Part shown: positions 1 through 64,000 of the stretch, in pieces
How positions within the stretch are numbered: position 1 is the first letter of the stretch
Layout: every line of letters starts with the position of its first letter
Assembly (NCBI GenBank): GCA_031291255.1
Contig: JARLJN010000071.1
Span: 7,625-71,624 of the forward strand
Length of the DNA: 64,000 nt
DNA from: Gammaproteobacteria bacterium
Lineage (GTDB): Bacteria > Pseudomonadota > Gammaproteobacteria > DSM-16500
Direction: 5' to 3'
The notes under the pieces: model-generated
What the model saw: the letters and a program-made list of their open reading frames with translations, nothing else
What the model was told of the DNA's origin: nothing
Databases searched by the model: none
Translations under genes and position numbers: made by a program

Positions 1-8801: not shown

Positions 8802-11168
8802 CTAGGGGTTGCTCCACTTCCAGTTTCTGATTTCCGGCATGTCTTGGCCATGCTGATCAATGTACTGTTTATGCTCTATGAGTTTATCCTTGAGCATTTG
8901 CTTTAGATAAACACCTTTCGTTCCTAACTGTGGTAAGCGATCAACTACATCTTGCACCAGATGAAAACGATCCAAATCATTCTGCACTCTCAAGTCAAAA
9001 GACGTCGTGATCGTACCTTCTTCTTTGTAACCTCGAACATGAAGATTGCTATTGGTACGACGATAAGTTAATTGGTGAATCAACCATGGGTATCCATGAA
9101 AGGCAAAAACGATATGCTTATCTTTAGTGAATAGCGAGTCGTAATCTGTGTCGCTCAATCCGTGAGGATGTTCGCTTTTAGACTGCAAGCGCATTAAATC
9201 GACGACATTGATGACTCTGATTTTTAAGTCGGGCAGATGTTCACGCAAAATAGAAACGGCGGCGAGAACCTCAAGCGTAGGCGTGTCGCCACAACAAGCC
9301 ATCACCACATCGGGTTCGGCATCTTGGTCATTGCTAGCCCATTGCCAGATGCCAATTCCTTCTGTGCAATGCACAACTGCAGCATCCATACTTAACCACT
9401 GCGGAAGAGGGTGCTTGCCCGCTATCACCACGTTAACGTAATGTCGACTACGCAAACAATGGTCATAAACCGAAAGCAAACAATTCGCATCAGGTGGTAA
9501 ATAAACGCGGACAATATCGGCCTTCTTATTAATAACGTGATCGATGAACCCAGGATCCTGGTGAGTGAAACCATTGTGATCTTGTTGCCAAACATGAGAA
9601 GCAAGCAAATAGTTTAGTGATGCAATTTTGTGACGCCACGGCAGTTCCAAACATACCTTTAACCATTTGGCATGTTGACTGAACATGGAGTCGACGATGC
9701 GAATGAATGCCTCATAACTGTTAAACAGCCCGTGCCTGCCGGTTAACAAATAGCCTTCTAACCAACCTTCACATTGATGTTCACTGAGCATAGCATCCAG
9801 CACACGGCCAGCAGGTGAAAGAAATTCATCATTACTTTCTTCTTCGGCATCCCATTGACGATTAGTCACTTCAAACACAGCACCCAAAAGATTTGAGAGC
9901 GTTTCATCTGGGCCGAAAATACGGAAATTACGTTGATCCTGATTGAGCATGATAACGTCACGCAGAAACTTTCCCAAAACTCGCGTATCTTGTGCTGTCA
10001 CAGCACCAGGTGCCGGCACATTGACTGCATGCACATGGAAGTCTGGCATGCGCAAGTCACGCAATAGTATACCGCCATTCGTATGAGGATTAGCGCCCAT
10101 ACGGCGATTACCTTTAGGTGCAAGTTCAGCTAACTCTTCTATCAATTGACCACTCTTATCGAACAGCTCTTCTGGCTTATAGCTTTTCATCCAGCTTTCG
10201 AGTTGCTTAAGATGCTGTGGGTGCTCAGCATCCACCAACAATGGCACTTGATGTGATCGAAAAGTTCCTTCCACTTGTAAACCGTCAACGACTTTTGGCC
10301 CCGTCCAGCCTTTTGGTGATTTCAGAACTATCATAGGCCAATGAGGCCTGTTACTTTTTTTATTGCTACGAGCCTTTTTTTGGATTTGCTGAATGTCCTC
10401 GATGACTTTATCCAAAGTAGCAGCCATCATTTCGTGCATGATGTCGTGCTCGTCACCTTCGACAAAATAAGGTGTCCAACCACACCCTTGTAAAAATTGC
10501 TCTAGTTCTTCATGTTCTATGCGAGCCATGAGGGTAGGGTTACTGATTTTATAGCCATTCAAATGCAGTATAGGTAACACAGCACCATCAGTTATGGGAT
10601 TAAGAAATTTATTGGAGTGCCATGCAGTTGCCAGTGGGCCGGTTTCTGCCTCACCATCACCAATAATACAAGCAACAATTAAATCGGGATTATCAAAAAC
10701 AGCACCAAAAGCATGACTGAGTGAATAGCCTAACTCTCCTCCTTCATGAATCGAACCCGGTGTTGTCGGTGCAACATGACTGGAAATCCCACCAGGAAAT
10801 GAGAATTGCTTAAATAATTTTTTTAAGCCGACTGCATCTTGACTGATATCCGGATAAATTTCAGTGTAAGTGCCTTCCAGATAAGTATTAGCCACTAATG
10901 CTGGGCCGCCATGACCTGGTCCCGCAATATAAAACATATCCAAGTCATACTTTTTAATGACACGATTCAAATGCACATAAATAAAGTTCTGACCGGGTGT
11001 CGTACCCCAGTGCCCAACCACTATGGGCTTCACGTCTGACAATTTTAGCGGCTCTTTCAATAAAGGATTGTTGAAAAGATAAATCTGACCTACGGACAGA
11101 TAGTTAGCAGCGCGCCAATAAGCATTAATCTTATGCAGCAGTTCTGGAGTAAGTGTTTTCGTGTCCAT
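8802..11168 (-). CDS. xfp: xylulose-5-phosphate/fructose-6-phosphate phosphoketolase
   Basis: 788 aa. Characteristic N-terminus ([21 protein letters not shown]). Motifs [18 protein letters not shown] and GDGEAETGP (ThDP site). Confidence 0.93.
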
Positions 11169-11190
11169 GGCCGAATTTTTCCTTAGTTAA

Positions 11191-12900
11191 TCATCCTATA
11201 AATTTTTTCAATTGTTCCAGGCCGCCACGCACATCGTTTCCTAAGTGTATGCGTAACACTCTACGCAAACGTTTTGTAAGAACACTAAAATCAGCTTGTG
11301 CTTGCGCAGTAATCACTATGCCAAATGTATAATTATGACTAGGAACTTTAATATCTTCGCTGTGATCAGCCGTAATTTGTAAAAATACACCTGTATTCGG
11401 ACCGCCTTTATAGGCTTGTCCTGTCGAGTGTAAAAATCGCGGACCAAAGCCTAAACAGGTCGCTACTTTTTTAGTATCGCGAATTTGAATTCTAATTTTT
11501 TGCAGTAAATCGGTATGCTCAGCAGACATCTCTATAAATGCTGACAAATCAACATAATCATCTTTTTTTACTCTCTCTAAATGTGCTCGCAAATAGTTTT
11601 TTACGCTAGGCTCACCCACTAGATAGTTAGCAATATCCTTCTGATTTATTTCATCCGTAAAAAGTTGTATGCCATGCTCAGAAAAAAATGGAGTGGGTTG
11701 ATTTAAGTGTCCTGATTTTTCATATTCATTAGTCATTTGCAAACACAGAATTTTACTTTCTTCAACATCAGGTTGATTAAATGCATTGATGCCTAAAACA
11801 CTGCCTGCAACTGCTGTAGCAATTTCCCAACGAAATAATTCAGCACCTAAGTACATCTTATCAGGCAAGCTCAGCCTCACAACCACAAAACCTGATTGTT
11901 CTAATGCAAGTACAGAACGATCTTGTTCTGCATCAGGAGCAGACTCAAGGCGAATATAAACAAATACTCTATCGTTGTCATAAACAGAAGGCACACCTAT
12001 CGCTTCTTGGTCGACTGGGATCAAACCTTTTCCTTCTTTGCCAGTAGACTCAGCAAGTAATTGTTCAAGCCAAGCACCTAAAGAATGAATTTCTGGCGAT
12101 ACAATCAGTGTGACTTTATCTTTACCTTGCTTTGCACAAATACCTAAGACCACACCTAAAACAACACCTGGATTATCTTTTATTAAGACATTAGGTGAGC
12201 ATGCCTCTTGCATTATTTCAGCGTGATTTAAAAATTCTTTTATATCAACACCCATTAATCCTGATGGGACCATTCCAAAATTAGATAAGGCTGAATAACG
12301 ACCACCTATAGCTGGAACACCGTGAAAAATAGCTCTAAATTGATTTTTTTTAGCAATTGTTTCTAATGCAGTACCAGGGTCAGTAATAGCGAGAAAATAA
12401 TTTCCCACTTCTGTTTTATTTAATGCTGACTGCAAACGCGCATAAAAGTAATTTAAAAATATATTCGGTTCTAATGTATTACCAGATTTACTCGAGACAA
12501 TAAAAAATGTTTTTTTCAAATTAATTTGTTCTTCTAAATGAAGAATCTGCAAGGGATCAGTCGAATCGAGTATATGTAAACGTGGATAATTCGCAATTTT
12601 TCCAAATGTTTCAGCCATCATCGCAGGACATAAGCTAGACCCACCCATACCCATCAATACAATATCATTTATACCTTCAGATCTTAATTCATTTGCCAAA
12701 GTAGTTGTGCGAGAGATTTCATTTTTTTCAGCTGCTACGTCTAGCCAACCCATCCAATTGCTTTCATCAGTATGAGTCCATAGCCTTGCATCACGACCCC
12801 ACAAGCTTATTATTTTATTTTCATTTTGCCATATCGTCAGTTCATCTGTGATTGCATCAGCACAATTACCGACTGAGAACTTATCATTTTTGACTTGCAT
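11191..12900 (-). CDS. pgi: glucose-6-phosphate isomerase
   Basis: SIS/PGI motifs GMGGSSL, FIVSSKSGNTLEP and GGRYSALS. The ATG at 12900 (MQVKNDK) follows AAAGGA. The 13-codon upstream extension in the ORF track lies inside an inverted-repeat arm and is probably not translated. Confidence 0.85.
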   Translation of the reverse strand: MQVKNDKFSVGNCADAITDELTIWQNENKIISLWGRDARLWTHTDESNWMGWLDVAAEKNEISRTTTLANELRSEGINDIVLMGMGGSSLCPAMMAETFGKIANYPRLHILDSTDPLQILHLEEQINLKKTFFIVSSKSGNTLEPNIFLNYFYARLQSALNKTEVGNYFLAITDPGTALETIAKKNQFRAIFHGVPAIGGRYSALSNFGMVPSGLMGVDIKEFLNHAEIMQEACSPNVLIKDNPGVVLGVVLGICAKQGKDKVTLIVSPEIHSLGAWLEQLLAESTGKEGKGLIPVDQEAIGVPSVYDNDRVFVYIRLESAPDAEQDRSVLALEQSGFVVVRLSLPDKMYLGAELFRWEIATAVAGSVLGINAFNQPDVEESKILCLQMTNEYEKSGHLNQPTPFFSEHGIQLFTDEINQKDIANYLVGEPSVKNYLRAHLERVKKDDYVDLSAFIEMSAEHTDLLQKIRIQIRDTKKVATCLGFGPRFLHSTGQAYKGGPNTGVFLQITADHSEDIKVPSHNYTFGIVITAQAQADFSVLTKRLRRVLRIHLGNDVRGGLEQLKKFIG

Positions 12901-12921
12901 GATGATTCCTTTAAGGCTAAT

Positions 12922-13007
12922 GGGGTCAAGTGTCAACATACAACACTTCTTAAATGCTGCTGAAAATTTTAGGGTTTAAGAAGTGTTGTATGTTGACACT
13001 TGACCCC
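12922..13007. repeat. 33-bp perfect inverted repeat (20-nt loop) between tal and pgi
   Basis: The left arm, 12922-12954 (ggggtcaagtgtcaacatacaacacttcttaaa), is the exact reverse complement of 12975-13007. It fills most of the tal-pgi intergenic space. Confidence 0.9.
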
Positions 13008-13024
13008 TCGTTCTATTCTTTTCG

Positions 13025-14146
13025 TCATTCTTTGACAATAATTTTTTTCAACGTTTCTATGAGCTGATCATAGGACTCGATAAATTTATCAACACCTTCA
13101 TTCTCTAGTTGTTGAGTTACATTATCTATGTTGATATCCAGCTCTGGCAATTGTTTAAAAAACTGAGACGCTTTATCAGTCTCTAACTCAAGACTAAGTT
13201 TAGGATCTCCATGATCACGATAAGCCTCTATGGTCTCAAGTGGAAGTGTATTGACAGTCAGAGGTCCGATTAACGCTTCTACGTATTTTATATCACTATA
13301 CTTTGGATTTTTAGTGCTAGTACTCGCCCACAGTAGTCGTTGTACATGAGCACCTTTTTCAGTGAGCGACATAAAACTTTTGCTATTAAATAGTTCATCA
13401 TAAATCTGATAAGCTAATTTTGCAGAAGCAATTGCAATTTGACCTTCTATTTGTTTAGCAAGTGTTCCTCTTGCAGAATTTTCAACACTGTATTTTTCGA
13501 ATAGGGGATCTAGCAATACATCTATACGACTCAGGAAAAAACTAGCGACTGACGCTATTTGATTTACTGGCTTGCCTTCTGCAATACGTGCTTTGATTCC
13601 AGCAATATAGGCTAGTGCCACTTCACGATAACGAGACAATCCAAACAACAACGTAACATTAACGTTTATGCCTTCACTGATAAGTTGTTGTATTGCTGGC
13701 AATCCTTCTTTTGTTGCAGGAACTTTTATTAAAACATTCGGACGGTCAAGCGCTTTCCACAAGCGGCGAGCTTCTGCTATCGTACCTTCAGTGTCATGAG
13801 CAAGATGCGGATTCACTTCTAAACTGACAAAACCATCTTGTCCATTCGTTTTATTGTATACATCACGAAATTCATCTGCTGCATTCAGTACATCTTTTTG
13901 TGTGAGTGCTTCATAAATTTCTACTACATTTTTTCCTTCATGAGACATTTTTTTTATGTCTTGGTTATAATCTTGACTTTTAGAAATGGCTTTTTCAAAA
14001 ATAGTTGGGTTTGAAGTCATTCCACGCAAACTATCTTCAGAAATTAATTTTTTAAGTTTTCCACTCGCAAATAAATCCCTACTGATATAATCAAGCCAAA
14101 TAGATTGGCCTAGTGCTTCTAATCTGTTTAAGGGATTTGTTTTCAT
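13025..14146 (-). CDS. tal: transaldolase (long, actinobacterial/cyanobacterial-type)
   Basis: Motifs GQSIWLDYISRD, GMTSNPTIFEKA and VLIKVPATKEG (Schiff-base Lys context). Confidence 0.92.
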   Translation of the reverse strand: MKTNPLNRLEALGQSIWLDYISRDLFASGKLKKLISEDSLRGMTSNPTIFEKAISKSQDYNQDIKKMSHEGKNVVEIYEALTQKDVLNAADEFRDVYNKTNGQDGFVSLEVNPHLAHDTEGTIAEARRLWKALDRPNVLIKVPATKEGLPAIQQLISEGINVNVTLLFGLSRYREVALAYIAGIKARIAEGKPVNQIASVASFFLSRIDVLLDPLFEKYSVENSARGTLAKQIEGQIAIASAKLAYQIYDELFNSKSFMSLTEKGAHVQRLLWASTSTKNPKYSDIKYVEALIGPLTVNTLPLETIEAYRDHGDPKLSLELETDKASQFFKQLPELDINIDNVTQQLENEGVDKFIESYDQLIETLKKIIVKE

Positions 14147-14164
14147 TTAACAGTCTCCAAAATA

Positions 14165-16237
14165 TTATTTTTTAATTTTTTTTATGAGCGCCAATGCTCG
14201 TTTACAAACGTTTTCTACAGTAAACCCATATTTTTGCATGACTATAGGGCCTGGTGCTGAAGCACCGAAATCTTCAACACTAATCATATCGCCATTATCT
14301 CCAACATAACGTTCCCAACCCTGTGAAACACCTGCTTCAATAGATAGTCTTGCCTTAACTGATGGAGGTAATACCGAATCACGATATTTTTGTGATTGAG
14401 CTTCAAATAATTCCCAGCTAGGCATAGAAACAATACGCACTGATATTTTTTTTGCGTGTAGTTTTTGTTTTGCAGCAACAATCAAACTCACTTCAGAACC
14501 TGTCGCAATTAATATAATGTCAGGTTTACCTTTGGGTGCATCAGATAAAATATATGCTCCCTGACTTAGACCTTTAGCTGATGCAAATTCATTTCTATCT
14601 AATGTTGGAACTTTTTGTCGAGTTAAAATAAGTGCTACTGGATTATGTCTTTCTTCAATTGCTATTTTCCAAGCCACAGCAGTTTCATTTGCATCTGCTG
14701 GTCGTATCACAATTAAATTAGGGATAGCGCGCAAACTTGCAAGTTGCTCTACGGGTTGATGTGTAGGACCGTCTTCGCCTAGCGCAATACTATCATGGGT
14801 AAAAACATATATAACTTGCAGCTTCATGAGTGCCGCAAGACGAATAGGAGGACGCATGTAATCTGAAAAAACTAAAAATGTCGCTGCAAAAGGAATGATC
14901 CCGCCAACAGTTGCCAAGCCATTTGATATGGCACCCATTGCATGCTCTCTAATACCATAAAATATATTACGACCCGCATAATTCCAACCACCGTCTACGG
15001 ATCCTTGCAAATCTCCTGCCGCTCTTTTTGGGCTTTCGAAATTACCAAAATTAATCAGTGCTGTTTTTGTTGATGTATTTAAGTCTGCTGAACCGCCAAT
15101 AAAACCTGGCAAACTAGGATTAATGGCTTGCATCACTTTTTCTGATGCATCACGCGTAGCAATTCCTTTTGCATCGGTTGAAAAAATAGGAATATTTTCA
15201 TCCCAATCTTTTTGTAATTCACCTTTCATGAGTTGACGGAATTCTTTAGCAAGTTTTGGATATTTTTTTGCATAAGCGTTTACTGTTGCATGCCATTTTT
15301 TTTCTTCTTGATTGCCACGTGTGATTGCTTTGCGAAAAAAATCCCCGACCTTAGGCGGAATATAAAAAGTAGGTTTTTCAGGCCAATCTAAATTTTGTTT
15401 TGTCAGCTTAACTTCTTCTTCTCCAAGGGGCGAGCCATGTGCTTCAAACGTATTTTGTTTATGAGGAGAGCCATAGCCAATAATTGTTTTTACCAAAATT
15501 AGTGAAGGTTTATTGGTTACGCGACGTGCAGTTTCAATTGCTGTTTCGATTGCTCCAAGATTATTGCCATCATCTACAACTTGTGTATGCCAACCATATG
15601 CATCAAAACGTTTTTTTCTATCTTCAGTGAAAGAAAGATGTGTTGAAGCAGAAAGTGTAATGTGATTATTATCGTAAAAATAAATTAATTTTCCTAATTG
15701 CAAATGACCCGCAAGTGATGCGGCTTCTGATGCAACGCCTTCCATTAAATCACCATCACTGACGATTCCATAAGTATAGTGATCAATAATATTAAAGCCG
15801 GGGTGATTATAACGAGCTGCAAGATAGGCTTCTGCAATAGCCATGCCAACACCATTCGCAAATCCTTGTCCTAATGGTCCCGTTGTTGTTTCAACACCTG
15901 GTGTCAGTTCACTTTCAGGATGACCTGGCGTAATACTTCCCCATTGACGAAATTGTTTAACTTGTGCCATGGGAATTGCATAACCCGTTAAGTGCAACAA
16001 ACTATATAACAACATTGATCCATGTCCTGCTGAAAGAACAAAGCGATCACGGTCATACCATTTAGGATTTTTGGGATTATGTTTTAAAAATCGAGTCCAC
16101 AACAGGTAAGCCATGGGTGCAGCACCCAATGGTAACCCTGGGTGACCACTATCTGCTTTTTGAATCGCATCAATAGATAACATGCGTATGGTATTCACAC
16201 ACAGTTCATCTAATGATTTTTTTTTAAATTGTTTCAT
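14165..16237 (-). CDS. tkt: transketolase
   Basis: Motifs [35 protein letters not shown] and [16 protein letters not shown]. The ATGA start/stop overlaps gnd. Confidence 0.95.
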
Positions 16238-17670
16238 GAAGGTTTATCCTTTTCCCATTCAGTATGAAACGAACCTTGAGCATCAATCCGTTCATATGTG
16301 TGTGCACCGAAATAATCGCGTTGAGCTTGTATGAGATTTGCGGGCAACCAAATACTGCGATACGCATCAAGATAAGCGAGTGTAACCATCAGTGTTGGAA
16401 TAGGCACACCCAATGTACTTGCTTGTGATATGACTAGACGTAAATCTTCTTGCTGCGCCATGATGGTCTGTGAAAAATTTTTAGCTAGCAATAAATTCGG
16501 TAACGTATTATTTAAACGAAAAGCATCCATGATCTCTTCCAATAATTTTGCACGTATAATACAACCACCTCTCCAAATACGTGCTACCGCTTCAAGATCA
16601 AGATGATAATGATAGTGATCAGATGCAACTGCTAACAACGCCATCCCTTGCGCATAGACTGCTATCATCCCAATATAAAGTGCACTTTTTAATTGATTTA
16701 AAAAAACAGCGTGATCCACTTTTAAAAATGGTATGGGTCTAACATACAAGTCACTTGCTTGCTTACGTTCTTTTACAAGTACCGATAAGTCACGCATAGA
16801 AACTGCTAAATCGATAATAGGAACGGGAACTTGCAATTCCATCGCACTTTGCGAAGTCCACATACCAGTCCCATTTTGTTTAGCTACACTTGAAATTTCA
16901 TCTATCAACTTCTTACTTGTTTTTTCGTCATTCTTACTAAAAATGTGACTGGTAATTTCTATGAGATAACTATTGAGTGCAGAGTCGTTCCACGATTGAT
17001 AGACATCATGCAATTGATCATCGCTCAACCCTAATCCTCGTTTCATCAAATCATACGTTTCGGCAATCAGCTGCATAATGCCGTACTCAATTCCGTTATG
17101 AACCATTTTTACATAATGCCCTACTGATCCTGCACCGAGATACGTCACACAGTGATCACCATTTACGTTTGCGGAAACTGCTTCCAAAATGAGGCGCACA
17201 CGTTCATAAGCTTCTTTAGAACCACCTGGCATAATGCTAGGCCCATGTCGTGCACCTTCTTCGCCGCCAGACACGCCAACACCTAAAAATAAAATTCCTT
17301 TTTCTTGCAAACGTTGCTCGCGATTATTGGTATCGATAAAGTGAGAATTACCTGCATCAATAATAAGATCGCCGGATTGTAAATGAGGTATTAGTTCGTT
17401 AATCACTATGTCAACAGGTTTACCTGCAGGGATTAGCAACATAATTGCACGCGGTGTTCGAAGTAATTTTATGAATTCTTTTACAGTTGTAGCGCCATAG
17501 ACTTGCTGTTCTTTCGCTTCCTTGAGCAGGCTATCAACTTTGTCTTTATCCTTATCATATCCTGCTACGACAAAACCATGATCAGCCATATTCAACAACA
17601 AATTTTGTCCCATGATGCCCAAACCAACCATACCTATTTCACATCGTGTTTTAGTATTATGAGATGTCAT
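16234..17670 (-). CDS. gnd: 6-phosphogluconate dehydrogenase (decarboxylating)
   Basis: NADP fold [13 protein letters not shown]. Motifs [16 protein letters not shown] and [13 protein letters not shown]. The ATG at 17670 follows GGAGAG. An alternative ATG lies at 17682. Confidence 0.92.
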
Positions 17671-19336
17671 TGATCTCTCCATTTGAGGCAGATTCTAAAG
17701 CGGTATTCACTATAGTTTGTGCCTCTTCTAATATTTGATGCAAGTGATGCTCATCATGAAAACTTTCGGCGTAAATTTTATAAACTTCTTCAGTGCCTGA
17801 AGGACGCGCAACAAACCATCCGCCTTTTGTTATCACTTTTAAACCATCAATGGGAGCATTATTTCCAGGTGCTTTAGTAAGAATCGTTTCTATCTTTTCT
17901 CCTGCTAAATCGGTAGATTTAACTTGTTGTGATGAAAGGTTTTTCAAAATTTCTTTTTGTGTCAATGTGGCTTTTGCATCATCACGTTCATAAAATGTTT
18001 TTTCAAATTCATTTTCTAAATCATGATAAATGTCACCAATATCTCGCCCCCTAGAAGCAGTGATTTCCGCTGAGAGTAACGCTAACACTATACCGTCCTT
18101 ATCTGTTGTCCACACACTGCCATCTAAACGACTCAATGATGCGCCTGCACTTTCTTCACCACAAAATGCGAGAGAACCATCAAGCAAGCCTTCCACAAAC
18201 CACTTAAATCCAACAGGAACTTCATAGAGCTTACGACCTAGTCTTGCTGTGACCCAATTTATCATTTGACTACTCACTATTGTTTTTCCAACAGAGGTTG
18301 ATTTAGACCACTTTTGCCTATGCTGAAAAAGATAATCAATGGCGACAGAAAGATAATGATTGGGTGGCAAGAGACCAGCGTTTTTTGTGACTATGCCATG
18401 TCTATCATGATCAGTGTCACAAGCAAATGCGATATCAAATTGATTTTTTAATGCGACTAATTTTGCCATAGCATAAGGTGATGAAGGATCCATGCGAATT
18501 TGGCCATCCCAGTCCACGGTCATGAAGCCAAAGGTTGGATCAACCACATTATTCACAACTGTCAGATCCAAGCCATAACGTTCGGCTATGGGCTCCCAAT
18601 AATGAACGCCGGCGCCACCTAAAGGATCAACGCCTAAATGAATATTTGCCTGTCGAATAACATTCATATCAATCACATAGCCTAGATCATTGATATAGGT
18701 GTTGAGAAAATCATAAGTATGCGTTGTGGCGGCATGAAGAGCTCGCTCAAAAAGAATTCTTTTTACCCCTTTTAGCTTATTTTCGAGAAACTCATTCGCT
18801 TTTTTCTCAATCCAGTCAGTGACTGCAGAATCCGCAGGACCACCTGTGGGGGGATTATATTTGAAACCGCCATCATGAGGTGGATTGTGCGATGGGGTAA
18901 TGACTATTCCATCTGCAAACCCATCTGTACGATCTCGATTGTAAGCAAGAATAGCGTGAGATATAGCAGGTGTTGGAGTATATTCTCCACGCTCAGCAAT
19001 CATCACTTCTACATCATTTGCTGCTAAGACTTCAAGTGCACTCGCAAAAGCGGGTATAGAAAGCGCGTGTGTATCAATACCCAAATATAATGGACCATTA
19101 ATTTTTTGCTGCGTTCGATACAAACAAATTGCCTGACTTATTGCAAGAATGTGCCATTCATTAAACGTTTTATCAAATGCTGAGCCTCTGTGTCCAGACG
19201 TACCAAACAAAACGCGTTGTTGTGTGATAGTTGGATCAGGCATTTCGGAATAATAAGCTGTGATAAGCTTAGGGACATCAACTAACATCGCAGGCTGAGC
19301 GGGTTTTCCAGCAAAAGGACTGACTATCCTTGTCAT
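17657..19336 (-). CDS. pgm: phosphoglucomutase (alpha-D-glucose-phosphate specific)
   Basis: Phosphoserine loop ITPSHNPPHDGGFK. Metal loop FACDTDHDRHG. Sugar loop CGEESAG. Confidence 0.92.
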   Translation of the reverse strand: MTRIVSPFAGKPAQPAMLVDVPKLITAYYSEMPDPTITQQRVLFGTSGHRGSAFDKTFNEWHILAISQAICLYRTQQKINGPLYLGIDTHALSIPAFASALEVLAANDVEVMIAERGEYTPTPAISHAILAYNRDRTDGFADGIVITPSHNPPHDGGFKYNPPTGGPADSAVTDWIEKKANEFLENKLKGVKRILFERALHAATTHTYDFLNTYINDLGYVIDMNVIRQANIHLGVDPLGGAGVHYWEPIAERYGLDLTVVNNVVDPTFGFMTVDWDGQIRMDPSSPYAMAKLVALKNQFDIAFACDTDHDRHGIVTKNAGLLPPNHYLSVAIDYLFQHRQKWSKSTSVGKTIVSSQMINWVTARLGRKLYEVPVGFKWFVEGLLDGSLAFCGEESAGASLSRLDGSVWTTDKDGIVLALLSAEITASRGRDIGDIYHDLENEFEKTFYERDDAKATLTQKEILKNLSSQQVKSTDLAGEKIETILTKAPGNNAPIDGLKVITKGGWFVARPSGTEEVYKIYAESFHDEHHLHQILEEAQTIVNTALESASNGEINDIS

Positions 19337-19542
19337 AAACTTTTACTCATTCATTTGTTCCTCAGCTAATACATTAAATACTTGCGCTAAGACTTTGTAG
19401 AATTGAGCTTTTTTATTTTTAATCAGCTATAGAAATTTATTTCCATCATTTTCGAGCATACCTGATTTACTTTAACATGGAATAGGGTTGTTGTGGCGAA
19501 ATTCGAGATCGAGTATTCATCTCTGCAAAATAAATAGGCCTC

Positions 19543-19551
19543 TGGTATAAT
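19543..19551 (+). promoter_or_regulatory. candidate extended -10 promoter element (TGgTATAAT) for zwf-pgl
   Basis: Perfect TGnTATAAT at 19543-19551, about 48 nt upstream of the zwf ATG. It lies in the 262-bp divergent intergenic region. The -35 is poor (ctgcaa). It is followed by a TGTTACA...TGTTACA direct repeat. Confidence 0.35.
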
Positions 19552-19598
19552 GTTACAATGATAGCTTCGTGTTTGTTACACAATGAAAATGGAGATTC

Positions 19599-21137
19599 AT
19601 GATGAAGCAACACGATGATTTATCGACTCCAAAAGACCCAACGCAACCTATACGAAACCCCGCTGAACCCTGTGTATTAGTGATTTTTGGCATCGCGGGT
19701 GACTTAACTAAACGTTTGCTTTTTCCTGCTCTTTGCAACTTAGGCAGTAATGGTTTATTAGATAAAAATTTTTGCATAGTCGGCGTTGCAATAGAATCTT
19801 ATGATGACAAATCATTTCGCGCAGAACTCATTAAAGATATCAATGAATTTGTTACCGATCCCGCAGCTAAAGAATATGGTCTGCAATTAGTAAATCGCGT
19901 TTATTACATTTCAGGTGATTTTTCAGATTCGAATGTTTACACACGTTTAAAAAATAAATTATCTGACCTTGAAGCTGAGAAAGCGAGTCGGAATTGCTTA
20001 TTTTATTTTGCAGCTCCTCCTGACTTCATGGAAACCATTGCAACTGAGCTGAGTAAAGCTTCATTACTCTCAGAAAAAGAAGGTGATTATTTTAGGCGTA
20101 TTGTCGTTGAAAAACCGTTTGGACATGATCTCGCTTCTGCAAAAAAATTAAATGCATTACTCCTTACACTTGTAAGTGAAAAACAAATATTCCGCATAGA
20201 TCACTTCTTAGGAAAAGAAACCGTACAGAACCTGCTTGCATTTCGTTTTTCAAATGGTCTCTTTGAGCCTATTTGGAGTCGATTGTATATAGACCATGTG
20301 CAAATTACTGTAGCAGAAGTTTTAGGCGTTGAAAAACGAGGTAGTTATTACGAACATGCAGGTGCTTTACGAGATATGGTACCCAATCATCTTTTTCAGA
20401 TGCTAAGTCTTATCACAATGGAACCGCCCTCATCATTTTCTGCTGATAATATTCGTGCAGAAAAAGCAAAAGTTCTGCGAGCAGTTCAAACACTCACGCC
20501 AGAAGAGGTACTCTCACAAACTGTTCGTGGTCAATATGGACCTGGAAAAATAAACGGTGTTGAACAAGTGGGTTATCGCTCCGAAGCTCATGTGTCACCA
20601 GAATCCTCAGTTGAAACTTATGTAGCATTAAAATTATTTTTAGATAACTGGCGATGGCTGCATGTCCCTTTTTATTTGCGCACGGGGAAGTGCATGGCTG
20701 CTCATCAATCAGAAATCATCATACAATTTAAATCTGGGCCATCCACCTTATTTGTTGACGCACATGAAAAAATAAAACCTAATTTATTACGCATATACAT
20801 ACAACCTGAAGAAGGCATTTCATTGCGTTTTAATGCAAAAATTCCTGGTCCTAAAGTGGAATTAGGTCAGGTTGATATGAAATTTAAATACAGTGACTAT
20901 TTTGGCATTAAACCAGAAACAGGATATGAAACCATTTTATATGATTGCATGAATGGCGATCATTTGCTTTTTAATCACGCTGAAATGGTGGAAACTGCGT
21001 GGGCATTAGTCCAACCTATTTTAGATATTTGGGGAGCGTTACCACCACGTGATTTCCCTAACTATACCGCTGGCACCTGGGGACCCAAAGAAGCCGATAA
21101 GCTATTAGAAAATGATGGTCGAATATGGTTACTCTAA
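19599..21137 (+). CDS. zwf: glucose-6-phosphate 1-dehydrogenase
   Basis: NADP motif VIFGIAGDLTKRLLFPAL. Active-site nonapeptide RIDHFLGKE. Confidence 0.95.
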   Translation: MMKQHDDLSTPKDPTQPIRNPAEPCVLVIFGIAGDLTKRLLFPALCNLGSNGLLDKNFCIVGVAIESYDDKSFRAELIKDINEFVTDPAAKEYGLQLVNRVYYISGDFSDSNVYTRLKNKLSDLEAEKASRNCLFYFAAPPDFMETIATELSKASLLSEKEGDYFRRIVVEKPFGHDLASAKKLNALLLTLVSEKQIFRIDHFLGKETVQNLLAFRFSNGLFEPIWSRLYIDHVQITVAEVLGVEKRGSYYEHAGALRDMVPNHLFQMLSLITMEPPSSFSADNIRAEKAKVLRAVQTLTPEEVLSQTVRGQYGPGKINGVEQVGYRSEAHVSPESSVETYVALKLFLDNWRWLHVPFYLRTGKCMAAHQSEIIIQFKSGPSTLFVDAHEKIKPNLLRIYIQPEEGISLRFNAKIPGPKVELGQVDMKFKYSDYFGIKPETGYETILYDCMNGDHLLFNHAEMVETAWALVQPILDIWGALPPRDFPNYTAGTWGPKEADKLLENDGRIWLL

Positions 21138-21919
21138 CTAACAATATAGAAATAAAGATATTTCCCACCGCTAATGATTTATTTCAATTTGGTGCAAATG
21201 ATTTTAAAAATCGCGCTATCGCTGCTGTCAATGCTAAAGGAAATTTTTCTGTTGTACTTGCTGGCGGTAATACACCTAAATTATTTTTTGATATATTAAC
21301 TAGCGTTGAAGATTATAAAAAAAATATTCCATGGCAGCAGATCCAATTTTTTTTTGGTGATGAACGTTACGTTTCATCTGCTGATGAAAAAAGTAATTAT
21401 CATACGGCCTATGAACATTTATTTTCAAAAGTACCGGTAAATTCAAAAAATATTTTTAGAATGCCAACTGAATTAGATAACTCAGAAGATGTCGCAAAAA
21501 GTTACGAACAAACATTAAGACAAACATTTAAAATTAAAGATGATGCATTTCCAGACTTCGATTTAGTTTATCTAGGCTTGGGTGATAATGCGCATACCGC
21601 ATCTCTCATGCCTTCAAGTGACCTAGTAAAACATTTTGTAAATCACTCATTAACGAATAATAATCAGCTTGTCGCTTCACTTTATGTTTCTGAATTAAAT
21701 ATGAATCGAATTACATTAACCCCACCTGCAATTAACAATGCGAAAGCAATTATTTTTTTGGTGACGGGTGCAAACAAAGCAAATGCCGTGCACGAAGTGT
21801 TAGAGGAAAAACTTGATCCTATACACTATCCTGCACAATTAATTCATTGCATACAGGGAAAAACAATTTGGTATCTCGATAGACTGGCTTCTACAACATT
21901 AAGCTTTCCCACGGTATAA
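21125..21919 (+). CDS. pgl: 6-phosphogluconolactonase
   Basis: Motifs LAGGNTP, FFGDERYV and LGLGDNAHTASL. Overlaps the zwf 3' end by 13 nt. Confidence 0.88.
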   Translation: MVTLTNNIEIKIFPTANDLFQFGANDFKNRAIAAVNAKGNFSVVLAGGNTPKLFFDILTSVEDYKKNIPWQQIQFFFGDERYVSSADEKSNYHTAYEHLFSKVPVNSKNIFRMPTELDNSEDVAKSYEQTLRQTFKIKDDAFPDFDLVYLGLGDNAHTASLMPSSDLVKHFVNHSLTNNNQLVASLYVSELNMNRITLTPPAINNAKAIIFLVTGANKANAVHEVLEEKLDPIHYPAQLIHCIQGKTIWYLDRLASTTLSFPTV

Positions 21920-21987
21920 CAGGTATATCTACACTAAGCATATTGTTATACTTAACTATAATTGGATAACTCAAAAGCAGGGATGCG

Positions 21988-24900
21988 ATGGAAGAAAACA
22001 ACGGAAGTTTTAAAACAAAAAGCCTGGTTTCTATCGCAATTGAGAACCCACATTTAATTGTGGTGGCTTGTTTATTTATTGTTATTCTTGGTACTCTTGC
22101 TATTTTTAAATTACCTAAGGATTTATTGCCTTCTGCTAATTTGCCAGCAGTACAAATTCTTTCATTTTATGCAGGTATGCCTGTAAAAAGCGTGGAACAA
22201 AATCTAAGTGGGCGCTTTGAACGTTATACAGGTCAAGCGATTGGCATTGAAAGGCAAGAGTCTAAATCTTTAGTTGGCGTGAGTATCGTAAAAAATTTCT
22301 TTACGCCTGAATCTGATCTTAATACTTCTATTACACAAGTTACATCACTTGTGATGTCTGTTTTGCGAAAACTGCCTCCTGGCACACAGCCACCTCTTAT
22401 ATTACCCTTTGATCCCATGGCGGCTGTTCCATTAGCTCTTGTTGTTGTGAATGGAGAAAATAAAACAATAGAACAAGTTTATGATACAGCTCGTTATGAC
22501 GTACGAAATGCTATTCAAGCTGTTCCAGGCGCTATGGCTCCAACGGTCATGGGGGGAACTCCACGCGAAGTTGTTATTTATCTCGATCCGCAAAAACTCA
22601 AAGAATTTAATTTTTCACCGGTCAGTGTTTTAAATCGACTTTCACGTCTTGACACTTTTATCCCATCAGGGGATATCAAAATTGGCGATTTTGATTATCA
22701 AATCATAAGTAATGGGTTAGTTGAAAATATTTCAGACATGAACGATTTTCCATTGCGCGCAGAATATGGAGTATCTGTTTATCTCAATCAGGTAGGACGA
22801 GCACAAGATTCAGGCCAGATTCAAACAAACATGGTATTCATTAATGGAATGCAACAAGTTTACGTACCTGTGTATCGTCAACCAGGTGGAAACTCTATTC
22901 GTGTTGTAGAGCAGGTAAAAGAGACTATTAAAGGATTAGGAAAACGATTAAATGGCGTTAAGCTCACACTTGTTGCTGATCAATCCTATTTTATTCGACA
23001 TGCAATAGCCAGCATCGCTGAAGAAGCATTATTAGGCGGCGGATTAGCCGCATTAATGATTTTTCTTTTTTTAGGCAACCCGCGCGCGAGTTTTGGTATT
23101 TTGCTTTCTTTGCCACTTTCGCTTTTAGTGGCCTTTATTGGATTGCAAGCGGCTGGACAAACCATAAATGCCATGACATTAGGTGGATTAGCGTTATCAA
23201 TCGGTGTTCTTGTAGACAATTCCATTGTTGTTTTGGAAAATATTAGTAAAAAGCTAGAAGCCGGAAAATCAATACGCCACGCAGCATTCGAAGGTGCTTC
23301 AGAAGTTGCAATGCCTGTACTTGCATCTACTTTAGCGACTCTTATCGTATTGTTCCCAGTTGTGTTTTTAACAGGGATTGTAAAAATATTATTTGCAGCG
23401 TTAGCAAAAGCAGTCATGTTTGTCATGATTGGCTCCTATCTCGTTGCAATGACTGTTATGCCACTCTTTGCATCTCGATGCTTAAAACCTATTAATCCTT
23501 CACATCAGTTACCGCGTTTCTTCAAATGGACTCAAAACATTGTACACCGCTTGACTGAATCCTACGGGAAAACACTTGAACGTGCATTACATCATCGAAC
23601 ATTCATTTTGTCAGGCGCAGTTATTTTATTTGTGATAGGAATATTGTTAACGCCTTTAATTGGTACTGAACTTTTTCCAAGAGCAGACACAGGAAATTTT
23701 ATTCTTGATCTACGTTTAGCATCGGGTACACGCATTGAAGAAACAGCTGCTTTTTCACAAATCATGGATAAAAAAATTCATGAATGGATTGCTCCAGAAG
23801 ATTTAGATATGACGATTATTAACGCGGGGGTTTACTATGGATTTCCTGCTGCATTTACACCTAACGTAGGAACTCAAGACGTTTTCTTTGATGTAGAACT
23901 TACTAAAGATAGACATCACACTTCACAGTATTATGCCAAAATAATTCGTGAACATATTCGTAAAGAATATCCTAATGTGGATATGGGCGTTGAACTAGGA
24001 GGACTTTTGACTTCAGCTCTCAATGGAGGATTAAGAGCACCCATTGATATACAAATTGAAGGACCTAGCCTTAAGCAGTCTTATGCTATCGCTCTTCCAC
24101 TTGCTGACGAGATAAAAAAATTGCAGGGTGCCGTTGATGTGCGAATTCAACAGCGGTTTGATGCTCCCGTTATTTCAATTGATATTAATAGAAAAAAAGC
24201 CATGGATTTAGGGATATTTACTGATGAAATTATTAAAAATATAGTTAGTGCAGTCACAGGTAGCTCTACATTTGATTCAAATGATATATGGGTTGATCCA
24301 AAAACTGGGATTGATTATTTAATGGGTGTTCAATTTCCAGCAAATCAGGTTTCTAGTTTTGAACAATTAGCGAATATCCCAATTCAAGGATTTGAACGCA
24401 ATCGTACTCTCCCTTTGAGTCGTATAGATTCTATTACAAAAACAACCGGGCCAACTGAAATCGATCACGTTAATTTTAGACCCGTAATTGATATTTATCT
24501 GGATGCACAGGATCGTGATATCGGTGGCTTGGCCAGTGATATTCAAAAAATTATTACGAAAACGACTGTACCAGAGGCCTATTCAATCAATATGCGTGGT
24601 GAAGTCTCTGAAATGAAAAATTCTGTAAAATCTTTGGCTGGTGGGTTTTTATTAGCAGCAATATTAGTTTATTTAATTCTGGTTGTTCAATTTCGTTCAT
24701 TCTTACTTCCTCTCATTATTATGACTTCTGTCCCATTGGGGCTTGTTGGAATTGTATTTATGTTGATAGTGACACATACCTATTTCAGCATACAAGCAGC
24801 AATCGGTGCTATTTTCATGATTGGTATTGCAGTAGCCAACGGTGTTTTATTGATCGAGTTTATGACTCATCATACCAAGCTACATGGGCATATTGATCAA

Positions 24901-25143
24901 GGAATTGTATCAGGTGCCAAAGCGCGTTTGCGACCCATCTTGATGACATCGCTAGCAGCCATTCTAGGTCTAGTACCTATGGCAATTGGACTGGGTCATG
25001 GCGCTGAAGCAAATATACCACTTGGCCGTGCTGTGATTGGTGGGCAACTTCTTTCAACGTTGCTGACATTATTTGTCGTCCCAATTCTTTATCGTCTCAT
25101 GATCAAGATGCATCACCCTAAAGAAAAGAAGGTAGCTGAATGA
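21988..25143 (+). CDS. RND efflux transporter, inner-membrane permease (AcrB/CzcA superfamily)
   Basis: 1051 aa. An N-terminal TM is followed by a large periplasmic loop, and the architecture is duplicated. The conserved TM4-like segment is GGLALSIGVLVDNSIVVLENI. Confidence 0.9.
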   Translation: MEENNGSFKTKSLVSIAIENPHLIVVACLFIVILGTLAIFKLPKDLLPSANLPAVQILSFYAGMPVKSVEQNLSGRFERYTGQAIGIERQESKSLVGVSIVKNFFTPESDLNTSITQVTSLVMSVLRKLPPGTQPPLILPFDPMAAVPLALVVVNGENKTIEQVYDTARYDVRNAIQAVPGAMAPTVMGGTPREVVIYLDPQKLKEFNFSPVSVLNRLSRLDTFIPSGDIKIGDFDYQIISNGLVENISDMNDFPLRAEYGVSVYLNQVGRAQDSGQIQTNMVFINGMQQVYVPVYRQPGGNSIRVVEQVKETIKGLGKRLNGVKLTLVADQSYFIRHAIASIAEEALLGGGLAALMIFLFLGNPRASFGILLSLPLSLLVAFIGLQAAGQTINAMTLGGLALSIGVLVDNSIVVLENISKKLEAGKSIRHAAFEGASEVAMPVLASTLATLIVLFPVVFLTGIVKILFAALAKAVMFVMIGSYLVAMTVMPLFASRCLKPINPSHQLPRFFKWTQNIVHRLTESYGKTLERALHHRTFILSGAVILFVIGILLTPLIGTELFPRADTGNFILDLRLASGTRIEETAAFSQIMDKKIHEWIAPEDLDMTIINAGVYYGFPAAFTPNVGTQDVFFDVELTKDRHHTSQYYAKIIREHIRKEYPNVDMGVELGGLLTSALNGGLRAPIDIQIEGPSLKQSYAIALPLADEIKKLQGAVDVRIQQRFDAPVISIDINRKKAMDLGIFTDEIIKNIVSAVTGSSTFDSNDIWVDPKTGIDYLMGVQFPANQVSSFEQLANIPIQGFERNRTLPLSRIDSITKTTGPTEIDHVNFRPVIDIYLDAQDRDIGGLASDIQKIITKTTVPEAYSINMRGEVSEMKNSVKSLAGGFLLAAILVYLILVVQFRSFLLPLIIMTSVPLGLVGIVFMLIVTHTYFSIQAAIGAIFMIGIAVANGVLLIEFMTHHTKLHGHIDQGIVSGAKARLRPILMTSLAAILGLVPMAIGLGHGAEANIPLGRAVIGGQLLSTLLTLFVVPILYRLMIKMHHPKEKKVAE

Positions 25144-26417
25144 AGAAAAAAATTTCGATTTTAATTCTAGCGGTTTTAGAAGCAGTATTTCCAATTAGCC
25201 TTTTAGCAAAAGATAACCCGCCTATATCTATTGATGAAGTAATGCGACTTGCAGAAATTAATAGCCCTCGATTATCTGCTGCTAAATTTCACGAAATAGC
25301 TGCAAAAAAATCGATTGATATTGCAAAATCAAATTATTATCCAACATTAAGTTTAGAAGCGATTGAAAGCACTGGATTTCCTGGCTCATCAGTGGGAGTA
25401 GATGTAACAGGTTTGATGGGTTCGCCATATCGCTCAGGTTATGGAGCAGGTCTAGTAGCACAAGAAACCATTTATGACTTCGGTCGCACATACTATGATG
25501 TTGAAGCATCGAAAAGTGAAGCTGAATTTAGTAAGCAAGATACAAGAGTAAAGCTTTATGAAGTAAAGCAATTAGCATTACAAACATTTTACGACTGCGC
25601 ATTTTTTAGGACTCAACGCGACACATGGGGACGTTTGAGTCATGAATCGGGGATTATCACTAAAGAAGCGCAGAAATTTGTAAATACAGGTCAACGCTCA
25701 ATAGTAGATCGGTACCTGTCAAAAGCACAAACAGAAGAAGCACAGACAGCACAAGCTTTTTTTGCATCGCGGTTAAATGAGGCTGTTCGCGAACTTGCAG
25801 TTATCATGGGAATGCCAGACAAGACTTTTTCATGCCCGCCATTACCCAGCCAATTGACCAGCGCACTTGATCCAAATGCGGGAATGGAGTCAAGTCCAAT
25901 TATATTACGAGCAATTGAGAGTACTCAAGTTGCTGATGCAAGATTAAAACAACAAAAAGCGGGTTTTTACCCGAAGATAGTTGCTGTCGCAAGTGTTGGC
26001 GCAATGGCGGATGCGCGTCTAGTTAAGAAAAAGGATTATGCTGCTGGAATTGGTGTTGTTTTTCCTCTCTTAGATTTACACACCAGCGGAGAAGTCCATC
26101 GTGCTCAAGCACTGGTATCTGAAAGTGAAAAAGATTTGGAAGCACAAAAACAATATCTAGGCATAATGAATGCTAAGTACGATGAAATAATCAGATCATC
26201 ACAAGTCAGACTACAACATCTTAATTATGAATTTATCTTGGCGAACAAAGCCTTTAATACAGCAAAGAAACGGTACTTTTCTCTAGAAGGCGAATTAATT
26301 GATTCTAGAGAAGCATTCCGTAATTTGGCTCGTGTTGAAACTGAAATTGAAGATACACGAACAAAATTGCTTCAGGCTAGTGGGTCTAAAGCTTTATTAA
26401 ATGGTGGCGGAGGGTAA
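25140..26417 (+). CDS. TolC-family outer-membrane efflux protein
   Basis: ATGA overlap with the RND gene. Signal peptide present. Two OEP-type repeats (NYYPTLSL..., GFYPKIVAVA...). Confidence 0.85.
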   Translation: MKKKISILILAVLEAVFPISLLAKDNPPISIDEVMRLAEINSPRLSAAKFHEIAAKKSIDIAKSNYYPTLSLEAIESTGFPGSSVGVDVTGLMGSPYRSGYGAGLVAQETIYDFGRTYYDVEASKSEAEFSKQDTRVKLYEVKQLALQTFYDCAFFRTQRDTWGRLSHESGIITKEAQKFVNTGQRSIVDRYLSKAQTEEAQTAQAFFASRLNEAVRELAVIMGMPDKTFSCPPLPSQLTSALDPNAGMESSPIILRAIESTQVADARLKQQKAGFYPKIVAVASVGAMADARLVKKKDYAAGIGVVFPLLDLHTSGEVHRAQALVSESEKDLEAQKQYLGIMNAKYDEIIRSSQVRLQHLNYEFILANKAFNTAKKRYFSLEGELIDSREAFRNLARVETEIEDTRTKLLQASGSKALLNGGGG

Positions 26418-26420
26418 CAT

Positions 26421-26837
26421 ATGCAAAATAATATAAGCACTAATACCAGCACTTCCTTATCTAATCTTCGTGATCACATGGCAAATGAGCGAACATTTCT
26501 CGCATGGATTAGAACGAGCTTAGGTATAATGGCGTTTGGGTTTGTGGTGGAAAAATTTTCTCTGTTTCTTAAACAGATTGTCTTTTTTTTCAGAAAATCG
26601 TATGTACCCACCACGCTCAGTATTTCCCCGCTTCCAGGGTACTCTGCAATTTTTGGAATCATTTTAGTAGCATTAGGCGCATTAATATGTTTGCTCGCTT
26701 TTTTTAAGTATAAAAAAGTCGAAACTCAAATTAGCAATGATGCCTACAAACCCACTATCGCGCTTGATGTGATGCTCACATTAATAGTTTTTTGTATCGG
26801 TGTATTTCTTACAATTTACTTAATTAGTAATATTTAA
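26421..26837 (+). CDS. DUF202 (YidH-like) membrane protein
   Basis: Signature ANERTFLAWIRTSLGIMAFGF plus two further TM segments. Confidence 0.75.
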   Translation: MQNNISTNTSTSLSNLRDHMANERTFLAWIRTSLGIMAFGFVVEKFSLFLKQIVFFFRKSYVPTTLSISPLPGYSAIFGIILVALGALICLLAFFKYKKVETQISNDAYKPTIALDVMLTLIVFCIGVFLTIYLISNI

Positions 26838-26907
26838 TGCTAGAAACTGAATGTTTTTGCACGACCGTACTCACTAACCCAAAGTATCTATATTAAAGAG
26901 ATAAAAA

Positions 26908-28013
26908 ATGCGGGATGAAATAAGCACTCCATTTATAGAAGTCATACAGATAACTCTCATAGAAAAACCCTTATTATCTTCATTGAGAGAATACTTGCCA
27001 TTGATAATTATCTGCACTTTATACATGATTGGCAGTGATATATTTTCAAGTTATGTTTATAAACAGCATCCTGAGTTCGACTTTTATTTTTTATCTACTA
27101 TTTATCTATATATCATGCTTTTTTATTTTGTTGCTAGCATATGCCTGGTGACTTTTTTGATGTTCTATAGTATCGGATATTTCATACAAAATTTTCACAT
27201 TAAACCGGTTTGGCGACATTTTGCAGTTAATATCAAAAATAAATTTTTAACAGCACAACAATTTTATGGAACCCTATTAATTTTTTTACTTATCCTCATT
27301 TTTTTGCCCATATTGCGATGAATAAGCAATTGATACCTTTTATATCTCCCTTTTCTTGGGATAAAACATTCAGCATTGGGATTATGTTATACATTTTCAT
27401 CATCAGCCATGGCAATTATTACAACCTATTGTAGGTTACCCAGTTATTACATTATTTTTATGCAAAATATGTGGATTTTGGTTTGTCATGCTGGCAGGAA
27501 TCATTGTTTGGCAAGCAAACACCAAAGAACGTTTTTACCGTATGCAGTTTTTTTTTAACTTTCATTTTGAGCTGGATTATTTTAGGAACTATCTTGGCGT
27601 ATTGTTTATCTTCAGCGGGTCCTTGTTACTATGATTTTTTTTCCCATGACAAGCTACACCCTTATGCACCCTTGATGTCATATCTTTCCAACAATGCATC
27701 GCCTTGGATAATCAATCTTCAAAAGTCACTATTGACTGATTTGATGAATAATACTTTGATTTTTGGTGGAGGTGTTTCAGCCATGCCAAGTATGCATCTT
27801 TCTATGGCAACATTGTGTTTTCTTATTTGCAGCAAACGTAACAAATAGCTTTGTCTATTGAGTTTTGTATTTCTCACCTTTATCTTCATTGCTTCTATTC
27901 ATTTAGCATGGCATTATGCAATAGATGGGTATATATCTATTATACTCACCTCTTTCATTTGGTATTGCTCTGGTAAAATGTTACGAGAGCAAAAATACAA
28001 AAACAGAATCTGA
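26908..28013 (+). pseudogene. decayed PAP2-superfamily (PAP2_3/inositolphosphotransferase-like) membrane phosphatase gene
   Basis: Family-like blocks are spread over three reading frames. They are PFISPFSWDKTF, GFWFVMLAGIIVWQANTKERFYRMQFF, FLTFILSWIILG..SSAGPCYY, GGVSAMPSMH and (after an in-frame TAG at 27846-27848) IHLAWHYAIDGY. There is another in-frame TAG at 27432-27434. Frame switches sit next to a T7 run (27299-27305) and a T9 run (27548-27556). The first 137-aa ORF could instead be a separate membrane protein. Confidence 0.55.
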
Positions 28014-28026
28014 GTTTCAATATTTA

Positions 28027-30369
28027 CTAATGCACATTAAAATGAGAAAAAATCCGAATCTTTAAAAAATCAATAGCAACGAGATAAACGATCACAATAG
28101 CTAATAACTTAACAATAAGTAGAGGCTGGAGGGGCGTCATCAAGATACCTCGAATAGCTAAAGTACTCACTATGCTAATATCTAATAATGAACTTAAAAT
28201 CAACCATTTTCCGGGCAATGAATTCCAAAAATGTTTTCTCTCCCTGATAAGATATATATTGCCTTGACCTGTGAAAACAAGCATAACAAATATCAAGGTT
28301 TGTAATTGTGGTAAAGTAAGATGAAGTACATATTTACCATAAAAGAACACCGAGAATGAAAGTAATAAAATTAAAGCTGCAATAATTGCACCAATCATCA
28401 TCAAATTCGAAATATGCCAATGTTCTGGTTTGTGAGAATATGTCACATTATCCGTTGCAATAGACATAGTCATGAAATCATTAGCAAATAATAAAAGGAC
28501 GATGAGCAAAGGTGTGATAATAAAATTTCCTGTCAACATTACGCCCAAACTAAGAAAAACAATAATTTCCAAACTTTTAATAATTTTATTAAGTGTATAA
28601 GTAAGCATTCTCTGATATATGCGTCGACTGGTTTCAATAGCAAATTGCAGGCCATTTAATCCAGATTCGGTTAGGACAATAGAAGCTGCTGCTTTTGCAA
28701 CATCCGTTGCGTTTGAAACTGCAATCCCCACTTCAGCTTGTTTAAGTGCAGGAGCATCATTGACTCCATCTCCTGTCATGCCAACAATATGGTTACCTTT
28801 TTGTAAAATCTGTACTAGTTGAAATTTATTTTCAGGAAACATGCCAGCAAATACATCACAATCTAATCCATCTGATTTCATTTCATTCTGAATGATTGAT
28901 GCGGAACATACTTTTTTTCCCATGCCAACCATATTTGCAATAGCTTTTGCAGTCACAATCCCATCACCGGTGACCATGCAGATTTTTAGCCCGAATTCTT
29001 TTAAACTTTTTATAAGCGATTTGGAGTCAGCTCGAGGAGGATCATAAAGAGCAATAAGTCCCGCGAATTCTAAGATTCCACGCTGCTCTGACTCAACTGC
29101 AACAGCCAATATACGATGACCCATGTGCGCCATTTTATAAATTTCTTCCGATATATTAGGAGTATTTGGAATTAAATTTATAATAATATCTGGCGCACCT
29201 TTTAATACACGAATTTCTTTACCCTTTTGATTGAAAACTGCTTCAGTGCGTTTATAAGTTGGGTCAAATGGAATAAATTTAATTCGTTCAGGCATAGTAG
29301 TGAGTAAATTGCGACTTTGAGCAGCGAATAAAATAGCTTTATCAATGGGATCTTGAGTTGATTCATCACTAGCAATTGCGGCTAAAAACAATAAGCTATC
29401 TTCTGTATAAGAGGAAAATGGTTTTAATGCAGCTAATTTAAGTTGGTTTTGAGTAATCGTGCCGGTTTTATCAAGGCATAATATATCCATCGTCGCAGCC
29501 TCTTCAATGGCCGTGAGATGTGTAACAAGTACTCCTCTTCTCGCTAACAGCATAGCGCCCATTGCAGTAGCAAGTGTAAATGTAGCTGGAAGAGCGACTG
29601 GAATAGAGGCTACCAATAAAATTAAAATATACGGCAATACTTCTGTGAATGGCAGTTTTGTAAGTAGAGCATAAACAATTACACATGCTACGAAAAAAAT
29701 ATCGGTTATCACTAGATATTTTACGATAGTAAAAATAATGTTTTTTATATGGCTCGATGATTTTGCTACTTGTACCAATTCAACTGTTTTGCCAAAATAA
29801 GTGTTTTTTCCTGTCGCAATAACTTCGCCAGTAGCTTCGCCTCTATTAATGATTGCTCCAGAATAAGCGATTGTGCCAATATCACTTTCAATGGGTAAAG
29901 ATTCCCCGGTTAGAATGGATTGATCAATTAAAATTTTACCTTCGAGTATGCGAATATCCGCAGGTGAAATATCCCCCATGCGTAAATGTACAACATCGCC
30001 TGGAACCAATTCTTGAATTGGAATTAATTGCCATTGCGAATGTCGAAGCACTCGCGCCTGAATTGACAAATGCTGTTTTAAAAGTATTAAAGCTTTATTT
30101 GCACGTTCTTCTTGAAAATAACTCAATAGAGAATTAAATACCAATAGTGCCGCTATAATAATAGCTTCATCAAATTTACCTATAAAAAGTTGAAGAATAA
30201 TTGTGACTTCAAGCATCCACGGTACAGGTGACCAAAATTTATTAAGTAACAGCAAAAATTGATTTTGATTTTGTTCCTTTATTTCATTTAAACCATATTG
30301 AAGAAACCGTTTATGTGCTTCCTCGTTTGATAAACCTAGGATATTTTTTATCATTTTATTATTTGTCAC
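28027..30369 (-). CDS. type-III P-type ATPase, second and AT-rich paralogue
   Basis: Motifs LTGESLPI, CLDKTGTITQN and MTGDGVNDAPALKQAEVGIAV. N-terminus LSNEEAHKRFLQYGLNEIKE...FWSPVPWMLE. Its start overlaps the upstream ABC permease gene by 11 nt. Confidence 0.85.
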   Translation of the reverse strand: MTNNKMIKNILGLSNEEAHKRFLQYGLNEIKEQNQNQFLLLLNKFWSPVPWMLEVTIILQLFIGKFDEAIIIAALLVFNSLLSYFQEERANKALILLKQHLSIQARVLRHSQWQLIPIQELVPGDVVHLRMGDISPADIRILEGKILIDQSILTGESLPIESDIGTIAYSGAIINRGEATGEVIATGKNTYFGKTVELVQVAKSSSHIKNIIFTIVKYLVITDIFFVACVIVYALLTKLPFTEVLPYILILLVASIPVALPATFTLATAMGAMLLARRGVLVTHLTAIEEAATMDILCLDKTGTITQNQLKLAALKPFSSYTEDSLLFLAAIASDESTQDPIDKAILFAAQSRNLLTTMPERIKFIPFDPTYKRTEAVFNQKGKEIRVLKGAPDIIINLIPNTPNISEEIYKMAHMGHRILAVAVESEQRGILEFAGLIALYDPPRADSKSLIKSLKEFGLKICMVTGDGIVTAKAIANMVGMGKKVCSASIIQNEMKSDGLDCDVFAGMFPENKFQLVQILQKGNHIVGMTGDGVNDAPALKQAEVGIAVSNATDVAKAAASIVLTESGLNGLQFAIETSRRIYQRMLTYTLNKIIKSLEIIVFLSLGVMLTGNFIITPLLIVLLLFANDFMTMSIATDNVTYSHKPEHWHISNLMMIGAIIAALILLLSFSVFFYGKYVLHLTLPQLQTLIFVMLVFTGQGNIYLIRERKHFWNSLPGKWLILSSLLDISIVSTLAIRGILMTPLQPLLIVKLLAIVIVYLVAIDFLKIRIFSHFNVH

Positions 30370-31186
30370 TATTGCTTACTCTGAAAAACTGAATATTCTT
30401 TAATGAGGTTAAGAGATAAATCGCAAATACTAATGCACTAATCCAAAAACTAATGGGCCAGTCTGTAACATAAGATAAACTGATTCCTATCCAAACAATA
30501 AAAATTGCTAAAAGCATACTCAAACAAATTCCAGACCAAAAATGATGCGTCCATTGGACAGCAATTGCAGCAGGCCCTATTACCAACGTGAATACGAGAA
30601 TGACTCCAACCACTTGGCTTGCCAATGTCACTGCGATTGCCATAATAATCATAAAAAAAATAGATAACCATACCAATGAAATTCCTTTTGCCTCGGCAAG
30701 TTCGGGTTCCAAACTAGCAAATAGCAAACGTTTTGCAATAAGAGTCAGAGAGAGTAGACTCAATATCATTAACCAAAACATAATATGAAGATCGTGACTT
30801 GATACACCCAACAGATTTCCAAATAAAATAATCGTCGCTTGTCCTGCGTAGCCATTGTAGAGATGCAAAAATAAACTTCCCAGTCCTAAACAAAAAGATA
30901 AGACGATCCCAATAATCATATCACTTTTGCTAATTCGCTCACCTAATGCACCCATTCCAATAGCAGCGAATACAGTAAAAATAAATTGTCCTGTAATAGG
31001 CGACAAAGCAATAAGTAATGCTCCGCTTGCCCCAGCAAATCCAATATGACCCAGTGCGTGTGCAGCAAAAGAAAGATTACGAATAATAACAAAATAGCCG
31101 ACAGCACCCGCAAGAATGGCTGCAAAAGTCCCTGCTATAATTGCATTCTGCATAAAGTCGTAATTAAATATACTCAAGTCAATCAT
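30359..31186 (-). CDS. metal (Zn/Mn/Fe) ABC importer permease, ABC-3 family
   Basis: 275 aa with about 8 TM segments and ZnuB/MntB-like organisation. Overlaps the ATPase-component gene by 8 nt. Confidence 0.8.
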   Translation of the reverse strand: MIDLSIFNYDFMQNAIIAGTFAAILAGAVGYFVIIRNLSFAAHALGHIGFAGASGALLIALSPITGQFIFTVFAAIGMGALGERISKSDMIIGIVLSFCLGLGSLFLHLYNGYAGQATIILFGNLLGVSSHDLHIMFWLMILSLLSLTLIAKRLLFASLEPELAEAKGISLVWLSIFFMIIMAIAVTLASQVVGVILVFTLVIGPAAIAVQWTHHFWSGICLSMLLAIFIVWIGISLSYVTDWPISFWISALVFAIYLLTSLKNIQFFRVSNSDK

Positions 31187-31988
31187 GATGATGTGCTACC
31201 TCACCTAAAATATTTTGTCCATCGCCTATTACATACAATCGTTGATTCAGGTGAATGACTTCGATTTTAGTTTCATATAATGAACTTAATGTTGCACTGG
31301 TAATAATTTCATTGACTGACCCAATGACTGCTTTGCCTCTTGCAAAAAACAACACGCGATTCATCACACGGAGTAATGGATTAGGATCATGAGCAGTAAA
31401 AAGAATGGTGACATTTAAATTATTTTGAATATCCGCGAGTAAATTAATAAATATTTCTTGGATATTAGGATCGAGATTGGATAGAGGTTCATCTAATAAT
31501 AAAATTTCGGGTGAATCAAGCAAGGCTTGGGCTAAATAGATTCGTTGTCGTTCACCACCTGAAAGTTGACGAAAAGATCTGTCCGCATAATCAATTGCTT
31601 TAACAAGCTCTAATACTTTTTCTATTTCTAAATTTTTTGATTTTGATGGCAAAGGTAAGCCGTAACAGCTTCCTTTGCAAGACGCCTCAAGAATAGATCG
31701 AGCTGTTAAATTAGCTATAGACATTTGACTGCGCATTTGTGGCATATAACCAATATGTGAGTGGCCATGTTGAGGTGTAGAACCTAATATTAAAATTTTC
31801 CCAGACAATGGTTTAATAAAACCTAATAATGCTTTAAAAAAAGTACTTTTACCTGAACCATTTGGACCAAGAATTCCAATGAACTCTCCTTTATGAATCG
31901 TAAGATTGATATTAGAAACAATTGGGTGATGGTTAAACCCAATTGAAAGATTTTCTGTTATTATCACATTATTCTCGGATTGAATCAT
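31179..31988 (-). CDS. metal ABC importer ATP-binding protein
   Basis: Walker A GPNGSGKST. Signature LSGGERQR. Walker B LLLDEP. H-loop TAHD. Confidence 0.88.
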   Translation of the reverse strand: MIQSENNVIITENLSIGFNHHPIVSNINLTIHKGEFIGILGPNGSGKSTFFKALLGFIKPLSGKILILGSTPQHGHSHIGYMPQMRSQMSIANLTARSILEASCKGSCYGLPLPSKSKNLEIEKVLELVKAIDYADRSFRQLSGGERQRIYLAQALLDSPEILLLDEPLSNLDPNIQEIFINLLADIQNNLNVTILFTAHDPNPLLRVMNRVLFFARGKAVIGSVNEIITSATLSSLYETKIEVIHLNQRLYVIGDGQNILGEVAHHHD

Positions 31989-32880
31989 GATGAGTCTCTC
32001 TCATTTTTTCTAAAACTAAAGTATTCTCGAGTAGGTTTAATTCTTGCAAAATCCACTGAACATAGGTGAGATTTATTGGCATTATCTCACTGACACCGAC
32101 AGCAGGAATTTTTTCGTTTTCGGCGATAGAGAGCATGTGTTTAATCGATGGATTAATGACTTGATTATTGAAAATTACAATACGAACAGAATGCTGACGC
32201 AGATCGTCTTCAAATTGTTTGACTTGGGAAAAAGTCGGTGGCACATCATTCATCATACTTAATTGAAATCCTTCGCCATGCATCTTAAGTCCGATGGCTT
32301 CAACCATGTAATTAAAAACCGGTTCGGTTGCAATCACTGAGGTGTTATTAAAATGTTGTTTAAGATTTTTTATTTTTTCAAAGATAGGTTGGTAGGATTG
32401 ATTAAAATTATTTAATTGTTTTTGAAAATATTCACGATGAGCAGGATCGATTTGATTTAACGTATCAACTAATTTTATTGCATAAGTTGGAATCGTTTCT
32501 GGCATATACCAAATATGCGGATTACCTCCATTTTTTACATTCATTAGGTCAGCAACGACAATGATATGACTATTCTTTTGATTAGATAATAGGGTTTGCA
32601 TCCATGGATCATAATCTATACCGTTATAAATGATGATGTTTGCTTTTAAAAGAGCTATTGCAGTACTGGAACTCGTTGTAAAAAGATGAGGATCTTGATT
32701 AGGATTATTAAGAATGCTGACTACATTAACATAAGGGCCGCCAATTTCTTTAGCAACTTCACCATAGAAATTTTCAGCAGTCACAATATTGATTAGAGCT
32801 TGAGCACTCACAGTATAAGAGCATATAAACAGCACGCTGAGAGTGGTCACAATAATTCTTAATTTTAAAAAACTGGGCAT
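31969..32880 (-). CDS. periplasmic metal-binding protein (TroA/ZnuA cluster A-I)
   Basis: Signal peptide present. Motifs NQDPHLF and NPHIWY are typical metal-ligand His positions of the ZnuA/MntC family. First gene of the operon. Confidence 0.8.
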   Translation of the reverse strand: MPSFLKLRIIVTTLSVLFICSYTVSAQALINIVTAENFYGEVAKEIGGPYVNVVSILNNPNQDPHLFTTSSSTAIALLKANIIIYNGIDYDPWMQTLLSNQKNSHIIVVADLMNVKNGGNPHIWYMPETIPTYAIKLVDTLNQIDPAHREYFQKQLNNFNQSYQPIFEKIKNLKQHFNNTSVIATEPVFNYMVEAIGLKMHGEGFQLSMMNDVPPTFSQVKQFEDDLRQHSVRIVIFNNQVINPSIKHMLSIAENEKIPAVGVSEIMPINLTYVQWILQELNLLENTLVLEKMRETHHDSIRE

Positions 32881-32913
32881 ATTATTCCTTTAATATGTCG
32901 CTTCTTTTCAATA

Positions 32914-32929
32914 TGTTATCATATCATCA
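32914..32929. promoter_or_regulatory. possible Zur/Fur-family operator upstream of the metal importer operon
   Basis: TGTTATCATATCATCA matches about 11 of 15 positions of the gammaproteobacterial Zur half-palindrome TGTTATAATATAACA. It lies 34-49 nt upstream of the binding-protein start codon. Confidence 0.3.
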
Positions 32930-33008
32930 TATACAATTAGGAAGTTAAAAATCCTTTAGGTATCCAATAGTTATGTACAACGATATGACATTAAGAGGTT
33001 TACATTGA

Positions 33009-33536
33009 ATGTCTAAAAAAGCTATTTTCCTCGACTCCGATGGTGTTTTAAATAAAGCAATCATGAAAGATGGAAATCCTGTTGCGCCCACCACTCTTGC
33101 TGAACTCGAGATTCCAGAAGAAGTTAAACCTGCATTAGATAAATTAAAATCCGCAGGCTATTTATTAATTTGCGTAACAAATAAACCTGATATTGAACGT
33201 GGTTTAATGACGCAAGCTGATGTTGATGCAATTTATCATAAAATACGTTCTGAATTATCTCTTGATGATGTTTTCATTTGTTATAAAGAAAATAGCGCAT
33301 GTTACAAACCAAACCCTGGACTTCTTCTAGCTGCAGCAAAAAAATATAATATAGCTTTAGCTCACAGTTACATGATAGGAGATCGCTGGCGAGATATAGG
33401 CGCAGGGCAAAATGCTGGGTGCAAAACAATTTGGATAGATAGAGGTTATACTGAAAAAAAACCAGAACCACCAGCAGACTACACAGTGCATTCACTTACC
33501 GAAGCCACATTACGTATACTGGGGGAAAGTACCTGA
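33009..33536 (+). CDS. HAD-IIIA phosphatase (GmhB/histidinol-phosphatase-like)
   Basis: Motif I FLDSDGVLN. Motif II VTNKPD. Motif IV GDRWRD. 175 aa. Confidence 0.8.
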   Translation: MSKKAIFLDSDGVLNKAIMKDGNPVAPTTLAELEIPEEVKPALDKLKSAGYLLICVTNKPDIERGLMTQADVDAIYHKIRSELSLDDVFICYKENSACYKPNPGLLLAAAKKYNIALAHSYMIGDRWRDIGAGQNAGCKTIWIDRGYTEKKPEPPADYTVHSLTEATLRILGEST

Positions 33537-34831
33537 TGGCACACAATAAATTAACTGTAGCTGATGAGTTAGAAAAACTTCAACGTGAATCATTCGATTA
33601 TTTTTTACATGAAGTTAATTTAACTAATGGATTAATTTTAGATAAAACTTCAGATAACTGGCCTGCTAGTATAGCCGCGACTGGATTGGCGCTTGCATCT
33701 TATCCTCTTGCTGTTGAGCGTGGTTTTATGTCTCGTACTCAAGCAGTAGAACGCACCCTGAATACCTTACGTTTTTTTTGGAACAGTCCACAAGGACCTG
33801 AACCTGATGCGACTGGCTATAAAGGTTTTTATTATCATTTTCTAGATATGAAAACGGGACGACGTGTGTGGCAATGTGAATTATCTACTATAGATACTGC
33901 ATTTTTATTAGCAGGTATGTTGGCCGCAGCGATTTATTTTGATGCGAGCACTGAAAAAGAAAAAGAAATTCGGACTCTTGCTGATGCACTTTATTGTCGC
34001 GCTGACTGGCAATGGGCACAAAATCAGGGCGATACCGTTACACATGGTTGGAAACCAGAAACTGGATTTTTAAAATATCGTTGGGAAGGTTATGACGAAG
34101 CCATGCTGCTATATATTTTAGGTTTAGGTTCACCTACGCATCCATTGCCCGAAAGCAGTTATACGTCATGGGTTAGCACTTATGAATGGAAACAAATATA
34201 CGGTTACGATTATCTTTATGCGGGATCCTTATTCACTCATCAGTTTTCACATGTTTGGGTCGATTTTCGTGATATTCAAGATGCATTTATGCGCGAAAAA
34301 AACAGTAATTATTTTGAGAACAGTAGACGTGCGACATACATACAACATGAGTATGCTATCAATAATCCGATGGATTTCGTCGGTTATAGTGCATGCTGTT
34401 GGGGACTGACTGCCAGCGATGGTCCTGGTCCTGAGATTCTTAAAATCAATGGAATTGAACGTCAATTCTTTAATTACATCGCTCGTGCTGTGCCCTACGG
34501 CCCTGATGATGGAACAGTTGCACCTTGGGCGGCGGTTGCATCCTTGCCCTTTGCTCCAGAAATTGTTCTGCCTATGATAGACCATTGTATTTATGATCTG
34601 AAACTGAAAGAAGGGAATCGTTATGGATTCAAAGCGACTTTCAATCGGACGTATATCACAAAATCTCACCATCATGGATGGGTATCACCTTGGCATTATG
34701 GGATTAACCAAGGTCCCATTATTTTAATGACTGAAAATTATCGTACAGGCTTGTTGTGGAATATAATGCGTAGATGCCCTTATCTTATTAATGGGCTTAA
34801 ACGTGCGGGTTTTACCGGAGGCTACTTGTAA
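33536..34831 (+). CDS. cytoplasmic (alpha/alpha)6-type glucan-acting protein, GH144/'putative glucoamylase'-like
   Basis: 1-nt overlap (TGATG) with the HAD gene. No signal peptide. The blocks ATGLALASYPLAVERG, DTAFLLAGMLAA and EAMLLYILGLGSPTHPL resemble the PF10091-type domain. That domain is also found inside cyclic glucan synthases and in endo-beta-1,2-glucanases. The family call is from memory. Confidence 0.55.
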   Translation: MAHNKLTVADELEKLQRESFDYFLHEVNLTNGLILDKTSDNWPASIAATGLALASYPLAVERGFMSRTQAVERTLNTLRFFWNSPQGPEPDATGYKGFYYHFLDMKTGRRVWQCELSTIDTAFLLAGMLAAAIYFDASTEKEKEIRTLADALYCRADWQWAQNQGDTVTHGWKPETGFLKYRWEGYDEAMLLYILGLGSPTHPLPESSYTSWVSTYEWKQIYGYDYLYAGSLFTHQFSHVWVDFRDIQDAFMREKNSNYFENSRRATYIQHEYAINNPMDFVGYSACCWGLTASDGPGPEILKINGIERQFFNYIARAVPYGPDDGTVAPWAAVASLPFAPEIVLPMIDHCIYDLKLKEGNRYGFKATFNRTYITKSHHHGWVSPWHYGINQGPIILMTENYRTGLLWNIMRRCPYLINGLKRAGFTGGYL

Positions 34832-34850
34832 GTATTCGGTATTATTTTTT

Positions 34851-34945
34851 TGTAGCCCGGACTAAGCGCAGCGAGTCCGGGAGTGGATGCGTCAAACTTC
34901 GCGGACACGGCGCTGTGCGCCTTTGTCCACGCTACAAATGTAGCG
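34851..34945. repeat. GC-rich REP/MITE-like structured element
   Basis: tgtagcCCCGGACTaagcgcagcgAGTCCGGG forms an 8-bp stem (34856-34863 with 34874-34881). A second hairpin is GGACAcGGCGCtgtGCGCCttTGTCC. The element is flanked by tgtagc/gctaca inverted termini. About 60% GC in AT-rich spacer DNA, immediately upstream of cgs. Confidence 0.55.
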
Positions 34946-34970
34946 CTTTTAATAAGGATAGATTTTAAAA

Positions 34971-37900
34971 ATGGACAGCAAAACCCTGATCAGTAGCATT
35001 CAAGAATGGCTACACCTAAAAAGCAAAGCATCAGCTGAAGGTCTCATAGAGCCACCTATTCCATCTGAGCTATTTAATGCTGATCAGATGGAACGTCATG
35101 GTGTCACTTTAGCCTTATCGCATACACTGACAAAAAAGCCTACCGCAGATATATTGCTGAGTCGTTTATCCGATAGCGAAATTATATTAATTAACTCATG
35201 CGATATTTTATCTCAAAAAAAGACGGATAGTTTTTCGCCTGCAACCGAATGGCTGCTCGATAATTTTTATTTGATACAAGAACAAATTCAGGCAATACGG
35301 CATCATTTACCTAAAGGATACGGCAGAGCTTTGCCACAGTTAGCCGGTGGTTTAGCAGGATACCCGCGGGTTTATGACATAGCAGTACAAGTTATTGAGC
35401 ATCGTGACGGACGTTTGGATTTAGAAAGCTTGAGTCGTTTCATCGCAGCCTATCAAAGTGTTACCTCACTGACCTTAGGTGAGTTATGGGCAATTCCTAT
35501 CACATTGGGTGTAGCATTAATTGAAAATTTAAGTACTGCCAGTAAACGAATTGTTACCGACAGAAACGACAGAAATTTAGCAGACCACTGGGCAGATCTC
35601 ATGGTAGATGTTGCTTCATCGGATCCTAAGAAACTTGTGGAAATCATTGCAGACATGGCGCGTTCAGATCCACAGATGAGCAGTGCTTTTGTAGCAGAAT
35701 TTTCACGGCGTCTACAGGGTGCTGCCTTAGCATTACCACTTAGCTGGATTGAGCAACACCTCGCAGAAGAGGGGTTGACGATAGAACAGTTGGTTCAAGA
35801 GGAGACTAAGTACCAAGCAGCTAATCGAGTTACCGTCAGTAATAGTATTGCAAGCTTACGTCGTTTAAGTGAAATTAATTGGCGAGATTTTGTTGAAGCC
35901 TTAAGTTTGGTCAATCAGACACTGCTGACAGATCCAGCCAATATTTATAGCAAAATGGATTTTGGTACACGTGATCGTTATCGCCATGTAGTGGAACGTC
36001 TCTCGCGCGTAAGTTTACGGTCTGAAGAAGAGGTTGCTGCATGCGCGATTCAGTTAGCTAAAGCAAAGTTGGACAGCCTATCACCAGATCAAAGTGAAAA
36101 TGCTGACATTCTTCGTTACTGCCATGTGGGTTTTTATTTAATTGACTCAGGCTTGCCGCAATTGGGAAAAGCGCTAGGCATAAAGGGTTCCTTATGGCAG
36201 AAAATTTGCTACTTTGTACGTCAGCGGGCGTTACTTTTTTATTTAGGATCTATCATTCTTCTGACGAGTGTATTGACTTACGCCTTGTTATTGCAAGCAA
36301 GTCAAAGTGCTATAAATGATGTATGGCTTTTGGTATTGGGTACCGTAATTGTGGTGTATGGCAGCCAATTATCATTTGCTCTTGTTAATTTGGGGGCAAC
36401 ATTATTGGTGGCACCACGGCCCTTACCGCGCATGGATTTTACGATGGGTATTCCATCTGAATGGCGTACACTGGTAGTCGTTCCAGCTATGTTGGGAAGT
36501 GCTGCGGAAATTGAATCGTTAATAGAAGCATTAGAAGTCCGTTTTCTCGGTAATCGCGATGATAACTTACATTTTATGTTGCTGACTGATTTTAATGACG
36601 CACCTGCAGAGCATATGCCTGAAGACGATGCGCTATTGACTTTAGCTAACGAACAAATTACCGCATTGAATAAGTGTTATCCCAGAGAGAGTAGTGAGGT
36701 TTTTTTCCTGTGTCATCGCCCACGCCAGTGGAACGCTAATGAAAATGTTTGGATGGGTAAAGAGCGTAAGCGCGGCAAATTATTAGATTTAAATAATCTG
36801 CTGCGAGGAAATAATCAGACGAGTTTTTCTTTAATCGTAGGGAATACAGACATACTTGCTAATGTTAAATATGTCATAACGCTAGATAGTGACACACAGT
36901 TACCACGCGAGTCAGCAAAACAGTTTGTCGGTACGATGACACATCCATTGAATAGACCTCGCTTTGATGATTCTAAACAACGAGTGGTCGAGGGTTATGG
37001 CATTTTACAACCTCGTGTGGCAGAAGCATTACCAAGTTCTGGTTTAACACGTTATGTGCGGCTTTGCGGCAATGAATTTGGTGTTGATCCTTATACTCGT
37101 ACTGTATCGGATGTTTATCAAGATTTATTCCATGAAGGCTCTTTCATAGGTAAAGGCATTTACGATGTTGATCTTTTTCAACAAGTGTTGGGGCAGCGTT
37201 TTCCAGACAATCGTATTCTCAGCCATGATTTGTTAGAAGGTTGTTACTTGCGATCCGGGTTTTTGAGTGATGTGCCATTATATGAAAAATCTCCCAGTAG
37301 TTATTTAGCAGATGCAACGCGTCGTAGTCGTTGGATACGAGGAGATTGGCAACTGGCAGGCTGGTTGTTACCAAGCGTATTAAACGCTAAGGGTTCTCGT
37401 GTTGTTAATCCGTTATCTTTTTTATCAAAACTAAAAATAGCGGATAACTTGCGAAGGAGTTTAGTCCCCATAGCACTCATGTTGTTATTAGGATTGAATT
37501 GGACAGTCTTGCCCGCTACATTTTTTTGGCTAGGCACTGTGCTCGCTATGGTTGCATTGCCGTCAATCGTGAAAAGCTTGATTGAATTGGTGCGCAAACC
37601 TAGAGATATGCTGCCTAGTCAGCATGTTGCTAACATTATTCATGCAGCATGGTTATGTGCTGGGCAATTGATTTTGTATATGGCTTGTTTGCCATATGAG
37701 GCTTGGTACAGTCTTACTGCTATTCTGCGTACTTGTTGGCGTATGATAGTTTCCAAACGGCATTTGTTAGAATGGACACCCTCGGATCAAGTTTCAGAGC
37801 GTCTACAAAATACATCAGCTGCATGGATTAGAAATATGTGGGTGGGACCACTTGCTGCAGTAATAACAGCAGCAGTTCTTATGATGCATGACAGATTTGA

Positions 37901-40900
37901 ATCTTTATTATTTGCAATGCCATTGTTGGCGCTTTGGTTTGCATCACCTTTAATTGCGCGTTGGTTAAGTCTTCCTTTTCAACGAAAGGAAGCAAAACTC
38001 AACATAGCACAAATACGTTTTTTGCACAGAATTGCACGCAAAACATGGAGTTTTTTTGAAACGTTCGTCAATGAAGAGAATCATTGGTTGCCACCTGATA
38101 ATTATCAAGAAGCTCCAGTTGAAGTATTAGCTAGACGCACATCGCCTACGAATATGGGATTATCATTATTAGCAAACTTAACAGCTTATGATTTTGGTTA
38201 TATCAACATAAGTCAGTTGCTTATGCGTACATCAAATGCATTAGAAACTATGACTAAGCTTGAACGCTATCGCGGTCATTTGTATAACTGGTACAGCACT
38301 GAAACATTAGCGCCTTTGTTGCCGCGTTATGTTTCAACGGTAGATAGTGGAAATTTAGCAGGCCACCTTTTGACGCTGAGACAAGGTTTGTTGGCACTGC
38401 CTGATGATCCGTTGTTGAATGTGCGCTATCTGGATGGATTGGAAGATACTTGGGATATTCTGGCATCGACAGCCGTTAAATCTTTACCTCTGATGCTAGC
38501 ACTTAGCCATTTTCAGAACTTATTGAGTCGCGCTCAAAACTCATTTACCGGTTGGTCTGAAGCTGTTATCTGTTGTGACAAATTATGTGATGCTGCAGAA
38601 GAGATGACAAGGTTATCAGCACAGTCTGATGTGATATTAATTGAAATATCTACATGGTCAAACGCACTTTTATCGCAGTGTCATGCACTCCGAACTGAAA
38701 TAAGCTTGTATGCGGAACTGCCGGGATTAGCAGGAAATGCGACATTGCGTGATATTGCGTTATTAGACTCAGTTGATGCAGGAGTCCAGAAGGCTAGAGC
38801 AGATATAGCCTTAATAAACAAGCTGGCAAATCAAGCATTTAATTTGGCACAGATAGATGTCAGTTTTCTTTATGATGAAGCATGCCATTTAATGACGATT
38901 GGTTTTAATGTCGATGAGCAACGTCGTGATAACAGCAGCTATGATTTGCTTTCATCTGAAGCTCGATTAGGAAGTTTTGTTGCGATTGCGCAGGGACAGG
39001 TTCAACAAGACAGTTGGTTTGCATTAGGTCGACTGCTAGTACTAAGTGGTGGAGAGCCTATTCTCATCTCTTGGAGTGGCTCTATGTTTGAATATTTGAT
39101 GCCACTACTTGTCATGCCAACCTATATAGGTACGTTGCTTGATCAAACGTATCGTGCGGCCGTTAATCGACAGATTGCTTATGGTAAGCAACGTGGCGTG
39201 CCATGGGGTATATCAGAATCGGGTTATAATGCTGTCGATACACAATTTAATTATTTGTATCGAGCATTTGGTGTGCCTGGATTAGGCTTAAAGCGTGGTT
39301 TGGAAGAAGATTTAGTGATTGCGCCCTATGCGACAGCAATGGCATTGATGGTCGCACCTGAAGCGGCGTGTCAAAACTTACAACGCTTGGCTAAAGAGCA
39401 CGCATTGGGCAAGTTTGGTTTTTATGAAGCCCTTGATTTTACATTGGCTCGTTTACCACGTGATAAGGAAAGAGTGCTGGTGCGTTCCTTTATGACGCAT
39501 CATCAAGGTATGAGTCTGTTAGCATTTTCCTATTTGCTACACGATCAACCCATGCAGCGGCGTTTTTTGGCAGATCCGTTATTTCAAGCGACATTGCTAT
39601 TGTTGCAGGAACGTATTCCCAGACCAACTGCCTCCTATTTGCAAATTCCAAAATCACACGATGACAGTGCTGCTGTCAGACGTCCCGAAGCATCAATGCG
39701 AATATTTCATACTCCGAACACACGTACGCCGCAAGTCCAGCTGCTTTCGAATGGACGTTATCATTCTGTGCTTACGCAAGCAGGCAGCGGTTACAGTCGC
39801 TGGAAAGATATTGCAGTGACAAGATGGCGTGAAGATAGCACTTGTGATGATACGGGATTGTTTAGTTACGTTCGTGATCTTGCGACAGGGGAATTCTGGT
39901 CGACTACCTATCAGCCTACATCAGGTGTTATAGAAAACTTTAGATCAGTATTTTCAGAAGCACATACAGAATTTAGTCGTAGTGATAAAAGACTAGATTT
40001 GCACACTGAAGTTGTTGTATCACCAGAAGATGATATTGAATTACGCCGATTACGAATGCATAACCGTTCTAAAATTCGCCGTACTATTGAATTTACAAGC
40101 TACGGCGAAATTGTTTTGGCGTCACAAGGTGCAGACCTTGCGCAACCTGCTTTTAGCAATTTATTTGTTGAAACTGAACTCATACCCGAAAAGCAGGCTA
40201 TTTTAGCCACGCGTCGGCCACTTGACGAGCAGGAGAGCCCACCATGGTTGTGCCATTTACTCAATGTATACAGTGAGCATCCCTTTACATTATCTTTTGA
40301 AACAGATCGTACACTTTTTGTTGGTCGTGGTCGTAGTTTGGCTTCTCCACTTGCAATGACTGTGCAAGGTGATCTTTCTAATACGAGTGGGGCAGTGCTG
40401 GATCCTATTATTTCTATTCGTTGCAGAGTGACGCTAGAACCTGATGCATTAGTCACATTCGATCTTCTCACCGGCATAACTGATACGCGTGCTAATACTA
40501 TTGCCTTAATTGAAAAGTACCAGGACCGTCGTTTAGCAAACCGGATTTTCGGATTATCGTGGACGCATGGACAAGTATTGTTGCATCAACTTAATGTTTC
40601 TGAAGAGAATGCGCAGCTCTATGGAAGACTGGCAAGCGCTATCATTTATATGAGTAGCTCGCGTCGTGCGGAATCACGCATTTTAGCAAGTAATAACCGT
40701 GGACAATCCGGTTTGTGGGGGTATTCCATTTCTGGAGACTTGCCTATTGTGTTACTGCATATTGAAGATGAGGGTAACATTGAATTAGTTCAACAATTAA
40801 TTCAAGCGCAAGCGTATTGGCGGCATAAAGGTTTGCTGGTAGATGTGATCATTCTGAATGAAGAGCAAGGTGGTTACCGACAAACATTACAAGATCAAAT

Positions 40901-43565
40901 TATGAGTTTAATAACACCGATGACTTGTGTAGGTCATGGTGGTTGTGTCGTGGTACGTGTTGCTGAGCTAGTGCCATTGGAAGATCGTATTCTGTTCCAA
41001 TCCGTAGCAAGGGTTGTTCTTTCAGATAAGCGTGGCACGTTGAAAGAACAGCTGAGTCGTCGTCGTGTAAGTCCGCCGCCTATGCCAACATTAGATGTGA
41101 AAAAAATGTTTCGTAGCGCTGTGGCTCATAAACTTGGAGCGCTCCCTCAGGGTTTGCAATTCTTTAATGGCTTAGGCGGATTCACAAGTGCGGGTGATGA
41201 ATATATTATTCGATTAGCAGAAGGAACAGCCACGCCTGCACCTTGGGCTAATGTGCTTGCTAATCCAAACTTTGGCACGTTAGTGTCTGAAAGTGGCCAA
41301 GCTTATACTTGGTCCGAGAACGCCCATGAGTTTCGTTTGACGCCTTGGAATAATGATCCTGTAGAAGACTCAGCTGGCGAAGCATTTTATTTACGTGATG
41401 ATGAAACAGGATGGGTTTGGTCACCTACTGCTTTGCCTTGTCGTGGTCATGGCGATTATCAAGCTCGACACGGTTTTGGTTATAGCGTATTCGAACATAT
41501 TGAAGATGGCATTCACTCAGAATTATGGATGTATGTGGACTTGGAAGCATCTGTTAAGTATGTGATGTTAAAGATACGAAATGATTCTACGCGTCAACGT
41601 CGCATATCTGCTACGGGTTATGTTGCTTGGGTGTTAGGTGATTTGCGTGTTAAAAATGCTATGCATATAGTGACGGAACATTCAGAAAGCGGCGCGCTAT
41701 TGGCGCAGAATCATTACAATACGGAATTTGATGAACGCACAGCATTTTTTGATGCTGCAACAACACATCTACAATTAACCGCACGCACTGTGACTGGAGA
41801 TCGTGCAGAATTTATTGGACGCAATAAAACCTTAAGTTTACCAGCAGCACTAGCACGTAAGTGTTTGTCAGGACGTGTTGGTGCAGGGTTTGATCCTTGT
41901 GGTGCAATACAGTTAGCATTTAATTTAGCAGAAGGGCAGTCACGTGAGATTGTCTTTACCTTAGGTGCGGGACGCAATCGAGAAGAGGCTGATACATTAA
42001 TACAGCGTTATTGTGGTGTCACTGCAGCAAAAGAGGCTTTAGCCTCGGTAAGACAATATTGGCAGCGTACAGTCAGTGTGACACGCGTAGAGACACCTGA
42101 TCCTGCAGTTAATCTGTTAGCGAATGGTTGGTTATTATATCAAGTGTTATCGAGCAGATTATGGGGTCGCAGCGGTTACTATCAATCGTCAGGTGCATTT
42201 GGTTTTCGCGATCAATTACAAGATGTAATGTCACTGGCACATGTTGCACCTAAGTTATTACGTGCACATTTATTATTGTGTGCTGCGCATCAGTTTGAAG
42301 AAGGTGATGTTCAACATTGGTGGCATCCACCACAAAATCGAGGAGTGCGTACCCGATGTTCTGATGATTATTTATGGTTACCATTTGCAATTTCTCACTA
42401 TATTGAAACGACGGGTGATATGGCTGTGCTCAATGAAGAAATTTCATTCATGAAAGGACGAGCATTAAATGCAGATGAAGAATCCTATTATGATTTGCCA
42501 ACTGTGAGCAGCGAAAAAGTAAGCCTCTATGAACATGCTCTACGTGCGATAAATAATGGTTTGAAATTTGGCGTTCATGGTTTACCACTCATAGGCTCTG
42601 GTGATTGGAATGATGGCATGAACTTAGTTGGCAAAGAGGGTAAAGGCGAAAGTGTTTGGTTAGGATTTTTTCTGTATAGCGTTCTTAAACGTTTTGCACC
42701 ATTAGCCGTTCGATATGGTGACACTGAATTTGCGTCACACTGTGATGCAGAAGCTAATAAGCTGCAACAACAGATAGAGTTAAATGCCTGGGATGGCGAA
42801 TGGTATCGCCGTGCTTACTTTGATGATGGAACGCCACTTGGATCGGCCAGCAATAGCGAATGTCGAATTGATTCTATCGCTCAAAGCTGGTCTGTATTGT
42901 CAGGTGCTGCGGATCCTGCGCGTGCTAAAAGAGCAATGGATGCGCTTCATTATTATTTAGTTAGCGAATCAGATGGATTAGTAAAGTTGTTAGATCCACC
43001 GTTTAATATATCAATACCGAATCCTGGTTATATTGAAGGATATGTTCCTGGCATTCGTGAAAATGGTGGTCAATATACGCATGCTGCAATTTGGGCAGGC
43101 ATGGCGTTCGCTCAATTAGGTGAAAAGCAGCGAGCTTGGGAACTTGTTGATATCATTAATCCCATTAATCATGGCCGCAATCCATTAGAAATAGAGCGCT
43201 ATAAAATCGAGCCTTATGTTATTGCAGGTGATGTTTATAGTGTGGCGCCACATATAGGTCGTGGTGGTTGGAGTTGGTATACGGGATCAGCAGGTTGGTT
43301 TTATCGTTTACTGACTGAAACATTGTTAGGGTTGCAGTTACAAGAGGGTAATCAGCTATATCTGACACCACAGCTTCCCGATGATTGGGTAGGATTTAAT
43401 CTGGATTATACTTACGGGAACACTGTTTATAAAATCAGTGTTAAGCATGTTCAGGATAAAAGTGTCTTTATGCTTGATGATGTTGAGCTAACAGAAAATG
43501 TTATTTCGTTGTTAGATGATGGAAAGGTTCATCAGATTTATTTGGGAATAATTGAAAATAAATAA
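34971..43565 (+). CDS. cgs: cyclic beta-1,2-glucan synthase (GT84 - cyclisation domain - GH94 phosphorylase-like)
   Basis: 2864 aa. The N-terminal region (EWLLDNFYLIQEQI...YPRVYDIA) is typical of NdvB/ChvB/Cgs. Glycosyltransferase motifs VITLDSDTQLP and SRWIRGDWQ sit between TM clusters. The C-terminal GH94 block is GSGDWNDGMN...ENGGQYTHAA. Confidence 0.93.
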   Translation: MDSKTLISSIQEWLHLKSKASAEGLIEPPIPSELFNADQMERHGVTLALSHTLTKKPTADILLSRLSDSEIILINSCDILSQKKTDSFSPATEWLLDNFYLIQEQIQAIRHHLPKGYGRALPQLAGGLAGYPRVYDIAVQVIEHRDGRLDLESLSRFIAAYQSVTSLTLGELWAIPITLGVALIENLSTASKRIVTDRNDRNLADHWADLMVDVASSDPKKLVEIIADMARSDPQMSSAFVAEFSRRLQGAALALPLSWIEQHLAEEGLTIEQLVQEETKYQAANRVTVSNSIASLRRLSEINWRDFVEALSLVNQTLLTDPANIYSKMDFGTRDRYRHVVERLSRVSLRSEEEVAACAIQLAKAKLDSLSPDQSENADILRYCHVGFYLIDSGLPQLGKALGIKGSLWQKICYFVRQRALLFYLGSIILLTSVLTYALLLQASQSAINDVWLLVLGTVIVVYGSQLSFALVNLGATLLVAPRPLPRMDFTMGIPSEWRTLVVVPAMLGSAAEIESLIEALEVRFLGNRDDNLHFMLLTDFNDAPAEHMPEDDALLTLANEQITALNKCYPRESSEVFFLCHRPRQWNANENVWMGKERKRGKLLDLNNLLRGNNQTSFSLIVGNTDILANVKYVITLDSDTQLPRESAKQFVGTMTHPLNRPRFDDSKQRVVEGYGILQPRVAEALPSSGLTRYVRLCGNEFGVDPYTRTVSDVYQDLFHEGSFIGKGIYDVDLFQQVLGQRFPDNRILSHDLLEGCYLRSGFLSDVPLYEKSPSSYLADATRRSRWIRGDWQLAGWLLPSVLNAKGSRVVNPLSFLSKLKIADNLRRSLVPIALMLLLGLNWTVLPATFFWLGTVLAMVALPSIVKSLIELVRKPRDMLPSQHVANIIHAAWLCAGQLILYMACLPYEAWYSLTAILRTCWRMIVSKRHLLEWTPSDQVSERLQNTSAAWIRNMWVGPLAAVITAAVLMMHDRFESLLFAMPLLALWFASPLIARWLSLPFQRKEAKLNIAQIRFLHRIARKTWSFFETFVNEENHWLPPDNYQEAPVEVLARRTSPTNMGLSLLANLTAYDFGYINISQLLMRTSNALETMTKLERYRGHLYNWYSTETLAPLLPRYVSTVDSGNLAGHLLTLRQGLLALPDDPLLNVRYLDGLEDTWDILASTAVKSLPLMLALSHFQNLLSRAQNSFTGWSEAVICCDKLCDAAEEMTRLSAQSDVILIEISTWSNALLSQCHALRTEISLYAELPGLAGNATLRDIALLDSVDAGVQKARADIALINKLANQAFNLAQIDVSFLYDEACHLMTIGFNVDEQRRDNSSYDLLSSEARLGSFVAIAQGQVQQDSWFALGRLLVLSGGEPILISWSGSMFEYLMPLLVMPTYIGTLLDQTYRAAVNRQIAYGKQRGVPWGISESGYNAVDTQFNYLYRAFGVPGLGLKRGLEEDLVIAPYATAMALMVAPEAACQNLQRLAKEHALGKFGFYEALDFTLARLPRDKERVLVRSFMTHHQGMSLLAFSYLLHDQPMQRRFLADPLFQATLLLLQERIPRPTASYLQIPKSHDDSAAVRRPEASMRIFHTPNTRTPQVQLLSNGRYHSVLTQAGSGYSRWKDIAVTRWREDSTCDDTGLFSYVRDLATGEFWSTTYQPTSGVIENFRSVFSEAHTEFSRSDKRLDLHTEVVVSPEDDIELRRLRMHNRSKIRRTIEFTSYGEIVLASQGADLAQPAFSNLFVETELIPEKQAILATRRPLDEQESPPWLCHLLNVYSEHPFTLSFETDRTLFVGRGRSLASPLAMTVQGDLSNTSGAVLDPIISIRCRVTLEPDALVTFDLLTGITDTRANTIALIEKYQDRRLANRIFGLSWTHGQVLLHQLNVSEENAQLYGRLASAIIYMSSSRRAESRILASNNRGQSGLWGYSISGDLPIVLLHIEDEGNIELVQQLIQAQAYWRHKGLLVDVIILNEEQGGYRQTLQDQIMSLITPMTCVGHGGCVVVRVAELVPLEDRILFQSVARVVLSDKRGTLKEQLSRRRVSPPPMPTLDVKKMFRSAVAHKLGALPQGLQFFNGLGGFTSAGDEYIIRLAEGTATPAPWANVLANPNFGTLVSESGQAYTWSENAHEFRLTPWNNDPVEDSAGEAFYLRDDETGWVWSPTALPCRGHGDYQARHGFGYSVFEHIEDGIHSELWMYVDLEASVKYVMLKIRNDSTRQRRISATGYVAWVLGDLRVKNAMHIVTEHSESGALLAQNHYNTEFDERTAFFDAATTHLQLTARTVTGDRAEFIGRNKTLSLPAALARKCLSGRVGAGFDPCGAIQLAFNLAEGQSREIVFTLGAGRNREEADTLIQRYCGVTAAKEALASVRQYWQRTVSVTRVETPDPAVNLLANGWLLYQVLSSRLWGRSGYYQSSGAFGFRDQLQDVMSLAHVAPKLLRAHLLLCAAHQFEEGDVQHWWHPPQNRGVRTRCSDDYLWLPFAISHYIETTGDMAVLNEEISFMKGRALNADEESYYDLPTVSSEKVSLYEHALRAINNGLKFGVHGLPLIGSGDWNDGMNLVGKEGKGESVWLGFFLYSVLKRFAPLAVRYGDTEFASHCDAEANKLQQQIELNAWDGEWYRRAYFDDGTPLGSASNSECRIDSIAQSWSVLSGAADPARAKRAMDALHYYLVSESDGLVKLLDPPFNISIPNPGYIEGYVPGIRENGGQYTHAAIWAGMAFAQLGEKQRAWELVDIINPINHGRNPLEIERYKIEPYVIAGDVYSVAPHIGRGGWSWYTGSAGWFYRLLTETLLGLQLQEGNQLYLTPQLPDDWVGFNLDYTYGNTVYKISVKHVQDKSVFMLDDVELTENVISLLDDGKVHQIYLGIIENK

Positions 43566-43602
43566 TGTTTACGTTATCCGGTTTCAACATACAAGGATGA
43601 TT

Positions 43603-44433
43603 ATGAAAAATAAGGATATGGTTATACGCATAGGATTTTTTTGCATTATTTTATTGGTTATTTACGGCATTTTTACACTATGGAATCACAAAAAAATACA
43701 ACTCACGTTGTATGGCAATGTTGATATACGAGATGTAGATTTAGCCTTTCGTGTGAGTGGTCGCTTGATAGAATTAAAAGTCGATGAAGGAGATGATGTC
43801 AGTAAAGGAGAATTAATTGCACGCTTAGATCCTGATCCTTATGAGCGTGAAGTAAAAGCAGGAGAGGCCACAGTAAAGCAACAAAAAGCGGCGCTAGATT
43901 ACGCGCAAACAGTTTATCAACGTGAAAAAGAATTACGTGGGACAGGAGCTTCTTCTGCTGATCATTATCAAGGTGCTCTGTCTGGTTTAAATCAAGCAAA
44001 AGCTAACTTAGATATGACTATCGCGCAGCTTTCACAATCTAACCTACGATTACAAGATACCTATTTATATTCACCTTCAGACGGTTATGTCTTAACACGC
44101 GCAGTTGAACCCGGCACTATGCTGCCTGCGAATGCAACGGTGATTACTGTGTCGCTAGTTAATCCTGTTTGGGTAAGAGCTTACGTGGAAGAAACTGAGT
44201 TGAGCAAAGCAAAACCCGGAACAACCGTTCAAGTTTATGCGGATTCTCTGCCCAATAAATCTTACCAAGGCAAAATTGGCTTTGTGTCTTCAACAGCAGA
44301 ATTTACGCCTAAAACAGTAGAAACAACCAATCTACGGACTGAACTTGTATATAGATTACGAATTGTTGTGCAAGATCCTCATCATGACCTACGCCAAGGA
44401 ATGCCTGTGACAGTCAAAATAGTGAGTGATTAA
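43603..44433 (+). CDS. HlyD-family membrane-fusion protein (YhiI/YbhG-like)
   Basis: AAGGA RBS before the ATG at 43603. N-terminal TM. Lipoyl halves (VDLAFRVSGRLIELKVDEGDDVSKGELIARLD, SPSDGYVLTR) flank a coiled-coil hairpin. Confidence 0.85.
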   Translation: MKNKDMVIRIGFFCIILLVIYGIFTLWNHKKIQLTLYGNVDIRDVDLAFRVSGRLIELKVDEGDDVSKGELIARLDPDPYEREVKAGEATVKQQKAALDYAQTVYQREKELRGTGASSADHYQGALSGLNQAKANLDMTIAQLSQSNLRLQDTYLYSPSDGYVLTRAVEPGTMLPANATVITVSLVNPVWVRAYVEETELSKAKPGTTVQVYADSLPNKSYQGKIGFVSSTAEFTPKTVETTNLRTELVYRLRIVVQDPHHDLRQGMPVTVKIVSD

Positions 44434-47378
44434 TGTCATCAACTACGGTAACTGAATACGCCATTTTACTGGAAGATGTTGTTAAGACATTTCCTGCTGC
44501 TGACATGACAGGACCCGCACTGTCTAAACTCAGTGTTCGCATAAAAAAAGGATGCATCACAGGATTAGTTGGCCCCGATGGAGCAGGCAAAACAACATTG
44601 ATGCGAATCATTGCTGGATTGCTCACAGCGACTGAAGGGCATGTTACTCTGATGAACAATACTGATGAACTAGATCCCGCTGTCAATCTTGATGCTGTGC
44701 GCGCAATTTTAGGTTATATGCCACAGAAATTTGGTCTCTATGAAGATCTGACTGTGATTGAAAATCTAATTCTCTATGCTGATTTACGTGGTGTTTTAAA
44801 TCCAGAGCGTGAAATCGTATTTCAACAATTATTGGATTTTACAGATCTGAATCATTTCACAGCCAGGCCTGCAGGAAAACTTTCTGGCGGTATGAAACAA
44901 AAGTTAGGATTAGCTTGTGCCTTGTTAGGAAATCCCCAAATTCTTTTATTAGATGAACCTAGTGTGGGTGTAGATCCTATTGCAAGACGTGAATTATGGA
45001 AAATGGTAAAAGCACTGCTTGCAAAAGGAATGACTGTTATCTGGAGTACCTCTTATTTAGATGAAGCTGAACTTTGCGATGATGTCTTGTTGATGAATGA
45101 AGGAAAAATTATTTACTCAGGAGAGCCTCGCACTCTCACGGAAAAAGTAACAGGCCGTAGTATTCAGATACGCAATATTCAAGGGAATCATAGATTGGTT
45201 TTGCAACGTGCTTTGCGTACGCAAGAAGTCATGGATGGTGTCATTCAAGGTCGCAATGTACGTCTATTATTGAAAAAGCATAATCAATTTCCTAATCTTG
45301 AATTACTGAATGCGGGTAGCGATGCAGAAATAGTGGAAGTTCCACCGCGATTTGAAGATGCTTTTATCGATATATTAGGTGGCGGACCTGGCGGTGATTC
45401 CACCCTCGCAAACGTGATGAAACCTGTAGAAAAGAATACGTTAGCTTATATCATAGAAGCGGAGTCACTGACCAAAAAATTTAATTCATTTACTGCAACA
45501 GATCATATTAGTTTTAATGTTAAGCGTGGAGAAGTGTTTGGATTATTGGGACCCAATGGCGCAGGTAAGTCTACGACCTTTAAAATGATATGCGGTTTGT
45601 TGACACCCACTTCTGGTTCCGCTCATGTCTTAGGCATAGACATGCATAAATGCCCCGCCAAAGCCCATCAACAAGTAGGGTACATGGCACAAAAATTTTC
45701 GCTTTATACTGATCTCACTGTTTTGCAAAATCTAAAATTTTACTCGGGAATTTATGGTCTAACAGGAGAAGCACAAGCGACTAAAATTGCTGAGATGATT
45801 GAAGCATTTGATCTAACATCATTACTCAATTCCAATACAAGTGAGTTATCGTTAGGGTACAAACAACGATTATCACTTGCTTGTGCAATCATGCATGAAC
45901 CTCCGGTTTTATTTTTAGATGAACCTACTTCAGGTGTAGACCCCATTACCAGAAGAGAGTTTTGGACGCATATCAATGGGTTAGTCGAAAAAGGAGTGAC
46001 TGTGATGGTCACTACTCATTTTATGGATGAAGCAGAATATTGTGATCATGTCGCTTTAGTGTATCAAGGAAAAATAATTGCGGTTGGAACGCCTGATCAA
46101 TTAAAAAAACTCGCGACGGATGAAAAGCATACTGAACCTAGCATGGAAGATGCATTTATTGAGATTATTAAACAACATGACAAAGTTTCAAACGAGCAGA
46201 CTATTTCTCAGAAACCTACGCTCAAAACATCAAAACCAGATTATTTTTTTTCAAAATATAATTCTTTGCGACGTTGGTTTGCATTATCACGCAAAGAATT
46301 TTATCAAATTATACGTGATCCCAGTAGTGTATTGATCGCTTTCATTTTACCCATGTTAATGTTATTTATTTATGGATTCGGAATTAATTTAGATTCCACA
46401 AAAATTCGTATGGGTATTGTATTAGAAGATACAAGTTCTGAAGCGAGACATCTTGCCTTTAGTTTTTCTGCTTCGCCTTATTTAATTATGCTGCCGCAAC
46501 AAACACGAGAAGACGCAAAGAATCAATTGACCGCTGGAAATATAAGAGGATTTATCACTATACAACCTGACTTTTCTAAAAGACTGAAGAGCTTAAATAA
46601 AATGGCTCCCTTGCAAATTGTGACAGATGGATCTGAGCCTAATACAGCTAATTTCGTGACAAATTATGCAATAGGAGCGTGGGGAAAATGGCTGGAATTA
46701 CGTAACATAGAAACGGGACAACCCATTATTAATAGCATTAACATAGAACAACGTTTTTGGTTTAACCCAGATGCCATTAGTCGAAACTACATTGTGCCAG
46801 GCTCTATCGCCATTATTATGACAGTAATAGGAGCGCTGTTAACATCATTGGTAATCGCGCGCGAGTGGGAAAGAGGAACCATGGAAGCATTACTTACCAC
46901 ATCGGTTACACGGTTAGAATTTTTATTTTCTAAATGGGTTCCATACTATTTAGTTGGCATAATGTCTATGACTGTATGCTGGTTGGTTGCTATTACGATA
47001 TTGGGTACTCCATTTCGTGGATCCATTTTATTATTATTTATAGAAACCAGTCTTTTTTTAGGAAGCGCATTAGGTTTGGGTTTATGGCTTTCTACAGCGA
47101 CACGTAATCAATTTAACGCAGCACAAGCTGCATTGAATTTAGCATTTTTGCCTTCTTTGATGTTATCAGGCTTTGTGTATGAAATTAGTAGCATGCCTAA
47201 GATAATACAAGCAGTGACTTATCTTATACCCGCTCGTTATTTCGTATCGTCATTACAAACGCTTTTTTTAGCGGGAAATGTGGGTGAATTATTATTTAAA
47301 GACGGTTTGTTTTTATTTATTTTTGCATTAATACTTTTTGGTATTACAGCAAAATTAACTAAGCGTAGATTGGAATAA
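44433..47378 (+). CDS. fused ABC transporter: two ATPase domains plus an ABC-2 permease (RbbA/YhiH-like)
   Basis: Walker A GPDGAGKTT and GPNGAGKST. Signatures LSGGMKQK and LSLGYKQR. Walker B LLLDEP and LFLDEP. A C-terminal 6-TM ABC-2 domain is present. ATGA-type overlap with the adaptor gene. Confidence 0.9.
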   Translation: MSSTTVTEYAILLEDVVKTFPAADMTGPALSKLSVRIKKGCITGLVGPDGAGKTTLMRIIAGLLTATEGHVTLMNNTDELDPAVNLDAVRAILGYMPQKFGLYEDLTVIENLILYADLRGVLNPEREIVFQQLLDFTDLNHFTARPAGKLSGGMKQKLGLACALLGNPQILLLDEPSVGVDPIARRELWKMVKALLAKGMTVIWSTSYLDEAELCDDVLLMNEGKIIYSGEPRTLTEKVTGRSIQIRNIQGNHRLVLQRALRTQEVMDGVIQGRNVRLLLKKHNQFPNLELLNAGSDAEIVEVPPRFEDAFIDILGGGPGGDSTLANVMKPVEKNTLAYIIEAESLTKKFNSFTATDHISFNVKRGEVFGLLGPNGAGKSTTFKMICGLLTPTSGSAHVLGIDMHKCPAKAHQQVGYMAQKFSLYTDLTVLQNLKFYSGIYGLTGEAQATKIAEMIEAFDLTSLLNSNTSELSLGYKQRLSLACAIMHEPPVLFLDEPTSGVDPITRREFWTHINGLVEKGVTVMVTTHFMDEAEYCDHVALVYQGKIIAVGTPDQLKKLATDEKHTEPSMEDAFIEIIKQHDKVSNEQTISQKPTLKTSKPDYFFSKYNSLRRWFALSRKEFYQIIRDPSSVLIAFILPMLMLFIYGFGINLDSTKIRMGIVLEDTSSEARHLAFSFSASPYLIMLPQQTREDAKNQLTAGNIRGFITIQPDFSKRLKSLNKMAPLQIVTDGSEPNTANFVTNYAIGAWGKWLELRNIETGQPIINSINIEQRFWFNPDAISRNYIVPGSIAIIMTVIGALLTSLVIAREWERGTMEALLTTSVTRLEFLFSKWVPYYLVGIMSMTVCWLVAITILGTPFRGSILLLFIETSLFLGSALGLGLWLSTATRNQFNAAQAALNLAFLPSLMLSGFVYEISSMPKIIQAVTYLIPARYFVSSLQTLFLAGNVGELLFKDGLFLFIFALILFGITAKLTKRRLE

Positions 47379-47387
47379 GGTGATTAA

Positions 47388-48488
47388 ATGTTAAAACGCA
47401 TTTGGGCATTAATACGAAAAGAATTACAAGTGCAATTACATGACAAAGACAGCAGGCGCTTGCTGATTGTTCCTGTAATAATGCAATTGGCCTTATTTCC
47501 TTTTGCTGCGACGCTAGAAGTAAAAAATAGTACCTTAGCGATTTACAATCAAGATTCAGGCCAAAATTCATTTGAATTAATGCAACGGCTTTCAAAAACA
47601 AAAGCATTTCCCACGTTAAAAATTTTACATAACATACACGAAGTTCAAGAAACAATAGACAATCAAAAAGCATTATTAGTGATTAGTATCCCCAGTGACT
47701 TTTCAAGAAAAATTGGAGCAAACAAAACAGCTGCGCTGCAAACCATTATAGATGGCAGACGCTCTAATGCGGGGCAAATTGCAGCAGGTTATGTCCAAGC
47801 CATTGTTGACAACTACAAAACAGATTTGATATCCCATCAAATTTTAATGAAAACAATAGTCGTTAGGAATTGGTTTAATCCTAATTTAGATTACCAATGG
47901 TTTATATTACCTAGTTTAATAGCCATTATCACGACTATAGGCTGTCTGGCAGTCACCGCTATGTCTATTGCCCGTGAGCGAGAGCAGGGCACCTTCGAAC
48001 AGCTTCTAGTATCGCCACTGACCACAGGCTACATTATGTTAGGTAAAACAGTTCCTGCATTATTAATTGCATCAGTTCAAGCAACTATTATTTTACTTGC
48101 AGCGATATGGATATATCGCATTCCATTTCAAGGATCCGTGTTGCTGCTCTATATTACTCTTTTATGTTATGGCATTTCATTGTCTGGTATAGGATTGTTA
48201 ATCTCATCCCTTAGCTCTACACAACAACAGGCTTTCTTAGGTATATTTGCATTTATGATGCCGTCAGTCATGTTATCAGGATATGTTTCACCCATAGAAA
48301 ATATTCCTGAACCATTGCGTAGCCTCACTTGGTTTAACCCCATTCGACATTTTATTGTAATCAGCAAGGGTATTTATTTAAAAGGATTTGATTTTGCCCT
48401 CGTTTGGCATGATCTGTGGCCTTTGATCATTATTGCTTTTCTGACTATGTCATCTGCTTATGTTATTTTTAAAAAACAAGCAGGGTGA
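47388..48488 (+). CDS. ABC-2 type permease (YhhJ/YbhR-like)
   Basis: 366 aa. An N-terminal TM is followed by a large periplasmic loop and five C-terminal TMs. Motif EREQGTFEQLLVSP. Confidence 0.85.
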   Translation: MLKRIWALIRKELQVQLHDKDSRRLLIVPVIMQLALFPFAATLEVKNSTLAIYNQDSGQNSFELMQRLSKTKAFPTLKILHNIHEVQETIDNQKALLVISIPSDFSRKIGANKTAALQTIIDGRRSNAGQIAAGYVQAIVDNYKTDLISHQILMKTIVVRNWFNPNLDYQWFILPSLIAIITTIGCLAVTAMSIAREREQGTFEQLLVSPLTTGYIMLGKTVPALLIASVQATIILLAAIWIYRIPFQGSVLLLYITLLCYGISLSGIGLLISSLSSTQQQAFLGIFAFMMPSVMLSGYVSPIENIPEPLRSLTWFNPIRHFIVISKGIYLKGFDFALVWHDLWPLIIIAFLTMSSAYVIFKKQAG

Positions 48489-48514
48489 GGTACAAAAAAA
48501 TTAAAGGACTAAAA

Positions 48515-49939
48515 ATGAAAATTGATATTTTTAAATTTATCATGACTGCTATGTTAAGCAGCATGTTGCTATCTGCTTGCATGCTAGGCCCTAATTATCA
48601 CCAGCCTAAAGAAGATATGCCTACACACTTTATTGATACTAAAAAAACATCCATTAAAAATTCCCAAAATAAAAATTGGTGGAAGTCAGTATCCGATCCT
48701 ATTTTAATATCTTTAATTAATAAAGCATTAGAACAAAATTTAGATATACAACAAGCGCAAGCCAAGATTCATCAATCGCGTGCAGAGCTGAATATCACAT
48801 CTGCGGATTTATATCCTGAGCTTGATGCAAGTGGTAAATTGGTTCGCGATCATTTAAGTGCGAATAGCGAACTTATTTCTGCTATCCCAACCCAGATACC
48901 ATTAACATATACCGATACAAATATACGATTTGATGCATCATGGGAATTGGATTTTTTCGGGCATACGCGTCGCTCAATAGAAGCATCTAAAGCAAATTTA
49001 GAACGCTCCATTGAAAATACAAATGATATTGCTCTCACAGTCACAGCAGAAGTTGCTAAAGATTATATTCAATATCGTACGTATCAACAGCGTATCATAA
49101 TTGCAGAAGAGACCATTGCATCTTATCAAAAAACTGAAAAATTAGTTAAACTGCAATTCCATGCAGGGTATGCAACTTCAATTGATGTGCAGCGTTTAGA
49201 AAGCCAAGTGTTTTCCGCACAAGCAGCTGTCCCACCTTTACAAGCAGAAGCCAGAGCATCGCTTGCAGCCTTAGCAGTAATGATAGGCGAGAGCCCCGAA
49301 TCACTTTATGAACGCATGAAAAAATATTCTCATATTCCAGTGATCAAATCAGATCATGTTGCTTCTTTACCCTCTGATTTATTACAAAGACGTCCTGATA
49401 TCCGAATGGCAGATCGTGATCTCGCTGCCGCCACTGCCAATATTGGCGTTGCGATCGCAAATCAATTTCCACGTTTTAAACTAGTGGGTGATGTAGGATA
49501 TGACAGTGTTTTTTCAGGCAGTTTATTTCATGCAGCAAGTCGTTATTGGACTTATGGGCCACAAATTTACTTTCCTATTTTTCAAGGTGGGCGATTAAAG
49601 AATGCTGTTAAAGAAAGTAAGGCAGCGCGTGATGCCATATTTGCCAATTATAAAAAAACCATTTTACAAGCATTAGCCGATGTTGAATCATCTATGATAC
49701 GTTTTAATAAAGAACGCAAACGAAATCAGCGTTTGTTATCCGCTTATAAAAAAATAAAATCCACCGTTAAATTGATAAATCTTCAGTATGTGGATGGCAA
49801 AACATCTTTGCTAGACGTGCTAGATGTTGAGAGACAAGCGAATGTTTCACATGATGAATATGTGCAATCGCTAGGTTTAGTTTCAATAAATCAGGTTGCT
49901 CTTTATAAAGCATTGGGTGGTGGGATTTATCAGAATTAG
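48515..49939 (+). CDS. NodT-family outer-membrane efflux lipoprotein
   Basis: Lipobox LLSAC followed by MLGPNYHQP. Two OEP repeats. The ATG at 48515 follows AAAGGA. Confidence 0.88.
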   Translation: MKIDIFKFIMTAMLSSMLLSACMLGPNYHQPKEDMPTHFIDTKKTSIKNSQNKNWWKSVSDPILISLINKALEQNLDIQQAQAKIHQSRAELNITSADLYPELDASGKLVRDHLSANSELISAIPTQIPLTYTDTNIRFDASWELDFFGHTRRSIEASKANLERSIENTNDIALTVTAEVAKDYIQYRTYQQRIIIAEETIASYQKTEKLVKLQFHAGYATSIDVQRLESQVFSAQAAVPPLQAEARASLAALAVMIGESPESLYERMKKYSHIPVIKSDHVASLPSDLLQRRPDIRMADRDLAAATANIGVAIANQFPRFKLVGDVGYDSVFSGSLFHAASRYWTYGPQIYFPIFQGGRLKNAVKESKAARDAIFANYKKTILQALADVESSMIRFNKERKRNQRLLSAYKKIKSTVKLINLQYVDGKTSLLDVLDVERQANVSHDEYVQSLGLVSINQVALYKALGGGIYQN

Positions 49940-50273
49940 ATGCGTTACAGATAGGGTTCCAACTGCATTGATGGACTCGGTTCGAGTTCTAACAATTAAA
50001 ATGTGATATTATTAGTCGTTTTTACGTTAGTTACTGTTAATGCTTTTTCTGAAAATGCACACAGCAAAAATTCAAACTAAAATTGCGATGGATGACCCCT
50101 CTAACTTATGGATTTTTAAGAGATAGCTCATTGATTGACAACTCTACAACAGTTTGTGCAAATATCAACACAAATGCAGGCCATTTTGTTTAATAAATAG
50201 AATAAAAAAGCATTAAATGTTAAAATGAACGTATATACCAGTATGATTGATAAGGCAATTCAAGGAGGGGAAA

Positions 50274-51722
50274 GTGCTGTTATATTTCATTTTAATAGTA
50301 CTGACAATTACCTTCGGGTACTTATTTTTCATTCGCAATAATGAATTAAAAGAATTACAAAAATATGCTGCTACTCTTGAAAATGATCTTCTCCATCAGC
50401 AAATTAAATTTGAGGAAGTCTCTCAACAAAGTGGATTAAATTCACAAATATCTTTCGACGTTACGGCAGATGCTTTGACAGGATTACCCTCTCCGCAAGT
50501 ATTTGAAGATAGAGCATTACAAACATTTCACTTAAGCAAACGTTTCGGTAAGATTTTTGGTATTTTATCTTTAGAAGTAAGCGATATTGATGAAATCAAA
50601 GATAAGTTGGGTGAAGAATCTACTAATAAATTATTTAAAGAAATAACGAGTCGATTGAAAGGTTCTATACGATTAATTGATACTATCTCTCGTCAAAATA
50701 ATACGTTTATTTTGTTATTAGCACAATTAACTGAGCCAGAAGCTGCATCTTACGTTGCAAATCGCATTTTAAGTGTAATAGATAAGCCTTTTATTATTGA
50801 TAATAATACTTTTTCAATAAAGATGAATATTGGTGTTTCTATCTATCCTATTGATGGCGATAATGTGAGTACATTAATGGAGAATGCACATAAAGCATTA
50901 GAAAAATCTAAGAGTACCACAGCTCATTCATTTTATTTTCATAATGAAGATATTCAAGATAAAAGCAATCGTGTGAGTCAGATTGCTAGTATTTTTCATA
51001 AAGCAGATTTTTTAAATCAAATAGTTGTATATTGCATACCTCAAGTTAATTCAACTAATGATAAAGTTGAAGGTGTAAAAGTTTTACCTTATTTGCAAGA
51101 TTCAGAATTAGGTTTATTAGCCTTTGATGAATTCAATAAAATTTCAGAAAGAGAAAATAAAAATCTTTTAATTTTTGAATATGTGCTACACAAGGCCATT
51201 ATTCAGTTTAAGCATTGGCAGGTAGAAGGGATTTCGCCGCAACGTCTCGCGATTAATGTAAGTGGTAAACTCATTCAAGATGAAACCTTTATTTCGAAAT
51301 TGATCTATTTATTGGAAGAAACAGGATTCCAACCTAATTTTTTAGCATTAGAAATAGCGGCTGATAATTTTGCTGAAAATGCAACTTCATTACAGAATGC
51401 TTTTTTGAAAATTTCCGATTTAGGTGTTCAAACATCTATTGGAATTTTTTCATTAGGACATTTAGTTTTGCAAAAAGTCACTCAGTTACCGATTAACTAT
51501 TTAAAAGTAGATGATCGATTGATAAGTAGTCTTACGACTTACACTAATAATGAGAATACATTAAGTATGTTAATGGAATTGTCTAAAACGATGGGCACTA
51601 AAATTATCGCTGAAGGTGTGGATGATGAAAAACAAAAAGTAATATTGCAAAAAATTGGTTTTGAAGTCATGGAAGGAAAATTATTTGGAATCCCCAAGCC
51701 TATAGAATCATTCATGAAATAA
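50274..51722 (+). CDS. membrane-anchored degenerate GGDEF-EAL protein (probable c-di-GMP receptor, not an enzyme)
   Basis: The GTG at 50274 follows AAGGAGG. Single N-terminal TM. The GGDEF-domain fold starts at DALTGLP, but the active site reads SRQNNTF in place of RxGGDEF. RLID sits at the canonical RxxD I-site spacing. The EAL domain has VKVL for EAL, EIAA for EITE and GIFSLG for DDFGTG. Confidence 0.8.
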   Translation: MLLYFILIVLTITFGYLFFIRNNELKELQKYAATLENDLLHQQIKFEEVSQQSGLNSQISFDVTADALTGLPSPQVFEDRALQTFHLSKRFGKIFGILSLEVSDIDEIKDKLGEESTNKLFKEITSRLKGSIRLIDTISRQNNTFILLLAQLTEPEAASYVANRILSVIDKPFIIDNNTFSIKMNIGVSIYPIDGDNVSTLMENAHKALEKSKSTTAHSFYFHNEDIQDKSNRVSQIASIFHKADFLNQIVVYCIPQVNSTNDKVEGVKVLPYLQDSELGLLAFDEFNKISERENKNLLIFEYVLHKAIIQFKHWQVEGISPQRLAINVSGKLIQDETFISKLIYLLEETGFQPNFLALEIAADNFAENATSLQNAFLKISDLGVQTSIGIFSLGHLVLQKVTQLPINYLKVDDRLISSLTTYTNNENTLSMLMELSKTMGTKIIAEGVDDEKQKVILQKIGFEVMEGKLFGIPKPIESFMK

Positions 51723-53903
51723 TTAAAACCCACTTTGCTCAATTAATAATTTCTTTATTTTATATATCACTCTGTATGCATATGAATGTGCCTCTGTTTT
51801 TAACACAACGTCGCCTCTTAGAATTTGATTAATAATAGTAGGTTGTTGAGTCGTCAGTAATACACGGTACACTATATCAACCGGCACAAATTTACCTTCT
51901 TCTGTCGTATAAGTCGCAATCTCTCCACCTAGCTCACTCACATTGAAACAAGGTGTTTCTGCGTAGACATTAGCATTTTTATCTTGTTTTAATTCTTGAG
52001 ACAAATTGCAATTAAGTTCATTTGAGTTGAGTACTTCGATTGAAGAAACAGTAACAGGAATCTTTGAGTAACTCAGTTGGGTAGGGTAGAAATAGCCGGT
52101 TAATTTATTTTGAATAAGATGCCTATCGATTTGGTGCACATAAGCTTCTACTATAAGTTCATTAGGTTGAATCACATCGCCTAATAATTCGTTTTTCATT
52201 ACAACATTACCTTGCTTTAGATCTGACGCCAGCTCCTTAATAACACCATCAAATGGGACTTTTAATGTAAGTGTTTGAGCTAATGCATAAAGTGTATCAT
52301 ATTTCGCTTTTTCTCTATTAATTTCTGATAACAGTACGTTTTTTTGGTGTGAAAATTTTTCATTCACAGAGGCTCTTCGTAATTCCGCAATGGATTTCAT
52401 ATAATCAAGGTAAACCTTTTCTAAATCATTATGAATTATTTGTGATTTTATAATGATAATAGGTTGCTCTGCTTTAACTAGGCTACCTGGTTTTGGCGGA
52501 ATATTTGCAATAATGCCTTCTTCAGGTGCAATTAAAAACCTGTGTGAGTAACTGATGGTGGCAGGAAGAGTAATTGTTTGCTTAACGGGTGTGATAAAAA
52601 TAAGTAATAGTATTGCAGCTGTTGATGTGGTGATTATCGTGTTTACATTCCAACTGAATTTTTCTTTTAATTTAATCCAAGTATGTATTTCTGTAACAAA
52701 GGGTCCTAACATAAAATAATAAAGTTCAACTACAAATAACATAATACCAATTATCTTAACGAAGAAATGGTAAACCAATACCGCAATTCCTGCATACAAT
52801 ACGAATCGATATATCCAAGTTGTTAATGAATAAATGACTAATATATTATGCATATGTGAACTAAATTTTTCGGGTGGTGGATCTTGCCAGCCGAATAACC
52901 AACGACGAATTTGCCAGCGTGTTAAAGCAAATGCACGTGATTGCAGATTTGGCATCTTTAAAAAATCTGCAAAAACATAATATCCATCAAAGCGCATGAA
53001 TGGGCTTACATTAATGAGAACGCTTGCAACCCAATTAACAGCAACTGCGACGTAACAAATTGCTTGTAAAGTCGTATTGTGAGTATTGCACCATATGAGT
53101 GCTGCTATAATAGTTACGTAAGTTTCGACCCACATTCCTGCGAGTGCTATACGCATTCGTGCTTTACTATTCAAGGACCAACTTAATGTAGTATCAGTAT
53201 AAAGTACGGGCCAAAATACAAGAAAAGCAACGCCTAATGAAGGCACTGGAACGCCATACCTTTTGCACATGTAGGCATGACCTAATTCATGAAATAATTT
53301 TGTTACCACAAAAACAACGAGATAGATAAACAAACCCTGTAATGTAAAAATGCTAGAGAATGTGTGAGAAAATGTTTCCCATTGCATGCTAATTTGATAT
53401 AGCGCTATGATTCCTAAGAGAGTCATCACTATTAATGTTGTACGGCTAAATAAAAAATCACCTATTACTTTTGTTTTATCTAATAACTTATCCGGATGGA
53501 ATAGAGGTATTCTGAAAAATAAATAATAATTAATTAACCAATGAAAAGGATTATCATTTTTAAATATTTTTTGTTCTTTTGCACTTTCGTGTATTTGGTA
53601 ACCACTTTGTTTGAATAGAAAATTATTTTTTAAAAAATTAACCATGCTTTCTATATCTTGCATGTCCACATGCAGCGTGGTTTCCTGATTAACCGATTCA
53701 ATGATAGCTTCTGCTGTTCCAAGATCCCATCGGCTCAATAATTCATATTCGACCCAACCTATGATAAAAAATTTATTTCTGCCAGCATCATGAATCATCC
53801 ATTGGGGTTTTCCTTCTAAATCATAATCGCTAAAGGATATATGAATGCCACGTCTTAATAGGGGTAATTTAGTAGAAGAAGAGCTATTTGAGTTGTCTGA
53901 CAT
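51723..53903 (-). CDS. site-2-protease (M50) family polytopic membrane protein fused to a C-terminal membrane-fusion-protein-like periplasmic domain
   Basis: HELGH at 53277-53291. NVSPFMRFDG (the S2P NxxPxxxxDG motif) at 52983-53012. Multiple TMs. C-terminal lipoyl/hairpin/barrel pattern (GSLVKAEQPIIIIKS ... coiled coil ... KVPFDGVIKELASDLKQGNVV). The cytoplasmic N-terminal ~100 aa have a PqqD/RRE-like look (tentative). Confidence 0.8.
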   Translation of the reverse strand: MSDNSNSSSSTKLPLLRRGIHISFSDYDLEGKPQWMIHDAGRNKFFIIGWVEYELLSRWDLGTAEAIIESVNQETTLHVDMQDIESMVNFLKNNFLFKQSGYQIHESAKEQKIFKNDNPFHWLINYYLFFRIPLFHPDKLLDKTKVIGDFLFSRTTLIVMTLLGIIALYQISMQWETFSHTFSSIFTLQGLFIYLVVFVVTKLFHELGHAYMCKRYGVPVPSLGVAFLVFWPVLYTDTTLSWSLNSKARMRIALAGMWVETYVTIIAALIWCNTHNTTLQAICYVAVAVNWVASVLINVSPFMRFDGYYVFADFLKMPNLQSRAFALTRWQIRRWLFGWQDPPPEKFSSHMHNILVIYSLTTWIYRFVLYAGIAVLVYHFFVKIIGIMLFVVELYYFMLGPFVTEIHTWIKLKEKFSWNVNTIITTSTAAILLLIFITPVKQTITLPATISYSHRFLIAPEEGIIANIPPKPGSLVKAEQPIIIIKSQIIHNDLEKVYLDYMKSIAELRRASVNEKFSHQKNVLLSEINREKAKYDTLYALAQTLTLKVPFDGVIKELASDLKQGNVVMKNELLGDVIQPNELIVEAYVHQIDRHLIQNKLTGYFYPTQLSYSKIPVTVSSIEVLNSNELNCNLSQELKQDKNANVYAETPCFNVSELGGEIATYTTEEGKFVPVDIVYRVLLTTQQPTIINQILRGDVVLKTEAHSYAYRVIYKIKKLLIEQSGF

Positions 53904-53919
53904 AACGCTCCTTTACCTA

Positions 53920-55278
53920 TTAAATTCCAATGACTTGACGTACTGATTGTAAAGGCCGTCTTAAGAGATAATAGATAAAAGGTACATAATTACCATATAC
54001 CTTCACTGTGCCTTGGGCGCCAATTTGTGGGCGGTCATCCGCATTAACAAATGACGCATTTAATTGATAAGCGAGTATTCTGTTTGGCATCTGTTTGGCA
54101 TTATATCCAAGCGTAGTAATTTTTATCGGAATAGGATTAAGTTCGCCATAGAGAAATAAATCCCCATTTGCTCCCTTTTCTAATTTTATAATATCCGATA
54201 CGGGAATGGTAATTTTTACTTCTACTTCATATGGATCTGCAATAATAAGGATGCGTTCACCTGTTCGTGCAGGTTGGCCTATCCAGTTTTCTTTGTTATC
54301 AAAAATAACTATCCCATTGACTGGGCTCTTGATATCAGCTTGAGAGAGTAGGGCATTAGTATAATTAAGATGTGCTTTATCAATGTTAATTTGAGCTTGT
54401 AAAATAGGTATTTCAGCATCACTTTCTTTGTGTATGAAACCTTCCTGAATGACAGCGCGTAATTTTTCCTGAGTTAATAAAAGATCTTTTTCACTGACCT
54501 CTGAGCTAGCTTGTAATTCAGTTTTGTCTATACTAAATAAGAGTTGTCCAATTTTTACTGGATTCCCTGGATCAACATAAATTGCTTTAATAATTCCTTG
54601 CATAGGAGAATTGATTAATACTGGAGATTTGGGGATAACCGTTCCTGTTCCTAATACGGATAAGTGAACTGGAAAAAATAAAACTGTCAGTGTCACTATG
54701 CCTGCACCAATAACGTAAGGTTTATCTTTTAATTTTTGCCATGATGGTTTGATAGCTGATTTTGTCAGTGTATTCCAAGTATATTGATAACTTGAAATTA
54801 ACCATCCTAGCATTTTAATTTCTGAATCTGAAAATGGTGTTTCTTTGAAAAAGATTAATCCACCGGTAATCTCATTTGTTTTGTTTAGCAGTGGACACCA
54901 TAAAAAATAGTGAGGCAGTGTTTCAGGCCAGTTATCTGTAATATCACTCAGCTCAGTTTCTGATTGACTGATTAAATGAATTTTTTTCGAATTGACAGCA
55001 TCATCATCGCAAATTTTGTTGATAACATATTTCAGCCATTGATTGGTTGGTGCATGTACATCTATTTCTGCAGTACCTGACTGCATAATAAGATTCGTTC
55101 CGATAAATTCTTTTTTTTGCCACAGATAGGCTGTGTGATATGAAATTAATCTATGGGTTTCATTCGTGCTAAAAAAAGCAAATTCTCTAAGATTACTTAA
55201 TTTGCGTATTTCATCATCTAAGACAAGTAGAGTTGCTAAACCTTCAATTTGTGATTGAATTTTATCATTACTTGGCAT
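53920..55278 (-). CDS. membrane-fusion protein with an N-terminal cytoplasmic GAF-like domain
   Basis: About 175 aa of cytoplasmic region with a GAF-like pattern (...ITGGLIFFKETPFSDSEIKMLGWLISSY). Then one TM, then an HlyD pattern (SPMQGIIKAIYVDPGNPVKIGQLLFSID ... SPVNGIVIF). Overlaps the upstream adaptor gene by 11 nt. Confidence 0.8.
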   Translation of the reverse strand: MPSNDKIQSQIEGLATLLVLDDEIRKLSNLREFAFFSTNETHRLISYHTAYLWQKKEFIGTNLIMQSGTAEIDVHAPTNQWLKYVINKICDDDAVNSKKIHLISQSETELSDITDNWPETLPHYFLWCPLLNKTNEITGGLIFFKETPFSDSEIKMLGWLISSYQYTWNTLTKSAIKPSWQKLKDKPYVIGAGIVTLTVLFFPVHLSVLGTGTVIPKSPVLINSPMQGIIKAIYVDPGNPVKIGQLLFSIDKTELQASSEVSEKDLLLTQEKLRAVIQEGFIHKESDAEIPILQAQINIDKAHLNYTNALLSQADIKSPVNGIVIFDNKENWIGQPARTGERILIIADPYEVEVKITIPVSDIIKLEKGANGDLFLYGELNPIPIKITTLGYNAKQMPNRILAYQLNASFVNADDRPQIGAQGTVKVYGNYVPFIYYLLRRPLQSVRQVIGI

Positions 55279-56176
55279 GGTTTTGCCCTGCCGGTTTATT
55301 TTTTTGATCTGGGTTGTCAGGGAAAATGGCTTGTCCGCTCATTCCGGGTAATAAGCTAGCATCAGGATGAGGGATGCTGCCAGTAATTTTAATGGTTTGG
55401 CTGATGCTTTCAATCTGTGGATCAATTCGTATCACGTTTACTGCGACATTTTTATTTGTTTCATTAATATGTACGTAAAAAAGTGATCCTATTTTTAACC
55501 ATTTTAACCAGTTAGATGGGATTTGAATTTCAAATTCTAAATTTTCAGTATTCATTATTTTTAAGAGTGGATCACCAGGTTTTACTGTTTCTAATGGGTG
55601 AACCATTATTTCTGCGACTGATCCGCTAAATGGAGCTTTAATAATGCATTTTTCAACTATAGCATTAAATTTATCGACTTCGGCTTTTGCTATGGCTGCA
55701 TCTGAATGTGCTTTGACTAATTCAAGTTCGCTGATTGATCCATATGATTTTAACTTTATGGCACTTTCTTCGGCTAAAGTAGCAGTTTTGGATTGAGCTT
55801 GTGCTTTTTCAAGTTCTGCTTGCTGCAGCCTGCAATCTAGTTTGACTAATACGTCTCCCTTTTTAAATTGGCTGCCTTCTCGAACATTGAGTTCAGCTAT
55901 GCTCGCTGCTGTTTCACTAGAGAAAGTCGCGATATCGCTAGGTTGTATCACGACATATTCAGGTGTACCTGAAGAGGGGGTTGGAGATGTGTTTATTGAC
56001 ATTGATAGTGAAGCGGGTAAGTGGTCTAAGGTCGTTTCCGCATATCCAATTTGAGCATAAGAAAACACCAAAAATGAAACAAAATTTAGCACAACCAGGG
56101 ATTTAAGATTATTTTTTGGATAATCTGCGTGTTGTAAATTGGGGCTAGTATCATCTGATAGTGACATACCGTGCAT
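55268..56176 (-). CDS. membrane-fusion protein (short-hairpin periplasmic adaptor)
   Basis: N-terminal TM. Lipoyl halves (ASIAELNVREGSQFKKGDVLVKLD and APFSGSVAEIMVHPLETVKPGDPLLKI). Beta-barrel tail. Confidence 0.85.
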   Translation of the reverse strand: MHGMSLSDDTSPNLQHADYPKNNLKSLVVLNFVSFLVFSYAQIGYAETTLDHLPASLSMSINTSPTPSSGTPEYVVIQPSDIATFSSETAASIAELNVREGSQFKKGDVLVKLDCRLQQAELEKAQAQSKTATLAEESAIKLKSYGSISELELVKAHSDAAIAKAEVDKFNAIVEKCIIKAPFSGSVAEIMVHPLETVKPGDPLLKIMNTENLEFEIQIPSNWLKWLKIGSLFYVHINETNKNVAVNVIRIDPQIESISQTIKITGSIPHPDASLLPGMSGQAIFPDNPDQKNKPAGQNHAK

Positions 56177-56264
56177 CCTATCTAGGTACCCGTTATCTTA
56201 ATTATATACCTAATTAGGGTGTAATAGTGGCAATTTCTTCTGTGTATTTAGAGTGATAAGGTCA

Positions 56265-64000: not shown

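What the first reader, a model, noticed from the sequence alone, without database searches (positions are those of the whole stretch)
51723..53903. Chimeric S2P: possible peptide-recognition N-domain, M50 core and HlyD-like periplasmic C-domain in one polypeptide
The cytoplasmic N-terminal ~100 aa (QWMIHDAGRNKFFIIGWVEYELLSRW...TLHVDMQDIESMVNFLKNNFLF) look like a PqqD/RiPP-recognition-element winged-helix domain. That would imply binding of a leader peptide. The M50 core keeps both zinc-ligand motifs. Residues from about 440 to 726 follow the lipoyl / alpha-hairpin / lipoyl / barrel order of membrane-fusion proteins. A protease that could both dock to TolC and recognise a peptide leader would combine the maturation and export steps of a bacteriocin- or RiPP-like pathway. 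No obvious precursor gene is visible nearby.
Basis: inference. Interest (0 to 1): 0.75.

Follow-up and report, generated by a model that had tools for sequence, protein, structure and literature searches.

The report
Protease-adaptor fusion beside a giant adhesin gene
The gene does encode a three-part membrane protein (peptide-recognition-like domain, zinc protease, TolC-docking arm), but it sits in a widespread, unnamed gene set next to a giant adhesin-like protein rather than a small peptide, and it may be the core of an undescribed export route that has no ATP-driven pump.

Summary
ORF 51723-53903(-) encodes 726 aa with three parts: a predicted RRE-like domain (residues ~16-100), a 7-TM M50 core with invariant HExxH and NxxPxxxxDG, and a periplasmic MFP (HlyD-like) domain. 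The inferred topology is N-in, C-out.

The RiPP/bacteriocin reading is only partly right. No small ORF is conserved near the gene. The gene is the last of a four-gene operon: OMF, MFP, GAF-like-MFP, RRE-M50-MFP. That operon recurs from Legionellales to Nitrospira and Desulfobacterota. In 49 of 52 loci with at least 3 kb of flank on both sides it lies beside a giant adhesin-like gene.

In the window that giant gene starts at 58548(+) and runs off the end (≥1817 aa; DUF4347, PA14, cadherin-like). The giants vary internally but share an N-terminal LEPR-XLL motif (here ALEPRMVYDAS). Relatives whose C-termini are visible also share a G[KR]xSLSEQL element there.

No ABC, RND or MFS transporter is conserved nearby.

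Best reading (inferred): this fusion is the inner-membrane recognition and processing subunit of a dedicated, type-I-like apparatus for giant LEPR-XLL proteins. I found no paper, NCBIfam model or RefSeq product name describing it. Interest is high, but the mechanism is untested.

The parts
51723..53903 (-). Whole ORF, 726 aa: RRE-like domain + M50 intramembrane metalloprotease + MFP (HlyD-like) domain. It is the last gene of the operon.
53604..53858 (-). Residues ~16-100: predicted three-strand, three-helix winged-helix domain of RRE/PqqD type, cytoplasmic.
   Evidence: AF2 pLDDT ~90-95. Foldseek top 5 are TbiB1 and CteB RRE domains. Pfam PqqD matches only 2 of 48 members, best E 0.002. hhalign against a PqqD profile was negative.
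52584..53456 (-). Residues 150-440: M50/S2P membrane core with seven predicted TM helices and a re-entrant beta-hairpin at 223-236.
   Evidence: Pfam PF02163. phmmer hit to mjS2P 3b4r, E 0.0026. Helices from AF2. Positive-inside count.
53277..53291 (-). HELGH (residues 205-209), the zinc-binding and catalytic motif.
   Evidence: invariant in 75 and in 142 homologues
52983..53012 (-). NVSPFMRFDG (residues 298-307), the NxxPxxxxDG motif that carries the third zinc ligand, D306.
51726..52583 (-). Residues 441-726: periplasmic MFP domain in the order lipoyl half, alpha-hairpin (488-543), lipoyl half, beta-barrel, C-terminal helix.
   Evidence: HlyD_3 and HlyD_D23. DSSP of the model. Foldseek matches to MacA, AcrA, MexA and EmrA, E 4e-11 to 1e-8.
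53920..55278 (-). Second MFP, 452 aa: cytoplasmic GAF-like N-domain (~1-185), one TM, then a HlyD-type periplasmic domain. It is present beside the fusion gene in most loci.
   Evidence: GAF (PF01590) matched 8 of 30 orthologous N-domains, best E 2e-6; the window copy itself gave no hit.
55268..56176 (-). Third MFP, 302 aa, RND_mfp type, with an N-terminal membrane anchor or signal.
   Evidence: (TIGR01730, 116 bits, above cutoff)
56265..58238 (-). TolC-type outer membrane factor (lipobox LTAC, OEP repeats) with a C-terminal SPOR domain. It is the first gene of the operon.
58548..64000 (+). Start of a giant adhesin-like protein (at least 1817 aa, runs off the window), transcribed divergently from the operon. 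Proposed substrate.
   Evidence: The orthologue in L082 is 4952 aa in the same arrangement. Association across loci.
58605..58646 (+). ALEPRMVYDASVAV, an N-terminal LEPR-XLL-type motif preceded by a Lys/Arg-rich stretch. Proposed recognition or cleavage signal.
   Evidence: NF012209 gives 12.5 bits (below the cutoff of 17) here and 22.7 bits in L004. The motif is present in every giant whose true N-terminus is visible.
58926..59420 (+). DUF4347 domain of the giant protein.
   Evidence: PF14252, E 4e-51
50247..51722 (+). GGDEF-EAL protein whose gene abuts the 3' end of the fusion gene. The adjacency is kept only in the Legionellales-type relatives. Possible c-di-GMP control.

Best explanation
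The ORF encodes the inner-membrane recognition and processing subunit of a dedicated, envelope-spanning, type-I-like apparatus. The substrate is the neighbouring giant LEPR-XLL/DUF4347 adhesin-like protein, not a small peptide.

**Shown**
- The protein has a cytoplasmic RRE-like domain, a 7-TM M50 core with intact zinc and catalytic motifs, and a periplasmic MFP domain.
- The helix order from the model plus the positive-inside rule put the zinc motifs near the cytoplasmic face.
- It is co-operonic with two more MFPs and a TolC-type OMF.
- The cassette is almost always next to a giant protein. These giants vary in their passenger domains but carry conserved N-terminal (LEPR) and C-terminal (G[KR]xSLSEQL) elements.
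- No ABC, RND or MFS gene is conserved in the neighbourhood.

**Inferred**
- The RRE-like domain binds one of the conserved terminal elements. The N-terminal LEPR leader is the likelier one and would bind by strand addition, as lasso-peptide and other RiPP leaders do.
- The M50 site cleaves that leader at the cytoplasmic membrane face.
- The three MFP-type proteins assemble a periplasmic tube onto the OMF, through which the unfolded giant protein leaves the cell.
- The energy source is unknown. Candidates are the proton-motive force, extracellular folding acting as a ratchet, or an unlinked ATPase.
- The GAF-like domain, and in Legionellales the adjacent GGDEF-EAL protein, would gate the system.
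For: - **Architecture and motifs:**
- **RRE-like fold:** pLDDT of about 90-95. All five top PDB hits are RRE domains, three of them TbiB1 chains solved with a bound leader.
- **MFP fold:**
- **Topology:** seven helices. Lys/Arg residues cluster on the predicted cytoplasmic loops and helix ends (7 in loop 300-348 alone), against 0, 0 and 1 in the three periplasmic loops.
- **Cassette conservation:** the OMF, MFP, GAF-MFP, RRE-M50-MFP order recurs in most of the 80 loci fetched from different phyla.
- **Giant neighbour:** a giant or LEPR ORF is adjacent in 48 loci by script, plus L031 by inspection, out of the 52 loci that have a giant ORF or at least 3 kb of flank on both sides.
- **N-terminal motif:** every giant whose true N-terminus is visible carries [LV]E[PQSA]R[ILMF]x[FY]D. 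It matches NF012209, LEPR-XLL.
- **C-terminal element:** found in 32 of 39 visible C-termini, against 2.1% of interior windows, at a fixed 18-40 residues from the end.
- **Variable passengers:** beta-propeller, cadherin-like, Big_9, DUF11 and NIDO domains. No RTX repeat was found in four complete examples.
- **No transporter:** only 10 of 80 loci hold any ABC domain in the flanks, at scattered positions, and none holds an RND.
- **Same layout in a close relative:** a 4952-aa DUF4347/PA14 protein sits in the same arrangement.
- **Precedent:** the M50 protease EpeP is thought to both cleave and export its peptide (PMC10885120).
Against: - No experiment exists, and no complex model of the RRE with either motif could be run.
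- The RRE assignment rests on a predicted fold with modest Foldseek E-values (8e-3 to 0.13). Sequence-level tests were weak or negative.
- No known M50 protease translocates a protein, and no energy source is visible. An ATPase encoded elsewhere cannot be excluded.
- Gene adjacency does not show which terminus is recognised, or that cleavage occurs.
- Three loci with ample flanks (L032, L035, L065) show no giant gene.
- The window's own LEPR match is below the NCBIfam cutoff, and its giant gene's C-terminus lies outside the window.
Confidence: 0.55

Rival explanations
1. Tether-and-release. The giant protein is exported C-terminus first by a type I route whose ABC component is encoded elsewhere or is not needed. 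Its N-terminal LEPR segment stays held by the cytoplasmic RRE-like domain, which anchors the adhesin across the envelope. The M50 site then cuts the anchor on a signal (GAF domain, c-di-GMP) to release the adhesin. This would be functionally analogous to LapG/LapD control of LapA.
For: - The giants have a conserved C-terminal element at a fixed distance from the end, as type I signals do.
- A GAF-like sensor domain sits on the partner MFP.
- A GGDEF-EAL gene is adjacent in the Legionellales clade.
- The protease site faces the cytoplasm, where the N-terminus would remain.
Against: - No ABC gene is conserved near 80 loci.
- No RTX repeats were found in four complete giants.
- The GGDEF-EAL neighbour is restricted to one clade.
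- This overlaps the best explanation in everything except the direction of export and the timing of cleavage.
Confidence: 0.25
2. One reading: a combined maturation protease and exporter for a small bacteriocin or RiPP precursor encoded nearby or elsewhere.
For: - The N-domain has an RRE-like fold.
- NCBIfam's best hit over residues 43-395 is the daptide RiPP M50 protease.
- M50 proteases act in epipeptide, pearlin and daptide pathways (PMC10885120).
Against: - No small ORF family spans more than 3 closely related loci of 81 sequences searched.
- No RiPP tailoring enzyme appears among the conserved neighbours.
- The daptide model scores 131.7 bits against a cutoff of 300.
- The one conserved neighbour outside the cassette is a giant protein with conserved termini.
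Confidence: 0.07
3. A signalling site-2 protease or a generic efflux accessory. The M50 domain would carry out regulated intramembrane proteolysis of a membrane regulator, with the MFP domain acting as an envelope sensor, and the link to the giant gene would be only regulatory or coincidental.
For: The best-studied S2P proteins (RseP, SpoIVFB) act in signalling (established knowledge). There is no direct evidence here.
Against: - No sigma or anti-sigma pair is conserved nearby.
- The cassette with OMF and two MFPs is kept across phyla.
- The giant-gene adjacency, 49 of 52, is far beyond coincidence.
Confidence: 0.05

Closest known systems
Peptidase-containing ABC transporters (PCATs; the bacteriocin and microcin type I exporters such as CvaB/CvaA/TolC)
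   Same: - A cytoplasm-facing protease module is built into the exporter.
- It would recognise an N-terminal leader and cut it while handing the cargo to an MFP-OMF conduit.
   Different: - The protease here is an M50 intramembrane zinc enzyme with an RRE-like domain, not a C39 cysteine peptidase.
- It is fused to the MFP, not to an ABC transporter.
- No ABC gene is conserved nearby.
- The cargo is thousands of residues long, not a peptide.
Classical type I secretion of giant adhesins (LapA-LapBCE with LapG/LapD; SiiE-SiiCDF; MpIBP)
   Same: - The giant repetitive adhesin gene lies next to MFP and OMF genes.
- The substrates have conserved terminal elements.
- A possible c-di-GMP link exists in one clade.
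   Different: - There is no ABC ATPase.
- There are three MFP-type proteins instead of one.
- No RTX repeats were found in the four complete substrates checked.
- The substrates carry an N-terminal LEPR-XLL motif.
- The protease is intramembrane and cytoplasm-facing, not periplasmic like LapG.
- The 2021 Chem Rev review lists only ABC, RND and MFS inner-membrane partners (PMC8277102).
RiPP-pathway M50 proteases (EpeP/YydH of epipeptides, TglG/TmoG of pearlins, and the daptide protease family NF041824)
   Same: - The M50 core has the same motifs.
- The daptide model aligns from residue 43 to residue 395, so it also covers part of the N-domain.
- EpeP is proposed to both cleave and export (PMC10885120).
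   Different: - The score is far below the daptide cutoff (131.7 against 300).
- Those enzymes, as described in PMC10885120, belong to small-peptide gene clusters; the cassette here has an MFP fusion, an OMF gene and a giant neighbour instead.
Lasso-peptide B1 proteins (TbiB1, PDB 5v1v and 5v1u) and other RRE/PqqD-like domains
   Same: - They are the best structural matches to residues ~16-100 (prob 1.0, target TM-score 0.67).
- In lasso pathways the RRE delivers the leader to a partner protease.
- The lasso leader motif YxxPxL (my own knowledge) loosely resembles LEPR[ILMF].
   Different: - There is no significant sequence similarity.
- The domain is fused to a membrane metalloprotease rather than working with a cytosolic transglutaminase-like cysteine protease.
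- Binding has not been tested.
Sorting-signal and dedicated-protease pairs (PEP-CTERM/exosortase, GlyGly-CTERM/rhombosortase)
   Same: A short conserved terminal motif on otherwise unrelated proteins co-occurs with one dedicated membrane protease. This is the logic by which those systems were first recognised (my own knowledge).
   Different: - The motif here is N-terminal, with a second C-terminal element.
- The protease family is different.
- An MFP-OMF conduit is attached.

Membership tests
Peptidase family M50 / site-2 protease | HExxH zinc motif within a transmembrane helix | tested here: met
   HELGH is at 205-209, inside predicted helix 188-215. It is invariant in 75 and in 142 homologues.
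Peptidase family M50 / site-2 protease | Second motif NxxPxxxxDG, supplying the third zinc ligand | tested here: met
   NVSPFMRFDG is at 298-307. N298 and D306 are invariant.
Peptidase family M50 / site-2 protease | Match to the family profile above the curated cutoff, and similarity to a solved S2P | tested here: met
   PF02163 scores 29.6 bits against a cutoff of 27.2, a narrow pass. phmmer to mjS2P 3b4r gives E 0.0026.
Peptidase family M50 / site-2 protease | Proteolytic activity on a membrane-proximal substrate | not testable with these tools
   Needs biochemistry.
RRE / PqqD-like peptide-recognition domain | Winged-helix fold: three-stranded sheet followed by three helices | tested here: met
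   In the AF2 model the strands are 20-27, 33-39 and 44-48, and the helices 50-57, 64-74 and 81-93, with pLDDT of about 90-95. The Foldseek top 5 are all RRE domains. This is a predicted structure only.
RRE / PqqD-like peptide-recognition domain | Sequence-profile similarity to PqqD (PF05402) or to solved RREs | tested here: inconclusive
   PF05402 matched 2 of 48 members, best E 0.0021. The profile found no PDB sequence at E<=10. hhalign against a shallow PqqD profile gave prob 0.4.
RRE / PqqD-like peptide-recognition domain | Binds a conserved leader motif of its substrate | not testable with these tools
   The candidate ligands are the LEPR motif and the C-terminal element.
Membrane fusion protein / periplasmic adaptor (HlyD, MacA, AcrA type) | Lipoyl, alpha-hairpin, lipoyl, beta-barrel order, located in the periplasm | tested here: met
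   The periplasmic location follows from the 7-TM N-in topology.
Membrane fusion protein / periplasmic adaptor (HlyD, MacA, AcrA type) | Partner outer membrane factor encoded with it | tested here: met
   The OEP-family gene at 56265-58238 is in the same operon and recurs in loci from several phyla.
Membrane fusion protein / periplasmic adaptor (HlyD, MacA, AcrA type) | Partner energised inner-membrane transporter (ABC, RND or MFS) | tested here: not met
   None is in the operon. Only 10 of 80 loci show any ABC domain in up to 10 kb of flank, at scattered positions, and none shows an RND. An unlinked partner cannot be excluded.
Type I secretion system | ABC transporter + MFP + OMF, with a substrate that carries an uncleaved C-terminal signal, often with RTX repeats | tested here: not met
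   MFP and OMF are present, but the ABC transporter is absent. No RTX repeat was found in four complete neighbouring giants. A different conserved C-terminal element is present.
Daptide biosynthesis intramembrane metalloprotease (NF041824) | Score above the equivalog cutoff | tested here: not met
   131.7 bits against a cutoff of 300. It is related but not a member.
LEPR-XLL domain proteins (NF012209), for the neighbouring giant ORF | N-terminal LEPR-type motif on a very large protein | tested here: inconclusive
   The window copy scores 12.5 bits, below the cutoff of 17, although ALEPRMVYDAS is plain to see. The L004 copy scores 22.7 bits, and two others score 11-15.

The most novel reading that the evidence does not exclude
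The five-gene module is a previously unrecognised protein-secretion pathway of diderm bacteria. The module comprises the giant LEPR-XLL protein, OMF, MFP, GAF-MFP and RRE-M50-MFP. In this pathway an intramembrane M50 protease fused to a periplasmic adaptor would replace the ABC transporter of type I secretion. It would recognise an N-terminal leader through an RRE-like domain, remove the leader, and feed multi-thousand-residue adhesins into an MFP-OMF tube without a dedicated ATPase.
Probability: 0.3. Interest if true: 0.92.

Novelty: new variant of a known kind. Interest (0 to 1): 0.78.

Why it matters
- **A possible fourth kind of inner-membrane partner.** Tripartite envelope systems are described with only three kinds of inner-membrane partner: ABC, RND and MFS. 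An M50-protease-based partner carrying a RiPP-style recognition domain would be a fourth. It would raise the question of how a very large protein crosses the inner membrane without a visible ATPase.
- **A candidate function for unnamed families.** This gives the LEPR-XLL N-terminal motif and DUF4347 giant proteins a candidate sorting and processing machine. It also gives a function to a very large protein family. That family has 2,057 clusters at 50% identity with E<=1e-30, occurs in at least 594 species, and is currently annotated only as a 'HlyD family efflux transporter periplasmic adaptor subunit'.
- **RRE domains beyond peptides.** It would extend RRE domains from small-peptide natural products to protein secretion.
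- **Directly testable.** Culturable carriers include Azospirillum, Marinomonas, Pseudomonas, Methylomonas and Phytobacter.

Tried and rejected
- **Small precursor search.** I collected ORFs of 25-110 aa lying outside larger ORFs in 80 loci plus the window and compared them all against all. No family spanned more than 3 closely related loci. The small-precursor idea is rejected.
- **Other conserved neighbours.** Clustering all ORFs of at least 90 aa gave only the four cassette genes, the giant proteins, and antisense artefacts of high-GC genomes. The minor clusters were a mechanosensitive channel, a small ABC ATPase and a response regulator, each in 4-6 loci.
- **ABC/RND scan of the flanks.** 10 of 80 loci had a hit, at scattered positions.
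- **Sequence-level RRE tests.**
  - The N-domain profile against PDB sequences found nothing.
  - Pfam PqqD matched only 2 of 48 members.
  - hhalign against a PqqD profile built from Klebsiella and Pantoea sequences was negative. That profile is shallow, with members at least 73% identical.
- **GAF-MFP N-domain.** Its profile against the PDB returned only chance-level nucleoporin and BAR hits.
- **DUF4347.** phmmer against PDB sequences was uninformative.
- **Promoter and terminator scan of the operon.** There were fewer promoter-like sites than in shuffled sequence, so it was uninformative.
- **Rfam on the whole window.** No family matched.
- **Literature.** Eight searches found no paper on this architecture or module. 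The terms covered LEPR-XLL, DUF4347, M50 with HlyD, RRE with M50, site-2 protease with adaptor, and others. The 'M50' hits in the tripartite-pump reviews were false positives: residue M507, and DOI strings.
- **The 2864-aa ORF at 34971-43565.** I checked it as a possible second substrate. It is a GH94 cyclic-glucan-synthase-like enzyme and is unrelated.
Full report
**1. The observation**

An ATG-to-stop ORF of 726 aa lies exactly at 51723-53903 on the minus strand.
- Pfam gives Peptidase_M50 over residues 194-382 (29.6 bits, cutoff 27.2) and HlyD_3 over 546-622.
- NCBIfam's best hit is the daptide RiPP intramembrane metalloprotease model NF041824. It covers residues 43-395 but scores far below its cutoff (131.7 against 300). 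It shows that a sequence-related N-terminal extension on an M50 core also occurs in a curated RiPP protease family.
- HELGH (205-209) and NVSPFMRFDG (298-307) are present. H205, E206, H209, N298 and D306 are invariant in 75 close homologues. They are also invariant in 142 representatives of 36-60% identity that HMMER found without motif pre-selection.

**2. Folds and topology**

AlphaFold2 with a 75-sequence alignment gave a full-length model of mean pLDDT 81 and a separate model of residues 1-148.

*N-domain.* Residues ~16-100 form three strands followed by three helices at pLDDT of about 90-95.
- Foldseek against the PDB put five RRE domains on top. Three are TbiB1 chains solved with a bound lasso leader peptide (5v1v, 5v1u; E 8e-3 to 1.5e-2, prob 1.0, target TM-score ~0.67). 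Two are the N-domain of the sactipeptide enzyme CteB (5wgg, 5why). Everything after them is noise.
- At sequence level the support is thin. PqqD (PF05402) matched only 2 of 48 family members. A profile search of PDB sequences found nothing. hhalign against a shallow PqqD profile was negative.
- I therefore call the domain RRE-like on predicted fold only.

*C-domain.* Residues ~440-726 match MacA, AcrA, MexA and EmrA at E 4e-11 to 1e-8 over about 300 columns. The order is lipoyl, hairpin, lipoyl, barrel.

*Topology.*
- The model has seven long membrane helices (154-173, 188-215, 246-273, 277-299, 349-379, 384-411, 420-437) and a hairpin at 223-236.
- With the N-terminus inside, Lys/Arg residues concentrate on the cytoplasmic loops and helix ends. 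The three periplasmic loops hold 0, 0 and 1.
No dedicated topology predictor was available.

**3. Context changes the interpretation**

*The operon.* The ORF is the last gene of a four-gene minus-strand operon:
- a TolC-type OMF lipoprotein with a SPOR domain (56265-58238);
- a 302-aa MFP (55268-56176);
- a 452-aa MFP (53920-55278);
- the fusion gene.

The 452-aa MFP has a cytoplasmic N-domain that is GAF-like in orthologues: PF01590 matched 8 of 30, best E 2e-6, but the window copy itself gave no hit.

*Spread.* A scan of one genome per species found at least 594 genomes with a full-length relative. In the 80 loci fetched, the order OMF, MFP, GAF-MFP, fusion recurs in Legionellales, Marinomonas, Pseudomonas, Azospirillum, Burkholderiales, Methylomonas, Nitrospira, Desulfobacterota and Geobacteraceae.

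*No energised transporter.* Clustering of all flanking ORFs found no other conserved family. Only 10 of 80 loci hold any ABC domain in up to 10 kb of flank, at scattered positions, and none holds an RND.

*No small precursor.* No small ORF is conserved either.

**4. The conserved neighbour is a giant protein**

*In the window.* No ORF above 85 aa was listed beyond 58.3 kb because a single frame stays open from 58533 to the window end.
- From the ATG at 58548 it encodes at least 1817 aa with DUF4347 (E 4e-51), PA14 and cadherin-like or Ig domains.
- It is transcribed divergently from the OMF gene.
- A relative at 58% identity shows the same layout with a 4952-aa protein.

*Across the 80 loci.*
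- A giant adhesin-like ORF, or a truncated ORF with the same N-terminus, adjoins the cassette in 48 loci by script, plus L031 by inspection. That is 49 of the 52 loci that have a giant ORF or at least 3 kb of flank on both sides. The other 28 loci had less than 3 kb on one side.
- The giant gene usually lies just upstream of the OMF gene. In some loci it lies between the two MFP genes or downstream of the fusion gene.
- RefSeq annotates one such neighbourhood with generic names only: 'DUF4347 domain-containing protein', 'TolC family protein', and three 'adaptor subunit' genes.

**5. The giants look like cargo with address labels**

- **Variable passengers.** The passenger domains differ: beta-propeller, cadherin-like/Big_9, DUF11, NIDO, PA14. 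No RTX repeat was found in four complete examples.
- **N-terminal element.** Every giant whose true N-terminus is visible has a Lys/Arg-rich stretch followed by [LV]E[PQSA]R[ILMF]x[FY]D[GA]. In the window it reads KQALEPRMVYDAS.
  - This is NCBIfam's LEPR-XLL domain, NF012209.
  - It scores 22.7 bits in L004 and 12.5 bits in the window, which is below the cutoff of 17.
  - The stretch has no hydrophobic core of the Sec type.
- **C-terminal element.** 32 of 39 visible C-termini carry G[KR]xS[LF]SEQ[LF] at 18-40 residues from the end, against 2.1% of interior windows. The remaining seven show looser variants.
- The C-terminus of the window's own giant gene lies outside the window.

**6. Mechanism**

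*Shown.* The domain architecture, the topology, the operon, the conserved giant neighbour with conserved termini, and the absence of a conserved energised transporter.

*Inferred.*
- The cytoplasmic RRE-like domain binds one of the terminal elements. I favour the N-terminal one because RREs bind leaders by strand addition, and the top structural match is a leader-bound RRE.
- The cytoplasm-facing M50 site removes the leader.
- The three MFP-type proteins and the OMF form the exit conduit.
- The energy source is unknown.

*Main rival.* Tether-and-release. Export would run C-terminus first, the LEPR end would be held by the RRE, and regulated M50 cleavage would release the adhesin. The C-terminal element, the GAF domain, and the GGDEF-EAL gene that stays adjacent in the Legionellales clade suit this model.

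*Other rivals.* The small-peptide RiPP model and a signalling S2P role have little support.

**7. Comparison with what is known**

- **PCAT bacteriocin exporters.** The system resembles them in coupling a leader protease to an exporter.
- **Giant-adhesin type I systems.** It resembles them in cargo and in having MFP and OMF parts.
- **Type I membership.** It fails that membership test because no ABC transporter is present. The 2021 review of tripartite systems lists only ABC, RND and MFS inner-membrane partners (PMC8277102). Its apparent 'M50' hits are false positives.
- **RiPP M50 proteases.** EpeP, TglG and the daptide protease share the core. EpeP is proposed to both cleave and export (PMC10885120).
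- **Literature and curation.** Eight full-text searches found no description of the fusion, the cassette, or its link to LEPR-XLL/DUF4347 proteins. NCBIfam has no dedicated model. The library omits most subscription journals, so prior description cannot be ruled out.

**8. Verdict**

- The protein family is large: 11,075 clusters at 50% identity with E<=1e-3, and 2,057 with E<=1e-30. Nearly all of the top 150 are ~700-730 aa fusions.
- As far as I could establish, the family is functionally unnamed.
- I rate it a new variant of a known kind: a tripartite, type-I-like system with an RRE-M50 protease in place of the pump.
- I give about a 0.3 chance that it is a distinct ATPase-independent secretion pathway.
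- Interest 0.78.

Noticed in passing
Loci L004-L079 (C-termini of the giant ORFs); not visible in the window: Giant proteins next to the cassette share a C-terminal element, G[KR]xS[LF]SEQ[LF]xxxG, followed by an amphipathic 'ALLxxL' stretch. It lies 18-40 residues from the end in 32 of 39 cases, against 2.1% of interior windows. I could not match it to any named signal.
   Followed up: partly
window 58926-59420 (+): The DUF4347 domain reads '...ILSHGSSGS...' and, about 45 residues later, '...ILLYGCDVAQG...'. This His-Gly and Cys arrangement is reminiscent of the catalytic dyad of caspase/CHAT-type proteases, so the domain could be self-processing. PDB sequence search was uninformative. No structure was predicted.
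   Followed up: partly
window 56265-58238 (-), residues 574-648: The TolC-type outer membrane factor carries a C-terminal SPOR (peptidoglycan-binding) domain, an unusual fusion. It appears only in the Legionellales-type relatives (L001, L003, L082). Other phyla have OMFs of about 490-540 aa without it.
   Followed up: partly
window 50247-51722 (+); L001, L002, L082, L083: A GGDEF-EAL gene abuts the 3' end of the fusion gene. It is convergent here, with no spacer, and co-directional in L001 and L082. The adjacency is kept within this clade only and hints at c-di-GMP control, as in Lap adhesin systems.
   Followed up: partly
window 53920-55278 (-), residues 1-185: The cytoplasmic N-domain of the 452-aa MFP is GAF-like in 8 of 30 orthologues (best E 2e-6), though the window copy gives no Pfam hit. 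A sensor domain on an MFP is uncommon.
   Followed up: partly
window 53460-53600 (-), residues ~101-148 of the fusion: The linker between the RRE-like domain and the first TM holds a strongly conserved motif, YYLFFRIPLxHPDKFL (Y127, L128, F130 and P133 invariant). It includes a predicted short strand at 131-135 that could pair with the membrane hairpin at 223-236.
   Followed up: no
window 34971-43565 (+) and 33536-34831 (+): A 2864-aa GH94-type protein resembling cyclic beta-1,2-glucan synthase, preceded by a glucoamylase-family gene. Both are unrelated to the finding.
   Followed up: partly
window 43552-49939 (+): A complete, separate efflux operon lies between the glucan synthase gene and the GGDEF-EAL gene. 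It comprises a HlyD-type adaptor, a fused double-ATPase ABC protein (981 aa), an ABC-2 permease and an OMF lipoprotein, and is YbhGFSR-like. It is not conserved next to the cassette outside this genome, so it is not the missing pump.
   Followed up: partly
window 6261-8771 (-), 8802-11168 (-), 21988-25143 (+), 28027-30369 (-): Two P-type cation ATPases, a phosphoketolase (XFP) and an AcrB-type RND pump. The region 6-10 kb has a higher GC content (0.46-0.48) than the rest of the window (~0.31-0.44). No Rfam family was found anywhere in the window.
   Followed up: no
L032, L035, L065: Three loci with at least 3 kb of flank on both sides show the fusion gene and the GAF-MFP gene but no OMF, no small MFP and no giant gene nearby. 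They may be split or degenerate versions of the system.
   Followed up: no
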